Part shown: one piece after another, positions 1 to 64,000 of the stretch
How the letters are laid out: each line of letters starts with the position of its first letter
How positions within the stretch are numbered: position 1 is the stretch's first letter
Assembly (NCBI GenBank): GCA_000165345.1
Contig: CM000433.1
Coordinates: forward strand, 672,001 to 736,000
Reading direction: 5' to 3'
DNA: 64,000 bases
Translations under genes and position numbers: made by a program
The notes under the pieces: generated by a model
Databases searched by the model: none
What the model saw: only the letters and a program-made list of their open reading frames with translations
What the model was told of the DNA's origin: nothing

Positions 1-3000
1 ATGGTCAGTTTATTTGTACTTGTATGGGAATTTTGAGGGAGATGAAACAAGATTCAAAATTTCAGTCCAAAAATTTCCAAGTACTATTCTTATCATGTAA
101 TAAGGATAAAGCTGATTATTATGTTTCTAAGTTCGAGTCAATTTTTGGTGTGAATCAAATAGTTTCTGGTTTGAAAGGAAAGACTCCAGTCCAAATTGAA
201 CAAGAATTAAAATCCAAGAGTATAATAGTTTCAGATATTGAAACATGGGATAATCATGTTGGAAAAAAACTTACAAAGATACGTGATCTTGTTAAGAAAT
301 TAAAACTTTTGGTTATTGATGGTATTGAGTTTATTAATAGCAATAATTCAAATGGCTCTGTAATAGAATCAGCTATTTCCAGAATTAGATATATTATTAC
401 TCCTTTGAATTTGAAAATAAGAATATTTGCATATTCAAAGTGTATTTCTAATGCAAATGAGGTTTCTGAATGGCTGGGAATATCAAGGGAGAATGTATTT
501 TCTTTTGATCAAAATATATTCAATGAAACTATTAATAAGAAAGTTATTGCCTTTGATTCTTATTATCGTTCAAGCCGTTTTCAAATGATGTTAAAGTATC
601 TCAAAGATAATATCATTTTGCAGTTAATTAATCAACCTAAAGAAGAAAAGAAAACTTTAATAATATTTGTTTTGGATTATGAATTCTGTTTAAGCTTGGC
701 TAATGAGCTATCTTTATTTATTGTCTCAGAAAGTGATCAACAAGAAGAAGGTGTTACTGAATATAATTCTTTATTAAAATTCTCAATACACAATGGAATA
801 GGTTTTTTGTATAAAAATCAGTCATTTAAGGAAAAAGAGTATATTTTATCACAATTTAATGATGAAAAGATAAATATTATCATAGCTTGTGAAGATATGA
901 AGAATTCTATTACTCTCAAATTTGATTATGTTGTTGTAATGGATACAAAGAAAATTGATTATGATGATAATAAGGGTTCGCTCATTAATTCAAAAATACG
1001 TAAAACTATTGATTATTCACAATTTGATATACATCAAATGCTAAGTAGATGCAGAAATCAAATGGATCATTATTCCAACTTTATTTTATTGTGTTCTTCA
1101 AATAAACAAGAGTTTTATGAATATACAATTAATAATTCTTTGCCTTTAGAATCAAATATTGATTTTGGTATCATTGATTGCTTAAATACAGAAATTGCTT
1201 TGAAGACTATTAAAACAAAACAAGATACTATAGATTGGATTACTTGGACATTATTTTATAGAAGAATTTCAAAGGTAAGTTGTTTATTTAACTATTAAAG
1301 CGTATATAAATATATATTTATATATGAAGATTCTATATGTGACTATTATTAAAAAAGATATATTATTAATGGGAAAATTAATAATTTGGATTTATTTCAT
1401 TTATTTGATGATGACAATTTGTTTTAATAAATGACAATTTTATATGATTGTAATATTTTTTATATACATATTCGTACTGTCTGAGAGTTATATTCAATTT
1501 ATTAAATTTAAAATAAATCCAATAAAAATTAATAATATACCAACTGTTGTCATATTTTGACACAAATTATTAATAGTTGCATGATCTTGGCGCCAATTTG
1601 GTAATATATATTTATATACATTTAATTAATATAAAAACTTTTTTAATTCACATTTCTTTTTTTATAGAATCCAACTTATTATGGACTAACAGGAAATACA
1701 AGCGTTCATATTTCAGATTACTTATCTGAATATTTGGAGAGCCTTTTGGATTCATTATCTGAAGCAAAATGTATACAAGTTGATGGTAAAGAAAATGATG
1801 AAGATGGTGATAATGAAAAAGAGGAAGAAAATGAAGATGATAATGAAGGAGATGATACGGTGGTATCGCTAAATTTGAGCTTAATTTCAGCATTTTATAA
1901 TTTGAAAGTTTCTACTATTGAATTTATTAGTAAGAATTTGAGCGAAGATGATACCTATGATAGTCTAATTCAGTTAATTTCGATGGTTCCTCAATTACAA
2001 GAAGAATGTCTGATAAGAAAGGGGGATAACCAGATTTTAGATCAATTATGTAGGGATCTGAACTTAAATTTAATGTCAAATACTGAAAGTTCTAAGTCAT
2101 CATCATCTTCAAATTACCAACATAGAAGCTTAACTTCAAGAAAGATCCAAATACTTTTGAATTCATATATAAAACGTCACAAATTTATATTGAGCAGACC
2201 ATTGGTTAAAAATGATTTGATAGATATATTGCGATTTGTAATGGATTTATTATTTGCAATGGTTGATATATCAAGTTCAAATGGCTGGATTAATACTTGT
2301 TTAAGAATAATGGAACTTTCACAAATGTTAGTTCAAGCAATAAGTAACCCAGTAAATGATAAATTAATGCAACTTTCAATGTTAATGAATAAAGATCGAA
2401 TTCGAATATTTAAGGAAAGTGGCGTTACTGATATTTATGATTTAATTAATATGAACGATGATGATAGAGATGAATTATTAACAGAAAAACTTTCTTTAAG
2501 TGAAAAGGAAATATCTCAAATTGCTCAAGTTTGTAATGATTTCCCAATTATAGAAACTGAATATACTATTCTTGGCTGTAATGATTTGAATGAAAAAAAT
2601 AAAAGAAGAAGATTAGATTCAGATAATTCCACTAATACAAAAAATGGAGAAACTCAAAGATTATTTGAATGTAATCCTGAATCTGAACTAACTTTATCTA
2701 TTGATATATCAAGAGATTTTAGTTCTAATGAAGAAGAAGATAATGATTTGAAAAATCAAAATGATATTAAAGATCAAGAAATTTATCCATGTATCGTTAA
2801 GAATTTGAATTATTATCCTCTTGAAAAGGAAGAGAATTGGTGGGTTATCTTAATAAAAATTGCTGTTCCAAATTCATCAAAGGAAAATAAGGATGATGAA
2901 AATGAAGATGAAATTTTGTCTATAAGAAGAATACAACTTAATAAAATAAGTAATCAAGTATTGTTAAAGTTTAACTCAATTGAAGATTCTGGTATGATTA

Positions 3001-3086
3001 CAAACTATAAGTTACTGGTTATTTGTGATAGCTACATTGGATGTGACCAAGAATTTATGTTTTCTATCAAGACAGTAGAATCTTAA
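1..3086 (+). CDS. BRR2: Brr2/SNRNP200-type spliceosomal RNA helicase, C-terminal part (second cassette with Sec63 domain), 5'-partial. Two exons, 1..1274 and 1668..3086, joined across a GTAAGT...TTTATAG intron (1275..1667).
   Basis: The frame is open from base 1, so the gene continues upstream of the window. The translation aligns along its whole length with the C-terminus of Brr2. Matching stretches include DWITWTLFYRRISK followed, after the intron, by NPTYYGLTGNTSVHISDYLSEYLESLLDSLSEAKCIQV, then MELSQMLVQA, EENWWVIL and YIGCDQEFMFSIKTVES. The last of these matches the human end YMGCDQEYKFSVDVKEA. The donor GTAAGT at 1275 and the acceptor TTTATAG ending at 1667 restore the frame exactly. Confidence 0.8.
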
Positions 3087-3326
3087 TATATTTATAGCTT
3101 TCTTTATTATTATTTTTTTAATTATTATTTTACTAAAATTTAACTTCAAATATATATAAACATGTTAGTTTCAAATTTAAATTTTCAGCCTAAATAACTA
3201 TAAATAAATTCTCCATCTATACAAATATGAATATTTCGAATTACGTGTATTCAAATGCATATTTGCATGCATGCATATTTGGCTATTTTATGTGGATAAT
3301 TACACGTATGGCGGGAAATGCAAGAA

Positions 3327-5627
3327 TCATTTTCTACTTTTTTTGATAAATTTGAGAATATTTCCCATGCTTTGATCATCAGTGACATCATTTAAATCAT
3401 TAATATTATGGTTATTGGAGTTTCTTTTGTTCTTGTTTTTTTTTGAAATCTTGGTATTGTTTGAAACATTTTTATAAGATGATGATTCTTCTAGATTATC
3501 AAGAATATCAATTTTTTCGTCAATAATATTACTAAATAGTTTTCTTGTTTTATCAATTTTCTCATTAACATTATTCCAATCATCTTTTTTATTAAAGCTC
3601 TCAATCTTTAGACTTTTAAATATTTTAAAATTCTTGCTCATAAGTACATCCTTTCCACCTCCTTGTTCTTCATTAAGTAATTCTTCAACGATCATTTTTC
3701 TGAAAAGATTATCAGAAGCATAAAACATTGCAATAATAGCATAATTGCATATTCCTGATAGTACTAAATTTAAAAAGTTTCCAAAATAACTTTGAATCCA
3801 TCTTTTCTTAAGAGATTGAGGAATGTTACTAGTAGATGAAACTAATGTTTCAATCATCCTAATTCCAAAAGGAACTTCAAGAATATCTTTAAGCATTATA
3901 TTCTTGTGTTTGCTAATAAAATATGTAATACCAGAAGTTAAGGGATGAATTGTATCTGCTGGAAACTTTGATAAAGAGCTAATCATTAAACATCCTTGAG
4001 AAGTTATTTTCAACTTTTTCTCTGCAGATTCTGTCTCTGACTTAGAGCTATCATTTTCTTTCCCTTCTAATAATAACAATTCACTCTTCTTCTTTTGAAA
4101 TATTAAGCATGAAAATGTGTATTGATAATCTTCACTTGAATCTATTTCTATTGACTTCCATAATTTTTTAGTTAAATATTTGTATTCACTTTGTAATCTT
4201 CTACAATTATCTATTAGAGAAATTAATATATCTAAAAACTCTTTTTTACTTATCATCTTTGAGAAATCTAAACATTTCAATATTGGAATAAATTCCTCAC
4301 GTTTAATTCTATTACTCTTTAAAAGATTTAAAATTATATAATGTCCATATTCTGAATCTAATATATCATTTAAGAATAACTGATCATATTGTTCTTTAGA
4401 GATTGTATGTGAATTAATCCAAATAACTAAGAATTCATATGGAATCACTTCTAATAGTGCTTCTAATAATCTACTCTTTAAATTTGAATTCATCCAATTT
4501 CTAGTTGAATTTGAAAGTAATCTTGAAATCTTTTCAGAATCTACATCTCCATTTTCATATCCAATAATTATATCTTCATCAGTTTCTTGTCCATTTGTTA
4601 TAATAATTGTTAATATTGTATTAAATAATTTTACTAATTCAGCATTTTTTTGTGGATTTAATTCATTCAATGCTCTAATAAACAATATTAAAGATGGTAA
4701 TCCATAAGTATCTCCTATAATACCTTCAAAATCCTCTTTAAGAGATTTTAATAGTTGAGATGATAATGATGTATCATCCATATTTGAAGAAAATACTAAG
4801 TCTTTCAACTCTTTAATACTATTACATTCATATGTTTTATATTTGTTTTGACTCTTTCCACTATACTTTTGTTTATTAGCTTGATTCCTTTTTCCTACAT
4901 TTTCTAATATATAAGTCTCCATATTGTCAATACTCATAGTTACTTTCCCCATAGTAATATTAATAACAGTTCTTCCTACATGACTTGCTGTAGAATTAGT
5001 AAATATTGAAATCCAACCCAAAGTATCTCCCATTTTTCTTACAAATTCCAAAATCTCTTCTAGTATTAAACTTCTTTCTTCATGAAAAATCTTCTTCTGT
5101 TTTAGAAAACTTAACAGTATTGCAGAACTTTCTAATGCTGTCTCTGTTACATGAGATCCATACAAATCAAAAATACTTTGTTCTACATGTTTTAATATAC
5201 TTTTTTGAATAAATATATAATTGGATATACAATTCTTTAATCTTTGAAATGCTTCATTTTCCTCAATCATTTTACTTTTCTCATTCAATATATCAAAGTT
5301 TATTGAATCTATTAATCTCTTGATACTTAATATATTAATACTAAGCATTAATTCAAAAATCTTACTGCATCTTTGATCACTCATTAAAAAGACTTCAACA
5401 TCTTTCTTCCTCATATCCTCAATAATTCTATCAACTAGTACTTCACAGCCTTGTTCATCATTCAATAAATCACCTGTTAATATCATATCTTTGATTTTTT
5501 TATAGTAATTCAGAATTTCCATATAGTAATTCTCATCTTCTTGATTTACTTCAACATTATTAGTGGTTTCCTCTTTTTTATCTTTAGAAGTTTTTTCTTT
5601 ATTAGCTTTTTCTTTTCCCATTTTCAA
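3327..5627 (-). CDS. Hypothetical protein of 766 aa. The N-terminus is rich in K and E and the C-terminus is a basic tail, which suggests a nucleolar or HEAT/ARM-repeat-like protein; no family could be assigned by eye.
   Basis: The ORF is long and uninterrupted, with codon use typical of this window. A promoter-like E2F motif (AAAAGGCCCGCCTTTT) lies at 5869..5884, upstream of the start. Confidence 0.55.
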   Translation of the reverse strand: MKMGKEKANKEKTSKDKKEETTNNVEVNQEDENYYMEILNYYKKIKDMILTGDLLNDEQGCEVLVDRIIEDMRKKDVEVFLMSDQRCSKIFELMLSINILSIKRLIDSINFDILNEKSKMIEENEAFQRLKNCISNYIFIQKSILKHVEQSIFDLYGSHVTETALESSAILLSFLKQKKIFHEERSLILEEILEFVRKMGDTLGWISIFTNSTASHVGRTVINITMGKVTMSIDNMETYILENVGKRNQANKQKYSGKSQNKYKTYECNSIKELKDLVFSSNMDDTSLSSQLLKSLKEDFEGIIGDTYGLPSLILFIRALNELNPQKNAELVKLFNTILTIIITNGQETDEDIIIGYENGDVDSEKISRLLSNSTRNWMNSNLKSRLLEALLEVIPYEFLVIWINSHTISKEQYDQLFLNDILDSEYGHYIILNLLKSNRIKREEFIPILKCLDFSKMISKKEFLDILISLIDNCRRLQSEYKYLTKKLWKSIEIDSSEDYQYTFSCLIFQKKKSELLLLEGKENDSSKSETESAEKKLKITSQGCLMISSLSKFPADTIHPLTSGITYFISKHKNIMLKDILEVPFGIRMIETLVSSTSNIPQSLKKRWIQSYFGNFLNLVLSGICNYAIIAMFYASDNLFRKMIVEELLNEEQGGGKDVLMSKNFKIFKSLKIESFNKKDDWNNVNEKIDKTRKLFSNIIDEKIDILDNLEESSSYKNVSNNTKISKKNKNKRNSNNHNINDLNDVTDDQSMGNILKFIKKSRK

Positions 5628-5991
5628 TAATATTTCCTAATAATAAATATTAAATTCTTCAAATAAATTTTAAATTTTTTAAAGTTTAATATAAATAACG
5701 CTAATATTAAGTTGTTGATGATTTATCTATAATTTTATTGATACAATATATTTATTAGGGAAAAAAGCATTTAAGTAGATATACTCAATATTGAACTATC
5801 TCTTTATATCACTTTTAATTTTTTTTTTTAATCTTTTTTTGACATTATCATGAAAAAAAAAATAATTCAAAAGGCCCGCCTTTTAAATTTTATTATTGCT
5901 ATACCGGCATAAGGTACCGAATTAAAAAAAAAAAAAAATGGTAAAGATAAATTAAATAAATTTAAAAATGAAAAAAGAATTATAGAAAAAT

Positions 5992-6978
5992 TTAGTATTT
6001 TCTAAGACCACCCATAAAGTTTCGTGGATCTGGTATATTTCCATTAAATTCAGCATTTGAAAAATCGAATCCTGGATTCTGTTTTACATATATAATATAA
6101 ATATTTTAAATAATATTTATTAATTATTTATTTATTTATTTTGTTTAACTTACCTCTCTTTGGAATCTTTCTAACATCATTTGCTTTTTCATATTTTCCT
6201 GTAATAATTTTTCAATTTAATATGAATAGTTAAATCAATTATTAAGTAGAGAAGGGAAAGATAATTAACTCACAATATCAATGGAATTCAAAGAATTTTC
6301 ATTACTTGCAATTACTGAATTCCAAACAGATCCTTTTCTCATCTTTGATAGTTGTACAATGAGTTCATTGTTTTCTGAATAATTTGGGAAAAAATATGGA
6401 AAATAATAAGGTAATGACAATGGTTTAATATTAATTCAGTTATTTTATATTAAAAACAAAAATTAAAGAAAAGAAATCAAATAAACTTACCAATATACCA
6501 TAATGATTCTGAAGTATCAATTGTATCAAAGAGAGTATCCTAATAAATGTGAATTGAATTAATAGAAAAAAGTTAAAGTTAGGTATTAAAATCATGAAAA
6601 GATATCTTAATGATAATACTTTCTTTATTTTAAACTTTTCAACTTACATCAAAAATATCATAGTTGGTAGATTTATTCTGTATTTTCAGCTTATTACACA
6701 TTATCTTTACAGATAAATCTTCTTTATTCATTTTATTTTTACTATTTATATCTTTCCCTGAATTTAAATATACATTTTCTACTGTAAAATATAGAATAAC
6801 TTCGTCTAAATTTTGCTCCCAAGTATATTTTAATCTTCCTATTATAGAAAGAAAGTGGATAATACGATAAATTTAGGTTTTTGATTAATTTCAGTTTACA
6901 CGTAAAATTGCATGCCAAACATATATAAATTAGCAACTTACCAATATCATCAAAACATGGAGCCCGTATTGATTTCAT
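5992..6978 (-). CDS. NudC/CS-domain protein of about 169 aa in six exons: join(6978..6942, 6838..6648, 6539..6491, 6374..6274, 6198..6154, 6078..5992), minus strand.
   Basis: I spliced this by hand across five GTAAGT/GTGAGT donors (seen as ACTTAC or ACTCAC on the plus strand) and YAG acceptors, and the phases close correctly. The joined product is MKSIRAPCFDDI|GRLKYTWEQNLDEVILYFTVENVYLNSGKD...|DTLFDTIDTSESLWYI|ENNELIVQLSKMRKGSVWNSVIAS...|ENMKKQMMLERFQRE|NPGFDFSNAEFNGNIPDPRNFMGGLRKY*. It aligns with the human NUDC core: [46 protein letters not shown] and ILKKFMDQHPEMDFSKAKFN. A canonical E2F site lies just upstream. Confidence 0.7.
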
Positions 6979-7120
6979 AATTGTATAAAATATAAATCCT
7001 AATTATATACTTTTTTCCTGAATCTTGTTCACAATTTATTAACTATTTAAACTTTCAATAATAAATTAAGCAATGTGGCTGTGCAAATTAATTAAAAAAA
7101 ATAATTTTTTTGTGAGAATG

Positions 7121-7133
7121 TTTCCCGCCAAAA
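7121..7133. promoter_or_regulatory. Canonical E2F-type site TTTCCCGCCAAAA in the bidirectional promoter between the NudC-like gene (minus strand) and RTF1 (plus strand).
   Basis: The motif is an exact match and lies between divergent start codons at 6978 and 7213. Confidence 0.5.
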
Positions 7134-7212
7134 CTTCGGTCATTTACAAAATATATAAGAAAAAATAAATAAGAGAATAAAAAAATATCAACAAAGGAGA
7201 ATATTTGACAGA

Positions 7213-9333
7213 ATGGACGATAGTTCAAAGAAAGTGGACGATATTGAGGTCTTAGATTTATTAAGAAAATCAAGAAATAGAGTATTGAAAGATTCAGATG
7301 AAAAAAATATTGTTGATAATGAAATGGAAAATGAAGATATGGATATAGATGAAGACGAAGAGGAGGAAGAAGAAGAAGAGGAGGAAGAAGATGAAGAAGA
7401 AGAGGAAAAGTTAGAAATGACAAGCGATTCAGATTCTGCGCAAAGTGATGAAAGACCAGAATTTGAACGTGAAGCGGAATTAGCAAAAGAATACGAAGAC
7501 GAAGCTCAGGCTAAAAGAAAGTACGAGCTATTATACAAAAATAAGAGGAGTCCTTCAAATAAGCAGGATTCTGCATTAATGAAATTACGTAATGCAAGAC
7601 AGAGAAAAATTAAAGGAATGAGACTTACACCATCAGAAGATGAAGAAGACAGTGAAGAAGAAGAATATCAGGGTAAAGATTCCGACGAAAATGATAATAC
7701 AGATAGTGAAGACGATGATGGAGATTATTATGGAGAATATGATAGTAGACATCAAAAAACTGATAAAATTAGTAAATCCAAAAGAAAATTAAGACATTCT
7801 GAATCAGATTCTGAAGAATATGATGATGATAATAACAATTATGAACGATTAAAATCAAAAGGACAAAAAAGATCTAGAAGAAATTCCTCTAATATTCAAA
7901 AAAGTAACCTATTTGATGATGATAATCAAAATCAAGAAAGAATGTTAAGAAGATGTGAAAAAGTACTTGAATCAATTAATTTAAAGCTAATGAAGTCTGT
8001 ACATTTAACAAAAGATAGAATAGAGTTCATGTTAGAACATCCAAAGTTTACTGAATATTTATGTGGGAGCTACGTAAAAGTACCAATTATTAATCCATCC
8101 ACAAATAGTGAGATTTTCTTAACATGTGAAGTTTTTGATTCTCATATTAGTGATGAAAATCAATGTGTATTAACTTTACAGAGAGGAGGATCTAAGAAAG
8201 AGTGGGGAATTGAAAGTATTTCAAACAATATATTCACAAATGAAGATTTACTTGAATGGAAAGCAATGATTAAAGAATTCTATTCCAATGATCCTGATTA
8301 TATTTTATCATTACCAAGAATACTACAAAAAAAAGCCAGGGATTTAAATAATTTTCAATATGGAGATGACGATATTGCTCTTATTCTTGAAAGAAAACAA
8401 AAGAAAGCAAGTACCCAATCTTTATCAGGTAAAACCTTAATTGAAACAAGAACTAACTTACAAACGCAAATTAAACAATTAGAAGCTCAGCTTAAAAATA
8501 TTGGATTGGATAATATTGTTAGAAAATCTAAACTTGCTAAAATTGATCAATTACAACAAGAATTAGAGCAAACTATTAATCAAATTGAGAAACTTAAATT
8601 ACAAAAAGAAATGATCCATCCTGATAAATCTCTTAGAATCACATCTTCTAGATATATTGGAGGAGTACAAGGTAAAGGATCTGGTACTATGCCTACATTA
8701 TTTAATAAGTCAAACTTAAGTGAAAATAATATGAATAATGGAATCACTACAGCTTCTAAAACTAACAAAACTTGCAATTCTTTATATAAACTTATTTTTG
8801 ATCCAACATCTCCAAAAAATTATTCTAAAAATAACCTAGGTTCTGGCGCCATTTCCAATAATGACTATAATCATGCAAAATCTCAATTATTTTCATCAAA
8901 TTCTAATCAAAACACAGAAATTCATTTTGGGAGAAGAGAATGTAGACCTTCTGTTATGTGGGAAACAAAGAGAAATAAGCCGAATACAAGACAACCAATA
9001 AATAGTAAAATTGAATCTTCTGATATTCAAGAAATTTCATTAACACCATCTGACCAAAATAACAATAAACCATCTGATTATGTTATTATTCAAGACATTG
9101 AAACATCTAAAAATTTTTCCTTAGAAACAGAAGAAATTATTTCTGATTTTAAAGATTTCTTTTCAAAAATTGACTTGAATCTTATAGTATCAGCCAGAAA
9201 TAACTCTCCTGTTTGTGTTCCTCCTATATATGATAGTTTCTGGAATCCTTCAGAATTCAATGCTATATCAAAAAACAATAAAGATCTCAACTCCGAATTT
9301 CAAGAACTTGTTAAGTTAGTAACAAATCCTTAG
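7213..9333 (+). CDS. RTF1: Rtf1-like Paf1-complex protein with a Plus3 domain. The N-terminus is an acidic, low-complexity D/E/S-rich region.
   Basis: The segment MLEHPKFTEYLCGSYVKVPIINPSTNSEIFLTCEVFDSHISDENQCVLTLQRGGSKKEWGIESISNNIFTNEDLLEWKAMIKE matches the Rtf1 Plus3 domain pattern ([51 protein letters not shown]). It is a single 706-aa ORF. Confidence 0.7.
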   Translation: MDDSSKKVDDIEVLDLLRKSRNRVLKDSDEKNIVDNEMENEDMDIDEDEEEEEEEEEEEDEEEEEKLEMTSDSDSAQSDERPEFEREAELAKEYEDEAQAKRKYELLYKNKRSPSNKQDSALMKLRNARQRKIKGMRLTPSEDEEDSEEEEYQGKDSDENDNTDSEDDDGDYYGEYDSRHQKTDKISKSKRKLRHSESDSEEYDDDNNNYERLKSKGQKRSRRNSSNIQKSNLFDDDNQNQERMLRRCEKVLESINLKLMKSVHLTKDRIEFMLEHPKFTEYLCGSYVKVPIINPSTNSEIFLTCEVFDSHISDENQCVLTLQRGGSKKEWGIESISNNIFTNEDLLEWKAMIKEFYSNDPDYILSLPRILQKKARDLNNFQYGDDDIALILERKQKKASTQSLSGKTLIETRTNLQTQIKQLEAQLKNIGLDNIVRKSKLAKIDQLQQELEQTINQIEKLKLQKEMIHPDKSLRITSSRYIGGVQGKGSGTMPTLFNKSNLSENNMNNGITTASKTNKTCNSLYKLIFDPTSPKNYSKNNLGSGAISNNDYNHAKSQLFSSNSNQNTEIHFGRRECRPSVMWETKRNKPNTRQPINSKIESSDIQEISLTPSDQNNNKPSDYVIIQDIETSKNFSLETEEIISDFKDFFSKIDLNLIVSARNNSPVCVPPIYDSFWNPSEFNAISKNNKDLNSEFQELVKLVTNP

Positions 9334-9440
9334 ATATGTTCTTATTCATTAGAATTCTTATAATTATTTTTTTTAATTATTAATTTTATATAAAAACACG
9401 TCATCAATTTACTATTTATTGCTTATTATTACTTAATAAG

Positions 9441-9452
9441 TTTGGCGGGAAC
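9441..9452. promoter_or_regulatory. E2F-like site TTTGGCGGGAAC upstream of the 9736 gene.
   Basis: Motif seen in sequence. The same family of motifs recurs upstream of several genes in the window. Confidence 0.4.
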
Positions 9453-9735
9453 TTTTTAGATACCCCACAAATATTAGTACAATAAAGGAAAATATGAAAT
9501 AAAAAAAATTGGTTAAAATAGAAAATAAGAAGAGGAATTGTTATAGAGTTTTCATTATTTTACGAAAAACTCTGCTTCCAAGTCTTTAATATTAAAATTG
9601 ACAAACTAGTTATGTTTTTATAGTCAAGATAAGAGATATTCAAATGGGTAAGACCCCTATATCAAATAATTTGTTAAATAATAGAAATTGTGATAATCTC
9701 AATGAAATAAGAGGTTACCATAAATTATAGTAAAT

Positions 9736-12252
9736 ATGTTAAATGAAGAGTATTGGAAATCCAAGAAAAGCGATGAGGCTTTGGTATTAGTTAAAAATGT
9801 CGATCCCAAAGAATTGACAAGTATTTGTACCATATCCCCATTTAAGCTTAAAGAGGAATGGTTAAATTACTTAGTGAAATTAGATAATTATGAGAAAGAA
9901 ATTCTAATTGGCCAGAATTGTAAATTAATTTGTGGATCAACAAAAGATTCAACAATAAAGATTTTTTGTGAGGAAGATGAAGACGAATTTTTGTCTTGTT
10001 TTAATATAGTAAATGTAAATACGCATGAGAAGGTTGAATATAATATTAAGAGCATTTATAGTATTATTAGACAAGAAAGTATGGAAGAACTAAGATACAG
10101 TTTGGAAGATGATTCTTCATTAGAATCACTTTATAAAGATATTATAATAATCATAAATACAGAAAATAAATTATTGTCTTGCAAGATTCCCTTGCATTAT
10201 ATATTAACTTTGTATATAAGGAGTCGGATTAGAAGAATTAGAGAAAAGCTTGGAAACTATCAAAATTCCGATATTAGTGTCTCAAATATTAGAAAAACTT
10301 TATGGATTTATCAAATAGAGAATATTAGTGGTACAAATTTAATTTCTTGTTATAACATTAATAATGTTTATCCTTATATACTATTAATTTCTAAAGATGA
10401 AGAAAAAGAGTTCAAAATGAACCTTTGTTTGATTTCACTAAATAGAATGGATTTTGAACTAAATATGGAATTTGAAAAGACAGGAAATCCTTTGAATATT
10501 ATTTGTTATAACAGCTTTATTTTGGGAGATAATTCATCTTATTTTGAGATTCTTGAGAATGGAATTGGATTCTTTCCGTTAAAATCCAGTTATATTTGGG
10601 TAATTACAACAAAAAAAACAGTAAGTGAGAGGATATTAGAAAATAATGATAATAATAATGAATTAAGGTTGGATAAAGATATCTTTGACAATAATGAAAA
10701 TGAAGAATTAAAAATAGAGGATCTTTCAGAAAGCTCAAGTTGTTGTTTCTATTTATTTGAATCAAATAGAAGTGAAATAAAACATAGAGGGAATATGTTA
10801 TGTACAAATTATGATATAGAATTTTTTAGGATCTTGAATTTGACTTGTACAAATGAAGGAAAAGATCAAACAGGAATTAAAGAGTATATAATAAGAACAG
10901 TTTCTTCAACAAAAAATCCGAATGGTTTGTTTTGTTTTGATTTCAAGCTCAGAATAAACCCAAATAGTTCAGAAAGTGACAGGATGGTCATTTTGTCATT
11001 AATTTTCATGCCAATTTTGGAAAGAGAAGTTGATAGACACATTGATAATGGAGATACAAGAAATTATTTGAACTATTCTTTTGGAAACAATGATGGCAAA
11101 AGTCTTAATAGAAGCAAAAATGATGAGGTTAGTTCATTTTCTAGAGGATATAATAATTTAAGAATCACTACTTTATGTGTAATACCAAATTATATTCTTT
11201 TATTATTTGGAAGAAATATAGAAAATGAATTACGTGAGAATTTTCCTTTGATATTTTGTGGATTATCAAATGGTGAATGGAGAACTTATAGTATAAAATC
11301 ATCATTAAAGACAAGGAGGAGTGAAATACAAGACAAAATTAACCTAAGCACTGATGATATTGGATTTTTTGTTCTTAAAGGAGTTCACTTACTAAGAGGA
11401 GATGAGCTTTCTATAAATAATCAGCTTGATGGCTTAAATTTAAGTATTACCCCTTCATGCTGGAGTTTTGATCGTAATACCAAAATGTCAATACTATCAG
11501 TGGCAGCATCAAATAGTATTGGTAATGTATTCTTGTGGTGTTTAGAAAATGAGAGAAGACAGCTTCCATCAAAAAATATACTTTCTAAAAAAAAAGAAAT
11601 AACAAAAGAGAAGAACATAAGCTTTGAAATATCATCAAAAGAGATAGAATCAAAGCTCAGCAATATAAAAAATGAGCAAGATAAAGAGAAAAGAGGTTTA
11701 ATATCGTCAAATAAAGTTTCAAAGAACAAAGATATTCTGAAAACTATGGACGAACATATTAGAAGAATTGATGAAAGGTTGAGAAAAGTAAAAATTCAAG
11801 AGGAAATAATCTCAGACGCTGAGAGACGTCGAGAAAAAGTGAGAAAAAATAAGGAAAAGTTGAAACCAAGGAGGAAGCTAACGAAAGAGGAAGCCGCCAA
11901 TTTTGTTCCAGACTGTTTGAGCAGGTCAGTTAGCCCCAGAAAAGGATGTAATTCCTGTAACTACTCAGACCCTGATGAGAAGAAGCCATTTTTCTTTAAA
12001 TCAAAATATGATAATTTTGACCATAAAAGATATAGAAGCTACTATAAGGATAATGATCACGAATATCTTTTCCAATTAAATAATTTTCTAAATATAGAGT
12101 GTATTTACAAGTCTAAATTGTTCACAGAGGCAGGAAACAATATTAAAAACCCACAAATTTTTAATGAAATTGTTGACTTTGATCGTCTTTGCTCTAAATG
12201 GTCAAAAAATATTAGTGACGATATTCATTTCGATGAAATTTTAAATGAATAA
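9736..12252 (+). CDS. Hypothetical protein of 838 aa, with a K/E/R-rich coiled-coil-like C-terminal third and no recognisable family.
   Basis: Long uninterrupted ORF. The E2F-like motif TTTGGCGGGAAC at 9441..9452 lies about 285 nt upstream of the start. Confidence 0.55.
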   Translation: MLNEEYWKSKKSDEALVLVKNVDPKELTSICTISPFKLKEEWLNYLVKLDNYEKEILIGQNCKLICGSTKDSTIKIFCEEDEDEFLSCFNIVNVNTHEKVEYNIKSIYSIIRQESMEELRYSLEDDSSLESLYKDIIIIINTENKLLSCKIPLHYILTLYIRSRIRRIREKLGNYQNSDISVSNIRKTLWIYQIENISGTNLISCYNINNVYPYILLISKDEEKEFKMNLCLISLNRMDFELNMEFEKTGNPLNIICYNSFILGDNSSYFEILENGIGFFPLKSSYIWVITTKKTVSERILENNDNNNELRLDKDIFDNNENEELKIEDLSESSSCCFYLFESNRSEIKHRGNMLCTNYDIEFFRILNLTCTNEGKDQTGIKEYIIRTVSSTKNPNGLFCFDFKLRINPNSSESDRMVILSLIFMPILEREVDRHIDNGDTRNYLNYSFGNNDGKSLNRSKNDEVSSFSRGYNNLRITTLCVIPNYILLLFGRNIENELRENFPLIFCGLSNGEWRTYSIKSSLKTRRSEIQDKINLSTDDIGFFVLKGVHLLRGDELSINNQLDGLNLSITPSCWSFDRNTKMSILSVAASNSIGNVFLWCLENERRQLPSKNILSKKKEITKEKNISFEISSKEIESKLSNIKNEQDKEKRGLISSNKVSKNKDILKTMDEHIRRIDERLRKVKIQEEIISDAERRREKVRKNKEKLKPRRKLTKEEAANFVPDCLSRSVSPRKGCNSCNYSDPDEKKPFFFKSKYDNFDHKRYRSYYKDNDHEYLFQLNNFLNIECIYKSKLFTEAGNNIKNPQIFNEIVDFDRLCSKWSKNISDDIHFDEILNE

Positions 12253-12666
12253 TAACCTCAGAACAATATTTATTCCATTTTCCTTTTTTTTGCTTTAGAA
12301 CATTTCAAATCTTCAGTTTTACATAAATAATATTATTAATTTATCATTCAATTATTCCGATTTTTTATTTGATTTTTAACCATTTCCTCACTTATTGCAT
12401 GCATGCAGTATTTAAATTAATGTGGTCAGGTCAGGCGCCAAATTTTTATATTAAGAAGAAAATTAAATTATATTTTGTATTAATAATTAATATAATTGTT
12501 TATGTTATAGGTTTGGGTTTAAGTTTAAAAGAAAGAAGCAAGTATAGTTTTTATTAAAGAATATCCAAGATAAATAATTAATATCAGTGTTTTTTTTAAG
12601 AAGATAGACGTATTATGCAAACACAACTTTTGATAATTAGGTTAATTTGAGTGATAATGCGCTGAA

Positions 12667-13005
12667 ATGAGTAATACTGTGAAAACTGTAACTACAATAA
12701 ATGAACAAGTAATTGAAGTAGTATCAAATTTGGAAACAAATAAAATTTCAGAAAAACTAGAGGATATATCCACTAAAGTTAATCAACTATTAACAGGTTA
12801 TATAAGTAAAGAAAATGATGAATCAAGTGTAAGTAGCCAAGATGAATATGAAGGTCAAACAAGTGAAGAAACAAGCCTTAATAAGTGTTTGAACGCCAAA
12901 TACAAAAGCGCAAACTATGAAAGCGAAAAAGAATCAAATCCAGTAGATAATTCAGAAACAACTAGTAGAGGCAAAAGGCATAAAAAAGATACTAGTGATA
13001 AATAA
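12667..13005 (+). CDS. Small S/E-rich hypothetical protein of 112 aa. Whether it is truly coding is uncertain.
   Basis: It is the only ORF in this spacer of 60 aa or more. TGCATGCATGCA and GGCGCC motifs precede it at 12398..12450. There is no homology support. Confidence 0.3.
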   Translation: MSNTVKTVTTINEQVIEVVSNLETNKISEKLEDISTKVNQLLTGYISKENDESSVSSQDEYEGQTSEETSLNKCLNAKYKSANYESEKESNPVDNSETTSRGKRHKKDTSDK

Positions 13006-13125
13006 GAAGTAGAATAAAACTAGTAATAATAAAATTATTAGTCTCCCAAAGACTAGATTGACTATGTGTGTAAGTGTTTTCTACTTTTAGTAACTAAAAC
13101 TCTAAAATACCAAGCTTCTTGATAA

Positions 13126-13728
13126 TTAAGCTATAATTCCTAATCTACCTGGATAGTAGTTTGTAGCTGGGAAGGAAAATTCAGCTTCTTTGTTGGTAAG
13201 TCTCTTGTAAACTGCACCAAAAACATCAACTTTATCGGCGATATCCTTATCCTTATCTTTAGGGTCAAGGATTACCTTTAATAAAGTACTTCCATCAACA
13301 CGGTATCTAAGACGTTTTCCAACAATATCACTTGGACCACAGATATCCTCCAACAATGCATCATGTACAGCTGTAAGTGTTCTTGATCTTGGTCTTGACT
13401 TGAAACCATATTTACGATAGTTTCTTGGTAAGATTGATCTTTGACCAATCATAACAACTGGGCACTTAAGTTTCTTCTCTAATTCAGCAATGATACGTCC
13501 TTGAATCTTACGTACATATGCCATGAAAATTGCATATGGAACAAATACTGCAACTGCCTTTCTTGAACCACAATCAATTTCCTTTGCAGTTGAGAAAACT
13601 ACTGATTGAACGATCGCTTTCAACTCCTCGTCATTGCTTGATGATTCGATGTCTTGGAAGCATCTCTCAACATCCTTTTCCAATTGGGTGAGTGGTGAAT
13701 CGTTCTTCTTGATACACTTTCCTTTCAT
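13126..13728 (-). CDS. RPS7: 40S ribosomal protein S7e.
   Basis: [10 protein letters not shown]...[12 protein letters not shown]...[59 protein letters not shown]...[18 protein letters not shown] aligns with eukaryotic S7e, which carries [30 protein letters not shown] and FEFP. Its promoter region (13850..13990) carries GGCGCC, GCGCGCGCGCGC and TGCATGCA motifs. Confidence 0.85.
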   Translation of the reverse strand: [200 protein letters not shown]

Positions 13729-14722
13729 TGTTAGAGTATGTTATTAGCCAGCCTCTCAACTACAAAAAAACTGTTCTAAAGTTAATGCCTTTATTTAATT
13801 CTTGTAATTTAACCCTTTTTTTTTACCTGGTACTTTTTTAGGCGCTACCTTTTTTTTCCTTGCTTTTGTTTGTCTCAAGTTCCTTTTATTTCCAAAATCA
13901 TTGGCGCCGTCTTTAATAAAATAAAGCGCGCGCGCGCAAATGCATGTACTCCCGCTTTATAATTTTTCTATGTATTTGTGCATGCAATATTGTTCAAGAT
14001 GCTTTATGAATTATAAATGTTTATCAAATGAAATATAAACAAAAGGTTTAATTATAGAATTTAATTAATATTTCAAATATTTTGAATTTGTCAACTGAAA
14101 TTTATTTTAAGTAAGATTTAACTATTAGTTTGATTTTTTTTTTTAAATTAAATCTGTGTAGAAATTTAATTCAGGTACCTTAGTACCCAAAAAAAAAAAG
14201 AATTTATTCTAAGAGCAATATAAAATAATGTTAAATTAATAATTATTGTTATATTAAATTTAAAAAGTGGCATAATTATATCAACATTTGTCTTTTTTTT
14301 TTTAATAATTTTTGAATATTTAAAAAATAGTCATTAGTAATTCGTCTAAAAATGATTTAAAAAAAAAAAAAAAAAAAGAAATACTATACATCAAAATATC
14401 AATAAAACTACATCTTTGTATAATAAAATGAATTAATAACTTTTGAAAGCATACTCTAATTAATGATTTTTTTTCTTTTGTAAAACATGCAAATTTAAAT
14501 ATTAATGTGTGCGTGTGAATTTAACTCCAATATTAAAAGTTATTCGAGTATTTAAAGTTGCAAATTAAAAAGAAAAAAATTAAAAATAACAACTAATTGA
14601 TATTATTTGAATAAACCATTATAATTCTTTATTATGGTTTATTTTGCAATAAATTAGGAAGAAAAAAAAAATTTTATTATTAATTTCTAATTGGCATTAT
14701 TTTGAAGAAATAACAATTTAAA

Positions 14723-15536
14723 ATGCATGCAAGAAGATTAAATAGCACAAAACTTGAGGAAATAACATATCTCCCAGAGGAAGAAGATATTCTAATTTGG
14801 CATTCAAAGAGTTTAGAAAGTAAAGAAAAAAGTAATCTAGAACATCGACATTCTAGTAAAGCCAAAAAGAATTCCAATAATTTAAAACTGCAGACAAAAT
14901 TGATTTCTTCCCCAGATACTGAAAAACAAACCAAACTAGTAAATAAATTCCATACAATTCCAGAGGACTCAAAAACTAGTGTTTTTGATCGTCTTCTAGA
15001 TCCAAAGCTTTACACTGGAATGCATAAATATAGATTTGACAAAGATGGAAATGGACTAGGAAAAGCAGGTAGAGAATATTTATTCAGGGAGGATGGATAT
15101 ACTGAAAGCACAAAAAGAAAGCACGAAGTTGTTAGCTCCTCAATTAAGAGACATTCATATGCAAATATTTCCAGTAACGACTTCTTACAAAAAGCTAAAG
15201 TTATTTGGCTTTATAAAAATGGGGATAAATATGATAAAGGAACAATTTATTATGTTAAACCATATATCAGAAATATGACCCAACTACTTAATGAAATCAA
15301 TAGGGTAAGTCCAATCATTAATTCTTTTATTATTTTGCATTAATTTTTTGTTCACACTCCAGAATGTCAGACTTTTAGGCGGGCCCGTCAGAGCATTGTA
15401 TGATCAGGGGTTAAAACAAATTAATGGTGTATCAGAAATTGTAGATGGGGCAAAATATTTGTGTACTTCCGGAGAACAGCCAACATCAATTGAAAAGTTG
15501 GAAAAATTTTTGAGTTATTGGATAATTAATAAATGA
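14723..15536 (+). CDS. Apicortin: a partial p25-alpha (TPPP) domain followed by a doublecortin (DCX) domain. Two exons, 14723..15304 and 15363..15536.
   Basis: The p25-alpha signature is KLYTGMHKYRFDKDGNGLGKAGREYLFREDGYTES, matching the TPPP C-terminus [21 protein letters not shown]. The DCX-like part is KVIWLYKNGDKYDKGTIYYVKPY...NVRLLGGPVRALYDQGLKQINGVSEIVDGAKYLCTSGE. A 58-nt intron runs from GTAAGT at 15305 to CACTCCAG ending at 15362, with phase 0 on both sides. TGCATGCA sits at the start codon. Confidence 0.75.
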
Positions 15537-15877
15537 TTTTTCAATATCTTTTGTAGATGATAAAGATATCTCGTTGACATTCGTATTTACAACTTATTTG
15601 AAATTATATTTTACTAAAGAAAAAATTATTAAAAGTTTGTATATAATAATAACAGTAATAATAAGAAATTAACTAATTATAATCATTAATATTGAAATCT
15701 TGTTTGAATTTAAAGGAGAAATCAATGTATGATATTTCTACTCCAGAAACCCTAACTAATTGAATTTATGAATCTTTACTAGATAGGCGCATTCAAAGTA
15801 TAAACTGAGTGGAAATATTGACATTAGAATTTGCTCGATTTCCATTATTGAGCTTTTCATTAGAAATGTTTGTCTAA

Positions 15878-16813
15878 TTAATTACCATATCTTTTGCATA
15901 GATTTTGCCAAGCATGATATGTAAAATTGGAGATAATTCCAGTATTTTTCTCAAAATCAGACGAAATACTTGAATTGGCCAAAAAAACTAAAACCTTCTT
16001 GTCTTTACTTGTATTATTCTTAATGACAGTATTTGGAGAAGTAATTGAAATAAGGGAATCTTTTAGCAAAGATAATAGTGAAAATAAATTAAAACATGTA
16101 TTTGCAAAACCATATTGTTGATCTTTTTCTAAAACAAGCTCCCATAATTCAATACCCTCATTATTTATATCTTTTTCTTGTATTTTATTCAATAACTTAT
16201 TTTTGAATTCCTGTAATATTTGAATATTTTGTGTATCGTGAACATCTTCATCTTCTAAGGTTTTTGTTTCTTTCGATATTGTATTCTTAGTCCTGTTATT
16301 AACAACTCTAACCCTTTTTGCAGGTGGCTCACTATGGGTTTCTTGACTGAGTAAACCTTGTAATGTGTTAAATTTAATATTGTTAATTGGGAAAACGTTT
16401 ATTGTAAAATGATCATTAAACCATCCATTCCAATTCAATTTGACAAATTCATCATCATTTTCTGTAGGAAAGTCAGAATCCTCCTCAGATGTATCATTTT
16501 GCTGAGGCTTTTTATTCATGTATTTATCTTTCCAATTTTTTAATATGTTTCTTAACAATGAGTTTTGAGATTGTTTATATATCTTGTTATATCTTTTTTC
16601 ATTTACAAGTGCCTTTACTGATCCAAATTCACAAAGTAGTGAAAATGTCCGATAATCAGACTCACCAATATTTTCAAAAAACTCATCATCTTTTAATACA
16701 TATTCTTTGTATTCTGATCTCTTCTGTGGATCGCTTAGAAGGTCTTGATTTTTCTCAATTGCCCTTGTTAATTCTCTTATTTTTGAATGAATTGGCTCAC
16801 CCTCCATTGCCAT
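15878..16813 (-). CDS. Nse4/EID3-like non-SMC element 4 (kleisin of the SMC5/6 complex), 311 aa.
   Basis: The central RTFSLLCEFGSVKAL and the C-terminal YGFANTCFNLFSLLSLLKDSLISIT resemble the conserved Nse4 C-terminal motif (..SF.QTVENLFYLSFLIKDG..). Single ORF. Confidence 0.5.
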   Translation of the reverse strand: MAMEGEPIHSKIRELTRAIEKNQDLLSDPQKRSEYKEYVLKDDEFFENIGESDYRTFSLLCEFGSVKALVNEKRYNKIYKQSQNSLLRNILKNWKDKYMNKKPQQNDTSEEDSDFPTENDDEFVKLNWNGWFNDHFTINVFPINNIKFNTLQGLLSQETHSEPPAKRVRVVNNRTKNTISKETKTLEDEDVHDTQNIQILQEFKNKLLNKIQEKDINNEGIELWELVLEKDQQYGFANTCFNLFSLLSLLKDSLISITSPNTVIKNNTSKDKKVLVFLANSSISSDFEKNTGIISNFTYHAWQNLCKRYGN

Positions 16814-17327
16814 TAACTTAAAATCTACTCAAAATAATATTTTCATTGCTGAAATAGCAAAAAAATTACAAAAAAAGTTAACTTCTACTTAGTTTCCAAG
16901 AATAACTTGATATTATTATTATTATTATTTTTTTTTTCCAATTTTCTATACCGGTATTACCCACATTTTAGGCGCCATACATGTAATTTGCATGACAAAT
17001 TTTGCATTTATTATTGCATAATGGCTGACAAATTTTAAATAAATAGTTGAAACCAAAATCACAGATTAGTCTCGAAATTGAGTAAGTTATAAAATAGGAA
17101 AAAAATGTAATAAAATTGGAAAGGATTTAAAGATTATACAAAGAAGAAAAATAAAATAACTAGGATAGGAAGAAAGAATTAAATAATTCAAATAATGTCA
17201 GAATAAAATAATAACCAAGATAATCGTTTCTGAAGAATAATAAACTAAGCATAATTATTATGTATACTCATATTTTTAAGAATATATATTTATATGAACA
17301 ATAAAAGTACATAATAAGTCAATAAAA

Positions 17328-20051
17328 ATGAAAAAAAATTATCATTTTAAAATAATAACGAATTTGTTGTTAATATTATTTTTATATAAGATTGAAGTTT
17401 TTGAATCTGTTGAAATTGAAGGCATACAACTAATAGGAAAGAAAAATAATGGAATTACATCATTCTATAATATCAGATATGGTGTAGCAAATCGTTTTCA
17501 ACCACCCAAATTATTATCAATTACTGAAGCTGTAATTATGGACGAGGATAGAACATCCAAAATTCCAAAAAGCTATGATTTATCAACAAATAAAGGCTCA
17601 TCATGTCCTCAAGACTGCTCAGATACTCAGCAAACAAGTCAAAAGACTTTTCTATGTAGAGGAACTGAGCCTGAAACTCAATCTGAGGCTTGCTTAACTT
17701 TGAGTGTATTTACAGCAACTAATCAGATTGAGGAAATATTGAGCCAGTTTTCTACTGTTGCAAAACATGTTTCTTCAAATAATACTCAAATTAATATGCT
17801 TTCAAGTGTAAATAATACTCTTATGAATAATCTTAATAAACAAAAATCAACCATATCTTCAATTGTACAAGCTAATATGTCATCTTTAAAGCCTGTCTAC
17901 GTTTTTATTCATGGTGGATTATACCTATTTGGATCTTCCAATTCTGAAACTAACTTTGGAGAAAAACTTGCAGAATCTGGAGCTGTAATTGTTACTATCA
18001 ATTATAGGCTTGGAATTCTTGGATGGTTAAGAACAAAAAATCTTTCATCTGGAAATATGGGATTTCTTGACCAAAGAATTGCTTTAGAATGGATTCACAA
18101 ATACATTGTAAATTTTGGAGGTGATCCTAATCGAATTATTCTTGCAGGACATAGTGCAGGAGCTAAATCAGTATTATGCCATTCAGTTACTGAAGAAAGT
18201 AATAAGTATTTCTCAGGTGTAATCATCCACTCTGGAGCTCTCTCTCAAAATGAAACTGCTCTTAAAGAGGCGGAAAATATGGGTGAAATGGCTGAAGCCA
18301 TTGCATCTGAAAAGTGTCTTGCAACTATATTAAGCTGTACAACTAAGCAATTATTGGAAATTCAAAAAGAGGTTAGAACACAAATAGTTCGATCTAATCC
18401 ATCCAAAGCTCTTCATTCTTGGTCTCCAATTGTTGATGGAGTTATTATCAAGGACTCTTGTAGAAATCTGGCATTATCTGGATCTATTCCTAAAAATATC
18501 AATGTAATTATCAGTACAACCAATTCAGAAGGTGTTCAATTCTTTAGATCATTTATTGCTTATTTACCAGCAATTTCAAGAGGTCTTGCTACTAGTAATT
18601 TTGCTTTTAGGTACCTAGTATCAAGAGTATTTGGCCCAAAAGCAGGAGAAGCTATGAAAATATATAGTAATAATAACTTTGCAAATTCTGCATCAATAGC
18701 TTCAGATTATGAAATATCTGATCCAAATTATGATTTGCAAAATAATACTAATATTAATCATGATAATTCTTCCTATGTTAATAATGAAACAATATCCAAT
18801 CCTATTGAAATTCAAAAAGAGGATAATGAAACTATGATTGGATTCAAAGCTGATGATATTAAATATGCAGATAAAGAAAATAATCAGATTGTTTCTAGTT
18901 CTGGATTTAATTTGTTCCAGGTTGGAAGAAATAGAGATGAAGAAAAGTGGAATGGTATAATTGATGATCCTGTGGCTTTAGCATATGCAAGAATGATTGG
19001 GGACTTTATATATAGTGTAAGTTTTTTTATTAAACAATATTTTATTCAAATTAATCCTTTATTTATTTCAGTGCCCAGCAAGAATGTTCATTAAGAAGCT
19101 ATCACAGTATAATCCTAATGTATATGGCTACTTTGTTAATAGTGGTTTTAAATGGACTGAAGGATTAAAGAAAGGATATGAAGTTAATAATAGTTCTTTT
19201 ATTTCTGGTAAGTTTTAAAGATTTCATTCATTTACATATTAATATCATTTCTCTTTTCAAAGAAATATTCCAAGCTCCCAAGTTTTCACTGAGAAATACT
19301 CCAAAAGGAGTAGTATGCCAAAACGACGATGTTGCCTGTAAAACTTATGTATATGATTGTAGCGATACCAGATTAGTTTGCCATATGGAAGATATGATTT
19401 GGTTATTCCAGACTTTTCCAAATAAATTGAATGATAATGTTGATCGAGTTTTTATTAATGAGCAGAATCTAGCTTTAACATTTTTCTCTCAATTAATTAA
19501 AAAGTCTTTGGGAGAAACTGAGACTCTTTCAAAAAAACAACAACAAATCTTCAGAAAGTCATCTTTCCCTGAATCTCTTGATATTTCTCCAGATGTTAAT
19601 TCTTGGGATTCATTTTCTGATGGAGGTAAGTCTAAATTATCTTTTTTTCCCCCTAAAAGAAAAAATCTTACAATTTGTAATTAATTTTATAGGTAAAATA
19701 CTTCAGCTTAATGGTAACAAGACTGAATTAGTTTCTGATTTCAAATCAGAAGAATGTGAGCTTTGGGAATGGAGAAATAATGACTTATCCATGACTTTCC
19801 ACCAACTAATTGATTCAAAGACTATTCCACAATCAAAGAATAATGTTGATAGTAATACCTTCACTGGTGTCAGCAGAAATGATGAGAATGAAAGTAGAAA
19901 TCTGAATATTAATCTGTTAGATGAAAACATTGAAAATCCTAATAGCAGCCTTTCAGATGATCAATTCAGTCAAATCTCAATCTTAACTCAAAATGATACA
20001 AAAAAAGATATTTCAGATAACTCCAATATTAATGGTAATGAGGAAATTTAA
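17328..20051 (+). CDS. Secreted type-B carboxylesterase/cholinesterase-family protein (alpha/beta hydrolase). Four exons: 17328..19016, 19072..19207, 19263..19625 and 19693..20051.
   Basis: There is an N-terminal signal-peptide-like segment, MKKNYHFKIITNLLLILFLYKIEVFES. Family motifs are SEACLTLSVF (EDCLYLNVW), PVYVFIHGGLYLFGS (oxyanion HGG), GNMGFLDQRIALEWIHKYIVNFGGDPNRIILAGHSAGA (nucleophile elbow G-H-S-A-G), TNSEGV (acyl-pocket Glu), and in exon 2 CPARMF...VYGYFVNSGFKWTEGLKKGYEV. Introns are GTAAGT..TTTCAG, GTAAGT..CAAAG and GTAAGT..TTTTATAG, and the phases close. Confidence 0.7.
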
Positions 20052-20297
20052 TGATTATTAATTGATTTATGTATATATTATATATATATTTATATTTTTT
20101 ACGCAATAAAAATATATAGATTCTTAAACTTCTCAATGAAATAATCAATAAGTAATAATCGTTCTTATAATATTATTATCATTATTCTAGTTTCTAATTT
20201 AGATTCCTAAATAAACCATTTTGATTTGCCGAAAAATCCAATTTTGGATAAATCAGTATCAATGTTTCAAAATACAAAAGATATTCAATTTCGTATT

Positions 20298-20783
20298 TCA
20301 TGAAACTTTAACTTGAGAACCTTGAAAGTAAAGCTTCATAAAATATGCATCTTCCTTATCAGCATAATACTTGGCTTCTATACTATCTACCTTGTAATTT
20401 AATGCCTTTTGATACAAATTCTTTGCAGTATAATTTGAAATCCTTACATGCAAACTGCAGTATGGAGCATTATATATACTCTGCATACCATGATGATTTT
20501 GTGTAAGTAGCTTCTTTGCTAACCCAAATCCTCTATGTGTTCTTAAAACTGCTATTGAAGTAATATGTCCATGTAGGGGATTTGAATCATCTTCAATCTT
20601 GCCAAGAACATACCCTACAGACTTGTTTGGGTCATTTGAATCGGTTGCTATATCCAAAAGTTGTGGCCAAGTCATTGAATGATAATAATAATACTTAATT
20701 TGGTAGTTCTCTGGTAAACAGTACAAATTGTTCTGTTGTATTGTGAACAAATCATCTATTGTGGCTCTTCTAATACAAGCCAT
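20298..20783 (-). CDS. NAA10: N-alpha-acetyltransferase 10 (NatA catalytic subunit, Ard1).
   Basis: MACIRRATIDDLFTIQQNNLYCLPENYQIKYYYYHSMTWPQL...GHITSIAVLRTHRGFGLAKKLL...YCSLHVRISNYTAKNLYQKALNYKVDSIEAKYYADKEDAYFMK aligns closely with Ard1/NAA10 ([93 protein letters not shown]). Confidence 0.85.
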   Translation of the reverse strand: MACIRRATIDDLFTIQQNNLYCLPENYQIKYYYYHSMTWPQLLDIATDSNDPNKSVGYVLGKIEDDSNPLHGHITSIAVLRTHRGFGLAKKLLTQNHHGMQSIYNAPYCSLHVRISNYTAKNLYQKALNYKVDSIEAKYYADKEDAYFMKLYFQGSQVKVS

Positions 20784-20936
20784 TCCTCCCCCAAAATTTT
20801 GTGTCTATCTTAGTTCTATTCCTTAATTCTTTGTTTCTAATTTCTTTTAACTCTTCTCCTTCTTTTCTATCCACACCTGATCTTATTCTAATTTTCTTAT
20901 TATATTTGTGCATTTTTCTTTTATTTCAACTTGCTC

Positions 20937-20961
20937 AATTTTGGCGCCACAACTTCCCGCC
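20937..20961. promoter_or_regulatory. Paired E2F-like elements AATTTTGGCGCCACAACTTCCCGCC in the divergent promoter between NAA10 (minus strand) and the 21579 gene.
   Basis: The GGCGCC palindrome and TTCCCGCC lie within 25 nt of each other, between divergent starts at 20783 and 21579. Confidence 0.4.
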
Positions 20962-21578
20962 TTTTGAAAGGTTGAATTTCGACTAAAACAAAAATAAGAG
21001 GTTAATATTAGGTAGGAGGGCCAATTAGAAGAAAGAAAAGTGTGGTGAAACAAGAGGAAATATATTGAGCAGAAATATAAGTGATAGTCAGTTGTATTTT
21101 TTTGTGTGATAACATTATTACGGGTTTTATTGAGTCAGTAATAACAGTCTTATACTAGTATTAAAAAAAAAAAGAGTAAATAGGCATTTTGATAAATTAA
21201 GGACGGGTAACTTTGATGATAAAGCATTTTTAGCTTAAGGAGAGAGTATTTTGGTCAATTATAAGTTTATGGTTGGCTAATTTTTATGCAGTTTATGTAT
21301 AGAATTCAAAGTGAGTAGCTTTGAATATCAACAAGGGCGAAAGCCCTTTATATATCTATTACTATTGTATATCAATATAATTATTACATTAAATGTCTCT
21401 TAAAAGAATTCAGAGAGGTTTAATTAAAGAAGAATTCAAGAATTCAAGGTAATCTTTGAATGGAATTATTTATTATTTTTTTTTGTTTTAATATGCTGAA
21501 ATGCCTTTTTGATGTTAAATAGGAAAACGAGAGCAGATTAGTATTAGTGAATCTTGTATTATATTAAAAAAATTTAAG

Positions 21579-24500
21579 ATGTCCAAGAGTAAATATGAGG
21601 AGGAATGGGAGGAGAAGTTTGCAAAAAATATTGAAGGTAGCAAGATTAGTAGAGATATCAGTGATATTCTTTATGATATTGAGAAAAGTTGTTTAAAGCC
21701 TTTAATATACTTTTTAAAGTCAATCCCTTCTGGGTTTGCTCCACTTCCACTTCCCTCTCTGGAAGCTATATTGGAGCATAGTGAAAACGAATATGTTTCA
21801 TCTTCTTTTGGAGTTGAGAGAAGTATAGAAAGTGAAATTCGAAACTTAGGGACTAATTTCTGGTTCGATATGGTTATGAGTAATGGATCTGGGCCATTCA
21901 ATTCTAAGCAAATTAATTCTCCAAATGTATTTAATCATTGCTTAGTTAATAAGCTTAAACGTGTTTCTCGTAATGATGATTCAAAGGTAAATGATGAAGA
22001 AAAGGAACATGGTTGCGAAAATAGCACTTCTAATAATCATAATGATGATGATATAAATCATGGTAGTAATCAAGTTAATCAAGAAGATGAAAATTCACAA
22101 TATAAGAGTAAAAACTTTCAGATTGTGATTTCTCTTCAACAAATGTTGCATATTTATAGAATTGGAGGTATTAATAATGAAAATGTTTGGACAGCTTTAT
22201 TTGGAGCACAAATAATGGATCATCAAAGTAATAAAGTAGTTATTAAATATATTATGCCTTCATTTCTTTCAAATCAGATTCTAATGGATGCATATACAAA
22301 CATTATACAGATTTCAGAGCCTCAGAATAATTCAATGCAAATTTATATGTATTGTAGAAATATTTTAAAACATTTTTGTACTGATATTATTACTCCCAGA
22401 ATACTTATACATGCAAATATATTCTTATTATGGAATAGTACATTGAAAGATTTTTTCAATAATAAAACATATGATAAATTTCTCTCTGATATATTTAATA
22501 CAACTTCAGATAATTCACCAAAAGATTCAAATAACTCAAGTAATAATCATAGAAGCTCTTCTGATAGTGTCTTTTCTTTATATTCTGGCTTATTAGGTGG
22601 AACATTACCAAGCTTGCTTTTACTCAAAGTAATTGAGGAGGAATTTGCAAAGTTTAGTGTACTTACTCATTTTTTGATTCGAATCTTTGGTTATTTAGAC
22701 AGAAATAGCTGTCATGTATTTTCAAATTCACCAGATCTGAATATTACAGCTTTGTTGTACTTTTATAAGTGTGTATTCTTTCCATTATCATCATCATTTA
22801 CAGCAGCTTTATTAAATATAATTACAGTTGAGAGAGATTTCTTTGTACAAGCTTGTCTTAGAAGTTTATTTTCTCCAAAAATGAGTGACAAAAATGTATT
22901 TGATTGTATTAAAAGAATTGAGGATAGTGAGAAGGAGATAATAGAAATGGATGAAGTTGATGATGTTGAGGAGATTATATTAGGATCTTTTAGAGGATGT
23001 GAAAGAGGAACATCTTTGATTAAATGCAAAAAGGAGACCCATTTTTCTATTGATATGGATAATATTTATAGTAATTTAACAGTTGATAAGTTTCCTGGTG
23101 AAAGTTATAATAGGGTTTTATTTAATGTAATTAATAATATTATTTTAATAATGAGTAATAACTCAAGTAATAAGATTTTTCTAAAAAGGACAAATACTTC
23201 AGGGATTTATGATGACTATTTGGTTTCCAGATTTGGTAATACATCATCTTCATCTTCCTCTTCCTCTTCTTCAAATTCATCATGTTTTTTGGATAATAAA
23301 CTTAAAATGACTCGAGTTCCCAATTTTAAGATTGAGAAAAGAGTAACAGGGTTAAATAGAACATCAATAACAATAGATCCATATAGAGATTTAGAAGAAA
23401 ACCTTTTAGGTTTAAATAAAAGTTGTAAGATTTCTGGATTATTTTGGTTTCCACAGGAAGAAATCGATCAAACAGTATATAAGAATACGGTAGAAGAACC
23501 ATTTTTAAGAGGAACTTTGTATTACTATTATAATAGACTTGATGGTTTATTTGGATTTTTAGATTTGAAGCAAAGTTGTATGTTGGTCAACAGTATTTTA
23601 TTAAACGAAGAAAAAAGAGTTGTGAAAATCTTTCCAAAAAGATCTCATGCAGGATTTTTTAAACTTTTAGAGAGTGTATTGTTTTACTTTTTATCAAGAA
23701 AGCTGTTGGAGTCATATAAACAGAGTGTTTGTGGTATAATATTTCTAAATAAGAAAGAGATGAATGGTAACGATGTGGAATTATTAGATAGAAATGATAA
23801 GAATCTAAAATTTTGTTCTTTATTCAAGGGAAGTATTAGATCTTATATTAATAATGATAATTACTGTGCATTAAGATCAATTTACTTGTTGTTCTTAAAG
23901 GATACTTTAAGATCAAACTCTCATAATATTTTAAATAAGATATTATTAAAATCTGAGACTTGTAGTCGCCACAAGAAGTTAGAATTTCCAATAGGAAATC
24001 TTCAAATAGATATTTCAAAACTATCAAGTTCAATAGGAACAAGCACAAACAACCAAAATGGATCAAATAATAAATCAATTTCTACTGGCTCATCCAGACA
24101 GTCTTGCTTTGTATATTTAGCTTATGTAATATATGAATCAATAATAGAAGATGTCTGGAAAGTAATGAAAATTGAGAATGATGATTTATTAAAGAGCGAG
24201 AAGAATAACTCAATAAGAATGAGTGATAGATTTCTTAGTATTCAAATAATACTATCAATGTTGAAAAGATATAGAAGATTTGTCAAGATTTCTTTTGAAA
24301 ATGACAAAGTATTAAAAAAGATAATACATAGAGCATTCTATGATGGGCTTATATTACATCTCCAAAACTCAATTTCTCCAAACAATTACAATTTAGTTTT
24401 ATTCATGCTTTCCGCATGGATAGCTTCTTTTATTGACAATAGAATAATTCAAATTCACAGTATTTTTTCCCTTTTCAATGATGGAAAGCTTATAAATTGT

Positions 24501-25710
24501 ATAAATAGCTCAAATTGTGGTGGGTTTTCAATCGGTATTCAAGGAAAACCACAACTACAGAAGAAATCAACTCTAAGGGTTTTTTCAAAGTTTGTTTTTG
24601 ATTGGTTTAATAAATTCCTTGTAATTAGGTACTTGAATTACCAGGAATTGAATGAAATTGAAGAGATAATTTCAAATGGAATATTAATTATTGAGAAGAT
24701 TATTGAATCCAAAGACTTCTCAAAGATTTGTAATATTCTCATTAACAATATAATCAATAGTGTTTCTTTAATTAAACTACTTCCAAACTTTGAAGTAATA
24801 ATCTCATTATACAAAGACAGACTTTGTAAAAGATTACTAAATATAAATATGTTAGGCGCCAATCCAAACTTGACAAATGCGCGGGAAATTGCATGCATGG
24901 GGTTACAAGTTTGTTTGGAGCATTTTGTATTACTTTGTTTGGAGGAGAGTAGAGGAGTAGATGGGGACTTTAATTATTTGGGTGGAGAGGCGGGGATTAA
25001 TGACTTACTTTCAGCAATTGAGAATGATCGAAGTTGTTGGATGGAGACATTTCCAGGAAATTTGAGTGTAGAGGGTTACGAGAGTGAGAAAGCGAACAAA
25101 TCTTATTTGAATGATGATCGAATAGTTGGGGATTCAATGAATGTATCATTAAACAGCCTGAGGTCTTTGCTGGAGGATTTTTTGAGATCAATGTTTTCCA
25201 GAAGGAAAATAAATCATGAATTTCAAGTATTTTTAACAAGTAGTTTTAATTGGAGAAAAATGAATAACTATGTACTAACTCCAGTAGTTATGAGCAGATC
25301 TTCCTTTGATGATGAGATTAGTCAGAAGACAAATTCCGAGGAATTTTTGTATGGTTATTGTAATAATAATAAAAATTACAAGGATGTGAATATACCAGAA
25401 AAGATTAAGAAAGAAATTTCAAGATTTGAGTCTGAATATAAAAAAGAATTCCCCCATAGAAAGATTAATTGGCTCTGGGAGAATGGATTTGTAGTTTTGG
25501 AAGCCAAAGGTTTTAAGGCAAAAGTTTTAATTAATAAAAAAGAAGTAATTGGTGAATTAGTCAACTTTACTGTCATTTCTTCATTGTCAGTTTCTATCAT
25601 TTTGCTAAGAATGGGTGAATTTAAAGAAGGCCAGGAAATTACATTGGGAGATTTAGTTGATTATACGTGTTTGCCAATGATTGAGGTTGCGAGAGTATTG
25701 TTGAGTTTGT
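21579..25710 (+). CDS. Large hypothetical protein of at least 1377 aa. Its 3' end is lost in the partially N-masked block that begins at 25711.
   Basis: The ORF is uninterrupted from the ATG at 21579 and runs into the masked bases; the C-terminus cannot be determined. No family was assigned. Confidence 0.55.
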
Positions 25711-26481
25711 NNNNTNCNANTCNGAANTNNNTNAANNNTTNTNANCNNANTAANNNTCNNTNNAAANTANNNATNCNANTANCNNNNNANNANATTNTAT
25801 CATNNNNNNNNTTNGNNNAATNNAGANNNNNTNNTCNTNNTNTNTNANNNTATTNTNNANANTTGNGANNNNNTNANANTNTNTNANNANAANNTTNNNN
25901 TANGNNNCANNNTNNTTNNNNATNAACNTNCNTTTTTANNNNTNANNTNTTCNTCTTTATGATTNTTAANNTCNNTTNNNATANNCNNNGNTTNNNNAAN
26001 AANTCANNTTTANNNTNNTNANNNNNTTNNNNTTCTNTCNNATTNTNAATANNTATATNAATTANAACGANNTNNNTNANGNANNACNNNTNTATTNAAN
26101 NNTNAATNTTNNNNNTNATTTNNAATAAGNATAAGANNNNANTTTNNATNTNTNTNAANANNTTNTGGNNNTCCNGATTNATTGTNNTANATNNAATNNA
26201 NNNNANTNANTACANNATTNTNATTNTTNTCCAAANNTNATNNNATTANGCNTATCCAATAAAGCAGATGAACAATTNTGATTNTNTTNGNAATTATNAA
26301 TNCAAANCTANCANNTTNATATATAGANNTAANTNNNGTNNANNATNTNACGAGTCTNATAANTTNGANANCTNNANTNNNTTCAATNNTACTTAANANT
26401 NANAAANATTCNNTNNANNNTCAANNTCTNCAATTATACNTTTANNAGTNNTNTNANTNNTNTCNTGTTTAATAATTNCTC

Positions 26482-26505
<24 letters not shown>
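25711..26505. other. Partially N-masked, low-quality block. Both the midasin gene (minus strand) and the 21579 gene (plus strand) terminate inside it.
   Basis: About half the bases are n, interleaved with called bases. ORFs on both sides become runs of X in translation. Confidence 0.9.
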
Positions 26506-35163
<8,658 letters not shown>

Positions 35164-35496
35164 TGTTTAACTTTTTTTTTCTTCTTCTTCTTCCTCTAGC
35201 TATTTTGTTACTTCTCCACGTCTATATAACTTAGTTTACTTGGAATTATTTCGCATTTATCAACTATTTACAAAATTTCAATTATTTCTAGCTTTAAATA
35301 CTAAATAAGTACTTAATTCTTCAACTCCTTTCTTGAATTAAACTTCTTTCTCCTTCCTAAATTATCACTTATCAAACCTTGATTACCTTATTCTTTGTAA
35401 TTTTGTCATTAAATGACATATGAATTGCCCGCCATTTATTTATTATTATTTAAGAATTTTTTTCAAGGGCATGACAAAAATTAAGAATTACAAAAA

Positions 35497-35508
35497 TACC
35501 CGCCCAAT
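35497..35508 (+). promoter_or_regulatory. CCCGCC element (ACCCGCCCAATT) about 65-75 nt upstream of the U5 snRNA start; candidate snRNA proximal sequence element.
   Basis: It sits in the same position and has the same core as the element upstream of U4. Confidence 0.3.
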
Positions 35509-35571
35509 TATAACCATCATTAAGACGTGTTAATAAATTATTATTATTTTTTTAATTCAGGCCAAAATTAC

Positions 35572-35690
35572 ACCGTACTGATGTGATATCTCGTACCAAT
35601 CTTTCGCCTTTTACTAAAGATTGCCGTGTCACATCAGCTTGGTAGTTATTACCAGGTCATAATATTTGGGGAGTTTCTACACTCCGACAA
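35572..35690 (+). ncRNA. U5: U5 spliceosomal snRNA. The ends are approximate.
   Basis: 35596..35625 reads AATCTTTCGCCTTTTACTAAAGATTGCCGTG, matching the invariant U5 loop-1 region (human AUCUUUCGCCUUUUACUAAAGAUUUCCGUG). The closing stem CAATCTTT/AAAGATTG leaves the 11-nt loop CGCCUUUUACU. An outer stem pairs CTGATGTGA (35578..35586) with TCACATCAG (35629..35637). A Sm-like AUAAUAUUUGG follows at 35659..35669, then a 3' hairpin GGAGU-UUCUAC-ACUCC (35670..35685). The local segment is GC-rich against an AT-rich background. Confidence 0.7.
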
Positions 35691-36005
35691 CAATAAAACC
35701 AATGTATCATTTAAATTATCCCTTGAATTTAGGTTCTCTTTCTCAGCGTTCTTTCGTGTTTCTGCCGCTTGCATGCACTTGGGTACATGTGACGTTGTGC
35801 ATGCCTCCTCTCTTTGCCCACTCACTGCCAGGGATTCCTATACCGGCATTGCAAATCATCCACATGCAGCCGGGTTGTCAGGAGTGTTGACGTGTCAGGG
35901 CGCCAGCCCCCTACCTGTACATTAGCATGTATGGAGGACAAATATAACTAGGACACTAAAGGCAAGACTACTTCAAGGCTAACTACATTAAGTGATACGT
36001 TGGTT

Positions 36006-36153
36006 TTATTGTAGCCCTAGAGGGCCCCAGAAATTGCCATTAATCTATTAGAGAATAGAATAATAGAAGTTTAAATTGGTGTAGTTTTCAACTAGCAGAA
36101 ATCGCACATCCGCTGAGCGTCATTTGTAACGATATCTCCCCTTGCGTAAGGCT
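36006..36153 (-). ncRNA. U4: U4 spliceosomal snRNA. The ends are approximate.
   Basis: The minus strand reads AGCCUUACGCAAGGGGAGAUAUCGUUACAAAUGACGCUCAGCGGAUGUGCGAUUUCUGCUAGUUGAAAACUACACCAAUU...UAAUGGCAAUUUCUGGGGCCCUCUAGGGCUACAAU. Human U4 is AGCUUUGCGCAGUGGCAGUAUCGUAGCCAAUGAGG...CGCGAUUAUUGCUAAUUGAAAACUUUUCCCAAU...GGCAAUUUUUGACAGUCUCUACGGAGACUGG. The shared parts are the 5' AGC..UGCGCA, a k-turn-like AAUGA 5' stem-loop, the U6-pairing UGCUAnUUGAAAAC, a Sm site AAUUUCUGG and a terminal hairpin. The length of about 148 nt is close to human U4 at 145 nt. Confidence 0.65.
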
Positions 36154-36216
36154 AATTCTCACCTAAATGAATTTTCTCAAACTTAATTTTTAATACTACT
36201 AAATGATGGGTCTCAA

Positions 36217-36228
36217 ATGGCGGGCAAA
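36217..36228. promoter_or_regulatory. GGCGGG/CCCGCC element (ATGGCGGGCAAA). It lies about 65-75 nt upstream of the U4 snRNA start on the minus strand and about 110 nt upstream of the USB1 ATG. It is a candidate snRNA proximal sequence element, or an E2F-like site.
   Basis: Read on the U4 strand the motif is TTTGCCCGCCATTTG. A nearly identical TTGCCCGCCATTT occurs at 35422..35434, and ACCCGCCCAATT occurs at 35497..35508, about 65-75 nt upstream of U5. Confidence 0.35.
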
Positions 36229-36336
36229 GTTACAAATGAGTCAAAATATAACAATCTAAAAAAAATAAAGTCAACAATAGCCAATTTAATATTATATTTG
36301 GTTTTATATTGAATTAAATATTGTTTTTTCCACCAA

Positions 36337-37521
36337 ATGTACAAAGATGAAGAAAAAGAAAGTAAAAATAGTTATCATGGAAATGGTGAAAGCTTGAATT
36401 CTGATTCCTATATTTTAAAAAGTGACGAAATTGAAACAATAAGATCTTTAATAAAAGGAAAAAGAAAAGAATTAATTTTAGAAGAAAATGATAAAAACAA
36501 TAATCAAATAAGACCTTCAAAGATGAAAAGAAAGGAAACTCATAAAAATGATCTTAAAAATGGTTCTATTGAGGAAATAACAAAACCAAAAATACGAGAT
36601 TACTTTACATGTATGTTATTTATTACATTGAAATTTCAAGATATCTTTACAAAGAAAAATTCGGAAATTATAATTGGAGAGTTAAATTTTAATGAACTAT
36701 TTATCAAATTTTCATTAAATATCTTAACTGAGGTATATAAAAAATACTATTACAAAGCAGAAATTTCTTCTGAAAAACCTAAAATATATCCAACTTTTGA
36801 TTTTCAAGAAATTAAAAAAAATCCAAATGGACAAAAGATATATAACAATATTTGCTCTAATTCTAACTTTGATCTTATTGTTAATGATACAAATTATCAA
36901 GTAAATCAAAGAGTTGGATTACATTTAAGCTTAACAAGAAATCATCATATTAGTAAGAAATTATCAATCAAATTTTTGGAAAATATTATCAAAAAATTCA
37001 ATAATTGCCTGGATATTAATAATGAAATTCCAGAAAAAGCCTTTATATCACAAAGAATTGAAATTCAAACTAAATTAAAATCCTTTTGTATTCTTTTAGA
37101 CTATGATTCTGTTATTATTTTGAAAAATACATACCTATATTCCAAAAATACTAATATTAATGGTGGTATCTTTGTAGCAATTCAAATTCATCATTCAAGC
37201 AAAATTAATTACTTGAATCCTATTATTGAAATTATTGATCAAGCTTGTATTGATTTAGGTATACAACCACTTTATTCTGAAAGAGTTTTCCATATTTCAT
37301 TATTTTATATTAAAAAGTCTGATCTATATTTGGGAAATGCTGGCCATAATTCCAAAAGTGTAATTGAAACTTACAACTTTAAAGAATATCTTTCATCTAA
37401 ACTCATTTCTTCTTCTATTAATGATTTCTCAACCCTAACCACAAAAAATAATATCGTTTGGATTAATAAACTTGTATTCAGAGTTGGAATATATGAGTAC
37501 TATTTACTTCTTGATTCTTGA
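36337..37521 (+). CDS. USB1: Usb1/Mpn1-like U6 snRNA phosphodiesterase (2H phosphoesterase, LigT-like), 394 aa.
   Basis: Two H-x-S-x motifs sit at the spacing expected for a 2H fold: GLHLSLTRNHHISK and RVFHISLFYIKK (family motifs HLSL and HVSL). The N-terminus is K/E-rich. Identification is by motif only. Confidence 0.5.
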   Translation: MYKDEEKESKNSYHGNGESLNSDSYILKSDEIETIRSLIKGKRKELILEENDKNNNQIRPSKMKRKETHKNDLKNGSIEEITKPKIRDYFTCMLFITLKFQDIFTKKNSEIIIGELNFNELFIKFSLNILTEVYKKYYYKAEISSEKPKIYPTFDFQEIKKNPNGQKIYNNICSNSNFDLIVNDTNYQVNQRVGLHLSLTRNHHISKKLSIKFLENIIKKFNNCLDINNEIPEKAFISQRIEIQTKLKSFCILLDYDSVIILKNTYLYSKNTNINGGIFVAIQIHHSSKINYLNPIIEIIDQACIDLGIQPLYSERVFHISLFYIKKSDLYLGNAGHNSKSVIETYNFKEYLSSKLISSSINDFSTLTTKNNIVWINKLVFRVGIYEYYLLLDS

Positions 37522-37548
37522 TATATTTTATACTACTTCTTATTTAAT

Positions 37549-40500
37549 CTAACTCTTTTGAGTTCTTGTTCTTGGAACAATTTGGAAAGTTACTCTAGTC
37601 TTGAAAACGACTTTCTCATCCAATTCACTTATTATACAATAAATTGTGAAAGTCTTTCTGTTCATCTGAACTAACTGTCCTCCATATGGCATCACCAAAT
37701 CTTCCCTATTATTATTATTCTTTAATAACTCCTTTGCAATCATATCTATTTCAATTCCAGTTCCACCTCCAGCTTTTCCTAAACTTCCCAAGTTATTATC
37801 AGATTCATTTGATAAATTTTTAATATTATTCAATAATTTTTTTTGAGACTTATTCATTCCCGTATTAATATCACTGCTATTACTATTATTCATCGTTTGG
37901 TTTGCTCCTTCATTCATATTAATTATAGAATTCCTAATTAAAGAAGAATGCCTCTCATCATTTTCCAAAGTACTTGAGACTCTCCTAATATATCCAATTT
38001 TGTTCTGAGTATGAGCTGGAATTGTTCCAGAAATTATACCAGTTTCTGTTGAAAATGTTAATCCAGTATATTTTGGTAATGCTGGTTTAATACACCATCT
38101 TTTGCTTACATCATCTTCAATGAATATATTATGTTGCTGATTAATTATTCCTTTAGAGCAATAGAATATTGGCTCTAAATTTACTTGATCTTGACTATAA
38201 AATGTTATACAAGGTCTTGGATCGTTAACATCTGATCTAAATTTACTTGGAAGAGAATATCCAATCTTTAATATTGGACCCTTTTCTGTAATTATTATCA
38301 GTCCATTCGGAGTACCTCCTGTTCCTCCTCCCTTGTTATAATTCTTATTCTTACTAATTATTCTTGAGCTTGATTTCTTCTCCCTTAAAACCAATATATT
38401 CTCAGAATTTGAAGAATATTGAGAATCTTCGCCTAATTCAATCTGTGACATTGATGTTTCAATATCTCCTCCCATAATATCTTCAATCCTTTCTTTCATT
38501 CTTTCTTCAATCTCTTTACTATCCTGTGAAGCTCCTGTTTGTAATCCAACAGCACCAACAATTGCTAATACTGATTGTACTGCAGTACTTAATTCATTTC
38601 TCATACCTTCAAAAGTCTTTATTGCTATACCTACAAAAATACAAAATAATAATAATGAAGCTGATGTTGCCATTATTATTAATCCTTGTCTCTCATAACT
38701 TAGTCCTACATGATCATGAACTAATTGTGGTAAGAATAATCCAAAAAGTACTTCAAATCCATCCAATAATTCCTGTAAATCTAGTGATTTATCTTGATTT
38801 AAATCCATTAAATCAAACATTCTTTTTACTTCTCTTACTGGAAGCTGAATCCTCATATTATTTAATAATTCACAAAGTAAATCAAATGATAATCCTTCTT
38901 TACTTAAAGCTGCTAATATTGAAACCATATCTCCTGGACGTATTAAACCATATCTATTACTATATTCCAAACATTTTGATGTTGCTTCAATTATTGATGA
39001 TTCTGGCTTTTCTAGATGTAAACCAATATTTAATACTACTTTAATTGCTTCTGGCCATAATCCTGTCATTAATTTTTTTGGAAGTAATCTTCTAACTGAA
39101 TCAATGTTTATTACTACTCCTTCCATTGGATCCATTCCTGTTGGATCCATTAATATTCTTAAGTGAACTGATTCTTTTAGATTATTTCTAATCTTACTCT
39201 TTCTAATATAGGATTCCATATTTTCCATGGAGTCTTCAAATTGATTCATTAAATTATTACCAATCTTTTTATCTCTCCTAAATCTTCCTCCTATAGACAT
39301 TCTTTTTGAGAATTTCTTTTTAGATGAAGAACCTAATTCACCTTCTATTTGATATCCTGGTTTAAGCTTATATTTGCTTTCACCTCCTATTTTATCTTTT
39401 TCAGCTATTCCTTCACCAAAAGCCTCATAGTGTTCAAATCCTTTATTATGAATACCAATCAATCCACCTCCTCTATTCATGAGCTGTTGTTCACTATTAT
39501 ATTCATCTCGTTCATAATCCTCATCTTCATACATATAATGTTCCTCACCTTTCCTATTTCCTCTAGCTCTTAAATACTTATTCATTCCATCTTCCAATAC
39601 ACCTCTTGAATTCATCTGTTCATCTTCTTCTGCTTCTCTTTCCATATTTTTCCCATAATCCCTATATGGTACTATAAAAGAAGTAATATTTAAAGGATCT
39701 TTTGGTAAACTTTTCCAAATTGATTCCACTCCAGAATTTGGAATTGTTATCTTAGCCAAAGCTAAAAACCTTCTTAGCATTTCATGAGTAAAATATCCTC
39801 TATAAGAATGAACATCTTGAGCATCAAAATGTTGCTTGTTTTGGTTAGTTACCTCATATAAAGACGATTTGAATGTACCACTAATCAAATTACTTCCAGA
39901 AATTGTCATTCCTACTCCTCTAAATAACCCTGTACCTCCATAAGTTGTATTATTCACACTATTTTCATTACTATTACTACCCTTATTGACATTATTATTA
40001 GTGCTATTATTAGGATTATTACAACCAACATTACTCATTCTTCTTCCACTCAAGTATTCTTCTTCTCCATTATTCTTATAAATTGGTTGAAGATAAACCA
40101 TAATAATGAAATCTCTTGCTAAAGAAGCATTAACAAATGGTCTTACAGTTCCCATATTCAAATTCAAACATAATAACAACCATAATATATAACTTTGGAG
40201 TTTATGACTTGAGAATCCCAAAGTAGTTAAAGTTGTATCAAATATATCAAATGATATGTTAAAATCTACCATCTTGTTACTACTACCTGTCATCTTCTCA
40301 AAGTAGTCATCCTGATTCTTGTTGATCATTTTCTTATTGTTACTCGTTACTCCTTCATCTTCATTTGTATCCTGTATATTATTGTTATTGAGTTGATTAA
40401 AGTTATTACTTTGTGATCTACTAAATAGCAAAAGTTTACCTTGCTCAATTTCACCCTTGTTAGATCCTTTTTGACCACCAGAACTCTTATTTACACTTTC

Positions 40501-43500
40501 TAAATATGACAGATCAGTCGTCTTATGAATATATAATCTCTTGTGATCTTTAATATACTCATGCAATTGAGATCTTCCAATAAATCCACACCTCAAAACT
40601 GCAATTTTATGGAAATCTTTAACTACATCCTCTGGTATACCTTTAACATTACTTAATAAAGTCCAGTCCAATAGCTCACCATAATTTGAAGATCTCTCTG
40701 GAATCATTTTATTCAAAAATCCATCTTCTAAAATTGTCACACCTCCTCCTAAAGTTGTTCCTGAAAATGGCAAATCACCCCTTTCTCCTCCTCCAGCTAA
40801 ACCTTGTAGGCTAAATCCTATATCGTCTAAGTTACCAATTCCAAGATCACCACCTCTACCATGTACCTTATCATTCATTGCTGTACCAAATATATTACTT
40901 TGATTACTCAAAAGAGAACCTTGTCCTCCAATAATTCCTCCATTAATTGAATTTGAAATAATATTATCAAAGTTAGTACTTTTATGTATATGAAAAACAT
41001 TAATATTTGGACCCAATCCAAGCTCACTAAGTCTTTCCAAAGGATTTCCTGATCCCATCAATAACATATTATTACTAATTAAACCCAAGAAATGCATTGA
41101 TACAAGTAAACCCGAAAAATTCAAACATCTTTCTGTCAAAGTTTGTAATGCCAAATCTGATAATTCTACAGGTAAAAATCCACTTCCATTACTCAATTTA
41201 GTGAATACACTCTTTACATGTTGAAGATTCCTTTCCTCTATATAGTTAAGATTAGTTAAACTGACAGAATTATCATAAGTTACACTTGGAAGACGATCAG
41301 TTGATAAATTGATTCCACAGAGTCGAATTAAGAATATAAAAGCGTCCATCCAAAGGTATTTGGAAACAATTACTTGAATTACTTGCTCCAAAGTTGTTTC
41401 AGAAAACTCAATAGTATTATTACTCGATGATGAATTTGTAACTCCACCTGCTCCTCCATCACCTTCTCCATTCCCTGTAGCTCCTCCACCAATCAAAATA
41501 CCATTAATTTCACTCATTTTTGAATCAACTAATGCTGAATGAAATACTTCAACACTAGTTTTTACCTCTCTTTGATGAATTATATTTGCATTATTCTTCT
41601 GGTTCTTACCTACTGAAGATATATTCTGATTACTATTAGAAAAATCTGATACTAAAACTCCTCCAGATCTAGAACTTGTAATAGAATTAGCTCTCCTCAA
41701 GACTGTTTGGATTGCTCCTAAAATAACTTTCATTCCTTGATGATTTCTTGGTAAAATAAGTACTTCTTCAGTAATTAAACTATGAGATCTTTTCCAAGGT
41801 ATATCTACAGTAAGCATATCAACATCGGTATCTTTTAATACACTTAAAGCATACAATGCTTTAGTTATCAAAGATACTTGAAATTGTAATGATGCATTTC
41901 CTTGAGATAATGATATAATTTCAAGTGTATCCTTAACATTACGTTGATTTTCGACTCTATACTCTTTTAAAGCATCAACAACTTGAGCTGCAGTTTTAGG
42001 AGGAGCTGATACAAAGTATTCATGTATAGAAAGTGAAAGCTCATTTAAAGATGGTCCATAGAAGATATTTACAATTCTTGCAGCTTTTCTTCTGATTAAT
42101 TTTGGATAAACAATATCCAAAAAGTGATCAGCTCCTTTTTTAACTCTGCTTTTATCAAATAATCTTCCAATTATATGGTTAAATAAGATCCAGATATCTT
42201 GTCTAATCTCATTGTGAAGAATTCTCATAAGCTGTAAGAACTTGGTTGTATCATTGTCAGAGTTTTTGTTTTGAGATGTCATACTCTTAATGCATGCACT
42301 ATCTCCTCCAATTCCATTATCTTTTAACCCATTTCCATTAATATTAGTTGTTGTACCTCCAATTCCTCCTCCTCCTCCTCCTGCAGGATTAGCTATCATA
42401 CTACTACTGCTTGCAGCATTTATAAAACTTGAACTTGATCCATTATTCAAGTTTGAGTTAGATTGATTTAATAACCAGGTTGAAGATGAAGTTTTGAAGT
42501 TTCTATTTGATGATCCTGTTCTTCCAATAATATTCAAATTATTTCCCTGTTTCTCAAACATACTTAAGCTTCCAGAGAATGAATATTCATCATGAAAAGT
42601 ACTATTTGAAATGATATTTCCATCATTAATAATATCTAAATCATCGTTACTTAAAGAATGAGAATTACCAAAAGTTAATACATTTCTTCTTCCAAATATA
42701 GGAATCAATAAAGCAACCTGAGCATCAAATACCTTATAAGCCAAAGAATGAATATCTCTCAAAGCTGTATCAATATCTGGAGTCCTTAAATTTCTGGTAG
42801 CAAATGTAAATATATATTTTAGCTTTTGTACATTCATCTCACGTAATAATTGAAACTTTGTATGCTTACTAGAGTTACCAACTCCTCCTCTAATATTATT
42901 ACTAATATTATTAGAACTCTTTCCTCTAATTGAAAAACCTCCAAAAGAATCCCCAACTCCTTCAAAAGTACTAGAAGATGATCTTCCATAATGATTTAAT
43001 GAACATAGCTTTAAATTATTTAAATCCCCAGTAATTACACCAATATCTGAATCATTCACAACTTTTCCAAAATGGAAATGATTACCTGTATTCTTTTTAC
43101 TATTTTCAAAACTTGAAGAAAGTAAATCTATCCATAAATAGCCTTTCTGATCTATCATAGGCTTAAATCCTGTTTTTATTGTATGGCAAGAACTAGCATT
43201 GAAAATATCCTCACTAAACTCATCATCATACTCTTCCTCATCTATTCCACCATTTTCTTGTGCTCCTTTATCATCAATAACTCCTCTATCTATTATAAAT
43301 TGATCATGAGCTTGGCTCATAATCATCTCACCTTCATTCTCACTTGTACCTCCTCTAATTGGAATAACCTTCTCATAATCAGAATCCAAATTCCCAGGAT
43401 ACAATGAATACAATATTATAATATCTTCCACAGAAAATCCTTGTTGATCATCTACATTTGTATTACAAATAGAATTAAAATAATCAATAATATCTTGGTA

Positions 43501-46500
43501 TTTGGTATTTAATCCATTAAATAAAAATCTATCATAGTGTAAGTTAATTACCCAGTATAGAAACTCTTCCCTATTCAAAAATCCATCCTCATCCATATCA
43601 AAGAAGTCAAATATGAGCTTTACTTTAGCTTCATCTGATAAAGATTCACTTGGAGGAAAGATTGGAACTTTGACTATAGCACATTTGTACCAAGTTTCAA
43701 GCTGCAAAAAATCTTCAACTTTATATCCAAACCTTGGACCATACTTAACACCATCTTGTAAAAGAGCTACATCAAATCCTTCCAATAAGCCATCAACCTT
43801 ATCATTTTCAGAAATAACATCCTTAACTGTAGCTAATTTCATTCCATAATACATTCTTAAAGTCTCTTGAACTCCAATAATCTCTCCTTTTGAATTAATC
43901 CCAAATAAGCTTTTAGGTGCAACTGGCAATATCTTCAAATATTCCCATTTGGAACAATATAATGAACAATAATCAGATATTGGAAGCTTTGACCCATAAG
44001 ATTTAATTCTTGTACTATGCTTTAACTCCATTGAACCATCCAAAAAGTCTTTGAGAGCTTGTTTATTATTAGAATTCACACCTAATGATCCCTCTATTCC
44101 ACTTTTATCCCTTGAGATTTGTTGTTTTCCTACATTATTTAATATTGCTTTTGCCCATAAGTATTTGTGATTACTAATCTCACAATGTAATTGTTCAGAA
44201 ACTGCAGCTCTAAGATCATTTGGATCAGCAGAATTTGAATTACTAGTAAATGTTTGATTTGTTGCCTCAAACCAATGTCCTAATGCAATTGAAATCAAAG
44301 ACTGGAGATTTTCAGCAATAAATCTATCAACAATTCCTCTTGAAGAACTAAAGTTATTCCATAAGCTTACTATAACAAATCCCAAAGCCAAAAGCATTAC
44401 CACATAAGGAAGTATATTGTCTGAATTAATTAAAGAACCCAATAAGAACCATAAAAGGAACATTGAAATTGCTAATAATGTTAGAAACATTGAAAATAAT
44501 GTTACAAACATTCCAATTTCTTCAAAAAGTACCAACAATTTTATCCAGTAATACCTCAAATTCCTCCTCCATCTCCAAATTAAACCTTTACCTGTTATTT
44601 CTGAATCTTCATTATTCTCCTCTTGTCTTTTATTATAAGATGAAGGTGATGAACTGGAAGCAATGAATGTAGTATGAATAATTATAAGATGTAAAACTGA
44701 TAATATCAATAAGTATGGAATAGGAAATGGTAAAGACATAAAAAAGTCCCAAGTTGGATTATATACAATATCTGAAAAATAATTTGAACTGATATGAGAA
44801 TGTGGATTTGAAATGGAAAGAGTTGATAAGTAATTATAAACCAGAGTTAGTATGATACAAGTTACTGGGAATATTGAAAGTATTGAAATTTGAAAACCAT
44901 AAATCATTATATTTAGTATTACTGGTAAAATTGAAAATTGAAAAGAATACCAAATTTCATGTATTAATTCTTGTCTTTGTTTTATTTTTGCTATATATAT
45001 TGGAACTAATATTCCTCCATAACCAATATTATATCCTGAAATCCTATCAAGTTTTTCATTATTTACCCCATTAATAATATCTGAATCAATTATTTCAGTT
45101 CCTGATTTCTGTCTTAAATTTCCTTCATCATCTAATTGAGTACTACCAAGGTGTTCAGTTTCCCCTACTTTATTCCAATTTGATATTGTTGTTAATTCAG
45201 TATACTCACAATTACTATTTCTCATAGAATGGATTGATCCATCAATAACTTGGTTATTTGAAACACTATTCTTCAAATTTCGAATTAAATTAGTAGATGA
45301 ACGTTTTAATTGAGCAATTTTTAAAGACATTAAAGCTTTAGACCATCGTTGTTTTGATTTGGATATACTTTTTCTCTCTCTATCCTTGAGTTTTTGTTGT
45401 TTGCTGCTTTCTTTTGTTGTATATATTAGACTTAAAATAGCTTTCCAACTTCTGAACTTGCTTGATCTCCAAGTAGATTTTCTTCTGAAAACTGTTGAAT
45501 AATTTGAATGAACTAATAAACCCGAAGAAATATTAATAGTTTTCGCATCTTCATTTTTTTGGATTGAATTATAATCTTCTTTATTAAAGCAAAATAAGCA
45601 TTTCAAATTTGAGGAAAAGCTACATATTGAATTAACCATTTTTGAAATGGATATACTTCTTAAAAATAGCATTATAGAATCAATTTTGAAGTAACTGACA
45701 ACCTTAATTGTTAAAGGTAAGAATATACTAGTATCCAATATAATTCCATTCTTGAGCAAAAATCTATCAGGAGAAGACGACCACCAATAAGTTGAGTAAT
45801 TTAAAGTACAATTTTCAATAATGTCGATTGATTTTCTTTGAGATTTTAAAAATATACAATTATCCAATTCTTTATCTTCACCTCTTAATATATATCTACT
45901 TCCTGTAGTTATAGCCAATGCTTTAGCACTAATCATAAACTGGCCAGGACAGTAAGTTCCTCTTTGATGAGTTTCTGTAGGAATTGGTTTTCTTATATTT
46001 TCACAAACTCTTAAACTGCTAGGTGAAACCAGGAATCCATACTTATTTAAATCATTATAAGTAACAACTTCCATTTCAAGTCCAAATGTTCTGCAAAATG
46101 TTGCGTACAATAACTCAAATTCACTCAAAGTTGTTAATCTTATGACTTTGAATGAATTAGAAACTGCTACTATTATTTGTTTATTGCCTAATGAAGATCT
46201 TCTTCCTGCTCCTGTACCTGTACCTGTTCCTGACCCTGCAAGGAAATATCCAGAATTATCATGAGTAACTGATCCCTTTGGAACAAAGATTTTTCCTTGA
46301 ATAGTTACATTGGATGGAATATCATCTTTACTTACTGCCATAACTAAATAAACATCCCTTGAAGATGATCTTTGTGAAATAAATGGTACATCGACTGACC
46401 ATGCAAAAGTACCTGTATTTGGAATTGATTTGTCTCCATGCAAAGAAGTTAAATGTGTATCTGTATAATGATCAAAAATATGTAAATGCAACTTTTTAGG

Positions 46501-49500
46501 AATGTAGCTTGAACTATCCTTCTTTAACTCCCTCCAAATCCATGTTAATTGAGTATCACTGCCATTAATAATAATCTTACCAGGGATATCATTAGTGAAT
46601 CTTGGTTTGTTTGAGTTCAAGGCTGAGTTTGAAGAATTTGGAGTCTCTTTGTTCTTTTCCAAGTTGACAGGATCATTGTTTAACGCAGCTCCTCCTGTCT
46701 TTTGTCTATTAATGATTGAATTAGCTGAATGATTATATATCAAACGACCACTATTTTCATCACTTTTTTTTTTCACCATTTCAATATCAATACTTTCTAT
46801 ATTATTTAAAGGATTTGAGTCAATAATAATTTCCTCAGAAAGGTCATGCCTTAAATATTGAACCCAAAATGATCTATCTAAAAGCATTGAAAGCTCTCCC
46901 CATTGTCCTCCCTCTACATAATATAGTTTTACTGAAATATCCACAAACTTGTTAATAGAGACAGTATCGTTTGAAATTGTATCATGAACTTGAATGATAT
47001 CATTTTCTTGAAGTTCTGAATGATAACCCATTTTTGAATGAATTCTTCTGCCATGTACAACATCATCACTATCATCGTGCATGGCTACCAAATCCCCCTC
47101 AAAACTATCCTCATTATTGCTGTCATTAACTAACGATTTCCAAGCTATTTCTATCAATTTGGAGCATTTCACATCTCCATTTGCCACGACTTGGCCACTA
47201 TCTGCCTCTTGTAACTCAAACAATATTCGCTTTTGAGATATTAAACTTTGCTCCAAATATAAGCTGCTTGTTACTGCACATGAATTATTAACTTTCTCAT
47301 CCCTTCCAAATCCCCCAATACTCAATCTACGGCTTTCCCCCTTAGAATTGTGATTTATCTTATTACGAAGAATATAAACATTATTTCCTCCTCCTAATTC
47401 TCTCCCATTCACTGTATTCACATTTTCATTATAGTTACCAAATAAGTTAATATTTTCCAAACAGCCCTCAATTCGAACCTTATCTGTATCGAATGACTTA
47501 TTCTTAAATGTATAACTCTTAAGTGAGGAAAAATCATCCTCTTCTTCTGTAATGCTGGATGCATGCAAACTGCCAAACCTTGCCGCCGAACGTCCCTCCC
47601 CAGCTCCACCTTTACTTGTATAATTCTCAGAAATCTTCCCTGCTCCTCCGCTCACTCCACTTGAAATCTCGCTTGTGACAAACTCATCCGGAAAATCTCT
47701 CACTAATCTTGCTATCAACACATACTTTTTATTCCCTCTCACCTCTGAATACCCACATTCAATACCGGAACTATAGTTTGGCGCGCGCGCCTCTCTGTTA
47801 ATGCTTTGGTTAGAGAAGGACCTTTCGAATCTTTGTTCACCATTTATGTCAGTGACTATTCCATCCATTTTGTGAGCTGAGTTGGTCATTTCTTCCCTTC
47901 CAAATACTCCCATATTGTTGCTTTCGTCATTTATTAAATTATTTTTATCGTCATCATCATTATCCTCGAACCCATAATCAAAAATGTTTTCTTGAGAAAT
48001 GCTATTACGTTTCTTCCTCTTCCCACCAAGAACATCAAAAATTATTATCTCAATATCTCTAAAATAGAACGGAATTCCGAAAGGAGAGTAGTGATCTGTG
48101 TTTTTGTTTATGAATAAATTAAGTGAGGATCTTTTCTTAGGCAAAAACCTCCTTAAGAAAAGTAGTGGGAAATCTACAAACTTCATCTTGTTTCCTGGAA
48201 TAATCTCATTACTCCAATTGCTCTGCTCAATAATATGGCCAGAAGATGATATTCTTAGAATTCTTAATCTATACTTTTGATCAGAAATTAGTTCATATGG
48301 CATTGTCACCTCAAAGATGCATTTATCATTATATTTCATTGGAACAAACAACTCTTGTTGATTTCTTCCCAAATGTGTAGTTAATGACGCCTCGTTTGCT
48401 GGAATATAAAGGAAGAATTCAGAAAGCCCTGACTCATTTGTTACTTTCTCTTCATAACTATTGCTATTATTCCCACTATATTGAGATAAGTTCTCTACCT
48501 GTTTAATATATATACAAAGCTTCTCATTATCACGCCTTTTTTGTCTCTGATTCCATCTCAATAATAATCCAAAGCTTGGCCATTGAATTGTAGAAACCAT
48601 TACAATCCATTCTGCAGCCTCTGATGTCCTAAAATCATGATTTAGACGGTGTGAAGCCGTACTTACTAGTTGCATTTCTCTAATACCTGTTAAAAACCAT
48701 GGGAAAACATAGTAATATAGTACCCACATTGCTGCTGCTGCTACCAAAATACCACATAATATATTCAAAGATAGAGAAACTATGTAACCTTGTAAGTCAT
48801 TTGCTGTTACAAGGTCTTTTAATATTGCATCATTTTCAGCTGTAAATATGTATTGTTCGATTGTCTGATATGGATTATCGGATAAGACTTGTGGATTAGA
48901 TTCAAAATCATCATCTGCTAACATAGAACTTTTTAGAATCTTCTTGGATAGTTTGCTCCAGCCTGGAATTAACCATCCTGGGAATATTATACCCTCTAAA
49001 AATGATATCATTGAGGAAAACAATTTAAATACTTTCTTTAGTTGACTTTTTAATTTCTTCATTACCCATTTTGTCGTTAAAAACAAGTTATCAAATATGC
49101 CAACCTTATTTCTTTCTCCTAATCCCAACCCTGAATTATAAGCCTTAATTTCTTCACCATCATTCTGAGTCCATACAATTACGCTTGGTTGTTGAGCTAT
49201 GCCTACGATTGCTGTATTTATTACACTAAAGATGTTTTCAGTTATTGAAGATTCACAAGCTTTAATTCTACTTGATTTCCCCATATAATTGCCTACATCA
49301 CTTATACTTTTGATATTTGCAATATCTTCATGAATATTTGAGTCCTGGTTAATGTAATAATCTTCACTTATATTTTCATCAATGTAAATTGACTCATGTA
49401 AGTTATTTGAAAGTAATCTTGGTCCATTCTTAATTCCAAATATCTTCTTCAAATCGCTTAATTTACTTTCTTGCTTATTTTTCTCACCATTAGAGGATTT

Positions 49501-51891
49501 TGAATCATCTGGACCAATCATCTTTGATATTCTGCTTGTCATATTTGCCAGTATTCCTCCTTTCCCTTGACCTTCTACTTTATCATCAGAATTTTTATGA
49601 ATTATATTATCAGCTATTCCAATATCCTTACTGATACTTTGATTAGTTATATTTGCATAAATTCCACTAATTCCTCCATTAATATTACCTGTATTAGAAG
49701 GATTATCATCAACATTGATTACATCTAGATCTTCCAAATCTGAATGACTCACTGGAACCATACACCTTAATCCAAGAATATGAATAAATAGAGTGTATAT
49801 CCTTGGCATTAAAAGTCCTCCTGATAATAAAACCAAAGCATATGGATCTCGAATAAAAGCTCTTGAAGATACTGCCTTCCAAGTTCCCCTAGGATATTCT
49901 CTATTTCCTAAAACATTAATATAAAGTACCCATGGACTTGCAAGATCCTCTTGAAGCCATTTTGAAAACCCATTAAATCTTGATTTTGAAAACGCAAGTA
50001 AATGTGGATCTTTCCATTGGTGTCTTCCTGCCCAAGTAATAAGTTCATCCGATATGTTATTAAAATCTGAACTTGATTCAAAGTTTGAATAAGCATTTAT
50101 ATATACTGGTGGAATACTTCCTTGAATGTTAATTCTTGTATTAATTGAAGAACCTGAAAGTTTATTATCCAAGAATGATGAATCTGGATTCAGAGTTGCA
50201 ACAACTGATGCAGTTTTATAATACCCATGACCATCTAAATCATTTGATTTGCTTTCAAGCTTGACTTTAACATGCTCAGCTCTAAAAACTGCTAATTCTG
50301 CAATTCTGACTGGCATAGTAACAACAATTGGTGTTCTACTATTAATATATATTGGAGCTCCTCTACTTTCTATAAACACATTCCTACGACCTGAATCTTG
50401 GAGATTTGGGAGATCTATAGAAGCCCAACCATCTGAAATTGTGAGTGAAATATTTGGTGAATATACATCTTTTAAATCAAAAGTCCCATGTAATGCTTCC
50501 AAGTGAAATAGTGATTTAGCCTTGATCGGAATCGATGACGAAACTCTCATATATGTTGAAGATGGCACAAACTTGACAGAAAGTTCGTCAAACTGGAAGT
50601 TATTTGCCAAGAAAAAGTTTATTGAACATTGAAAATAATCACCAGTATTAGTTTGGTGTAATTTTATTGATAAATTTGAATCATTATTAAAATTCCAAGG
50701 TCTAGGACTTGAATCACAGTATTCTTTATAATCCTTCCAAGAAATATTCTTTATATTATAATCACTATAAGTATCCCATGGAAGAATATATCTTTTCAAT
50801 ATCCAGAAGAAAGTTCCGTGAGAGCATATATATTCGAACTTATCTTTCTTCCTAGATGGTATACTGTACCTTCCAGAACTACCATAGTACATATGTGATT
50901 TGGAAAATAATCTCCAAGATCTAACTTTAATATAGCTCAGATCACTAGTTGAATTAAGGAATTGAATATGGCAATGTTTAACATCCAAAGTTACATTTAG
51001 TGGTCTATTTATTGAATTTTCAAAAATATCAGAGTCTTGTTTAATATTGAATAAAGGAAAAAGCTTCTTTAATAAGTTACTTTTACCTATTAATCCCATA
51101 TCATTGTTACCAGTTCTTGATACCACTGTTGGATTCTTTGATCTCAGTAATGAAGGAACTAATCCTTCAGTTTGTTCATTCTTTGACTCAAAAATACTTC
51201 CCAAAGGGTATAATGGAATAATATCATTAACAATATACTCATCTAGAAATATTGAAAAAGTATAAACCATTGAAATTAAAAAGAATATCCAAAGAAATAA
51301 AATTGGACGTACATTCAATTTTTGTAATGTGATTACTGGAATTCCAAAAGATACCGGAAATTCCCTTATTACTAAAAATTCGGAGCTTGGTAAACTTAGT
51401 ATTTCTCTCTTTTGAATACGTCTCGATTTTCCTCTGCTCTTTAATAACATCAATAATTCACGACTATTATCTTCATATATTTCGTCTTCAGAATCCAATT
51501 CTTCAGATTCTGTTTCGTCCTCACATTCTTCAAGGCCATCATCTAACTCATCATCAGAATTCTCTTCTGCTTCATTATAATCTCTTTCTTTCAGATCCCC
51601 TCCTTTTTGGTCAGCAGATAATCCATATTTATTAAATACCCTGCTTTCATAATTCTCACTATTCATTAACTTTCCATTTATCAGCTCCCTTTCCACATCT
51701 AAATAGTCACTATTAATAATTTGGTGAAATTTTGTGATAATACAATCATCATATTCTTCTTGCTCTAGAACATGATACTTTTCTGGTCTTACTGTTGCAC
51801 TTTCTATATATTCATCTGGGTACTTTTCATATTGTTCTAAAGCTCTTTCAGAATGAGGTCTTTGACAAATTCTAGAATCATAATCCACCAT
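37549..51891 (-). CDS. Giant multi-pass membrane protein of 4780 aa with EF-hand-like calcium-binding motifs. It is otherwise hypothetical.
   Basis: This is a single 14.3-kb ORF. Several hydrophobic segments are predicted: PILFLWIFFLISMVYTFSIFL, LNILCGILVAAAAMWVLYYYVFPWFL, FQFSILPVILNIMIYGFQISILSIFPVTCIILTLVY, LLVLFEEIGMFVTLFSMFLTLLAISMFLLWFLLGSLI, ILPYVVMLLALGFVIVSLW and, near the C-terminus, LIIMATSASLLLFCIFVGIAIKTF. EF-hand-like loops are FDMDEDGFLNREEF and DLMDLNQDKSLDLQELLDGF. There are Gly-rich and N/S-rich low-complexity tracts. Confidence 0.7.
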   Translation of the reverse strand: MVDYDSRICQRPHSERALEQYEKYPDEYIESATVRPEKYHVLEQEEYDDCIITKFHQIINSDYLDVERELINGKLMNSENYESRVFNKYGLSADQKGGDLKERDYNEAEENSDDELDDGLEECEDETESEELDSEDEIYEDNSRELLMLLKSRGKSRRIQKREILSLPSSEFLVIREFPVSFGIPVITLQKLNVRPILFLWIFFLISMVYTFSIFLDEYIVNDIIPLYPLGSIFESKNEQTEGLVPSLLRSKNPTVVSRTGNNDMGLIGKSNLLKKLFPLFNIKQDSDIFENSINRPLNVTLDVKHCHIQFLNSTSDLSYIKVRSWRLFSKSHMYYGSSGRYSIPSRKKDKFEYICSHGTFFWILKRYILPWDTYSDYNIKNISWKDYKEYCDSSPRPWNFNNDSNLSIKLHQTNTGDYFQCSINFFLANNFQFDELSVKFVPSSTYMRVSSSIPIKAKSLFHLEALHGTFDLKDVYSPNISLTISDGWASIDLPNLQDSGRRNVFIESRGAPIYINSRTPIVVTMPVRIAELAVFRAEHVKVKLESKSNDLDGHGYYKTASVVATLNPDSSFLDNKLSGSSINTRINIQGSIPPVYINAYSNFESSSDFNNISDELITWAGRHQWKDPHLLAFSKSRFNGFSKWLQEDLASPWVLYINVLGNREYPRGTWKAVSSRAFIRDPYALVLLSGGLLMPRIYTLFIHILGLRCMVPVSHSDLEDLDVINVDDNPSNTGNINGGISGIYANITNQSISKDIGIADNIIHKNSDDKVEGQGKGGILANMTSRISKMIGPDDSKSSNGEKNKQESKLSDLKKIFGIKNGPRLLSNNLHESIYIDENISEDYYINQDSNIHEDIANIKSISDVGNYMGKSSRIKACESSITENIFSVINTAIVGIAQQPSVIVWTQNDGEEIKAYNSGLGLGERNKVGIFDNLFLTTKWVMKKLKSQLKKVFKLFSSMISFLEGIIFPGWLIPGWSKLSKKILKSSMLADDDFESNPQVLSDNPYQTIEQYIFTAENDAILKDLVTANDLQGYIVSLSLNILCGILVAAAAMWVLYYYVFPWFLTGIREMQLVSTASHRLNHDFRTSEAAEWIVMVSTIQWPSFGLLLRWNQRQKRRDNEKLCIYIKQVENLSQYSGNNSNSYEEKVTNESGLSEFFLYIPANEASLTTHLGRNQQELFVPMKYNDKCIFEVTMPYELISDQKYRLRILRISSSGHIIEQSNWSNEIIPGNKMKFVDFPLLFLRRFLPKKRSSLNLFINKNTDHYSPFGIPFYFRDIEIIIFDVLGGKRKKRNSISQENIFDYGFEDNDDDDKNNLINDESNNMGVFGREEMTNSAHKMDGIVTDINGEQRFERSFSNQSINREARAPNYSSGIECGYSEVRGNKKYVLIARLVRDFPDEFVTSEISSGVSGGAGKISENYTSKGGAGEGRSAARFGSLHASSITEEEDDFSSLKSYTFKNKSFDTDKVRIEGCLENINLFGNYNENVNTVNGRELGGGNNVYILRNKINHNSKGESRRLSIGGFGRDEKVNNSCAVTSSLYLEQSLISQKRILFELQEADSGQVVANGDVKCSKLIEIAWKSLVNDSNNEDSFEGDLVAMHDDSDDVVHGRRIHSKMGYHSELQENDIIQVHDTISNDTVSINKFVDISVKLYYVEGGQWGELSMLLDRSFWVQYLRHDLSEEIIIDSNPLNNIESIDIEMVKKKSDENSGRLIYNHSANSIINRQKTGGAALNNDPVNLEKNKETPNSSNSALNSNKPRFTNDIPGKIIINGSDTQLTWIWRELKKDSSSYIPKKLHLHIFDHYTDTHLTSLHGDKSIPNTGTFAWSVDVPFISQRSSSRDVYLVMAVSKDDIPSNVTIQGKIFVPKGSVTHDNSGYFLAGSGTGTGTGAGRRSSLGNKQIIVAVSNSFKVIRLTTLSEFELLYATFCRTFGLEMEVVTYNDLNKYGFLVSPSSLRVCENIRKPIPTETHQRGTYCPGQFMISAKALAITTGSRYILRGEDKELDNCIFLKSQRKSIDIIENCTLNYSTYWWSSSPDRFLLKNGIILDTSIFLPLTIKVVSYFKIDSIMLFLRSISISKMVNSICSFSSNLKCLFCFNKEDYNSIQKNEDAKTINISSGLLVHSNYSTVFRRKSTWRSSKFRSWKAILSLIYTTKESSKQQKLKDRERKSISKSKQRWSKALMSLKIAQLKRSSTNLIRNLKNSVSNNQVIDGSIHSMRNSNCEYTELTTISNWNKVGETEHLGSTQLDDEGNLRQKSGTEIIDSDIINGVNNEKLDRISGYNIGYGGILVPIYIAKIKQRQELIHEIWYSFQFSILPVILNIMIYGFQISILSIFPVTCIILTLVYNYLSTLSISNPHSHISSNYFSDIVYNPTWDFFMSLPFPIPYLLILSVLHLIIIHTTFIASSSSPSSYNKRQEENNEDSEITGKGLIWRWRRNLRYYWIKLLVLFEEIGMFVTLFSMFLTLLAISMFLLWFLLGSLINSDNILPYVVMLLALGFVIVSLWNNFSSSRGIVDRFIAENLQSLISIALGHWFEATNQTFTSNSNSADPNDLRAAVSEQLHCEISNHKYLWAKAILNNVGKQQISRDKSGIEGSLGVNSNNKQALKDFLDGSMELKHSTRIKSYGSKLPISDYCSLYCSKWEYLKILPVAPKSLFGINSKGEIIGVQETLRMYYGMKLATVKDVISENDKVDGLLEGFDVALLQDGVKYGPRFGYKVEDFLQLETWYKCAIVKVPIFPPSESLSDEAKVKLIFDFFDMDEDGFLNREEFLYWVINLHYDRFLFNGLNTKYQDIIDYFNSICNTNVDDQQGFSVEDIIILYSLYPGNLDSDYEKVIPIRGGTSENEGEMIMSQAHDQFIIDRGVIDDKGAQENGGIDEEEYDDEFSEDIFNASSCHTIKTGFKPMIDQKGYLWIDLLSSSFENSKKNTGNHFHFGKVVNDSDIGVITGDLNNLKLCSLNHYGRSSSSTFEGVGDSFGGFSIRGKSSNNISNNIRGGVGNSSKHTKFQLLREMNVQKLKYIFTFATRNLRTPDIDTALRDIHSLAYKVFDAQVALLIPIFGRRNVLTFGNSHSLSNDDLDIINDGNIISNSTFHDEYSFSGSLSMFEKQGNNLNIIGRTGSSNRNFKTSSSTWLLNQSNSNLNNGSSSSFINAASSSSMIANPAGGGGGGIGGTTTNINGNGLKDNGIGGDSACIKSMTSQNKNSDNDTTKFLQLMRILHNEIRQDIWILFNHIIGRLFDKSRVKKGADHFLDIVYPKLIRRKAARIVNIFYGPSLNELSLSIHEYFVSAPPKTAAQVVDALKEYRVENQRNVKDTLEIISLSQGNASLQFQVSLITKALYALSVLKDTDVDMLTVDIPWKRSHSLITEEVLILPRNHQGMKVILGAIQTVLRRANSITSSRSGGVLVSDFSNSNQNISSVGKNQKNNANIIHQREVKTSVEVFHSALVDSKMSEINGILIGGGATGNGEGDGGAGGVTNSSSSNNTIEFSETTLEQVIQVIVSKYLWMDAFIFLIRLCGINLSTDRLPSVTYDNSVSLTNLNYIEERNLQHVKSVFTKLSNGSGFLPVELSDLALQTLTERCLNFSGLLVSMHFLGLISNNMLLMGSGNPLERLSELGLGPNINVFHIHKSTNFDNIISNSINGGIIGGQGSLLSNQSNIFGTAMNDKVHGRGGDLGIGNLDDIGFSLQGLAGGGERGDLPFSGTTLGGGVTILEDGFLNKMIPERSSNYGELLDWTLLSNVKGIPEDVVKDFHKIAVLRCGFIGRSQLHEYIKDHKRLYIHKTTDLSYLESVNKSSGGQKGSNKGEIEQGKLLLFSRSQSNNFNQLNNNNIQDTNEDEGVTSNNKKMINKNQDDYFEKMTGSSNKMVDFNISFDIFDTTLTTLGFSSHKLQSYILWLLLCLNLNMGTVRPFVNASLARDFIIMVYLQPIYKNNGEEEYLSGRRMSNVGCNNPNNSTNNNVNKGSNSNENSVNNTTYGGTGLFRGVGMTISGSNLISGTFKSSLYEVTNQNKQHFDAQDVHSYRGYFTHEMLRRFLALAKITIPNSGVESIWKSLPKDPLNITSFIVPYRDYGKNMEREAEEDEQMNSRGVLEDGMNKYLRARGNRKGEEHYMYEDEDYERDEYNSEQQLMNRGGGLIGIHNKGFEHYEAFGEGIAEKDKIGGESKYKLKPGYQIEGELGSSSKKKFSKRMSIGGRFRRDKKIGNNLMNQFEDSMENMESYIRKSKIRNNLKESVHLRILMDPTGMDPMEGVVINIDSVRRLLPKKLMTGLWPEAIKVVLNIGLHLEKPESSIIEATSKCLEYSNRYGLIRPGDMVSILAALSKEGLSFDLLCELLNNMRIQLPVREVKRMFDLMDLNQDKSLDLQELLDGFEVLFGLFLPQLVHDHVGLSYERQGLIIMATSASLLLFCIFVGIAIKTFEGMRNELSTAVQSVLAIVGAVGLQTGASQDSKEIEERMKERIEDIMGGDIETSMSQIELGEDSQYSSNSENILVLREKKSSSRIISKNKNYNKGGGTGGTPNGLIIITEKGPILKIGYSLPSKFRSDVNDPRPCITFYSQDQVNLEPIFYCSKGIINQQHNIFIEDDVSKRWCIKPALPKYTGLTFSTETGIISGTIPAHTQNKIGYIRRVSSTLENDERHSSLIRNSIINMNEGANQTMNNSNSSDINTGMNKSQKKLLNNIKNLSNESDNNLGSLGKAGGGTGIEIDMIAKELLKNNNNREDLVMPYGGQLVQMNRKTFTIYCIISELDEKVVFKTRVTFQIVPRTRTQKS

Positions 51892-53105
51892 TTCTTCTGT
51901 ATTTTAGTATTTTCTTGCTTTTAATTGTTTTTATACCCAAATCTTAAGTTCCCTATTTCATTTTACTTTGGTATTTAATTATATTCTTAGAGGCTCAGAG
52001 CCATTTCCTTAAAAGTATATTTGACTTTTTGGTCAAAAGATTGAAATACTCAATTTCCACTGTTTTAATCCTTTAAATAAATATTTTTATTTTAAATTGC
52101 ATGTATTCAATTTCTATTTTTAATTTATTGATTTCTCCGCTTTTTTCTCCCCTCTCATCCCCACCCCCTACATGCTTTTTTTTACGTTTGCCAAAAAAAG
52201 CTTTTTCACTAGATAAAATATAACTTTCACTATTTTTCTCCTTAATTAAATTTCACTCACTATTTTGTTTTATACTTCTAAATCCCAACTTATTACAAAA
52301 TATGAAAATAAGAATTAGATTTTTTAAAAAAACAAAAAAATGAATTTCCCCACACATATGGAAATAATTATTAAAAAATCGCAACCAATTATTCTAAATA
52401 AATTGGCAGCTGCTATGCATGCACACATTTCTAATTCAATATATACAAGCGCATGCAAATTCAGACTTACATATTAGGTAATTACAATTGACATTTCTAT
52501 AAGAAAAGATTGTATTATGAGGAAAAAAAGACTTACAATACTATGATTTCACTGCTTTATCTGACAATTTAAAAAAAATTCGAAACACAATCTATATTAT
52601 CACACATTATAATTCACCTTGTAACAATAATTAATACATTCTTTCCTATTCCCTTTTTAATTTCCCTTTCATAAATAATCTTACGTGTCCGCATGCGATA
52701 TTAAAGAGGCGGGTACGGTTTATGACATTGCATGCATCCACAAACATGCAAAATAATTAGAGAAAAAAAATTGGTGGGTTGAGTAAAAAAAAAGGGAAAA
52801 TTTTGATAATAACAAAAACAAGTAAATATTTTCTACAATCCCAAAGAGTTATCTATCGTTTTTTTTCGCACAGAATATGTAATATTAAATGAAATGTCAA
52901 TCTATTAAGATTTTGGAGTTGAATTTCAGGATTAGTATTCTCTCCACAAATCTTGAAGTAGGAGTTTTCCCATAATACAATTTGAGAATACCTGATTTCC
53001 TTTCAAGATATTAATGGAATCTTCGATATGAATACGCCTTATGGTATATAAGTAAACTGGCATCAGATTTTCTCGTTAATGAAATCTCTATTTGAATTCT
53101 ATATA

Positions 53106-56100
53106 TCAACAGAATAGACCAATTGAATCAACAAAACTGTCAATATTTTGGCTAAATAATTTATCTCCAACAGTCTCGCAAGGAAAATCTTGAACAAGAT
53201 TTGAAGGAGCTAGTATATAAGCTGAAAATGGAGACATATTGAGAAAAACTGTTTGCTTGAGAGATTTTGTATTGACAAATCTATATGGAGATTCGTGTTG
53301 GAAATTGTTTGGAAATTTATTATTAACAATAGAATTAATATTTGAAGGCTCTGAGTTAGGGCTAAAAATCTTGAATCCTTGCTCAGATTTGATAGAAGTG
53401 GAACAAAAGCTGCCCGTGATATGATATTTTTTGTCTCCTCCAAATCTCTCATCTTGTGTGTCAATTATTAGACTCTGGGGAAGTTCACTTGAAATCCCAA
53501 ATCCATAATCGTTGTAATACTTTTCGCTGAAATTGAAAACAAAAACACAATTATTTCTCTCAATTACCATAACTTTATCCAATTCGTGGCACAATACTAC
53601 ATTAATATTAGATGATGAATTATACAAACTATCAGTTGTTAAGATCTTTAATGAATCTTTTGAATGCTTACCAAGGCTTTTTGCTCTAGAATAGATGTTT
53701 TGAATAGACTTTGAGCCTTCTTTTCCATTGCTTTGGGGGGTTGAGTCCAAATAAATGACAGATTCATTATCTACTGGGCTTGTATTATCCCCTGAGCTCT
53801 CTTCCAATTTTTTAATAATTGCTTCTTTCTTCGCTAAAACCCTCTTAGAAAATGTTGAAGCTGGGGAAATCTCTGAAGGTATTAATGAAGTAGAGGTTCC
53901 TTTAGTTAAAGGTGAAATTGATTTGGAGTAACAAGCTGAAGTAAGCCCATTCTTACCTAACTCTCCCTCACTACCACATGTTAACGGTGAAAGATAATTA
54001 TAATTGACTCCATAATCCTGAATGTTATTCTTGGCTATCCAGCTTAAAAATTTCTCAAGACGAATCAATAGAGTATTAAAGAATTCTAAATGCTTGAATT
54101 TCAAGTTCTTGTTATCTGCCAAATCCCATTTACAACACATTTTGCTATTATCCATGTTATTATTTGGTCTAGGAAGATCAAAAGAATCAGGATTTCCAAA
54201 TTCGGAGCCCATACTTTGAAAGACACCATTTTTTGCGAAAGCCATGGTTGTTAATATAAGTAGCTTTAACTGTTTAAGAGCAAAAACCGACTTGTCAAAA
54301 CCGTCAAATACCATCATATGATGATGAAGAGCATTTTCTCCAAAGGCTTGAAGAATGATGGGTGAATTTGGCTTAAGTATTAAGCTTGGAGTAACATCCA
54401 AAACATTGCACTGTTCAAAATACAAGAAACTAGTTGCTCGTGCAATTGAGTCCCATGAAAATGAATAAGCTGCTTTTACTCTACCTCTGGACCCCATCCA
54501 TCTAGAATGATCAAAGTTTTTCAATATCTCACAGCAACCCCAAGCAATGCTATCCTTACATGGCTCAACCAAGTACCCATCTACGTTCGGAGTTAAGAAA
54601 TCCCTTGGGCCGCCACTAGTAGTAGCAACAACAGGCTTTCCAGCTGTCCATCCTTCCAATACAACAATTCCAAATGGTTCATTTCTTGATGGTACTACTA
54701 CTGCGTCACAAGCCTTGTAAAGTCTGATTACATCATCTCCTGATTTCTTTCCAACAAATCTGATGGAATTGTAAATACCTAACTGATGAGATCTACGCAC
54801 AATCTCATCTTTTTGGTGTCCATCTCCAACTATGATAAATTTCGTATCATTACGATATTTCAAAATGCCAGGTACTGCTTCAATAAGTAAGTCAACTCCT
54901 TTTTGGAGAGCCATTCTTGCAACGCAAAGAAATGTTGGTTCCAAAGGTCCTATGCCGTATTGCCTTTTAACTTCGCCAGCATCATCCATTGCTACACTAT
55001 CAAAGGTCTTGCAATTAATTCCATTAAAAATTACTTTAATTTTGTTTCTATTTATTCCAAATAGTCTACATACTTCCTCTGCAAACACTCCACTTACACA
55101 AATTAGTCGGTCTGCAGTATGGGAGCCTTCTCTCTCTATATCAGAAATTCTACCGCTCTGTCCTCCATATGACTGATTTCCACATCTGCCGTATTCAGTA
55201 GAATGCAATGTTAGGATAGTAGTCCTATTATTATTTCCAATTCTTCTTAAACTTGTTAATACAGGAGCAGCTAACCAATCATGGCAATGACAAATATTGA
55301 ATCGATACCCATTCTTTACATTATTAAGCATTGGATGATCAGGTACCTTTGTTAGCCCATCTTCCCATCTCTGCATATAATATACAAACGAATTACACAT
55401 ATTTATAATTTCAGTAACAAAATCAGAATTCAACTGGAAAGGGCATTCATGGTATAATACTCCATCGTGAACTTTGATTATATATGCTGATGTAGTTGCC
55501 CTTGTGAATAGATGAACCTCGTGGCCAAGTCTTACAAGGCTTGCAGACAACTGTGAAACATGAGGTGAAACCCCACCAACTGAGTGAGTATAAAGACTTT
55601 CCCAACTGAACATTGCAATTCTGAGAGGATTCTGTGTCACCGTCTTCATCTCCAGAGATTCTATCCCATATAAGTTTCTGGAAACAAACTCAACTGTATG
55701 CAAATCAGATTCTCCCATATCCGAGTAACTATTATTATTGCCATTATCATTATCTCCTCTACTGGATATGTTTTGCTTCTCTCTGTTTTTGTATAAAATC
55801 CGAATCTTCTTATTGGAATTCCTCATTTTATCCTCATGGGGAAGCAACTCGTCAATTATATCTTTTTTAATATTTAAACTGGATGGGCTTTTAAGGATGA
55901 TGTCTTGCAAGGAGCTACAAATTGAAGTATTCCAAATATAGTCAAAGCCCATACCTCCATATTCCAAAGGTACTGCAAGCTCTGAACAAGCCTTGTCTTT
56001 GTTTTCTCTTAAGAGAAGCTCATTTGCTATTGTAATAGCAAATGGCTTAATTGTGTGGATTGTATCATTAATCAAAGCCAACACTGAGGAGATATAGGAG

Positions 56101-59100
56101 TATTTTTCTTGTTCTTCTGATAGATCTGGAACAGTGAATCTGAAGCCATCAATACCAAGATGAGTCAATAAATAGTGGAGAGAAGAGAATATTTGAGCTA
56201 ACATTGGAATGTAACCCAGATTGAGGCGACTGTAACTTTTATTGTAAGCAAATAGAGGTGAAATTACATCTGGAGTATGTTTGAAAAAGCTTGGATTGAA
56301 TGTATTCAAATTAGTAAGCATAAATGACTCATACAGATCAACAACAGAGTCATCCAAAAATAACTCATCAATTCTAACTATATTAGTACCAGAATTACCA
56401 TTTCCAAATATAAATGATCCCTCTCTGCTCATATTTCCGTTGCTTGCTTCGCTTCCTGAGCACATATTTATCTCATCAATGTCTATAATGTCTTGTAGAT
56501 TGCTCAAATTGTTGTTAACCTCCCTATCACATGGCTGAAGCATTGAGTTAGAATTAGTAATATCTGCAAATGTTAAGTTAAAGTCGACTATCACGGCAAT
56601 TCCTCTTGAATGGCAGTCATCCATTAAGTCCTTAAACTCTTCCAAGGTACCGTATTTGCTATAAGGAGTGAAATAATTGAATGGATACTGACTGTTGCTA
56701 AATGACTGATAATGCTCTAGTAAACCAGTCAACAGTAAACAATTATATCCTCCTCGAGATATCCTTGGTAGAACCTTTTCTTTAAAGCTTGCAAAAGTTC
56801 CAAATTCTCCCTTGGAAGAAAATGCAATATTTGCTTCATATATATACAAAGGTGATTGCCTAAAATTTGTCACAAGTCCTTTGACAATACTTGTAACTGG
56901 TATCTGATATTCCTTTCCATTTGAATCAAAGATATTATCTTTATTTTGCTTTAAATTTCCACCTAACCTTGGCTTTAAAACACATCTTGGAAGAGGGTAC
57001 TTGAGATCTCTATTTCTCAGGCCATCGTGCTCTTTTTGGCTTTCCAAGTAAAAATTACAATTCATTAAAGCATTCTCAGTACTATCTTTGATTCCTGAAG
57101 TAGTCAAAGATCTTGAATAAGAAAGTAATCTGTAAGTCTCCAGTTCTTGAGAAGAAACTGCTCCCATACTATTGTTGACTTCTGCCATATGACCTTCTGT
57201 GAATCCATCAGCCTTAGAAGTAACAATCCTAATTTTGAATGAAATAGAATTAGCTTTGGGACTACAACTTAAAAAACTTTCTAGCTTATTTTCATCCAAA
57301 ATTATTGAATACACCCTACTCTTCATAAAATGTGGAATTGAAGGGTAATTTTCATATATCTCTTGGTTCATTGAACAAATATTTTCTGTTTCAAGTTGCA
57401 TTGGGTGAGAAGTCTTATTCCAATCATTAAAATCGCCAACTAAGTAAATATTCATGGTTCTTAAGCCTCCCTTAATACTTCTTCTTCTTCTATTAAGTCC
57501 ATAGCAAAATACCTGGTCTGTAAGTTCATCCCCTATAAACTCCCTAATTAACCAAGCCCTATTGCCATTTCCCAATTCTGACTTCCTTTTCAGCTCTACT
57601 ACGCCCATACTCTTGTAAACTTCACAAAATTTTGTGAACCCTTCCCTACACCAAATCCTCTCATTCTCCATAGTTTTCTCATCCTTATCGGTATTTGTTT
57701 GTGCATGCGCATGTAATAAAGCAAAGCATTGCATGCAATTCCTATCAGAACATGTGGCGCCGCCCCACACTGACTTTGCCAACTTGGCCTTGAGCGTGTG
57801 CGTGTCGAACATCATTTCTCTGCACTCATAAAACTCTTCTTCCTTGACAGATTCCTGAATGACAGGTATTTCTTGGTTGTCTGTCAACTTTTCATTCTGG
57901 TTATTGTTACTATTAATTGTTGAGTTCGAGTACAATAAATTTTTCTTTCTAATATTCGATATTGCAACAGAGTCAGAAGCGCCAACTACCGCAGACTCCC
58001 AAAATCTTAAATTTGACCATTCTGAAACCAAAAGAGGATCTTCTTCAAATCCAATCACTTCTTCATCCTCAAATATCTCGATATCATCGATCACTTCCAA
58101 TTCTTTATTCTCATCTAGTCCCTCAAGAGTTGAACCTTTCTTTGATAGAGTTAAGTTCTCCGTGCTTGAATTAATAGAGGTTGTTACTGAGTCCAGGTCC
58201 GTGGATGAAAACCCATTTGCTGAGTCAACCAATTTGCAAGAGTCTGTTGAATAGTAATTCAATGTTGTAGCTATCGTTGATTTGCCATCCAAGTTTTCCC
58301 CTCCCATCATATTTTCTTTAATCTCTAGGTCTCTCTCAGAGTCTTCTGTTCTGAAAATGTTTAAATCCTCAAAATTCTCTAGTGAATTATAAATCAACTT
58401 CTGTGTCATAAACTCTGTTCTAGCTTCTCCAAGAGCCAAATCTTTTAAGGTTGAAATGTAACTGCTCCAATTATATGTACTCGTTACCATTGCATAATCT
58501 GTTGGATTCGTAAATATGTGAATCATATAAGCATCTTTCTTAGAGTTTGATAATGATAATTTCTTCAATTCATCCTCAAATCTTGCTTGTCCATCCAATC
58601 TATTCTCAATGCTAAAACTAAAAACAGTTAGGAATGATTCTTCCATCTTATTCAACCGAAAATCTTCATATAAAGTCTCAACATTATTTATAAGCTCTGA
58701 AATATTGCTAACTTCACTAAATTTCACCATAAAAGCTAAAGAAGACAAATCAAAACTTCGAATCTTCTCATTACTTTCTTTCAAAAATGTATTGCAAAAT
58801 GCCAATCCCAGGTTATTTCGTGAATTCTCTATATCTCTTCTCCTCTTTAAGGTTGTCATCATCCACTTTTCATTGCTAATTTCGCTCTTATTTCCTCCAT
58901 TCATATTCAAAATCGAGTTTGAGTGAGAAAAGTAATTCTGTAAAATCTCTCTCTCATTCTTGTCCACAATTACTTCAAACATCTTATTTCTAAAAACACC
59001 ATCACTATAATTAAAAAATTCAAGCATACATAGATTTCTTGGATCCTTATTATCTTCCAAAACCATCCAATAACTCCCTTTTACCATTCTTGAAAATTCA

Positions 59101-59315
59101 TTCAGTTGAAATATCAGTCCTAGCTTTTCTTTATCGTTTTCACATCTTATTAGAGTCATACTTAGTGGATAAGAGTCCAGAATGCAACATTCCCCTTCTC
59201 TATTACTACTTATCTCCTCATTTTCGTGGCATGTTAGAATATCTAGAGCCTCCTCTAGTTCCAGTCGCATTCTGTTTACATTTTTATCCAACTCAAGCTC
59301 CTCCCTATCACTCAT
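53106..59315 (-). CDS. Large alpha-glucan (starch/amylopectin) synthase fusion of 2069 aa. Domain order is an N-terminal region of about 600 aa of unknown function, a CBM48-like module, a GH13 alpha-amylase-family domain, a GT5 glycogen/starch-synthase catalytic domain, and an S/N-rich C-terminal tail.
   Basis: The CBM48 signature is MNIYLVGDFNDWNKTSHPM. GH13 is marked by YNCLLLTGLLEHY...FTPYSKYGTLEEFKDLMDDCHSRGIAVIVDFNLTF and GIDGFRFTVPDLS (region II, GFRxD-like). GT5 is marked by LRIAMFSWESLYTHSVGGVSPHVSQLSASLVRLGHEVHLFTR, ILTLHSTEYGRCGN, ICVSGVFAEE and C-terminally GKPVVATTSGGPRDFLTPNVDGYLVEP (GT-B fold). Confidence 0.8.
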   Translation of the reverse strand: MSDREELELDKNVNRMRLELEEALDILTCHENEEISSNREGECCILDSYPLSMTLIRCENDKEKLGLIFQLNEFSRMVKGSYWMVLEDNKDPRNLCMLEFFNYSDGVFRNKMFEVIVDKNEREILQNYFSHSNSILNMNGGNKSEISNEKWMMTTLKRRRDIENSRNNLGLAFCNTFLKESNEKIRSFDLSSLAFMVKFSEVSNISELINNVETLYEDFRLNKMEESFLTVFSFSIENRLDGQARFEDELKKLSLSNSKKDAYMIHIFTNPTDYAMVTSTYNWSSYISTLKDLALGEARTEFMTQKLIYNSLENFEDLNIFRTEDSERDLEIKENMMGGENLDGKSTIATTLNYYSTDSCKLVDSANGFSSTDLDSVTTSINSSTENLTLSKKGSTLEGLDENKELEVIDDIEIFEDEEVIGFEEDPLLVSEWSNLRFWESAVVGASDSVAISNIRKKNLLYSNSTINSNNNQNEKLTDNQEIPVIQESVKEEEFYECREMMFDTHTLKAKLAKSVWGGATCSDRNCMQCFALLHAHAQTNTDKDEKTMENERIWCREGFTKFCEVYKSMGVVELKRKSELGNGNRAWLIREFIGDELTDQVFCYGLNRRRRSIKGGLRTMNIYLVGDFNDWNKTSHPMQLETENICSMNQEIYENYPSIPHFMKSRVYSIILDENKLESFLSCSPKANSISFKIRIVTSKADGFTEGHMAEVNNSMGAVSSQELETYRLLSYSRSLTTSGIKDSTENALMNCNFYLESQKEHDGLRNRDLKYPLPRCVLKPRLGGNLKQNKDNIFDSNGKEYQIPVTSIVKGLVTNFRQSPLYIYEANIAFSSKGEFGTFASFKEKVLPRISRGGYNCLLLTGLLEHYQSFSNSQYPFNYFTPYSKYGTLEEFKDLMDDCHSRGIAVIVDFNLTFADITNSNSMLQPCDREVNNNLSNLQDIIDIDEINMCSGSEASNGNMSREGSFIFGNGNSGTNIVRIDELFLDDSVVDLYESFMLTNLNTFNPSFFKHTPDVISPLFAYNKSYSRLNLGYIPMLAQIFSSLHYLLTHLGIDGFRFTVPDLSEEQEKYSYISSVLALINDTIHTIKPFAITIANELLLRENKDKACSELAVPLEYGGMGFDYIWNTSICSSLQDIILKSPSSLNIKKDIIDELLPHEDKMRNSNKKIRILYKNREKQNISSRGDNDNGNNNSYSDMGESDLHTVEFVSRNLYGIESLEMKTVTQNPLRIAMFSWESLYTHSVGGVSPHVSQLSASLVRLGHEVHLFTRATTSAYIIKVHDGVLYHECPFQLNSDFVTEIINMCNSFVYYMQRWEDGLTKVPDHPMLNNVKNGYRFNICHCHDWLAAPVLTSLRRIGNNNRTTILTLHSTEYGRCGNQSYGGQSGRISDIEREGSHTADRLICVSGVFAEEVCRLFGINRNKIKVIFNGINCKTFDSVAMDDAGEVKRQYGIGPLEPTFLCVARMALQKGVDLLIEAVPGILKYRNDTKFIIVGDGHQKDEIVRRSHQLGIYNSIRFVGKKSGDDVIRLYKACDAVVVPSRNEPFGIVVLEGWTAGKPVVATTSGGPRDFLTPNVDGYLVEPCKDSIAWGCCEILKNFDHSRWMGSRGRVKAAYSFSWDSIARATSFLYFEQCNVLDVTPSLILKPNSPIILQAFGENALHHHMMVFDGFDKSVFALKQLKLLILTTMAFAKNGVFQSMGSEFGNPDSFDLPRPNNNMDNSKMCCKWDLADNKNLKFKHLEFFNTLLIRLEKFLSWIAKNNIQDYGVNYNYLSPLTCGSEGELGKNGLTSACYSKSISPLTKGTSTSLIPSEISPASTFSKRVLAKKEAIIKKLEESSGDNTSPVDNESVIYLDSTPQSNGKEGSKSIQNIYSRAKSLGKHSKDSLKILTTDSLYNSSSNINVVLCHELDKVMVIERNNCVFVFNFSEKYYNDYGFGISSELPQSLIIDTQDERFGGDKKYHITGSFCSTSIKSEQGFKIFSPNSEPSNINSIVNNKFPNNFQHESPYRFVNTKSLKQTVFLNMSPFSAYILAPSNLVQDFPCETVGDKLFSQNIDSFVDSIGLFC

Positions 59316-60206
59316 CTTACACTCCCCTTTTTGTGAGAGTATTTATTATGTGATATGATCTTTATTCTTTGAGGTTTTAGATTCTTGGATTTAACTTATT
59401 TTTGTCTTTTTTGTTTTCAATTATCTTCTTTTAATATCCAAGTTAATTTATAAGTTTCATAAATACAAAACTTGTTTATTATAATTTCTTTTCCCCTTCT
59501 TATTTGGACTTTCACTTCAAGCTTAATTATCAATTATTTATTTATTTTAAATATTTAACCAACTCGAAAAAATGACAATAATAACTGGAAAACTGCTTTA
59601 TATTTATATACAAAATGCTAATTATTGGATTCCAAATATTGCCAATAATAATGAGATAACTTTCTTGATATCTTCTTTAGTTAAAGTCTTATTTTTACTC
59701 TATATAAATTATTTTGAAAACTCAATACTTAGAACTTACTAATAATCAATTATTAATAAAATAATAAATTATAATTGTAATCAATGAATAAATACGATCC
59801 AAGAGCTGACGACTTTTACCAATTTCTTCTGAATTTGTAAATTAAGATTGAGAAAGTGATCCTAACAATTCTATTTTCTCACTTAATTATATTATATTAC
59901 TATCCTTAATACTGTAGAAAAGTAATACTATGAATTAAAAAGAAACTTTGATCCTTCTTATATCGCTTATGAAATATTTACTTCAATTTATTCCGAAATC
60001 CAAATTGTTGGTGTCCTTCCAAAGCAGAAGTGGTTGTGATAGTTCCAGTTGTATATTTAATAACTGTAAATTTTACTGAATAAAGCTTTTGAAAAAAATA
60101 TATATATTTAAAAAATCCAAATCCACACAAAGCAAAATGCTGATTTCTCTTCAGCTATTTAAAGCACATATATAATGAAAGCCCAGTATAGAATTATATA
60201 TATAAG

Positions 60207-60232
60207 TATATATATATATATATATATATATA
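60207..60232. repeat. (TA)13 dinucleotide microsatellite in an intergenic region.
   Basis: TATATATATATATATATATATATATA, seen directly. Confidence 0.8.
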
Positions 60233-62147
60233 AATCTTTATATGAAAAACTTGAATTGAATTATAAAATGAATTTGAACTGAATTAGTGAGATTCCAAAT
60301 CGTACCCAAAGTAACTCAAAAGCAGAAATGAGAAGAAAAAAAAATTAGAGGGAAATTATTCGCTCTAAACCTTTTTTTCTATTATTCTGCTTATATAGTC
60401 CTTGGTTATTGCCTAAATTGCACCCTTTTTCTAACAGGTCAGGTTTACTTGTTTTATATCTTTTTCTTCGTGTAAATACAATTCCTAAATCTTATAAAAA
60501 TTGGAATAAGCTTAGCTTTGTCAATCTTTACTGAAGAAAAAAAATATACTGGTTACTTTTGTCTTATTTTTTCCTTCTAACCTTTTTCCACGCGAATTCG
60601 AGAGTAGAAAGATTCTGCTTGCAATCAGAAATGTGCAACTCTTTTCTTCTTTCCTATTAGTATATATATATTTTTTTGGAGCCTATTAACTAATTATTTA
60701 AAAAAAATTGTAATCTGTAATTAGATGATTTGAAATATTCGGCTTTTCAGAAATATTATCCAGGTTGAATTTCCCTTGTATCTCTAATCTAGGACTTGTC
60801 TTGATATTTTAACTTTTGAAATAAGAAAAAAAGAGGATTAGGAATTCACACCTTAAAGAATATCTGTTATATTTATTATTAATAAATATATAAAATATTT
60901 ATATTTTAATGCATGTATATACACCAATATATTTTCTATATACACATATACATAAAAAAAATGTATATAGTATATTAACTATATAATAATGGTTCCAGTA
61001 AATTGAGTTGAACCAACCTTGAAAAACTTTGGCTGAATTTTCAGAAATAGATTTTGTGACATATGATGTTAATATTTAGAGTTAATGCATTAATCCCAAT
61101 ATATTCTTTGATTTTCTTTTATATATACAATAGAATGGATAAATTAATGTTTATTTATTGTAATATTCTTTTGCTTCTTTGACTTTTAAGCAATTAATAA
61201 GAATACTATAACTAAGTTCAATTTCTTTTATTTAATTTCCAACTGAAATTTGTGTGTGAATTTTTCGATATATATTACCTTTATGAACTGTTAACTTATT
61301 AGTTAGTTTAAAAAAAAAAATGCTGCACAATACTATAAGAACCTCGAAAACTTTAAACTCGGAAAGTAATTAAATAATTTAATTTTACTCTGACCCTCTT
61401 CCTTCAAGCTCGAGCGAAGATTTACTTAAATAATTTGATTTGCACACTTCTTGTTGCTCGAAAATAATTTTATTTTCACAATCAAATAATAAACACAGAC
61501 TTTTAACACGGATTAATTAAAAAAATGAATGAATTGTCGAAACTACTCAAAATACTAAAATTTAGTATGAAAATACTCCTTCATGTAATTTTTGCTTTTT
61601 TTTCTTTTTTTACCTTTTTTTCTCACATATAATTTTTTCCCCCTTATATTAAGCCCTAACCTAATTATTAATTAAATACTACCCGCTCCCACATTCGACC
61701 GCCTATATAGTATTCATTTTTTTAGTGCAAGTGTGCATTGTAAATTTTGAGAAAGAAAAATAAATAAATATATATTTCATATATATTTACAAATTACAAA
61801 AAATACAAAATATAAAGTTGTTTACAATTAATTAAATTTACGGTAGATTCCCAAATTAATTTTAAATATTTCCCTATTCTCATTCCCTATCCTTTTCCTC
61901 ACATCGAATTTCACTCTACTTGTTTCTTTTCATCACGTTTAATAACAATCTACATACTATCACCCCCCTTATACACTCAAATGCGCCCCCCCGTCGGTCC
62001 GGATATGGGGCTCTATATTATCCCATCCACCTATCTCCCCCATTTTATTCCCACCTTTCTACACTCCCCCCACCTTTTACCCCCTATACAATTTTTTGTT
62101 AAACTACCGCCTTTTTATTTTAAAAAAATTACACGCCCCCTTGCCAC

Positions 62148-62442
62148 NNNNTTNTNANTTNNATNAATNNGCNNNNCTNANNNNNNANANNNNNNNAGNN
62201 NNNANNNNNNNNNNNNNNNANNTNNNNNNNNNNNNTNNCTNNNNTNTTNNNNNNNNNCNNNNNNNNCNNNNNTNNNTNNCNNTNNCTNNNNANNNNNNNT
62301 NNTTTNNNNNTTTTTNNNNNNNNNNNNNNNNTNNTNNTTNNTNNNTTTNNNNNNNNTNTTTNANNNNCANNNNNNNNTTNNCNNNNNNTNCNNNNNNNNN
62401 NNNANNNNTNNNNNTTTTNNCNNNCNNNNNANNNNNNNNNTN
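62148..62442. other. Partially N-masked block of about 300 nt. The surviving bases are mostly T. It is preceded by a strongly pyrimidine-rich, G-poor tract (61900..62147).
   Basis: Seen directly. The flanking sequence carries CCCCC blocks and CT-rich strand asymmetry. Confidence 0.9.
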
Positions 62443-63026
62443 TATATAATGTTAAACACTAACTAATATTACTTAGTTGTCCATACTATTTAGCTTTATA
62501 TTTTGCTATACTAATTATATAAGGCTTTAATTATTAGATTAGATTGTACTATATATTTTCGCAGAAAATTTCAACTCGGCTCAAAAGCATTTTATTGGTA
62601 TAATTAGCCTATTTATTTGCCAAGCCCTTCCCTAAGTTCACTTCATAAATTTTGTTGGTTTTGCTTAAACTTTAAAGGGCAAAACATTTTTTTTATTAAA
62701 AACTATCAAACTAAAGAAACTTTGACTAAATAGATAATCTCATTTGTAGAATTAAAATAATACTCCTTGCCACCTCCGTAATATACAAAAAAATTTGTAA
62801 AAAAACAATTAATTGAATTTGTTCTTATTTCGTGTATGAAATTCATTTCAAAAAAATAATACGATAACTTCCGCTCATTTAATTAAATTAATATAGTTTT
62901 TCTATTATTAAAAAAAAAATGTTCTTAAAGAAAATTTAGCGGCCTTTATGCCTGCCTTGTATTTTAGAATACTTTTCTTAATCCATTCTTGATATGATAA
63001 TAACATCTGACTACGTAATCGTCGAG

Positions 63027-63098
63027 TCCGAGTTAGTATAGTGGTTAGTATATCCGCCTGTCACGCGGATGACCCGGGTTCAATTCCCGGACTTGGAG
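63027..63098 (+). tRNA. tRNA-Asp: tRNA-Asp (anticodon GUC).
   Basis: TCCGAGTTAGTATAGTGGTTAGTATATCCGCCTGTCACGCGGATGACCCGGGTTCAATTCCCGGACTTGGAG. The acceptor stem pairs TCCGAGT with ACTTGGA (one G-U pair). The D-arm is AGTATAGTGGTTAGTAT, the anticodon loop is CTGTCAC (GTC), and the T-arm is CCGGGTTCAATTCCCGG. It is almost identical to canonical eukaryotic tRNA-Asp. A T-run follows directly. Confidence 0.85.
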
Positions 63099-63106
63099 CT
63101 TTTTTT
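63099..63106 (+). terminator. RNA polymerase III terminator T-tract downstream of tRNA-Asp.
   Basis: CTTTTTTT follows the discriminator base directly. Confidence 0.5.
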
Positions 63107-63607
63107 AAAAAATTTGTTTTGCCTAAATTTGGACCGCTCTTTTTTATTGTTAAATGGCAGCTCTATTTTCGGACTTGAACTTTGGTAATAAACATCACCT
63201 GACAAATCAACTTAATTAATTTCTAATACTGTGCTCAGGAAAACAACACGCACATAATTTAAACACTTTCGTTTAAAAAGAAGGAAAAAATCGTATCGAA
63301 CTACACATTACTTAGTAACTATTTTGATTCAAACTAGCCCACCTTCTATCCATAATATTAGTTATCATTGACTAACAATTATAATAGAATTTTCTTGCTA
63401 AATTTAGAGTTTATTAGCATTGATTAGACAATTTATCATCTTTTTTTTTAGCTTTCAAATGAGAATAGAACTGAGATCTGAATAATGTAATAAGAAATTG
63501 TCTACAAGAAGTGATAACTTGTGTAATTCATATTTCTATTTAAGTTGCAATACGTATCTGTGTTCAGGAAATAAGCTGTTAAGAACAACTCCAAGAACAA
63601 TATTGAT

Positions 63608-64000
63608 TTAGAAGCACTTTCTGTGTACAATTGATGGACCAGATTCGTCATACTCTTCCTTAGTGATCCACATTTGTTGGAAAGTAGATAAAGAAGATAA
63701 GATGGAACCACCAATCCATACAGAGTATTTACGCTCAGGAGGTGCAACAACCTTGATCTTCATTGTTGATGGAGCCAAAGAAGTGAGCTCTTTTGTCATT
63801 CTTTCTCCAATACCTGGATACATTGTTGTACCTCCAGATAAAACAATATTGGCATAAAGGTCTTTACGGATATCAAGATCACATTTCATGATAGATTGGA
63901 ATGTAGTTTCACCAATACCGACAGCTTCTTTACCTAAAAAACCTGGTTGGAATAAAGCCTCAGGACATCTGAATCTTTCACTACCTACAGTAATTACATG
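63608..64000 (-). CDS. ACT: Conventional actin, C-terminal part; the gene continues beyond the window end.
   Basis: The minus strand translates to ...[130 protein letters not shown]. The frame stays open to position 64000. Confidence 0.9.

Follow-up and report, generated by a model that had tools for sequence, protein, structure and literature searches.

A 987-bp interval (5992..6978) of the window, by which we mean the whole 64,000-nucleotide stretch of DNA analyzed here, raises a question of a kind that lists of open reading frames (ORFs) are poorly suited to answer: does it hold a genuine protein-coding gene interrupted by five introns, and if so, what does that gene encode, and how did it come to be so finely divided among neighbors that are mostly intronless? 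The window is AT-rich (28% GC) and belongs to chromosome 5 of Cryptosporidium parvum. The longest ORFs that overlap the interval encode 78 aa (minus strand) and 68 aa (plus strand), in keeping with a preliminary description, made from the letters alone, which had found no ORF reaching 100 aa there and had instead spliced a six-exon gene by hand.

Six minus-strand exons do join in frame across the interval, giving a 510-nt coding sequence of 169 codons plus a stop; the exon count, the length of the product and the 37-nt first exon are each as originally given. Exon 1 (6942..6978, 37 nt), which opens with the ATG at 6978-6976 and encodes MKSIRAPCFDDI and the first base of the codon for G13, is followed by intron 1 (6839..6941, 103 nt, phase 1, GTAAGT...TAG) and by exon 2 (6648..6838, 191 nt), which carries the first part of the CS domain (YTWEQNLDEV...). 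Intron 2 (6540..6647, 108 nt, phase 0, GTAAGT...TAG), which holds in-frame stops when read through, leads to the short exon 3 (6491..6539, 49 nt), and intron 3 (6375..6490, 116 nt, phase 1, GTAAGT...CAG) to exon 4 (6274..6374, 101 nt), where the CS domain ends. Beyond intron 4 (6199..6273, 75 nt, phase 0, GTGAGT...CAG), exon 5 (6154..6198, 45 nt) contributes ENMKKQMMLERFQRE, the C-terminal helix; beyond intron 5 (6079..6153, 75 nt, phase 0, GTAAGT...CAG, 8% GC), exon 6 (5992..6078, 87 nt including the TAA stop at 5994-5992) encodes NPGFDFSNAEFNGNIPDPRNFMGGLRKY and holds an invariant PGFDF motif. A first exon of 37–40 nt is found in three other Cryptosporidium species as well.

All five introns are GT–AG, and reading through any of them meets in-frame stops or shifts the frame. 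Their donors (four GTAAGT, one GTGAGT) are those expected from the hand-made model, and their acceptors are TAG or CAG; that model was right about their shortness but not about their range, which is 75–116 nt and not 50–110 nt. GTAAGT begins 84% of introns in the Cryptosporidium genus (PMC2483917). With strong GTAAGT donors, lengths not far from the roughly 60–100 nt expected of this class and a GC content of 8–25%, the five introns are, on their sequence features, of the U2 type and carry splice signals typical of Cryptosporidium.

Neither the gene nor its exact product is new, both being present in current C. parvum annotations, so the preliminary description was right to call the locus unannotated only with respect to its own ORF list. 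The gene is cgd5_3000 (locus suffix 5g3000), and exact look-up finds the 169-aa protein deposited four times at NCBI (QOY41732.1, KAL5368731.1, WKS77955.1, and WRK32445.1), in C. parvum under the name “CS domain containing protein”. Three assemblies of C. parvum chromosome 5 annotate a span of 987 bp, equal to 5992..6978, and 6986 of the 6987 nt around the gene are identical to the IOWA-ATCC assembly (CP044418.1), in which positions ~699,804-700,790 correspond to 5992-6978 of the window. The IOWA-ATCC annotation carries the exact product, and its introns overall are stated to be 100% supported by RNA-seq (PMC8744675). The gene lies between a divergently oriented Plus-3-domain gene on one side and a PUF/NOP9 gene on the other. 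The top matches in a protein search are all Cryptosporidium orthologs, and a full-text literature search for “cgd5_3000” returned no paper, the gene appearing only in a supplementary divergence table (PMC4637869).

What kind of protein is it? The spliced product matches the Pfam CS domain (PF04969) above the gathering score, at residues 16–103 (46.6 bits against a cutoff of 21.3, E=6.9e-12) and over profile positions 2–78 of 78, which bears out the domain that the preliminary description had predicted and proposed to check. Among solved structures, the best match by sequence is mouse NUDCD2 (2rh0; E=8e-12, 48.5 bits), and it includes the C-terminal LERFQ(K/R)ENPGFDFSxAE segment; BLASTP against Takifugu NUDCD2 gives 33% identity (E=2e-20) over residues 2–155 of 169. 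When 27 NUDCD2 sequences from Cryptosporidium, other protists, and vertebrates are aligned, W19, Q21, K103, W110, E136, F138, E141, and P143–F147 are invariant. An AlphaFold2 model (mean pLDDT 80.7) predicts a beta-sandwich with eight strands between residues 6 and 103, a C-terminal helix at 123–141, and a low-confidence Asn/Lys-rich loop at residues ~35–50. Searched against the PDB with Foldseek, this model retrieves NudC-family structures at ranks 1–9, 11, and 13 (3qor, 2cr0, 1wfi, 2o30, and 2rh0) and also matches the CS domains of p23, Sgt1, and Shq1, as well as sHSPs.

This family membership leaves room for a rival assignment: the protein could instead be orthologous to canonical NudC, which regulates dynein/LIS1 and bears a coiled coil at its N-terminus. 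NudC CS domains do head the structural matches and by fold slightly outscore the NUDCD2 crystal structure, and it was the NudC core domain to which the product had first been aligned. Nevertheless, we find orthology to canonical NudC quite improbable: the protein is only 169 aa long, with ~5–15 residues before the CS domain and thus no N-terminal extension or coiled coil; by sequence, NudC structures reach at most 23 bits (E=6e-4 or worse) as compared to 48.5 bits for NUDCD2; and the alignment to NUDCD2 extends along the whole of the C-terminal LERFQxENPGFDFSxAE tail. Its size, within the about 150–170 aa expected of NUDCD2, and its content of a CS domain only point the same way, and intron positions in common with Takifugu NUDCD2 lend supplementary support. 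Sequence and C-terminal motif thus support a NUDCD2-type member of the NudC family: the initial CS/NudC assignment stands, although the branch is NUDCD2 (NudC-like 2) rather than canonical NudC.

A further possibility concerns the transcript rather than the family. Some other splice pattern might make the main product, whether by use of another last acceptor, by skipping of exon 4 or by reading through intron 3, and models of this kind, of 189, 133, or 95 aa, sit in public records. The partial 95-aa model EAZ51301.1 of C. parvum Iowa II runs on through part of intron 3; in C. hominis, the TU502_2012 model (133 aa) skips exon 4 and PPS96717.1 (189 aa) takes the wrong last acceptor, the very one that a length-maximizing exon chain also picks. 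The deposited models of C. canis (174 aa) and C. felis (112 aa) are mis-spliced as well. However, the alternative models lose or scramble the invariant ERFQxENPGFDFSxAE segment or the last CS strands, whereas the six-exon model equals the RNA-seq-based IOWA-ATCC annotation and is the sole pattern conserved across species. The latter point emerges from exact threading of protein records from Cryptosporidium sp. chipmunk genotype I, C. ryanae, and C. serpentis (gastric clade), each onto the DNA of its own species: the orthologous locus, whose comparison had been suggested at the outset, shows the same six exons and five introns, at the same codons and in the same phases, in all three. That one of the alternative forms is the main product therefore seems to us very improbable, and we retain the six-exon pattern.

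The choice of model has consequences beyond this locus. In a published comparison of C. parvum with C. hominis, cgd5_3000 is tabulated with an identity of 0.82 and a dN of 0.10 (PMC4637869 supplement). As the correct proteins of the two species differ at only 3 of 169 residues, the tabulated divergence is an artefact of the gene models. With at least five deposited orthologs mis-spliced, the locus illustrates how genes built of small exons are missed by ORF scans and mis-modeled in public records.

How unusual is such a gene in its genome? The published C. parvum annotation counts 688 introns among 3,865 genes whose coding sequences average 1,783 bp; 10.8% of genes have introns, the intron-bearing genes have 2–10 exons with a mean of 2.6, and the mean intron is 99 bp long with 22% GC (PMC4637869). 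From these figures the genome-wide density is ~0.1 introns per kb of coding sequence, while cgd5_3000, with five introns in 0.51 kb, has ~10 per kb, about 100-fold the genome-wide value. Its intron density is extreme and belongs to the upper tail, yet its six exons fall inside the published 2–10 exon range. The suggestion that the genome might be richer in introns than its long ORFs imply is accordingly only mildly true, at ~10.8% of genes (PMC4637869).

Within the window, the contrast with mostly intronless neighbors is real. Exon-chain scans found no other gene with at least three introns, no other small-exon genes hidden in the ORF-free gaps, and two other intron-bearing genes, each with a single intron. 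One is a Brr2/SNRNP200-like helicase gene (24-3086, plus strand), whose same-frame ORFs 24-1298 and 1983-3086 are joined by an intron at 1275-1667. This intron (393 nt, GTAAGT...TAG; junction ...FYRRISK|NPTYYGL...) is about four times the genome mean and contains a TTGGCGCCAA palindrome at 1587; the full 2391-aa helicase product is annotated in one C. parvum set and a 367-aa C-terminal piece in two. The other gene (19178-19625 and 19693-20051, plus strand) consists of two overlapping ORFs in different frames, bridged by a 67-nt phase-1 GTAAGT...TAG intron; the spliced product of 19178-20051 has 268 aa and a hydrophobic, signal-peptide-like N-terminus (MKLIIVLLFLVSF...).

Where, then, did the five introns come from? 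We mapped intron positions in outgroups by exact threading, using three intron-bearing outgroup genes represented by computational gene models. The oomycete Lagenidium giganteum has four introns, three of which match Cryptosporidium introns 1, 2, and 3 in alignment column and phase, while the fourth, in phase 0, lies six codons upstream of Cryptosporidium intron 4. Takifugu NUDCD2 has three coding introns, all coincident in position and phase with Cryptosporidium introns 2, 3, and 5, and a separate BLASTP alignment, locally free of gaps, reproduces these coincidences. Lagenidium, Takifugu, and four Cryptosporidium species all have an exon 3 of 49 nt. The Triparma ortholog has no intron position in common with Cryptosporidium, and intron 4, though conserved within Cryptosporidium, has no exact counterpart in Lagenidium, Takifugu, or Triparma.

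Since introns 1, 2, 3, and 5 are common to the oomycete and/or the vertebrate, four or more of the five can be judged, by position and phase, to be ancestral introns that were retained rather than newly gained, and would be older than the divergence of alveolates, stramenopiles, and animals. One could instead regard them as recent gains in the Cryptosporidium lineage, with the gene as an insertion hotspot; intron 4 without its exact counterpart, the lack of shared positions in Triparma, and the closest non-Cryptosporidium relative (P0010), whose gene is intronless, would all sit comfortably with that idea. It would, however, demand parallel insertion at four sites identical in codon and phase, when the chance that even three of the four Lagenidium introns fall at five given sites is ~5e-6, and it would leave the constant 49-nt exon 3 to coincidence, so that we give recent gain very little weight. 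Ancestry with retention is also what the preliminary description had offered as one of its two explanations, a gene family that keeps its introns, and it now has direct support from four of five positions and phases.

Retention itself could be a matter of chance, through escape from cDNA-mediated intron loss, or of selection. It is conceivable, though in our estimation unlikely, that selection kept the ancestral set essentially whole in the face of ~99% intron loss from the genome, for example because expression of the gene might depend on splicing or because regulated intron retention might tune the dosage of a co-chaperone. The introns were also considered as hosts of snoRNAs or other RNAs, a role that might have accounted for their being kept, but the idea was set aside, as Rfam matches at E<=10 amount to sub-threshold noise (e.g., 17.4 bits where the gathering score is 45). 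The persistence of four ancient introns in an intron-poor genome is of modest evolutionary interest and fits loss that proceeds gene by gene better than intron by intron.

The constraint on the coding parts of the gene can be read from the same species comparisons. Identity to C. parvum is higher in exons than in introns throughout, at 0.85 and 0.66 for chipmunk genotype I, 0.66 and 0.38 for C. ryanae, and 0.61 and 0.42 for C. serpentis. Intron lengths in the three species vary freely between 58 and 109 nt, with differences that are not multiples of three, and exon indels between Cryptosporidium species come in multiples of three only. The one comparison with unsaturated dS gives dN/dS = 0.13, and all four Cryptosporidium species keep the synteny around the gene. 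Between C. parvum and chipmunk genotype I, intron 1 reaches 80% identity, near that of the exons, as compared to 56–68% for the other introns; it was set aside as a candidate functional element, since it is not conserved in C. ryanae or C. serpentis (0.39). Intron 1 has no Rfam match.

How readily might such a chain of exons arise by accident? The entire window was scanned for exon chains under strict conditions (GT[AG]AGT donors, YAG acceptors, a coding sequence of at least 120 codons, and at least three introns), which yielded two chains. One is the NUDCD2-like gene; the second merely fuses an esterase ORF with its downstream ORFs and is not a compact many-exon gene. The same scan of the reversed sequence, as a control, found no chain. 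The six-exon gene is far beyond chance, conserved, and under purifying selection. That the locus is instead a pseudogene in decay, or short ORFs strung together by accident with no spliced gene behind them, a reading for which one could cite the lack of an ORF of at least 100 aa and the abundance of GT and AG dinucleotides in AT-rich DNA, is excluded by the frame, splice sites, and exon boundaries kept in four species, by the dN/dS and the far better conservation of exons, free of frame-breaking indels, by the significant CS domain match, and by the reversed-sequence control without a comparable chain.

Upstream of the conserved spliced gene, a 234-bp divergent intergenic region (6979..7212) separates cgd5_3000 from the Plus-3-domain gene (7213..9333, plus strand), and is presumed to be a promoter common to both. 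It contains an E2F-like TTTCCCGC site at 7121-7128. The E2F-like motif TTTSSCGC occurs six times in the window (3311, 7121, 12435, 20940, 24881, and 47777) against 0.51 expected, a count reached in none of 100 shuffles, and four of these sites are intergenic, the one at 7121-7128 among them.

The window further holds several features outside its protein-coding genes. A U5 snRNA gene (35570-35686, plus strand; Rfam 69.5 bits) and a U4 snRNA gene (36014-36153, minus strand; Rfam 95.9 bits), both above their gathering scores, place two spliceosomal snRNAs ~330 bp apart in a 1.17-kb gap that is otherwise ORF-free, and a tRNA-Asp (GTC) at 63027-63099 on the plus strand is found by both Rfam and ARAGORN. 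The 2.6-kb region 59315-61946, which has no ORF of at least 120 aa and no spliced chain above the reversed-sequence control, is long relative to the ~550-bp average intergenic region of the genome and may represent a non-coding RNA or a long UTR.

Taken together, we put a probability of about 90% on the following reading. The locus cgd5_3000 would be a functional, single-copy nuclear gene whose minus-strand transcript is spliced at five U2-type introns, four or more of them presumably ancestral introns that escaped loss while the genome shed nearly all others. Its 169-aa product would be the parasite ortholog of NUDCD2, with a p23/HSP20-like CS sandwich (residues ~16–103), a helix, and the ERFQxENPGFDFSxAE tail. 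Mammalian NudCL2/NUDCD2 is an Hsp90 co-chaperone that stabilizes LIS1, cohesin subunits, myosin-9, and RCC2 (PMC11443449), and by analogy the protein most likely serves as an Hsp90 co-chaperone in Cryptosporidium too, a step that we infer from the mammalian case. As a small co-chaperone, it would probably hand beta-propeller-like clients to Hsp90, stabilizing these (LIS1 and RCC1-like proteins) and others.

A side observation touches on these clients. The closest relative outside Cryptosporidium (43% identity) is encoded on a metagenome contig (ERZ781357 NODE_77, positions 1-2019), and its gene starts 9 bp downstream of a gene for an RCC1-like beta-propeller on the same strand. Considering that mammalian NudCL2 stabilizes RCC2 (PMC11443449), this adjacency may be meaningful, or it may be a coincidence.

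Finally, it is instructive to set the protein beside the systems it resembles. From the current C. parvum annotation of cgd5_3000 it does not differ at all, the protein being identical and the 987-bp span the same. With the Hsp90 co-chaperones p23 and Sgt1 it has in common the seven-stranded CS/HSP20-like sandwich (Foldseek ranks 10–21), but these share only 13–23% sequence identity with it and lack the C-terminal helix and PGFDF motif of the NudC family. Canonical NudC (human 3qor and 2cr0, mouse 1wfi, and E. cuniculi 2o30) has the same NudC-type CS fold, yet its similarity in sequence is much weaker, and it has roughly double the length, including a coiled-coil region at the N-terminus. Vertebrate NUDCD2 is a similarly small single-domain protein (157 vs. 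169 aa) with the same succession of CS sandwich, helix, and LERFQ(K/R)ENPGFDFSxAE tail. The two differ in that an Asn/Lys-rich insertion driven by AT content occupies residues ~35–50 of the Cryptosporidium protein, which also ends in IPDPRNFMGG, as do those of other protists, and it is for mammalian NUDCD2 only that Hsp90 co-chaperone activity and clients are known (PMC11443449).

Follow-up and report, generated by a model that had tools for sequence, protein, structure and literature searches.

The 64,000-nt stretch of DNA analysed here (hereafter the window) comes from Cryptosporidium parvum, a species in which the U5 and U4 snRNA genes are each present as a single genomic copy. Both genes lie in the window, U5 on the plus strand and U4 on the minus strand, and converge on one another between two divergently transcribed protein genes, midasin and Usb1 (Table 1). 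This orientation and genomic context are those proposed in an earlier interpretation made from the letters alone (the sequence-only reading), and domain matches agree with its naming of midasin, Usb1 and Brr2, the last of which is also encoded in the window. The convergent pair is retained between midasin and Usb1 in all nine of the Cryptosporidium lineages examined, a set to which searches with the Usb1 profile and with midasin contributed only C. ryanae and C. hominis.

Table 1. Genes, predicted signals and spacer features of the U5-U4 locus, in positions of the 64,000-nt window.
Feature	Position	Strand	Details
Brr2, C-terminal part	24-3086	+	SNRNP200_wHTH, DEAD and Sec63 domains
Midasin	26485-35163	-	AAA_5 (four) and midasin AAA lid domains
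Distal upstream elements, U5/midasin side	35404-35437	+	palindrome TGTCATTAAATGACA (35404-35418); TTGCCCGCCATTT (35425-35437), with E2F-like GGCGGG core
Predicted U5 promoter	35499-35546	+	CCCGCC (-71), N9, CCATCAT (-56), AAGACGTG, A/T-rich TATA-like box (~-39 to -24)
U5 snRNA gene	35570-35686	+	Rfam RF00020, full length (model 1-117), 69.5 bits (gathering score 40)
Putative U5 3' box (inverted-repeat arm 1)	35690-35714	+	core AAAACCAATGTATC at 35695-35708
GC-rich spacer core	35715-35987		no structured RNA gene predicted; evolves at ~5x the rate of four-fold degenerate sites
Spacer motifs			GCATGC at 35771 and 35799; ATACCGGC at 35840-35847; TCCACATGCA at 35859-35868; TGACGTGTCA at 35888-35897; GGCGCC at 35899-35904
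Putative U4 3' box (inverted-repeat arm 2)	35988-36012	-	core AAAACCAACGTATC at 36007-35994
U4 snRNA gene	36014-36153	-	Rfam RF00015, full length (model 1-138), 95.9 bits (gathering score 46)
Predicted U4 promoter	36183-36224	-	CCCGCC (-71), N9, CCATCAT (-56), then TATTAAAAATTAA (~-42 to -30)
Usb1	36337-37521	+	HVSL domain, 29 bits; C. meleagridis counterpart named Usb1

The U4 and U5 genes are already known and annotated, and as RNAs they are ordinary. Rfam covariance models matched both along their full length and above the gathering scores, bearing out the placement of U5, with its invariant loop 1, on the plus strand; U4 was likewise found on the minus strand from 36153, where it had been placed, but its 3' end had been put at 36006, which overshoots by 8 nt. 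Loop 1 of U5 reads CUUUCGCCUUUUACUAAAGAUU at 35600-35621 (diagnostic motif GCCUUUUACU), and the RF00020 alignment contains UCUUUCGCCUUUUACUAAAGAUU, a Sm site represented by AAUAUUUGG, and the terminal stem GGAGU/ACUCC, so that loop 1, Sm site and 3' hairpin, the marks of membership in U5, are all present. In U4, the 5' k-turn stem-loop (AAUGA), the central U6-pairing region UGCUAGUUGAAAACU and the Sm site AAUUUCUGG were all seen. Orthologues in eight further lineages score 62.5-69.5 bits for U5 (RF00020) and 84.3-95.9 bits for U4 (RF00015), with SCI values across species of 0.98-1.02 and 0.93-1.00, respectively, and the sequences of both genes are 90-98% identical genus-wide. A published survey reports that sRNA-seq recovered every one of 55 Rfam benchmark genes, one U4 and one U5 among them (PMC9465071). 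Set beside Sm-class snRNA genes in general (RF00015, RF00020), the pair has the same loop 1, k-turn stem-loop, Sm sites and 3' hairpins, and high scores over the full length; the tail-to-tail arrangement of U5 and U4 around a spacer of ~330 bp, by contrast, is a lineage-specific one, kept in Cryptosporidium.

Upstream of the two genes lies a common bipartite element, CCCGCC-N9-CCATCAT, followed by an A/T-rich box like that of plant snRNA genes. CCATCAT stands at -56 or -55 in 18 of 18 genes (U4 and U5 in nine species), and CCCGCC at -71 or -70 in most of them. The relaxed pattern CCCGCC-N6-12-CCATCAT has two matches in the 64 kb, against 0.00 expected, both being the U5 and U4 promoters, the second of which sits within the 184-bp divergent region between U4 and Usb1; in metagenome contigs the pattern gave four chance matches, with no adjacent snRNA. 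In metazoans the snRNA promoter element known as the PSE is recognised by SNAPc, and plants use a USE plus TATA. The Cryptosporidium element likewise lies ~55-70 bp upstream, at fixed spacing, and is common to different snRNA genes, but its sequence is unrelated to either the metazoan or the plant consensus. As the same element recurs at a fixed distance before U4 and U5 and across species, we assign it, from sequence pattern, to the PSE-type promoter class. Its distal half coincides with an E2F-like GGCGGG core, a motif common in C. parvum promoters (PMC3734150). Farther out, the 13 nt of the TTGCCCGCCATTT element at 35425-35437 recur, inverted and without mismatch, as the U4-side element at 36215-36227, GCCCGCCA occurs twice in the 64 kb against 0.03 expected, and a second CCCGCC is found between -96 and -158 on the U5 side in seven of the nine species. 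The common promoter of U5 and U4 had escaped the sequence-only reading.

A second common signal lies downstream. Both U5 and U4 are followed by a putative 3' box with the consensus ACAATAAAACCAAYGTATCAYTTAA and the core AAAACCAAYGTATC; in nine of nine species, GC-rich genomes included, the core begins 8-15 nt beyond the 3' end of the Rfam match to each gene, and exact matches to the box occur within the window only beside U5 and U4. An AATAAA hexamer often stands immediately upstream of AAAACCAAYGTATC, and no Pol III T-run of at least five was found downstream of either gene. The metazoan snRNA 3' box is GTTTN0-3AAARNNAGA, cleaved by Integrator, and that of plants is CAN4-9AGTNNAA. The Cryptosporidium box resembles them in being a short linear element, a few to ~15 nt downstream, common to different snRNA genes and independent of pairing; by inspection, however, AAAACCAAYGTATC fits neither consensus, and so it appears 3'-box-like in behaviour without being a sequence member of those families. 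A literature search for apicomplexan snRNA promoters, 3' boxes or Integrator found nothing relevant. Because the convergent genes each carry the same box, the gap between them is framed by a 25-nt inverted repeat. In the sequence-only reading the 3' box had figured merely as unexplained sequence.

The gap between the boxes spans ~285 bp in C. parvum and 244-400 nt across species, and has been retained despite a very compact genome. An island of GC-rich sequence had been reported here and is real, although its description was somewhat overstated: GC is 0.42 in U5, 0.41 in U4 and 0.45 in the spacer (0.47-0.49 in its core), against 0.24-0.27 in the flanks, and the best 200-nt window of the island reaches 0.54. 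Of the 15 intergenic gaps in the window, no other exceeds a GC of 0.35 over 200 nt, and the gap between the boxes, which keeps ~50% GC, is GC-enriched in every species. Moving out from each box, the RNA-sense strand is pyrimidine-rich, in a symmetric manner, and the outward strands are purine/GAGA-rich. Motifs of the TGCATGCA/ACATGC type (ApiAP2) are retained in the gap across species: GCATGC was observed 15 times against 0.93 expected from dinucleotide shuffles, BGCATGCAH 18 times against 0.28, and CCACATG eight times against 0.45, with none of 500 shuffles reaching the observed count in any of the three cases. As in ApiAP2 TGCATGCA (AP2_1 / TRP-2) promoter clusters, there are multiple TGCATGCA/ACATGC sites, often in pairs ~30 nt apart, as they also are in another promoter region of the window (52417-52730); unlike such clusters, the one in the gap lies downstream of both adjacent genes, within a GC island and in fast-evolving sequence.

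How fast the gap evolves is apparent from the comparison of C. parvum with C. hominis, in which its divergence is 15.8%, as against 3.0% at four-fold sites (n=338), 4.0-4.3% for the flanks and 2.2% elsewhere in the locus (gap excess, Fisher p=3e-20). This 4-7-fold excess in substitution rate is restricted to the gap, although constraint may also act on four-fold sites and on compact intergenic DNA, so that the factor by which the gap outpaces neutral sequence may be overestimated. The two lineages contribute equally to the divergence, and the changes are mostly transitions, C>T and G>A accounting for 18 of 35 polarised changes. S>W changes number 20 and W>S changes 12, both classes being raised 5-7x, and GC-biased gene conversion was rejected on these counts as the cause of the island. 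The equilibrium GC derived from the substitutions (small counts) is 0.39, below the current 0.52, and hence the island would need selection or some other process. Transcription-associated mutagenesis of 7-10-fold has precedent at highly transcribed small-RNA loci, namely tRNA genes and their flanks (PMC6130373). Common to those loci and this one are ultra-conserved genes beside flanks diverged several-fold, and a dominance of transitions including C>T and G>A; here, however, the affected stretch is common to two convergent, presumably Pol II, snRNA genes, the gap is GC-rich and not eroded to AT, and the upstream flanks are not accelerated. The spacer distinguishes all nine lineages and is identical among the C. 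parvum isolates compared. That the gap evolves faster than neutral sites went unnoticed in the sequence-only reading.

We favour, with a probability of roughly 0.55, the view that the locus consists of two independent snRNA units, each with a PSE-like promoter and a 3' box, and that the gap is the zone they share for read-through and termination, where transcription-associated mutagenesis acts. Each unit would be driven by the same bipartite element (-71 to -50) together with its A-rich box, and the 3' box would direct 3' cleavage and termination. Polymerase from both genes would most likely read into the gap and terminate there, and the excess of substitutions may be mutagenesis associated with this heavy read-through. 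The GC-rich composition, bound ApiAP2 factors or both could slow or block polymerase, such that neither gene is transcribed in antisense. Motif enrichment is the strongest positive feature of the gap; it fits a regulatory module, and a pure 'termination buffer' predicts it only with the factors as roadblocks.

The main rival returns to the shared regulatory block that had been raised as a possibility for the unexplained sequence, and which the excess of known C. parvum ApiAP2 (TGCATGCA-type) motifs in the gap keeps alive; we consider it rather unlikely, and serious. The gap would then be a cis-regulatory module of ApiAP2 (TGCATGCA/ACATGC), E2F-like (GGCGCC) and GAGA-like sites, serving either as an enhancer shared by four genes or as a central bidirectional promoter whose outward transcripts would cross U5 and U4 in antisense and continue into midasin and Usb1. 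Besides the enrichment itself and the purine/GAGA-rich outward strands, such a module is consistent with the order and strand of the motifs, which are reshuffled among species in the manner of binding-site turnover, and with the distribution of GCATGC, which in the window is mostly intergenic and forms the similar paired sites upstream of the 4780-aa gene. Genes of C. parvum carry an excess of the same motif families in their upstream regions (PMC3734150), and four AP2 domains of the species bind TGCAT (PMC4117751); in Toxoplasma, TGCATGC drives a ribosome regulon (PMC11358496), and midasin is a ribosome-biogenesis factor. Yet elsewhere in the window the promoters that bear such motifs are AT-rich, with a local GC of 0.20-0.31, and lack a GC island; a rate 4-7x that of four-fold sites and neighbouring intergenic DNA is unexpected for regulatory DNA; midasin and Usb1 already have E2F-like sites nearer their start codons; and outward transcription would meet two very active snRNA genes head-on. 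An ordinary promoter was rejected as the identity of the gap, since the other motif-bearing intergenic regions of the window are AT-rich. A further possibility, which we put forward only tentatively, is that the GC-rich block is a selected bidirectional Pol II terminator, a 'speed bump' between the 3' boxes with palindromic ApiAP2 (TGCATGCA) sites as roadblocks, in which mutagenesis scrambles the sequence and selection restores its composition and motifs.

A third RNA gene in the gap finds no support in sequence or predicted folding. A third snRNA, or a precursor common to several, had been suggested for 35700-36000, but a search of 35300-36400 on both strands with all Rfam families returned nothing further at E ≤ 10, U2 included, and the gap gave no match to snRNA models at E ≤ 1 in eight orthologous loci. 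Nor did folding or covariation give any signal in the nine species: MFE z-scores on both strands run from -1.06 to +2.16, with no excess of folding over shuffled controls in any species; the RNAalifold consensus has -9 kcal with a covariation term of +0.67; the SCI is 0.10-0.12 or ~0, against 0.93-1.02 for U4 and U5; and there is no local hairpin, the best-conserved block having 0 pairs. That the gap might instead yield an unstructured, fast-evolving independent ncRNA, whether a lineage-specific one of intermediate size or the stable 3' trailer of a U4 or U5 precursor, seems improbable to us. Its retained length would suit such a product, as would the U4-proximal ~55 nt, which are well conserved in the parvum clade (one parvum-hominis difference, 35932-35987), and PMC9465071 lists many intergenic is-ncRNAs and six transcripts antisense to benchmark genes; against it, searches of the gap found no local PSE-type promoter, no internal Pol III B box, and no Sm or snoRNA (C/D, H/ACA) signature, the structure signal is missing, pairwise identity between species is 32-45% with many indels, and substitution exceeds that at four-fold sites. 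A C/D or H/ACA snoRNA, a Sm-class RNA and a Pol III gene with a B box were rejected for want of these boxes, and a small conserved hairpin displaying TCCACAUG because RNAalifold gives it 0 pairs.

The 25-nt repeat could in principle act as a structure, either as a stem cleaved by RNase III, as in yeast pre-snRNAs, or as a DNA cruciform, or as MITE-like TIRs that brought in the GC-rich block, and we regard this as very improbable. Although complementarity between the arms reaches 92% in C. parvum, and the MFE z-score drops to -3.3 and -3.6 once they are included, changes in the arms comprise four compensatory cells against 50 that break pairing, and arm-to-arm identity (0.90) is lower than the identity of the arms to their genus consensus (0.95). 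In C. canis and C. ryanae complementarity drops to 14-17 of 28, while each arm still keeps the core box. As to a MITE, there is no target-site duplication or flanking direct repeat and no other copy in the window, and the arms are orthologous in nine of nine species. There is also no inversion between species: inversion of the spacer between the arms was discarded as the cause of the divergence, the same-orientation comparison scoring higher wherever there is signal. The boxes are conserved as linear sequence, not as a paired stem.

Least of all do we credit a known structured RNA (a U2-like snRNA, RNase P/MRP RNA or telomerase RNA), for which short U2-like strings, the CR-I/CR-V-like AGGAAUCCCUGG and ACCUAAAUUCAAGGGAU and the telomere-template-like octamer AACCUAAA, the last three on the minus strand, can be adduced, since Rfam finds no match and none of the strings is conserved even in C. 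meleagridis. The U2-like letters noted by the sequence-only reading are present, with no statistical support. CR-I (GNAANNUCNGNG) has 0 matches and CR-V (ACNNNANNNNGNNUA) one stray match across both strands of the nine species; the published MRP candidate lies at chr4:381884-382317, and the present locus at ~947 kb of CP044418.1. The Cryptosporidium telomere repeat is TTTAGG, and the (CCTAAA)n 8-mer AACCUAAA occurs only in C. parvum and C. hominis, being missing from the other seven species. PMC9465071 reports one Rfam-detectable gene each for U2, RNase P and SRP in C. parvum, the single copy of U2 being detected elsewhere in the genome; Rfam found none of the three in the window.

The genes at this locus are routine, and what is new, modestly so, are the signals and the hypervariable spacer. 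From U4 and U5, a promoter consisting of CCCGCC-N9-CCATCAT and an A-rich box can now be proposed for Cryptosporidium snRNA genes, together with AAAACCAAYGTATC as their 3'-end signal; the searchable literature yielded no prior description of either. Expressing small RNAs such as guide RNAs in a parasite that is hard to engineer calls for signals of this kind. The locus is also a natural case in which a stretch of ~285 bp evolves ~5x faster than four-fold sites while the bordering genes and signals are frozen, and the divergence of the spacer fits the transcription-associated mutagenesis of tRNA loci and would extend that pattern to the snRNA genes of a protist. Near-invariant U5 and U4 genes around a hypervariable spacer of 244-400 bp are laid out as a PCR marker for typing across the genus would be. 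If the gap is indeed a selected terminator, this would be the first defined apicomplexan architecture of snRNA promoter, 3'-end signal and terminator, and a natural example of a function held by composition and motif content under hypermutation.

Searched with Rfam at gathering thresholds, the 64 kb contain exactly three RNAs: U4, U5 and one tRNA (see the table). Both snRNA matches are full length and carry the features that a sequence-only reading of this DNA had named, so that its U5 and U4 calls are correct. A 2022 survey of the C. parvum genome by sRNA-seq and Rfam found U1, U2, U4, U5 and U6 in one copy each, along with a single RNase P and a single SRP RNA, and saw expression of all of these (PMC9465071); the U4 and U5 genes of C. 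parvum are already known rather than new. That reading had also placed the pair between midasin and Usb1, with Brr2 in the same window, and all three are there, Brr2 as its C-terminal part at the left edge. The window is C. parvum DNA. Its Usb1, 394 aa long, matches a protein of C. parvum Iowa II at 100% identity, and the orthologue in C. meleagridis bears the Usb1 name. The locus lies at about 947 kb on CP044418.1, a 1.086-Mb chromosome record.

Positions in the window of the features discussed
Feature	Position	Strand	Remarks
Brr2 C-terminal region, first ORF	24-1298	+	SNRNP200_wHTH/DEAD
Brr2 C-terminal region, second ORF	1983-3086	+	Sec63
Cullin-family ORF	21579-26396	+	
First N-peppered stretch	25711-26505		single and short runs of N
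Midasin ORF	26482-35163	-	2893 aa; AAA_5 x4, Midasin AAA lid
U5 snRNA	35570-35686	+	Rfam 69.5 bits (gathering 40)
U5-side repeat arm	35690-35714		
Spacer core	35715-35987		
GCATGC pair in spacer	35771/35799		
U4-proximal part of spacer	35932-35987		
U4-side repeat arm	35988-36012		
U4 snRNA	36153-36014	-	Rfam 95.9 bits (gathering 46)
U4 nucleotide 21	36133		T>C on the + strand in five assemblies
U4/Usb1 divergent region	36154-36336		184 bp
Usb1	36337-37521		HVSL
Region upstream of 4780-aa gene	51892-53105		GCATGC at 52417/52451 and 52691/52730
2069-aa protein	53109-59315	-	GCATGC at 57703/57731
Second N-peppered stretch	62148-62442		single and short runs of N
tRNA-Asp(GTC)	63027-63099	+	Rfam 63.9 bits; typed by ARAGORN

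The two ORFs of the Brr2 C-terminal region are separated by about 680 nt; an intron, a frameshift or a fault of the assembly could account for the split. The first N-peppered stretch cuts the midasin reading frame (the second ends just before the tRNA gene); the C. parvum midasin ORF has 2889 aa in the IOWA-ATCC annotation, while midasin measures 6122-6507 aa in C. meleagridis, chipmunk genotype I, C. ubiquitum and C. canis. Past the stretch, the next large ORF is the cullin-family one on the opposite strand, so that this assembly either lacks the C-terminal half of midasin or has it in another place.

Using Usb1 and midasin orthologues, we fetched the locus from eight further lineages: C. hominis, C. 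meleagridis, chipmunk genotype I, C. ubiquitum, C. canis, C. ryanae and two Cryptosporidium from Logan assemblies, L005 (SRR31860986) and L006 (SRR18693150), whose Usb1 proteins are 47% and 57% identical to that of C. parvum. The L005 genome is GC-rich (locus GC 0.51), as are those of C. canis and C. ryanae. U5 and U4 converge between midasin and Usb1 in all lineages fetched, with 244-400 nt from one 3' end to the other. Within C. parvum, five Logan assemblies (L007-L010 and L012) have identical spacers and differ from the window at a sole base across the 584-nt U5-to-U4 block, A21>G in U4, which puts G-U in place of A-U where the 5' stem-loop has its first pair.

Upstream of both genes stands CCCGCC-N9-CCATCAT, a pattern with two matches in the C. 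parvum window against 0.00 expected, at U5 and U4 only; beyond the locus, a scan of metagenome contigs returned chance matches only. CCATCAT starts at -56 or -55 in 18 of the 18 U5 and U4 genes from nine lineages, and CCCGCC at -71 or -70 in most of them. Alignment of the 18 promoters extends the consensus to CCCGCC..T..A.A.CCATCATT.AG..GT followed by an A-rich box, which remains A/T-rich even in the three GC-rich genomes. The pattern appears to behave like a PSE-type snRNA promoter, although in sequence it is lineage specific. Reverse-complemented, its CCCGCC half gives GGCGGG, the E2F-like core that is frequent upstream of C. parvum genes (PMC3734150), and on the U4 side this single element lies mid-way in the region that U4 shares with its divergent neighbour Usb1, so that it may serve both genes. 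The U4-Usb1 pairing is retained in all nine lineages. Usb1 trims the 3' end of U6, the pairing partner of U4, and the conserved adjacency could reflect co-regulation or simply the high synteny of the genus.

Beyond the snRNA 3' ends lie the arms of a 25-nt inverted repeat, 92% complementary and each starting 2-3 nt past a gene, which share one sequence, ACAATAAAACCAAYGTATCAYTTAA, when each is taken in the sense of its own gene. The core of this sequence, AAAACCAAYGTATC, is kept past both genes in nine of nine species, 8-15 nt beyond the Rfam 3' ends, and no other exact copy of the box occurs within the window. The arms are conserved as sequence and not as a pair: compensatory cells number 4 and pairing-breaking ones 50, identity is 0.95 to the genus consensus versus 0.90 to the partner arm in the same genome, and complementarity falls to 14-17 of 28 in distant species. 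On this ground we take its arms to be two instances of a candidate linear 3'-end signal, which may be functionally analogous to the 3' box of metazoan and plant snRNA genes, though unrelated to it in sequence. The AATAAA hexamer within the arm is not strictly conserved, and T-runs of five or more are absent downstream of U5 and U4.

Between the boxes, the spacer core differs between C. parvum and C. hominis at 43 of 273 positions without a gap (15.8%), which was unexpected. The corresponding figure is 3.0% for 338 four-fold degenerate sites, 4.0-4.3% for upstream flanks of 300 nt, 0-1% for the snRNAs and 2.2% for the remaining 4859 aligned positions of the locus (Fisher p = 3e-20). Against C. 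meleagridis the core differs by about 29% (four-fold sites 15.4%), and against chipmunk genotype I by about 36% (25.3%). No inversion of the spacer accounts for the divergence, and a single introgression is an unlikely source, since changes polarised with C. meleagridis are equal on both lineages (17 and 18). Transitions make up 35 of the 43 changes, and C>T plus G>A 18 of the 35 polarised ones. The hypervariability is asymmetric, with 28 differences in the U5-proximal 120 nt and one in the roughly 55 nt adjoining the U4 3' box; this U4-proximal stretch may be under constraint, perhaps because it belongs to a pre-U4 trailer.

The spacer is also the centre of a GC island, which had been put at about 50% GC and is real but milder than that (U5 0.42, U4 0.41, spacer core 0.47-0.49; flanks 0.24-0.27). 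It is unique among the intergenic gaps of the window, reaching 0.54 over 200 nt where none elsewhere exceeds 0.35. Spacer core GC is 0.45-0.52 in the six AT-rich genomes (locus GC 0.26-0.31) and 0.51-0.59 in the three GC-rich ones. Rates of change are elevated in both directions, 6.9-fold for AT>GC and 5.2-fold for GC>AT. GC-biased conversion is not indicated, since AT>GC changes are not in excess (12 vs 20). The equilibrium GC implied by these small counts, 0.39, is below the present 0.52, which hints at a composition kept up by selection.

With the genes, their promoter geometry and their boxes directly observed, we infer the function of the gap, and favour a reading in which it would be a read-through and termination zone common to U5 and U4 transcription. 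Excess substitution is limited to the stretch downstream of both genes, the untranscribed upstream flanks evolving at the background rate; frozen genes, a hypervariable flank and transition-rich changes match transcription-associated mutagenesis as described for tRNA loci, at 7-10 times the average (PMC6130373); and with only about 330 bp between them, two convergent genes that are both very active must terminate efficiently if neither is to transcribe the other antisense.

The main rival holds that the gap is a regulatory module, an enhancer or a central bidirectional promoter, and it accounts well for the motifs. Over the nine spacers together we counted GCATGC 15 times (0.93 expected), BGCATGCAH 18 times (0.28), CCACATG 8 times (0.45), TACCGG 6 times (0.74) and GACGTGTC 5 times (0.09), none of 500 shuffles attaining any observed count; these short motifs survive the turnover of the spacer, while their order and strand vary between lineages. 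In the promoters of C. parvum, TGCAT/TGCATGCA is known as the AP2_1 motif (PMC3734150), and in vitro four ApiAP2 domains of this species bind it (PMC4117751). The TGCAT-binding ApiAP2s are cgd2_3490, cgd1_3520, cgd8_3230 and cgd5_4250. A regulatory module does not account for the accelerated evolution, nor for the GC island, because the other motif-bearing promoters of the window are AT-rich. Upstream of the 4780-aa gene, four GCATGC form two pairs, 34 and 39 nt apart, in the layout of the spacer but in AT-rich sequence; a further pair falls within the coding sequence of the 2069-aa protein, which has a C-terminal glycosyltransferase domain (GT4/GT5, starch-synthase-like).

A third snRNA between U5 and U4, suggested earlier from U2-like fragments, is unsupported. 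The fragments are due to chance. No Rfam family matches the gap on either strand at E<=10, and none matches the gaps of the orthologous loci. The whole-gap fold at first seemed significant (z = -3.6 and -3.3), entirely because of the inverted repeat; from box to box, the MFE is no different from dinucleotide shuffles in nine species on both strands (z -1.06 to +2.16). For the six closest species, RNAalifold reaches -9 kcal/mol across some 300 columns, its covariation term being unfavourable, and the structure conservation index is 0.10-0.12, or about 0 for all nine, against 0.93-1.02 for U4 and U5 in the same species. Pairwise identity in the gap is 45% or 32% (snRNAs 90-98%), and the gap has no conserved C box, Sm site or B box, nor does its best-conserved block yield a conserved hairpin. 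An RNase P/MRP RNA whose P4 would pair AUCCCU with AGGGAU fails, since conservation of the two strings does not extend even to C. meleagridis and no CR-I or CR-V pattern is present; the MRP candidate published for C. parvum sits at another place. For telomerase RNA, the telomere-template-like octamer is confined to C. parvum and C. hominis.

The gap is best seen as a hypervariable spacer, rich in GC and bearing motifs, between two conserved 3' boxes, from each of which the RNA-sense strand departs pyrimidine-rich (mostly 0.55-0.82). If it is a termination zone, we speculate that its high GC content and its palindromic ApiAP2 sites would serve as a brake or roadblock in both directions. A termination zone and a regulatory module are not mutually exclusive.

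Follow-up and report, generated by a model that had tools for sequence, protein, structure and literature searches.

A Probable Composite Proximal Promoter Shared by the Convergent U4 and U5 snRNA Genes of Cryptosporidium

Introduction

The genes for the U4 and U5 spliceosomal snRNAs of Cryptosporidium parvum lie close together on chromosome 4, and each is preceded by a copy of the GC-rich hexamer CCCGCC. We examined if this hexamer is a dedicated snRNA promoter element, as a sequence-only reading of the locus had proposed for GCCCGCC, if it is one more of the E2F-like sites found at protein-coding promoters, or if some other part of the upstream DNA distinguishes the two snRNA genes. A survey in 2007 found that PSE/DSE elements were not predictable in Plasmodium and Cryptosporidium (PMC1796607), and the literature searched yielded neither a description of a Cryptosporidium snRNA promoter subsequent to that survey nor any binding or mutagenesis data. 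The E2F-like motif GGCGGG (motif 4, TTTGGCGGGAAV) is among the upstream motifs described for C. parvum, where the E2F-like motif is the most abundant (PMC3734150), and in a later preprint E2F motifs dominate the open chromatin (ATAC-seq peaks) of this parasite.

Materials and Methods

The stretch analysed, called the window throughout, comprised 64 kb of C. parvum chromosome 4; it is about 27% GC and its ORFs are long and intron-free, in keeping with that genome. The 394-aa ORF at 36337–37521 has an identical counterpart in chromosome-scale C. parvum assemblies, e.g., on CP044418.1 of GCA_015245375.1, and protein records assign it to C. parvum Iowa II. The 5' ends (+1) of U4 and U5 were taken from the ends of the Rfam models, and all promoter offsets were counted from these. 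Eighteen promoters were compared, i.e., those of U4 and U5 from nine Cryptosporidium taxa, always from one syntenic locus: C. parvum, C. meleagridis, chipmunk genotype I, C. ubiquitum, C. canis, C. ryanae, C. bovis and two Logan assemblies. To find the syntenic loci we anchored on the Usb1-like protein and on the N-terminus of midasin. A Usb1 profile and the midasin N-terminus, run as protein searches, brought in C. ryanae and C. bovis; C. baileyi and two gastric species, C. muris and C. andersoni, fell outside the sample. A site was considered of E2F/DP type when a GC core, GGCGGG or SGCGCS, was placed between a T-run and an A-run (TTTGGCGGGAAA).

Results

The U5 gene (35570–35686, plus strand; Rfam RF00020, 69.5 bits, gathering score 40) and the U4 gene (36014–36153, minus strand; Rfam RF00015, 95.9 bits, gathering score 46) each gave a full-length model match. 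They are convergent, tail to tail, inside a 1173-bp spacer separating two divergent protein-coding genes, which encode on the left a midasin-type AAA protein (26482–35163, minus strand, with its ATG at 35163) and on the right an HVSL/Usb1-family protein of 394 aa (ORF 36337–37521, plus strand). The convergent U5/U4 pair was present at the syntenic position in all loci, that is, in C. parvum and the eight other taxa. The GC-rich part of the spacer at 35715–35985 gave no Rfam match; it was rejected as a hidden ncRNA, as neither strand gave a folding signal (z = 0.18 and −0.44) and conservation was poor. A CCTAAA stretch within it, resembling a telomere template, was also set aside, as its strand and position were not kept in C. 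meleagridis when compared by eye.

The three GC-rich sequences on which the earlier proposal was founded were each present at the places given, and the fixed distance from both genes proved to be exact to the nucleotide. CCCGCC occupies −71 to −66 on the sense strand of U5 (35499–35504, plus strand) and of U4 (36219–36224, minus strand). It lies within ACCCGCCCAATT at 35498–35509, corresponding to −72 to −61 of the U5 start at 35570, and within TTTGCCCGCCATTTG, read on the minus strand from 36230 to 36216, corresponding to −77 to −63 of the U4 start at 36153. The density of CCCGCC in non-ORF DNA, with the snRNA locus excluded, is about 2.3×10−4 per position per strand, so that its occurrence at the same offset and on the same strand of a second gene is unlikely by chance. 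When the C. parvum regions upstream of U4 and U5 were compared they aligned in register 0 only (54% identity over 100 nt), other shifts giving 41% or less.

The hexamer is also common elsewhere in the window. CCCGCC was counted 11 times where 0.74 was expected from dinucleotide shuffles, and none of 100 shuffles reached 11; ten of the 11 sites fall outside ORFs of at least 200 aa. Eight sites are additional to the three at the snRNA locus, seven of them within the 15.3 kb of non-ORF DNA, in agreement with the earlier remark that GGCGGG occurs at other promoters in the window.

Whole-spacer alignment and anchored comparisons revealed a conserved promoter block far longer than the motif originally flagged. 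Its consensus, CCCGCC-(9 nt)-CCATCATTnAGnnGTnTT, spans −71 to −39, the portion following the spacer being a putative USE/PSE-like box (box B). In U5 this box reads CCATCATTAAGACGTGTT (35514–35531, plus strand, −56 to −39), and in U4 it reads CCATCATTTAGTAGTATT (36192–36209, minus strand, −56 to −39), in the same register; the U4 box is ACCCATCAT in most taxa. The sequence CCATC starts at −56 or −55, and GT is found at −43/−42, in all 18 promoters. Identity between the two genes, whose promoters do not align elsewhere, was 0.72 for the GC box, 0.79 for box B and 0.56 for box C, compared with 0.30–0.36 in the spacer, the start-proximal region and the 5' flank. A duplicated promoter was rejected as the origin of the likeness between U4 and U5, since outside the boxes, in the spacer and the flanks, identity is no higher than background. 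Across the nine taxa the boxes were kept, and identity dropped to 0.3–0.4 in the region −19 to −1 and in the 5' flank. These taxa are related, and some of the conservation could reflect shared ancestry, though the boxes persist beside flanks that have reached saturation (0.33 identity).

In the 64-kb window, U4 and U5 had the only mismatch-free copies of the composite CCCGCC-N9-CCATCAT; the third match had two mismatches and was within an ORF. Box B plus box C was likewise confined to U4 and U5, apart from ORF-internal near-matches. As in an snRNA PSE/USE, box B stands at a fixed distance from the gene, is conserved relative to its flanks, and is specific to the snRNA genes within the window. 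A scan of a metagenome collection for CCCGCC-N9-CCATCATTnAGnnGTnTT, which did not return the Cryptosporidium U4 and U5 promoters themselves, gave one match, on a short bacterial-looking contig without an snRNA, and this was attributed to chance.

The GC box was more variable than box B. In U5 it was found in nine of nine taxa at −72 to −70, as CCCGCC, CCCGCT or GCCGCCC, with a spacer to box B of 9 nt in eight taxa and of 11 nt in C. bovis, a displacement of 2 nt. In U4 it was placed 15 nt upstream of box B in seven of the nine taxa; U4 of C. ryanae and C. bovis was without a GC box at −71 and had CCGCC at −83 or −87 instead. In sum, 16 of 18 promoters have the box at −72 to −70, and in 15 of 18 its start precedes that of CCATC by 15 nt, leaving a spacer of 9 bp; in every case it reads in the sense direction of the snRNA. 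At least one clade dispenses with the GC box, which may therefore play a minor part or act for the neighbouring genes.

We considered if the CCCGCC boxes are E2F-type elements of Usb1 and midasin, standing beside the snRNA cores merely because the spacers are short. This is unlikely in our view, but several observations favour it, beginning with the dominance of E2F-like motifs in the upstream regions and open chromatin of C. parvum. The U4 GC box is the sole CCCGCC in the 183-bp spacer between U4 and Usb1, 113 nt from the Usb1 ATG, and being alone there it could have a dual role, serving both U4 and Usb1; moreover, C. bovis U4 has lost the box at −71 where this spacer has grown to 384 nt. The near-identical copy noted some 150 nt upstream of U5 is indeed present, with CCCGCC at −142, within a distal GC box TTGCCCGCCATTT (35425–35437, plus strand, −145 to −133 of U5) that is 265 nt from the midasin ATG. 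This distal box was found in seven of nine taxa, at distances from U5 that vary from −96 to −262, and in six taxa it was 243–269 nt from the midasin ATG. Because the distance to midasin is the steadier of the two, we take the distal copy to belong more probably to the midasin promoter, or to be an enhancer of flexible position, and less probably to be a second PSE. Directly upstream of it is a palindrome, TGTCATTAAATGACA (35404–35418), whose pattern TGTCA-N5-TGACA was matched in seven of nine taxa, with a one-base variant seen by eye in an eighth. Against assigning the proximal boxes to the neighbouring genes, their spacing to box B and to the snRNA +1 is nucleotide-exact in 15 of 18 promoters, whereas the U4 GC box stands anywhere from 28 to 113 nt away from the Usb1 ATG, depending on the species; the proximal box of U5 is 336 nt from the midasin ATG, with another copy nearer to midasin; and the constant sense orientation follows the snRNA.

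The converse proposal, that GCCCGCC is itself the dedicated snRNA proximal sequence element and is bound by an snRNA-specific factor, we judge quite improbable. It draws on the offset and strand common to U4 and U5, on the 15 of 18 promoters that keep the 9-nt spacing to box B, and on the 3' flank CCGCC(C)ATTT, which recurs at the snRNA genes and the distal copy and differs from the TTTCCCGCCAAA typical elsewhere in the window. Opposed to it are the frequency of the hexamer in non-ORF DNA, with seven more sites within 15.3 kb; the identity of CCCGCC with the 6-nt core of the abundant E2F-like motif 4 (PMC3734150); and the loss of the box at −71 from U4 of C. ryanae and C. bovis, together with its 2-nt shift in U5 of C. 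bovis, set against the invariance of box B. The sequence-only reading was right that a dedicated promoter element lies at a fixed distance from both genes, but GCCCGCC is not the snRNA-specific part of it: the hexamer alone is frequent in intergenic DNA of the window, in partial agreement with what that reading had named as counting against it, and the composite is not. Since box B is invariant and the composite is found only at the snRNA genes, while the GC box is sometimes lost, the snRNA-specific core is the CCATCAT...GT box. There is only a very slight chance that a single lineage-specific complex with an unusually long footprint recognises all 33 bp, GC box to box C, as an indivisible site. 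Although 15 of 18 promoters keep the spacer at 9 nt, and some spacer positions are conserved, such as an A at −60 in 18 of 18, U4 and U5 have different spacer sequences (cross-gene identity 0.36), and loss or displacement of the GC box leaves the remainder intact.

Two further features accompany the CCATCAT...GT core. The first is a patch at −38 to −29, A/T-rich in U5 (35532–35541, plus strand), where the A-rich columns are partly conserved with AA in 15–16 of 18 promoters, and A-rich in U4 (36182–36191, minus strand), where an AAAA run is kept even in the GC-richer species; these patches near −35 are possible TATA-like elements. The second is a box, AAACCAAYGTATC, downstream of both genes, which was matched only twice in the window, each time at the 3' end of an snRNA: AAACCAATGTATC (35696–35708, plus strand) starts 10 nt past the mature 3' end of U5, and AAACCAACGTATC (35994–36006, minus strand) starts 8 nt past that of U4. 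The core of this downstream box, CAAYGTATC or TAAYGTATC, was found in 18 of 18 genes; the box is a candidate 3'-end signal of snRNA genes. There is no T-run after U4 or U5, and TTTT occurs within U5; both observations argue against transcription by Pol III. Taken with the 3' box, and reasoning from the established biology of snRNA genes, they point to Pol II with a dedicated 3'-end signal.

Discussion

The data are best accommodated, and with good probability, if U4 and U5 are separate convergent units of snRNA type, each with a composite proximal promoter of about 33 bp, made up of a USE/PSE-like core and an accessory GC box, and each with a 3' box. Both genes would most likely be transcribed by RNA polymerase II. 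The core at −56 to −39, (A/C)CCATCATTnAGnnGTnTT, would be the version in this lineage of the snRNA upstream/proximal sequence element, and we infer that a SNAPc-like complex binds there and fixes the start about 56 nt downstream, at an A preceded by T. The CCCGCC placed 9 bp upstream of the core, about one and a half helical turns, is most likely an accessory activator site, and that of U4 may also serve the divergent Usb1 gene; the A-rich patch near −35 may act as a TATA-like element. Beyond the genes, AAACCAAYGTATC, at 8–16 nt past the mature 3' ends, would most likely be the signal by which the 3' end of the primary transcript is formed.

How the accessory box relates to the E2F-like motif bears upon this model. 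The GC boxes of the snRNA genes contain the E2F core, and their flanks, (A/T)nnCCCGCC(C/A)(A/T)TT, lack a consistent TTT...AAA frame; other sites in the window often show the T-run/A-run frame, e.g., TTTCCCGCCAAAA. Compared with the Cryptosporidium E2F-like motif, therefore, the snRNA boxes share the core but differ in their flanks, in their fixed orientation and in the 9-nt lock to box B. It is conceivable, though we think it doubtful, that in intestinal Cryptosporidium the E2F-like GC box, the dominant motif of mRNA promoters, has become part of the snRNA core promoter and is held there in a set helical phase. If so, E2F/DP or another GC-box protein would cooperate directly with a SNAPc-type complex, and the supply of snRNA would be linked to the general or the cell-cycle transcription programme; in that case the composite and the 3' box would be hallmarks of all Pol II ncRNA genes, a set that is largely unannotated and might include telomerase RNA. 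To our knowledge E2F/DP is absent from apicomplexans other than Cryptosporidium. The adjoining E2F-like box provides a way to ask whether the unusual reliance of Cryptosporidium on E2F motifs extends to non-coding genes.

The composite promoter proposed for U4 and U5 has practical uses as well. Box B, its distance to +1 and the 3' box (A/T)AAYCAAYGTATC together form a search signature for unannotated ncRNAs such as U3, snoRNAs and telomerase RNA, and they offer a rational basis for small-RNA expression cassettes in this parasite, for which only the U6 promoter is in use at present, empirically. Searches for ncRNA genes by promoter signature have already worked in plants and ciliates (PMC8287931) and in Dictyostelium (PMC7919456).

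Among known snRNA promoters, the USE of plants, algae, ciliates and other Diaphoretickes is like box B in being a short C-rich, CCCA(T)CAT-like box about 55–70 nt upstream, common to different snRNA genes (here U4 and U5) and followed by an A/T-rich patch. In plants the USE consensus is TCCCACATCG. The ciliate element (Tetrahymena, Paramecium) is AAACCCATAA (PMC3273799), and consensuses of TCCCAWCATC in Galdieria, AACCCRTAA in Blastocystis and ACCCATAA in Auxenochlorella have been reported (PMC8287931). The best match was between the Cryptosporidium U4 box, ACCCATCAT, and that of Galdieria, which agree at 8 of 10 positions and stand at a comparable distance from the gene. Box B departs from the USE in three respects: its conserved block is longer, reaching 18 bp with a GTnTT part downstream; U5 reads AACCATCAT and not CCCA; and in most species a GC box is coupled to it at a fixed 9-nt spacing.

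The PSE and PSEA of vertebrates and Drosophila, which are bound by SNAPc, are also core elements of Pol II snRNA genes, with their centre at about −50 to −55, and there too a conserved box follows the mature 3' end by a few nucleotides; unlike those genes, U4 and U5 of Cryptosporidium have no evident distal element of the octamer or Staf type. We saw no obvious sequence similarity between the Cryptosporidium boxes and the consensus of the human PSE or of the vertebrate 3' box. The DUSE of Dictyostelium, about 60 nt upstream of genes for snRNAs and other ncRNAs and used successfully to predict ncRNA genes (PMC7919456), resembles box B as a C-run motif that stands out in an AT-rich genome, but it belongs to another supergroup (Amoebozoa) and its description has no GC-box coupling. 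Judged by its sequence and placement, the element upstream of U4 and U5 is a lineage-specific member of the known PSE/USE class, with the phase-locked GC box as its local peculiarity; its description fills a gap for Cryptosporidium, and is unsurprising in kind given that the class itself is known in many eukaryotes.

Sequences flanking the U4 and U5 snRNA genes

The U5 (35570–35686, plus strand) and U4 (36014–36153, minus strand) snRNA genes, which lie tail to tail, have in common a downstream box, AAACCAAYGTATC, that starts 8–10 nt beyond the mature 3′ end of each RNA (35696–35708 on the plus strand after U5; 35994–36006 on the minus strand after U4). The box had no match in the window other than at these two genes, and it was kept in all 18 snRNA genes examined, i.e., U4 and U5 from each of nine taxa. 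We regard it as a candidate signal for snRNA 3′-end formation. Between the two 3′ ends lies a spacer (35715–35985) that is GC-rich although the genome is AT-rich. It carries GCATGC/CATGCA motifs, and its block TGACGTGTCAGGGCGCC was discernible in four close species; overall conservation of the spacer was poor. Neither an Rfam match nor, with both strands checked, a thermodynamic folding signal was found within it.

The gene divergent from U4 (36337–37521, plus strand) encodes a member of the HVSL/Usb1 family (Pfam PF09749, 29 bits; cutoff, 26.8); in C. meleagridis, the orthologue carries the annotation U6 snRNA phosphodiesterase Usb1. Its ATG is 184 nt from the U4 +1 position; therefore, the gene for an snRNA-processing enzyme and an snRNA gene have a short bidirectional spacer in common, an arrangement present in all nine taxa.

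On the U5 side, the perfect palindrome TGTCATTAAATGACA (35404–35418) was located directly 5′ of the distal GC box (CCCGCC). The form TGTCA-N5-TGACA was found in seven of the nine taxa, and an eighth, judged by eye, had the palindrome with a one-base change; in C. canis the palindrome was positioned directly 5′ of the proximal U5 element (GC box plus CCATCAT box).

Neighboring genes

The midasin-like gene (26482–35163, minus strand) is a 2893-aa ORF in the window, with a cullin ORF (21579–26396, plus strand) directly past its stop. Gene models from two C. parvum assemblies put it at about 2889 aa and those from two others at about 6530 aa; the figure for other species was 5900–6500 aa. Either the gene models conflict, or the region is not alike between assemblies. 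Close to the window end is a tRNA gene (63027–63098, plus strand; Rfam, 63.9 bits).

CCCGCC/GGCGGG sites elsewhere in the window

Eight more CCCGCC/GGCGGG sites were located at 3310, 5875, 7124, 9444, 15378, 20956, 24989 and 52708, seven of them not within long ORFs. Adding the three snRNA-locus sites brings the window total to 11, compared to a chance expectation of 0.74. Several of the eight had the same frame (TTTCCCGCCAAA) as the published E2F-like motif, which is abundant upstream of C. parvum genes.

Follow-up and report, generated by a model that had tools for sequence, protein, structure and literature searches.

A 14.3-kb gene of Cryptosporidium parvum encodes a predicted polytopic membrane protein of a giant EF-hand family

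The gene and its 4780-residue product

We analysed a 64,000-nucleotide stretch of C. parvum chromosome 5 (the window, in whose positions all coordinates are given) and found on its minus strand, at 37549..51891, one uninterrupted frame with an ATG start and 4780 codons plus stop. The earlier note on this DNA had described a single 14.3-kb reading frame for 4780 amino acids without giving a strand, and its extent is exact. Comparison of the translation with the C. parvum Iowa II protein EAK88017.1 / XP_626243.1 / Q5CRE3 gave 0 mismatches, and the frame is a real protein-coding gene that was already annotated, the deposited names of XP_626243.1 / Q5CRE3 being 'hypothetical' or 'EF-hand domain-containing protein'. 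Five codons before its ATG the frame meets a stop, and M1 is kept in C. muris-clade orthologues. Atcc_002050 (= cgd5_540) and chromosomal position together place the gene ID near cgd5_41xx-44xx, and on numbering and product name only the gene is probably cgd5_4110 / CPATCC_002440. Literature searches by the accession numbers of the protein and for the neighbours of the gene returned no paper mentioning either. The gene was thus far known as an annotated hypothetical protein, and its function we infer. The features discussed below are as follows.

37549..51891, minus: whole reading frame, 4780 aa plus stop (identity to XP_626243.1/Q5CRE3)
51307..51891, minus: acidic N-terminal region, aa 1-195, without signal peptide, probably cytosolic (composition)
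51244..51306, minus: TM1, aa 196-216, signal-anchor-like (Kyte-Doolittle value 2.37; most complete homologues have an N-terminal helix ahead of block A)
49768..51009, minus: block A, aa 295-708, conserved, beta-rich, probably extracellular or lumenal (homologue conservation)
48691..48783, minus: TM2, aa 1037-1067, one long hydrophobic helix where block B1 starts (single peak, equivalent place in homologues)
47992..48690, minus: block B1, aa 1068-1300 (67-77% identity to C. muris)
45694..46584, minus: block B2, aa 1770-2066, conserved family-wide (homologue alignment)
44359..44952, minus: four-helix cluster, helices 'ab' aa 2314-2358, c 2381-2411, d 2459-2485 and e 2493-2511 (hydropathy, conservation)
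43651..43977, minus: C-type-lectin-like / aerolysin-pertussis-toxin (APT)-like domain, aa 2639-2747 (structure model)
43366..43635, minus: EF-hand pair domain 1, aa 2753-2842, with canonical loop DMDEDGFLNREE
39667..42879, minus: six conserved helical blocks with N/S/G-rich linkers between them, aa 3005-4075 (conservation; weak EF-hand-like internal similarity)
38716..39165, minus: EF2 block, aa 4243-4392, best conserved part of the family (homologue scores, loop conservation, PDB hits)
38620..38685, minus: last membrane helix, aa 4403-4424 (Kyte-Doolittle value 2.54; in nearly all homologues)
38530..38586, minus: G/A-rich conserved segment STAxQSxLAxxGAxGLQ, aa 4436-4454, followed by a charged helix (conservation)
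37570..38304, minus: C-terminal module, aa 4530-4774, with the He_PIG-type Ig-like motif ...PALPKYTGLTFSTETGIISGTIP... (Pfam He_PIG, family consensus)

Homologues, block order and distribution

An exhaustive HMM search with aa 2285-2860 gave 43 hits. Within the genus conservation runs over the whole length (the distant gastric species share ~55% identity across almost the entire protein), and the named homologues outside it come from gregarines (Gregarina, Blabericola, Porospora, Selenidium) and the nephromycid Cardiosporidium. Named Toxoplasma or Plasmodium (coccidian, haemosporidian) homologues were absent from this search, and absence from other lineages refers to this one exhaustive search with aa 2285-2860 only. 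A word-indexed protein search took the EF2-block alignment as query and yielded nothing from 8000 candidates, presumably swamped by EF-hand words; leaving out the EF-hand part brought up one 179-aa fragment. A sturgeon 'contaminant' protein (P0032) was rejected as a simple repeat, and a Choline_transpo domain confined to one Porospora member (P0061) was treated as a probable gene-model fusion.

The earlier note had named joined separate genes as one way in which its reading could fail and had proposed an orthologue search, which turned up collinear homologues. About 15 conserved blocks follow one another in a common order in the orthologues of other Cryptosporidium species, of gregarines and of Cardiosporidium. 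Independent homologues with this block order number at least 15, come from several genera and include two transcript-derived reading frames (3134 and 2943 aa) whose source names carry the flag 'ORF type:complete'. Because the blocks are collinear across these homologues, the complete-flagged transcripts included, sequence comparison indicates that 37549..51891 is one gene and not several joined. That it is instead an artefact, with adjacent genes run together through chance or through an error in assembly or annotation, or an open frame without coding function, has a negligible chance of being right: the low-complexity linkers might resemble gene boundaries, and we found nothing else to support it, while against it stand the common block order, a probability of ~10^-179 for a stop-free run of 4780 codons at the window's 28% G+C, and the same 4780-aa product called in independent C. 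parvum assemblies. Almost certainly, this is one real gene for a 4780-aa polytopic membrane protein that belongs to a giant EF-hand family.

The family-defining features are all present in the C. parvum protein: the collinear blocks, the hairpin LWFxLGxLINSDxxLPYxVMxG, which spans helix d, its loop and helix e and occurs family-wide, and the C-terminal EF2-helix module with the consensus MDxTGxDPTxG...TGLWPE...KRMFDLMDxNxDKSLDxxELLxGFExLF-TM-STAxQSxLAxxGAxGLQ. By these comparisons the family appears to be previously undescribed, and it was seen here only in Cryptosporidium, gregarines and Cardiosporidium. Annotated orthologues comprise 'EF hand family protein' in C. muris RN66 (XP_002142486.1), C. 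andersoni and C. serpentis, 'EF hand domain-containing protein' in Cardiosporidium cionae (KAF8822497.1) and 'putative transmembrane protein' in Gregarina niphandrodes (XP_011133030.1, XP_011130838.1), source-given names that describe no function; like the C. parvum protein, these have collinear blocks, the same helix positions and the same EF2 site. Members outside Cryptosporidium are 2600-3800 aa long with much shorter linkers, compact examples being the 2930-aa Cardiosporidium protein and gregarine forms of 2600-2950 aa. The Cryptosporidium protein is 1.5-1.8 times their length, at least partly because of its N/S/G-rich linkers (22% of its length).

Membrane helices, EF hands and other domains

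Using hydropathy (Kyte-Doolittle, threshold 1.6), conservation and charge pattern, with hydropathy computed per homologue and mapped onto the blocks, we counted seven or eight membrane helices at conserved places, arranged 1 + 1 + 4 + 1 plus one doubtful; the hydrophobic peaks thus bear out the multi-pass membrane protein described earlier. The G/A-rich segment, with a mean Kyte-Doolittle value of ~1.35 (hand sum), lies under the threshold, its Cardiosporidium equivalent reaches 1.74, and it is possibly an eighth or re-entrant helix. N/S/G-rich or low-entropy stretches make up 1040 of the 4780 residues (22%) in 16 segments, and therefore most of what separates the helices is conserved globular blocks, which low-complexity linkers join. 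Of the earlier picture of helix clusters divided by long low-complexity regions, the N/S/G-rich stretches stand, and what lies between the helices is mainly the blocks.

The N-terminal region carries 50 D+E against 24 K+R in aa 1-194 and varies in length among homologues (TM1 at aa 22-400). TM1 is flanked by K/R on its N-terminal side and by D/E after it, and the K+R content of the flanks and loops around the four-helix cluster alternates 2.2/0.8/3.3/0.0/2.0. Charge distribution and helix count, read by hydropathy and the positive-inside rule only, suggest a topology with the N-terminus inside, block A (~820 aa) and the Ig-like C-terminus outside, and aa 1068-2313 and aa 2512-4402 in the cytosol (~3100 aa, both EF hands). 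If the 45-residue 'ab' helix were a hairpin, everything downstream would be flipped, which would put both EF hands and the lectin-like domain on the outer side.

The two EF-hand-like loops pointed out earlier, DMDEDGFLNREE (EF1, aa 2765-2776, nt 43564-43599) and DLNQDKSLDLQE (EF2, aa 4363-4374, nt 38770-38805), are both present and canonical, each having 12 residues, oxygen ligands at positions 1, 3, 5, 9 and 12 and a hydrophobic residue at 8 (PF00036, clan CL0220). EF1 scores 26.7 bits against the Pfam EF-hand_1 cut-off of 25.4, and in a search of the PDB the family profile recognises EF2 as an EF hand (E 7e-5 to 1e-3), so that one hand passes by cut-off and the other by profile match to solved EF-hand proteins. 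The EF2 block scores 78-266 bits in homologues, mostly 150-265. Across 17 aligned members the loop does not vary at positions 1, 3, 8 and 12, has D at position 5 in 16, and carries D, S or E at position 9 in all. EF1, unlike in Cryptosporidium, is degenerate in many other members. The EF2 loop ends ~28 residues before the last membrane helix, and we describe it as a predicted calcium-binding site beside that helix, kept in every member examined. The family profile also picked out a third EF-like stretch in the PDB search, and hhalign of block 4015 against the EF2 block reached 62% probability, the best among cytosolic-block comparisons; with between-block similarity this weak and no internal repeats in a self-BLAST of the protein, we do not claim an EF-hand array. 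Miro (mitochondrial Rho GTPase), STIM and polycystin-2, likewise EF-hand proteins with an anchoring membrane helix close by, resemble the 4780-aa protein in nothing beyond the EF-hand fold and where it sits; Pfam detects in the latter no GTPase, SAM or 6-TM channel domain.

AlphaFold2 modelling of aa 2285-2860 gave pLDDT 35 with a Cryptosporidium-only alignment and a usable structure model with 22 family sequences, the model covering 576 aa (12% of the protein). It places a domain with the characteristic alpha/beta C-type-lectin/aerolysin-APT-like fold, packed before the first EF-hand pair. Pfam searches of 22 members matched APT in one (E 0.047) and Lectin_C or Xlink in none, and no cysteine of the domain is conserved across the family. 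Because sequence-level membership and conserved disulfides are lacking, aa 2639-2747 in the model resembles these domains in fold only and does not belong to the APT or C-type-lectin families. The APT domains of aerolysin and pertussis toxin S2-S3 and the C-type-lectin/Link-module fold have disulfide cysteines that the family does not conserve, and the present domain, in contrast to the two toxins' APT domains, is probably cytosolic and directly fused to an EF-hand pair, a fusion of which we know no earlier description. C-type-lectin-like folds are normally extracellular. This habit argues against a cytosolic placement; the domain here, however, lacks family-conserved cysteines.

At the C-terminus we find what looks like a He_PIG Ig-like domain. 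Pfam He_PIG (PF05345) gives the 4780-aa protein 13.6 bits (E 0.09; gathering cut-off 24 bits), and it matches four of seven Cryptosporidium members (best E 0.0026) and one member outside the genus at E 4e-7. Like He_PIG and dystroglycan-type cadherin-like Ig domains, the family conserves throughout the motif P.LP..TGL.F...TG.I.G.IP and has closing strands of the form ...T[YF].[VI]...N..G...TR[IV]TF.I (here ...FTIYCI...TRVTFQIVP); the Cryptosporidium domain differs in its split by a long low-complexity insert (aa 4637-4728) and its score below the Pfam cut-off. Elsewhere, block A shows 45-64% identity to C. muris and 50-149 bits in gregarine and environmental homologues, and block B2 has two cysteines kept in the non-Cryptosporidium alignment (FCR, VC..LR.PLP). 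An RNA_pol_Rpa2_4 Pfam hit (E 0.005) was rejected as noise.

Candidate roles of the protein

Our leading explanation, which we put forward tentatively, is a calcium-sensing, receptor-like and mostly cytosolic membrane scaffold. In its mechanism, which we hold if anything a little more loosely, cytosolic Ca2+ would bind the invariant EF2 site beside the last helix, together with EF1 in Cryptosporidium, and alter the large cytosolic platform in its conformation or its binding to partners; this change would be coupled to the ectodomains, and the protein would not be a canonical pore or carrier. The proposal in the earlier note of a calcium-gated channel, a transporter-like protein or a structural membrane protein retains its calcium side in the canonical, conserved EF-hand loops, but Pfam and PDB profile searches detected no signature of a channel, transporter, Piezo, Patched, RyR/IP3R or polycystin. 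PF00520 and PF08016 (voltage-gated-like/TRP/polycystin) matched neither the protein nor 13-22 homologues at E up to 1-10, and the 1+1+4+1 helices, with loops too short for a pore loop, do not form a voltage-gated-like six-helix unit. RyR / IP3R domains (MIR, RIH, RYDR_ITPR) gave no Pfam hits, nor did Piezo, Patched-NPC1 (SSD) or polycystin-1 (REJ-GPS-PLAT), for which fold comparison covered aa 2285-2860; 7-8 helices contrast with 24-38 in Piezo, 12 in Patched and 11 in PKD1. PDB profile searches (genus full-length, EF2 block, aa 2285-2860 and non-Cryptosporidium full-length) returned EF-hand proteins only, bar a few marginal EF2-block hits, and a single weak Orai-1 hit was rejected as noise. 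RyR/IP3R, polycystin-1/REJ and Piezo are alike in size and mostly non-membrane mass, and EF hands (RyR, PKD2) and a lectin domain (PKD1) recall the 4780-aa protein; these are likenesses of layout only, and the defining domains and helix numbers of those proteins are absent from it.

We consider it unlikely, though worth stating, that the protein forms the pore of a novel kind of calcium-gated channel. In such an assembly the pore, gated by Ca2+ at EF2, would be lined by three elements from each of several copies, namely the d-e hairpin with its LINSD loop and PY motif, the last helix, and the G/A-rich segment. Speaking for such a channel, the membrane elements belong to what the family conserves best, the strong conservation of those three elements is what a pore or oligomerisation interface would lead one to expect, EF2 adjoins the last helix with its ligands conserved in every member aligned, and conserved polar residues (N, S, D, Q) lie in or beside helices, which is unusual for mere anchors. 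Somewhat better placed, yet still improbable, is a mainly structural role in tethering or adhesion, at the surface of the parasite or at an internal membrane contact (pellicle, or an attachment/feeding apparatus common to Cryptosporidium and gregarines). Here block A and the Ig-like C-terminus, as the ectodomains, would engage a partner, and the EF hands would stabilise rather than signal. The very large size, the modular blocks on flexible linkers, an Ig-like He_PIG module and lectin-like fold typical of adhesion proteins, and a distribution centred on Cryptosporidium and gregarines would suit this. Telling against it, ~70% of the mass is cytosolic in the preferred topology, the fully conserved EF2 ligands suggest regulated Ca2+ binding, the gene also occurs in Cardiosporidium, a blood parasite of ascidians, and the link to cgd5_4110 is one of numbering and product name.

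Cryptosporidium is a leading cause of childhood diarrhoea with few validated targets. The 4780-aa protein is conserved across the genus and, beyond generic EF hands, has no detectable family in common with anything else, human proteins included. Because the family is common to Cryptosporidium, gregarines and Cardiosporidium, with no named coccidian or haemosporidian homologue found, it may mark biology retained in these lineages, such as Ca2+-controlled membrane events, perhaps in attachment, feeding or motility. Very improbable in our estimate is a new class of calcium-gated channel (or calcium-controlled host-parasite/pellicle conduit) that Apicomplexa had from their ancestor and that no lineages but Cryptosporidium, gregarines and nephromycids kept; if true, a calcium-gated channel family would be a candidate for the still unidentified Ca2+ entry or release routes of these parasites. 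Two modules, the conserved EF2-helix one of ~250 aa and the lectin-like/EF-hand one of ~210 aa, are of a size that can be expressed and tested, and calcium's role is therefore directly approachable.

The giant gene and its homologues

The AT-rich window (28% G+C overall, 19-37% per 2-kb window) carries on its minus strand an uninterrupted frame of 4780 codons that runs from an ATG at 51891 to 37549, with a stop codon five codons upstream of the ATG and with N-terminal first residues that are kept in distant orthologues. A stop-free run of this length has a chance of ~10^-179 at the window's base composition, and the translation matches the Cryptosporidium parvum Iowa II product EAK88017.1 / XP_626243.1 / UniProt Q5CRE3 with 0 mismatches over 4780 residues. 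The single ORF described in the earlier note at 37549-51891 is therefore a real and already annotated gene, with a public gene model and an uncharacterised product. Two further C. parvum assemblies also have this product annotated on chromosome 5 (~948-962 kb of 1086 kb), and its database names are 'hypothetical protein', 'EF-hand domain containing protein', 'putative integral membrane protein' and 'transmembrane domain-containing protein'. By numbering, position and product name, it is likely the gene mentioned in a secretome/transcriptome study, the sole hint of expression.

Within Cryptosporidium the protein is conserved end to end, with 84% identity to chipmunk genotype I and 45% identity to C. 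muris over 64% of the query (BLASTP), and with ~55% identity to each of C. muris, C. andersoni and C. serpentis in full-length alignment. We searched 1.8 billion representative proteins exhaustively with an HMM of aa 2285-2860 (12% of the protein) and recovered 43 proteins at E <= 1e-3; about half supply the taxon list and the rest are mostly short fragments. Members occur in C. ryanae, the nephromycid Cardiosporidium cionae, the gregarines Gregarina niphandrodes (two paralogues), Gregarina sp. Poly1, Blabericola migrator, Porospora cf. gigantea (two paralogues) and Selenidium pygospionis, and transcriptome assemblies. Because Cryptosporidium and the gregarines belong to Conoidasida and Cardiosporidium to Aconoidasida, this distribution, drawn from a single exhaustive search that used 12% of the protein as query, suggests that the family dates to the apicomplexan ancestor and was lost or diverged extremely in coccidia, haemosporidians and piroplasms.

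In a local run against the proteins found, a profile built from the full-length Cryptosporidium alignment reveals ~15 collinear blocks in each homologue.

Conserved blocks (profile coordinates)
Blocks 1-5: ~400-712, 1002-1290, 1770-1870, 1910-2066, 2320-2410
Blocks 6-10: ~2450-2580, 2660-2900, 3015-3080, 3215-3365, 3490-3625
Blocks 11-15: ~3728-3790, 3870-3930, 4018-4070, 4232-4480, 4536-4620

Two transcript ORFs flagged 'ORF type:complete' by their source extend from block A (aa 295-708 of the C. parvum protein) through the EF2 block (aa 4243-4392; 3134 aa) or through the C-terminal Ig-like block (2943 aa), and the whole architecture is thus one transcript in those organisms. Concatenation of separate genes, which the earlier note had raised as a way its reading might fail, is refuted for practical purposes by these ORFs and the collinear blocks, and there is a negligible chance that the frame is an artefact.

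Two gene models deserve comment. In Porospora cf. gigantea A, protein P0061 (3771 aa) has ~10 additional helices in aa 1-790, probably the site of the single Choline_transpo match in the homologue set (E 8.6e-39); this N-terminus is likely a gene-model fusion with an adjacent CTL-type transporter gene, the alternative being a genuine fusion. A 16.3-kb Logan contig (L003, SRR18067488) carries a divergent environmental member, P0054 (2298 aa), within the stretch 1297-12447. Two ORFs of the same strand, 396 and 1022 aa long, immediately precede it and are probably the N-terminal portion of its gene, broken up by the gene caller.

Membrane topology and EF hands

Hydropathy analysis bears out the helix clusters noticed earlier, with strong peaks at positions kept in most of the complete homologues.

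Strong hydropathy peaks
aa 196-216: TM1
aa 1037-1067: TM2
aa 2314-2358: helix 'ab'
aa 2381-2411: helix 'c'
aa 2459-2485: helix 'd'
aa 2493-2511: helix 'e'
aa 4403-4424: last helix

Most of the complete homologues have a helix ahead of block A, another at the start of block B1 (aa 1068-1300), about four peaks near the 2320-2580 blocks and one within the EF2 block; weaker peaks of the C. parvum protein lack conservation in homologues. The conserved motif STAxQSxLAxxGAxGLQ (aa 4436-4454), just 13 hydrophobic residues flanked by glutamines, may be a doubtful eighth helix, short or re-entrant. N/S/G-rich stretches, a feature picked out in the earlier note, make up 22% of the protein, but blocks of 60-90% identity within the genus alternate with these variable linkers, which probably account at least in part for a length 1.5-1.8x that of gregarine and Cardiosporidium members.

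No signal peptide is present in the protein. Flanking charges, read from the sequence, suggest the orientation: TM1 has K/R on its N-terminal and D/E on its C-terminal side, which would place the N-terminus inside and block A outside, and the basic flank after TM2 would place aa 1068-2313 inside. In the helix cluster, K+R counts across the family alternate from one flank through the loops to the other (2.2 / 0.8 / 3.3 / 0.0 / 2.0), consistent with four helices running in-out-in-out-in, so that aa 2512-4402 with both EF hands would be cytosolic. The Ig-like C-terminus would lie outside via the last helix, unless the G/A-rich segment crosses too, and ~3300 of 4780 residues would be cytosolic. 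This topology is weakest at the 45-residue 'ab' helix, possibly a hairpin, and at the cytosolic placement of a lectin-like fold, since such folds are usually extracellular.

In the protein and its Cryptosporidium homologues, the families that Pfam detects are all EF-hand ones, and membership of the EF-hand superfamily extends to two small motifs only. Both EF-hand-like loops picked out in the earlier note hold up. EF1 (DMDEDGFLNREE, aa 2765-2776) passes the Pfam EF-hand_1 cut-off; Cryptosporidium and some gregarines have it in canonical form, many other members in a degenerate one. EF2 (DLNQDKSLDLQE, aa 4363-4374) lies in the family's most conserved block (78-266 bits in homologues, mostly 150-265), 28 residues ahead of the last membrane helix. 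All of 17 diverse members compared have D, N, L and E at loop positions 1, 3, 8 and 12, 16 of them have D at position 5, and position 9 holds D, S or E; the EF2-block family profile matches EF-hand proteins of solved structure with E values from 7e-5 to 1e-3. EF2 is thus a conserved, canonical putative Ca2+ site adjoining the last helix. A third EF-hand-like stretch gives a weak signal in the family profile, and weak similarity of several cytosolic blocks to the EF2 block (hhalign, best probability 62%) is suggestive only of further EF-hand-like sequence.

Soluble domains and predicted function

AF2 modelling of aa 2285-2860 yielded pLDDT 35 with six Cryptosporidium sequences and mean pLDDT 73.8 for the same 576 residues with a 22-sequence family alignment (helices ~65-88; soluble domain aa 2639-2847 mostly 83-94). 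Foldseek of this model against the PDB returned nothing at E <= 1e-3; the best matches (E about 0.06, probability 0.9-1.0) were the proaerolysin N-terminal (APT) domain, pertussis toxin S2/S3, CIB1, calcineurin B and NCS-type EF-hand proteins, with no membrane-protein folds among the matches listed. Because of these top matches and a weak Pfam APT match in one family member (E 0.047), aa 2639-2747 is predicted to adopt a C-type-lectin/APT-like fold immediately N-terminal to an EF-hand pair, a likeness of fold without the sequence hallmarks; none of the domain's cysteines is conserved across the family alignment. The C-terminal module carries a He_PIG Ig-like signature, alike at motif level, with the C. 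parvum score under the Pfam cut-off and better matches in a different Cryptosporidium member (E 0.0026) and in one member from outside the genus (E 4e-7).

The protein is therefore conserved and polytopic, with a lectin-like/EF-hand module downstream of the helix cluster and two putative ectodomains. This layout, the EF2 site and the lack of a channel or transporter signature lead us, tentatively, to a receptor-like membrane scaffold that senses calcium: Ca2+ from the cytosol would bind EF2 (and EF1), and the cytosolic platform would in response change its conformation or its binding of partners and become coupled to the ectodomains. A protein with such ectodomains might instead be chiefly a structural tether or adhesin, a reading to which we give minor weight. 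The strongly conserved membrane elements could form a new calcium-gated pore, along the lines of the channel or transporter once proposed, which we consider unlikely. Pfam on the protein and homologues and Foldseek of aa 2285-2860 detected no channel or transporter signature, including ion-transport, Piezo-like or patched-like folds. The protein lacks the defining features of voltage-gated-like, TRP/polycystin, RyR/IP3R, Piezo and Patched families, and that the family is a new class of calcium-gated channel is highly improbable. No Pfam model covers the family as a whole and no published description was found in the literature searched; we rate it as an EF-hand-regulated membrane protein, the regulation being predicted, of an architecture undescribed so far.

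Neighbouring genes

Other features of the window
24-1298, +: ORF with DEAD and SNRNP200 wHTH
1734-3086, +: ORF with Sec63 Brl
13126-13728, -: ribosomal protein S7e
14723-15343, +: p25-alpha/TPPP-like protein
17328-19094, +: carboxylesterase-family protein
26482-35163, -: midasin-like ORF, 2893 aa, with midasin-type AAA_5 modules (five matched stretches) and lid domains
35570-35686, +: U5 spliceosomal snRNA, 69.5 bits
36014-36153, -: U4 spliceosomal snRNA, 95.9 bits
36337-37521: HVSL/USB1-like ORF
53106-59315, -: starch-synthase-like protein, 2069 aa, GT5/GT4/GT1 catalytic region aa 1232-1612
63027-63099, +: tRNA-Asp (GTC)

The U5 and U4 genes occupy the gap between the midasin-like and HVSL/USB1-like ORFs, and together with the latter, of the U6 snRNA 3' exonuclease family USB1, make a small splicing-related cluster. 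As 2893 aa is short for midasin, the midasin-like ORF could represent a Rea1/midasin that is either incomplete or divergent. The first two ORFs share a frame, and the AT-rich, stop-filled stretch between them, which opens with GT after ...RRISK and closes ...TTTTTTTATAG before NPTYYGL, looks like a ~420-nt intron of a Brr2/SNRNP200-like helicase gene (24-3086, +) that continues past the window's left end. The starch-synthase-like gene, with a weak alpha-amylase match at aa 880-912, is the giant gene's immediate upstream neighbour; the p25-alpha/TPPP-like, carboxylesterase-family and S7e genes are ordinary neighbours.

Follow-up and report, generated by a model that had tools for sequence, protein, structure and literature searches.

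A GT4-like glycosyltransferase domain nested in a pseudo-branching-enzyme shell in Cryptosporidium

The window analysed here, a 64,000-nucleotide stretch of contig CM000433.1, holds on its minus strand (53106..59315) a single ATG-to-stop ORF of 2069 aa, the ORF that the initial annotation described. Public records label the protein either "LPS glycosyltransferase (of cyanobacterial origin)" or "Glycosyl transferase, family 1". It is no chance ORF, because full-length orthologues of 49-98% identity were found in C. tyzzeri, the chipmunk genotype, C. ubiquitum, C. canis, C. felis, C. xiaoi and C. ryanae. The ORF is kept in at least eight Cryptosporidium species, and the identical 2069-aa protein is recorded in three NCBI Cryptosporidium assemblies.

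A glycosyltransferase domain inserted in a branching-enzyme barrel

The initial annotation described a linear CBM48-GH13-GT5 fusion. Our data revealed a different arrangement, in which a ~420-aa GT-B glycosyltransferase (GT) domain interrupts, immediately behind GH13 region IV (strand β7), a complete eukaryotic-type branching-enzyme (BE) scaffold that comprises an N-terminal helical segment, CBM48, a (β/α)8 barrel and a C-domain. The features are as follows:

53106..59315, minus strand: whole ORF, 2069 aa plus stop codon
57840..59315, minus strand: N-terminal extension, aa 1-492 (36% identity to C. ryanae)
57471..57839, minus strand: helical segment preceding CBM48, aa 493-615 (EEFYECRE...WCREGFTKFCEVYKSMGV...AWLIREFIG)
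57045..57470, minus strand: CBM48-like β-sandwich, aa 616-757, with the motif YLVGDFNDWN
55647..56870, minus strand: N-terminal part of the GH13 barrel, β1 to β7, aa 816-1223
54381..55646, minus strand: inserted GT-B glycosyltransferase domain, GT4-like, aa 1224-1645
54036..54380, minus strand: C-terminal part of the GH13 barrel, α7, β8 and α8, aa 1646-1760
53616..54035, minus strand: low-complexity linker, aa 1761-1900 (12% identity to C. ryanae)
53196..53615, minus strand: C-terminal β-sandwich of branching enzymes, Alpha-amylase_C type, aa 1901-2040

Beyond the GT domain the chain returns to the barrel for ~115 residues (α7, β8, α8), and the C-terminal β-sandwich comes later still, so the GT is an insertion inside the barrel. 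Solved eukaryotic branching enzymes aligned colinearly with a GT-deleted construct (E 5e-30 to 1e-27). BLASTP matched aa 623-642, 819-1126, 1674-1764 and 1897-1960 in colinear order to residues 7-25, 103-343, 426-513 and 507-571 of a canonical BE, the last of these pieces falling in the BE C-domain (E 3e-9). The break is exact in the Vitrella orthologue, which matched BE residues 1-400 at 49% identity and then 395-614 at 47%. A multiple alignment placed the GT between "ESHDQAIV" and "GDKTLAFWLMD", and the AF2 model (pLDDT 72.5, pTM 0.69), a check that the initial annotation had proposed, gave the same order of β7, GT and α7-β8-α8.

The elements beyond the insertion can be recognized individually. 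In the C-terminal part of the barrel, FGENALHHH matches GDKSLAFWLM of branching enzymes, GSEFGNPDSFDLPR matches GNEFGHPEWIDFPR, and CCKWDLADNKNLKF matches RRRWDL..LRY. The C-terminal β-sandwich is broken by a short insert, and the T. gondii orthologue gives a significant Alpha-amylase_C match. A disordered insert (aa ~929-1034) also lies within the N-terminal part of the barrel.

The initial annotation had assigned no function to the first 600 or so residues. In aa 1-492 no hydrophobic signal-like start was found, and an ABM/ferredoxin-like domain appeared as a weak, below-threshold lead in the Vitrella orthologue only. The following ~120 aa (aa ~493-615) are a normal eukaryotic BE N-terminal helical segment that aligns with the same segment in the Vitrella, T. 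gondii and gregarine orthologues.

The same nested design was observed in Cryptosporidium, coccidia (Toxoplasma), gregarines, chromerids and dinoflagellates. All of the family members looked up come from amylopectin- or starch-storing Myzozoa, with none from Plasmodium or piroplasms among them.

Catalytic residues of the shell and of the inserted domain

All three GH13 catalytic residues of the shell are substituted (D→T1061, E→N1098, D→E1222), and the alignments placed none of the canonical Asp, Glu and Asp at those positions. The initial annotation had pointed to Thr in place of the nucleophile in region II (GIDGFRFTVPD, aa 1054-1064) and to a degenerate region I (VDFNLTF, aa 910-916), and both observations were borne out. 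Region I (VIVDFNLTF, aa 908-916) retains Asp911 and has lost both His; region II reads GFRFT, with Thr1061 at the nucleophile position; region III reads ITIANE, with Asn1098 in place of the acid/base Glu; and region IV reads IESLEM, with Leu1221 in place of His and Glu1222 in place of Asp. The Thr is invariant across all Cryptosporidium orthologues, T1061, N1098, L1221 and E1222 are invariant or near-invariant within the genus, and the nucleophile Asp was absent from every one of the 16 chimeras aligned across Myzozoa. Having lost its catalytic Asp, Glu and Asp together with two active-site His, the shell is predicted to be unable to cleave or branch α-glucan.

The shell is nevertheless still under purifying selection. 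Identity to C. ryanae is 57% and 70% in the two barrel halves, 36% in the N-terminal extension and 12-24% in the linkers; no other segment is as well conserved as the GT, at 88%. The catalytically degenerate GH13 part is most plausibly a glucan-binding scaffold, in which the degenerate CBM48 and the barrel would provide the binding. The initial annotation had raised this idea, and it gains strength from N1098, Leu1221, Glu1222 and the absence of the Asp in all aligned chimeras.

The inserted domain had been assigned to GT5. Both its sequence profile and its predicted fold place it nearer to GT4 (MshA, SPS, GlgM, BshA) than to classical GT5. Pfam matched it to Glycos_transf_1 (2.5e-38) and Glyco_transf_4 (2.3e-20). 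Searched against structures, a profile of the GT family scored 1e-52 to 1e-54 with GT4 enzymes, compared to 4e-38 with Pyrococcus glycogen synthase and 4e-17 with rice GBSSI, and Foldseek target TM-scores of the predicted fold were 0.84-0.88 for GT4 versus 0.62-0.68 for GT5. MshA was the top PDB match of the profile, and GlgM (6tvp) was among the top matches (profile 7e-52, target TM-score 0.84). The best single NCBIfam model was TIGR02149 (glgA_Coryne, now GlgM; E 4.6e-38), at 131 bits against a cutoff of 302.

The motifs of the domain are the glycine loop HSVGGV (aa 1244-1249), HCHDW (His1345), HSTEYGRCGN (aa 1371-1380), R1467 and K1472 in ARMALQKG, and the E-x7-E pair E1546...E1554 in SRNEPFGIVVLEG. 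HSVGGV had been taken for a degenerate KTGGL; a loop of the form (A/S)VGG(V/L), without the Lys, proved to be the usual one throughout the relatives, stand-alone as well as chimeric. In a set of 39 relatives of both kinds, the loop glycines G1247-G1248, H1345, R1467, K1472 and E1554 are invariant or near-invariant, while E1546, the first Glu of the pair, is present here and variable in some distant members. Judged from these motifs and the Pfam matches, the domain is probably a complete and active retaining GT-B enzyme.

A proposed role in amylopectin synthesis

Stand-alone prokaryotic homologues from Planctomycetota, Omnitrophota, Methanosarcinales and ANME-1 share 40-51% identity and the same motifs across the whole ~390-aa GT domain. 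A gene for a GH57 branching enzyme or other GH57 protein lies at, or no more than a few genes from, the GT in seven of the 14 prokaryotic loci examined (L007, L010, L011, L015, L016, L021). Other α-glucan genes nearby encode α-glucan phosphorylase (L007, L021), GDE_C (L026) and GT3-type or GT5-like glycogen synthases (L032, L033, L007). For Methanoculleus and Picrophilus, a 2024 review discusses GT4 genes that lie within archaeal glycogen clusters and suggests that they may encode glycogen synthases yet to be characterised (Chem Rev 2024, PMC11046441).

On balance, we favor the hypothesis that the chimera is an active GT4-like α-glucosyltransferase tethered to α-glucan by a pseudo-branching-enzyme for amylopectin synthesis. 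The GT4-like domain is spliced into the loop behind strand β7, on what was once the catalytic face of the barrel, and the dead shell would keep the protein on α-glucan and present a chain end to the GT through a putative juxtaposition of its acceptor site and the old BE groove. The GT would then make or extend α-1,4 chains with glucose from a nucleotide sugar, probably UDP-glucose, which is the donor given in reviews of coccidian "floridean starch". A "starch synthase" role and the use of UDP-glucose would be plausible. Against a polymerase, the closest solved relatives (MshA, SPS, GlgM, BshA) use small acceptors, not polymers.

The chimera is also not simply "the" apicomplexan starch synthase (SS), as T. 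gondii carries its orthologue alongside a separate 330-kDa GT5 SS. Deletion of that SS abolishes PAS-detectable amylopectin (PMC8205521) although the chimera gene is present; the chimera therefore cannot alone make bulk amylopectin in T. gondii.

A less probable alternative is that the GT makes a small primer or donor, as a GlgM-like α-maltose-1-phosphate synthase, a maltooligosaccharide-forming enzyme or a self-glucosylating initiator, and that the dead shell delivers the product to nascent granules. In that case, apicomplexan amylopectin synthesis would have its missing initiation factor in this protein. To our knowledge, apicomplexans have no bona fide glycogenin. The glycogenin-like gene of Toxoplasma reportedly encodes the Skp1 glycosyltransferase Gat1 (bioRxiv 10.1101/401828), and priming is thereby left without an explanation. 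The GlgM matches, the small acceptors of the other solved relatives and the need of T. gondii for its GT5 SS are all consistent with priming, as is the classical GT3 or GT5 synthase that co-occurs with prokaryotic homologues; a second synthase in several clusters suggests a non-redundant, possibly non-elongating role. However, the TIGR02149 score is far under its cutoff, identity to GlgM is about 21-23%, the prokaryotic clusters examined showed no GlgE-type maltosyltransferase, and the loci where the homologue is the sole GT adjoining a GH57 branching enzyme (L011, L016, L010) better fit a polymerising synthase.

It is unlikely that the protein acts apart from storage glucan, with the GT glycosylating a lipid, a protein or another glycan and the shell a relic or a binder of a different ligand. 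GT4 enzymes are functionally very diverse, MshA with its inositol-phosphate acceptor is the top PDB match of the profile, the nearest prokaryotic homologue (L019, 51% identity) has a GT2 and an inositol monophosphatase as neighbours and not glycogen genes, and the "LPS glycosyltransferase" label would agree. Set against this are the recurrent position of prokaryotic homologues beside GH57 branching enzymes, phosphorylases and glycogen synthases, the precise fusion with a glucan-handling scaffold retained under selection through the whole depth of Myzozoa, and the restriction of the looked-up members to starch-storing lineages.

A classical GT5 starch synthase in series with accessory CBM48 and GH13 domains, orthologous to the coccidian/red-algal UDP-glucose starch synthase, is very unlikely. 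Lyu et al. 2021 took a C. muris protein, a candidate orthologue, as "the Cryptosporidium SS"; in their study it stood apart from the other apicomplexan SS. Pfam Glyco_transf_5 does pass its cutoff (55.8 bits), but GT4 models score far above GT5 in the profile comparisons, and the Foldseek target TM-scores favor GT4 as well. The alignment and the BE BLASTP pieces also contradict a serial fusion, with the GT nested in the barrel rather than appended, and the presence of both proteins, separately, in T. gondii marks them as paralogous systems.

Least likely of all is a bifunctional synthase-brancher whose shell still works through non-canonical residues (the nucleophile-position Glu of most non-Cryptosporidium members, or a shifted E1099): many relatives have Glu rather than a neutral residue there and keep Asp or Glu in region IV, Vitrella retains region I and the region III Glu, and 15 of the 16 aligned chimeras keep the GFRF Arg (one has Gln), but Cryptosporidium has Thr and Asn at the nucleophile and acid/base positions and lacks both region I His and the region IV His, the 420-aa domain occupies the β7-α7 loop, from which subsite -1 is ordinarily formed, and active GH13 enzymes invariably carry the nucleophile Asp, its replacement by Glu leaving essentially no activity. 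Cryptosporidium, moreover, already has two bacterial-type branching enzymes (PMC545779).

Comparison with known systems

The shell resembles GH13 subfamily 8 branching enzymes (human GBE1, rice BEI, Candida glabrata GBE 7p43) in domain order, fold and motifs (YEAH-like β1, GFRF, GFDY, GxEFGxPxxxDxPR, RWDL). Unlike them, the chimera has a 420-aa GT-B domain after β7, long low-complexity inserts and a ~490-aa N-terminal extension, and its catalytic Asp, Glu, Asp and active-site His are all replaced. By its catalytic residues the shell falls outside the branching enzymes, and it is thus a pseudo-enzyme relative of them.

GlgM, also a GT4 enzyme, works in α-glucan synthesis, and its model scored best; the GT differs from it in its low identity and sub-cutoff score, and in the lack of a GlgE partner in the prokaryotic clusters examined. 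The fungal α-1,3-glucan synthases Ags1/Mok1 likewise join a GH13-family domain and a GT-B glucan synthase domain in one polypeptide. They are serial GT5 membrane proteins, with membrane domains, that make a wall polymer, and their GH13 part presumably handles the glucan product and is considered catalytically competent as a transglycosylase.

The GT4 proteins of prokaryotic glycogen clusters share the association with branching enzymes, which is a GH57 neighbour there and the host scaffold in the chimera. They are stand-alone proteins with a presumably active GH57 partner. This likeness carries over context, not function. In the GlgA-GlgB fusion of Criblamydiaceae and Waddliaceae, a synthase-type GT is joined to a branching-enzyme domain reported inactive (PMC11046441). 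That chlamydial fusion is end-to-end, combines a GT5 GlgA with a bacterial GH13 GlgB, and is read as a defective remnant of a decaying pathway, whereas the chimera has a GT4-like domain nested in a eukaryotic-type BE and is conserved under selection across a whole eukaryotic supergroup.

The chimeric open reading frame and its surroundings

The window is AT-rich (19–37% GC) and carries on its minus strand an uninterrupted open reading frame with an ATG start, which encodes a 2069-aa protein. An identical protein is encoded in assembly GCA_015245375.1, which we take to be C. parvum IOWA-ATCC, in two further NCBI Cryptosporidium assemblies, and in many sequencing runs. Full-length orthologues with 49–98% identity were found in C. 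tyzzeri, chipmunk genotype I, C. ubiquitum, C. canis, C. felis, C. xiaoi and C. ryanae, under names such as "LPS glycosyltransferase (of cyanobacterial origin)", "Glycosyl transferase, family 1" and "hypothetical protein". The strings quoted in the initial annotation were recovered from the translation: VDFNLTF at aa 910–916, GIDGFRFTVPD at aa 1054–1064 and HSVGGV at aa 1244–1249. Since the strings occur at those sites in an intact, conserved frame, we conclude that the ORF and its motifs are real.

The neighbours annotated in the window were all of ordinary eukaryotic housekeeping type, with no glucan-metabolism gene among them, so the locus supplies no contextual clue.

The chimera gene and annotated neighbours in the window
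53106–59315, minus strand: chimera ORF, ATG start, 2069 aa
3327–5627, minus strand: NOP9-like PUF protein
7213–9333, plus strand: Plus-3 domain protein
17328–19094, plus strand: carboxylesterase
21579–26396, plus strand: cullin-like protein, 1605 aa
36337–37521, plus strand: HVSL/USB1-like protein

Directly beside the chimera gene are two giant ORFs, both on the minus strand, at 37549–51891 (4780 aa) and 26482–35163 (2893 aa); only a faint EF-hand match is on record for the 4780-aa product. ORFs 24–1298 and 1734–3086 (both plus strand) encode pieces of a Brr2/SNRNP200-type helicase (DEAD and winged-helix, then Sec63 Brl), and look like a single gene, truncated where the window begins and divided by an intron or a shift of frame.

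A glycosyltransferase nested within a branching-enzyme fold

Pfam searches of the chimera recovered only the glycosyltransferase (GT) domain and a sub-threshold scrap of Alpha-amylase, and hallmarks of branching enzymes (BEs) were present in the sequence downstream of the GT. When aa 1201–1645 were removed, the remaining construct was colinear with solved eukaryotic BEs (phmmer against the PDB, E 5e-30 to 1e-27), including those of C. glabrata (7p43), rice (BEI, 3amk) and human (GBE1, 5clt). The aligned pieces were CBM48, β1–β3, region III, the β8 region "GNEFGHPEWxDFPR" and the C-domain. BLASTP of the chimera with the canonical BE that makes up the first half of the metagenomic protein P0016 likewise gave four colinear pieces. 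The less diverged Vitrella orthologue showed the exact break, consisting of BE residues 1–400 (49% identity), the GT, and BE residues 395–614 (47% identity), and an alignment of 17 sequences placed the insertion site between "ESHDQAIV" (GH13 region IV, strand β7) and "GDKTLAFWLMD". An AlphaFold model of aa 621–1820, built from 39 relatives (pLDDT 72.5, pTM 0.69), had the order β7, a complete GT-B domain (pLDDT mostly >90), α7, β8 and α8. The protein had been described initially as a serial CBM48-GH13-GT5 fusion; the alignment, BLASTP and AlphaFold model replace that order with a GH13_8-type BE fold, with colinear CBM48, barrel and C-terminal β-sandwich, whose barrel is broken by the GT past β7. 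The string "FGENALHHH" downstream of the GT was considered as GH13 region IV and rejected, as alignment with Vitrella and the canonical BE equated it with GDKSLAFWLM and placed region IV at "IESLEM", upstream of the GT.

The CBM48 module is a tentative assignment in the chimera itself: CBM_48 (PF02922) gave no Pfam match at E ≤ 1, and the colinear piece matched the CBM48 of BEs weakly (domain E 0.13). The orthologous segment scored 3e-13 in T. gondii and 9e-6 in Porospora, and this position forms a β-sandwich in the AlphaFold model. The T. gondii orthologue (XP_002369745.1) has significant CBM_48, Alpha-amylase and Alpha-amylase_C matches.

Homology to BEs starts at ~aa 493, where the chimera has the helical segment that eukaryotic BEs carry ahead of CBM48. 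The unexplained extension is therefore aa 1–492, shorter than the first 600 aa or so named in the initial annotation. Pfam matches in the extension were all below threshold (a CovS-like HAMP at 0.0024 in the chimera, an ABM at 0.0036 in Vitrella), and both leads were set aside for that reason. Six non-Cryptosporidium members (P0011, P0013, P0014, P0017, P0012 and P0018) open with the motif "(R/Q)x(Y/H)I(S/T)(K/R)xPSS(A/S)FL", a possible site of regulation or phosphorylation; Cryptosporidium proteins are without it (aa 1–30 of the window ORF). Two low-complexity inserts, fast-evolving and predicted to be disordered, were also observed.

Cryptosporidium-specific Asn/Ser-rich inserts
aa 929–1034, window ~56214–56531, minus strand: between β3 and α3 of the barrel
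aa 1761–1900, window 53616–54035, minus strand: before the C-domain

Comparison of the four conserved GH13 regions with those of canonical enzymes revealed replacements in every one.

GH13 regions in canonical enzymes and in the chimera
Region I: canonical DLVHAH; chimera DFNLTF; Asp911 retained, His replaced by Leu914 and Phe916
Region II: canonical GFRFD; chimera GFRFT; nucleophile Asp replaced by Thr1061
Region III: canonical (I/V)(A/G)ED, e.g., ITIAED/GEDVSG; chimera ITIANE; acid/base Glu replaced by Asn1098
Region IV: canonical ESHDQ; chimera IESLEM; His replaced by Leu1221, transition-state-stabilising Asp by Glu1222

In region III a Glu lies one position past Asn1098, that is, outside the acid/base column. 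Thr1061 is invariant in Cryptosporidium, and the other replacements in the shell are invariant or nearly so. Among 16 aligned chimeras none had the nucleophile Asp, the residues there being T, E, V, L, Q or P, and none of 16 from other lineages kept the region IV His. Regions I and II had been picked out correctly at the outset, and the proposed degeneracy of the site is borne out by the alignment, which puts no canonical Asp, Glu and Asp at the catalytic columns. Judged from these residues, the GH13 shell is predicted to be catalytically dead, and to have been so since long ago. Between C. parvum and C. ryanae, identity was nevertheless 57% and 70% in the barrel halves, 44% in CBM48 and 53% in the C-domain, compared with 12–24% in the linkers. 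Such constraint despite the loss of catalytic residues is the signature of a pseudo-enzyme that still performs a task other than catalysis.

The shell belongs to the eukaryotic GH13_8 type, with bacterial GlgB structures scoring at least 17 orders of magnitude worse. Two bacterial-type BEs have been described in C. parvum and T. gondii (Huang 2004, PMC545779), and the two presumably active BEs of C. parvum thus differ in type from the chimera shell. TgSBE2 (TGME49_209960) may accordingly be a gene other than the T. gondii orthologue of the chimera, and the two are not equated here. Overall, the shell appears to work like the GH13_8 BEs and to descend from them, but has none of the BE catalytic residues sought (region II Asp, region III Glu, region IV His/Asp and region I His).

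The inserted glycosyltransferase and its relatives

The GT is the most conserved part of the protein, with 88% identity between C. parvum and C. ryanae. Pfam matched it to Glycos_transf_1 (2.5e-38), Glyco_transf_4 (2.3e-20) and Glyco_transf_5 (7e-15). Against solved structures, the family profile scored best with the GT4 enzymes MshA (7e-54), sucrose-phosphate synthase (2.5e-52) and GlgM (7e-52), while among synthases it gave 4e-38 with the Pyrococcus (P. abyssi) glycogen synthase and 4e-17 with rice GBSSI, a classical GT5. Foldseek target TM-scores followed the same order (GT4 enzymes GlgM and BshA 0.84–0.88, Pyrococcus glycogen synthase 0.73, GT5 synthases 0.62–0.68). By all three measures the domain is closer to GT4 than to the GT5 class to which it was originally assigned. 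The K-x-G-G-L loop of GT5 is absent, the chimera having H-S-V-G-G-V (aa 1244–1249). This loop had been read as a degenerate KTGGL; a Lys-less (A/S)VGG(V/L) loop, however, is standard in all stand-alone and chimeric relatives. Nor does the domain score as a GlgM: the best NCBIfam model, TIGR02149 ("glgA_Coryne", GlgM-type), gave 131.4 bits, far short of its 302.4-bit cutoff.

Stand-alone homologues of ~390 aa share 40–51% identity with the Cryptosporidium GT over ~400 aa, and have in common with it the WES...VGG loop, HxHDW, HSTExGR, R...QKG, and PSRNEPFG...LE with its E-x7-E. Across the 39 relatives, R1467 and K1472 (ARMALQKG), E1554, H1345 (HDW), H1371 (HSTE) and G1247-G1248 were invariant or near-invariant; E1546, which opens the E-x7-E motif, is found in the chimera but differs in some distant members. 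From these sequence comparisons, the GT is provisionally assigned to an uncharacterised, glycogen-linked GT4-like family and lies outside GT5 and GlgM. Its motifs are those of an intact enzyme, and catalysis is predicted.

An exhaustive HMMER search with aa 621–1820 returned 361 representatives at E <1e-30. The best non-Cryptosporidium matches (42–53% identity, 1100–1900 aa) had the same nested design and came from Vitrella brassicaformis, the gregarines Porospora, Selenidium and Lankesteria, Rhytidocystis, Digyalum, and the dinoflagellates Symbiodinium and Effrenium. No Plasmodium or piroplasm member was found among the representatives looked up, and these parasites are not known to store amylopectin. 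In P0016 (1938 aa, on a 6.3-kb Logan contig), a canonical GH13_8 BE with all catalytic residues lies upstream of the pseudo-BE and GT, and this represents either two tandem genes read as a single protein or a genuine brancher-plus-synthase protein. The glaucophyte Gloeochaete has the GT alone (47% identity). Stand-alone GTs occur in bacteria (Phycisphaerae, Planctomycetia, Omnitrophota, Bdellovibrionota, Latescibacterota and Nitrospirota) and archaea (Methanosarcinales, ANME-1 and Syntrophoarchaeum). No starch-binding modules were found in the algal and metagenomic stand-alone GTs that have extensions. The "cyanobacterial origin" label is unsupported by similarity, because cyanobacterial matches were just ~31% identical to the GT, versus 45–51% for Bdellovibrionota, Phycisphaerae and Omnitrophota and 47% for the glaucophyte.

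In the prokaryotic loci annotated, the genes listed below lay beside the stand-alone GT or close to it; none of them was seen at L019 and L004.

Genes near the stand-alone GT in prokaryotic loci
GH57 branching enzyme (Glyco_hydro_57 and BE_C): L011, L016, L007, L015, L010
Additional GH57 genes: L011, L021, L010
DUF4912: L011 (9497–10480), L016 (9396–10370)
α-Glucan phosphorylase: L007, L021
Amylo-α-1,6-glucosidase (GDE_C): L026
GT3-type glycogen synthase: L032, L033
GT5-like synthase: L007
GalT-like DUF4921 protein: L032
Phosphofructokinase: L011

The order GT4, DUF4912, GH57-BE, GH57 was conserved in one Omnitrophota and one Planctomycetia genome (L011 and L016), which suggests that DUF4912 is another uncharacterised component of the α-glucan pathway. 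A 2024 review noted that GT4 genes are nested in archaeal glycogen clusters, with a role that "requires clarification", and speculated that, where neither GT3 nor GT5 is present, they encode a glycogen synthase yet to be characterised (PMC11046441). The position of the GT inside a BE fold in eukaryotes ties this GT4 family to BEs physically, as gene neighbourhood does in prokaryotes. The chimera family is in this sense a "Rosetta stone" connecting an uncharacterised prokaryotic GT4 family to BEs and α-glucan metabolism.

Possible role in amylopectin synthesis and comparison with known systems

Cryptosporidium relies on glycolysis, and its oocyst and sporozoite store fuel as amylopectin. In the literature searched, the enzyme that builds this amylopectin was not pinned down and is called simply "glycogen synthase" (PMC10774378); C. 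muris XP_002139398.1 was treated as "C. muris SS" by Lyu 2021 (PMC8205521). We hypothesize that the pseudo-BE, through its CBM48, barrel surface and C-domain, keeps α-glucan binding and would anchor the chimera on nascent amylopectin. Both ends of the GT-B domain would join the barrel at the β7-α7 loop, on what was its catalytic side, and the GT would therefore sit where the BE formerly held the chain. There it may move glucose from a nucleotide sugar onto the glucan end, with UDP-glucose the likely donor; coccidian floridean starch is described as UDP-Glc-based in reviews (PMC4851813; PMC9241709).

We tentatively suggest, while regarding it as unlikely on balance, that the storage-glucan synthases of eukaryotes include, besides GT3 and GT5, a third kind represented by the GT4-like domain, that in Cryptosporidium this domain either is the sole enzyme making amylopectin or fills the long-missing role of a primer independent of glycogenin, and that the gutted BE serves as a built-in acceptor-holding platform. 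That the GT is a primer or initiator instead of a chain elongator seems to us more doubtful still. This idea is kept alive by three observations together: deletion of the separate 330-kDa starch synthase of T. gondii (XP_018638322.1) abolishes PAS-positive amylopectin (PMC8205521), several prokaryotic clusters with the GT hold a second synthase, and the glycogenin-like gene of Toxoplasma is reported to be a Skp1 glycosyltransferase (bioRxiv 10.1101/401828). If the domain is indeed a third kind of synthase, the GT4 genes still unexplained in the glycogen clusters of archaea and PVC bacteria would gain a function as well. An enzyme of GT4 type, specific to the parasite and carried by a pseudo-BE scaffold, would also be a defined candidate for the amylopectin-building step, and no human counterpart of its GT part is obvious.

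Databases already list the chimera gene, though not its anatomy or likely role, and no description of the nested GT-in-BE design or of the family-wide loss of the nucleophile was found in the literature searched. The family would represent a rare case in which a whole enzyme domain was inserted at the catalytic face of a TIM barrel, with catalysis then lost and selection kept across the Myzozoa. Among known systems, fungal Ags1 is a synthase fused to a GH13 domain. The chlamydial GlgA-GlgB fusion has an inactive BE domain (PMC11046441) and is viewed as a decay product. Both of these are serial fusions with a GT5 synthase, whereas the chimera is nested and GT4-like.
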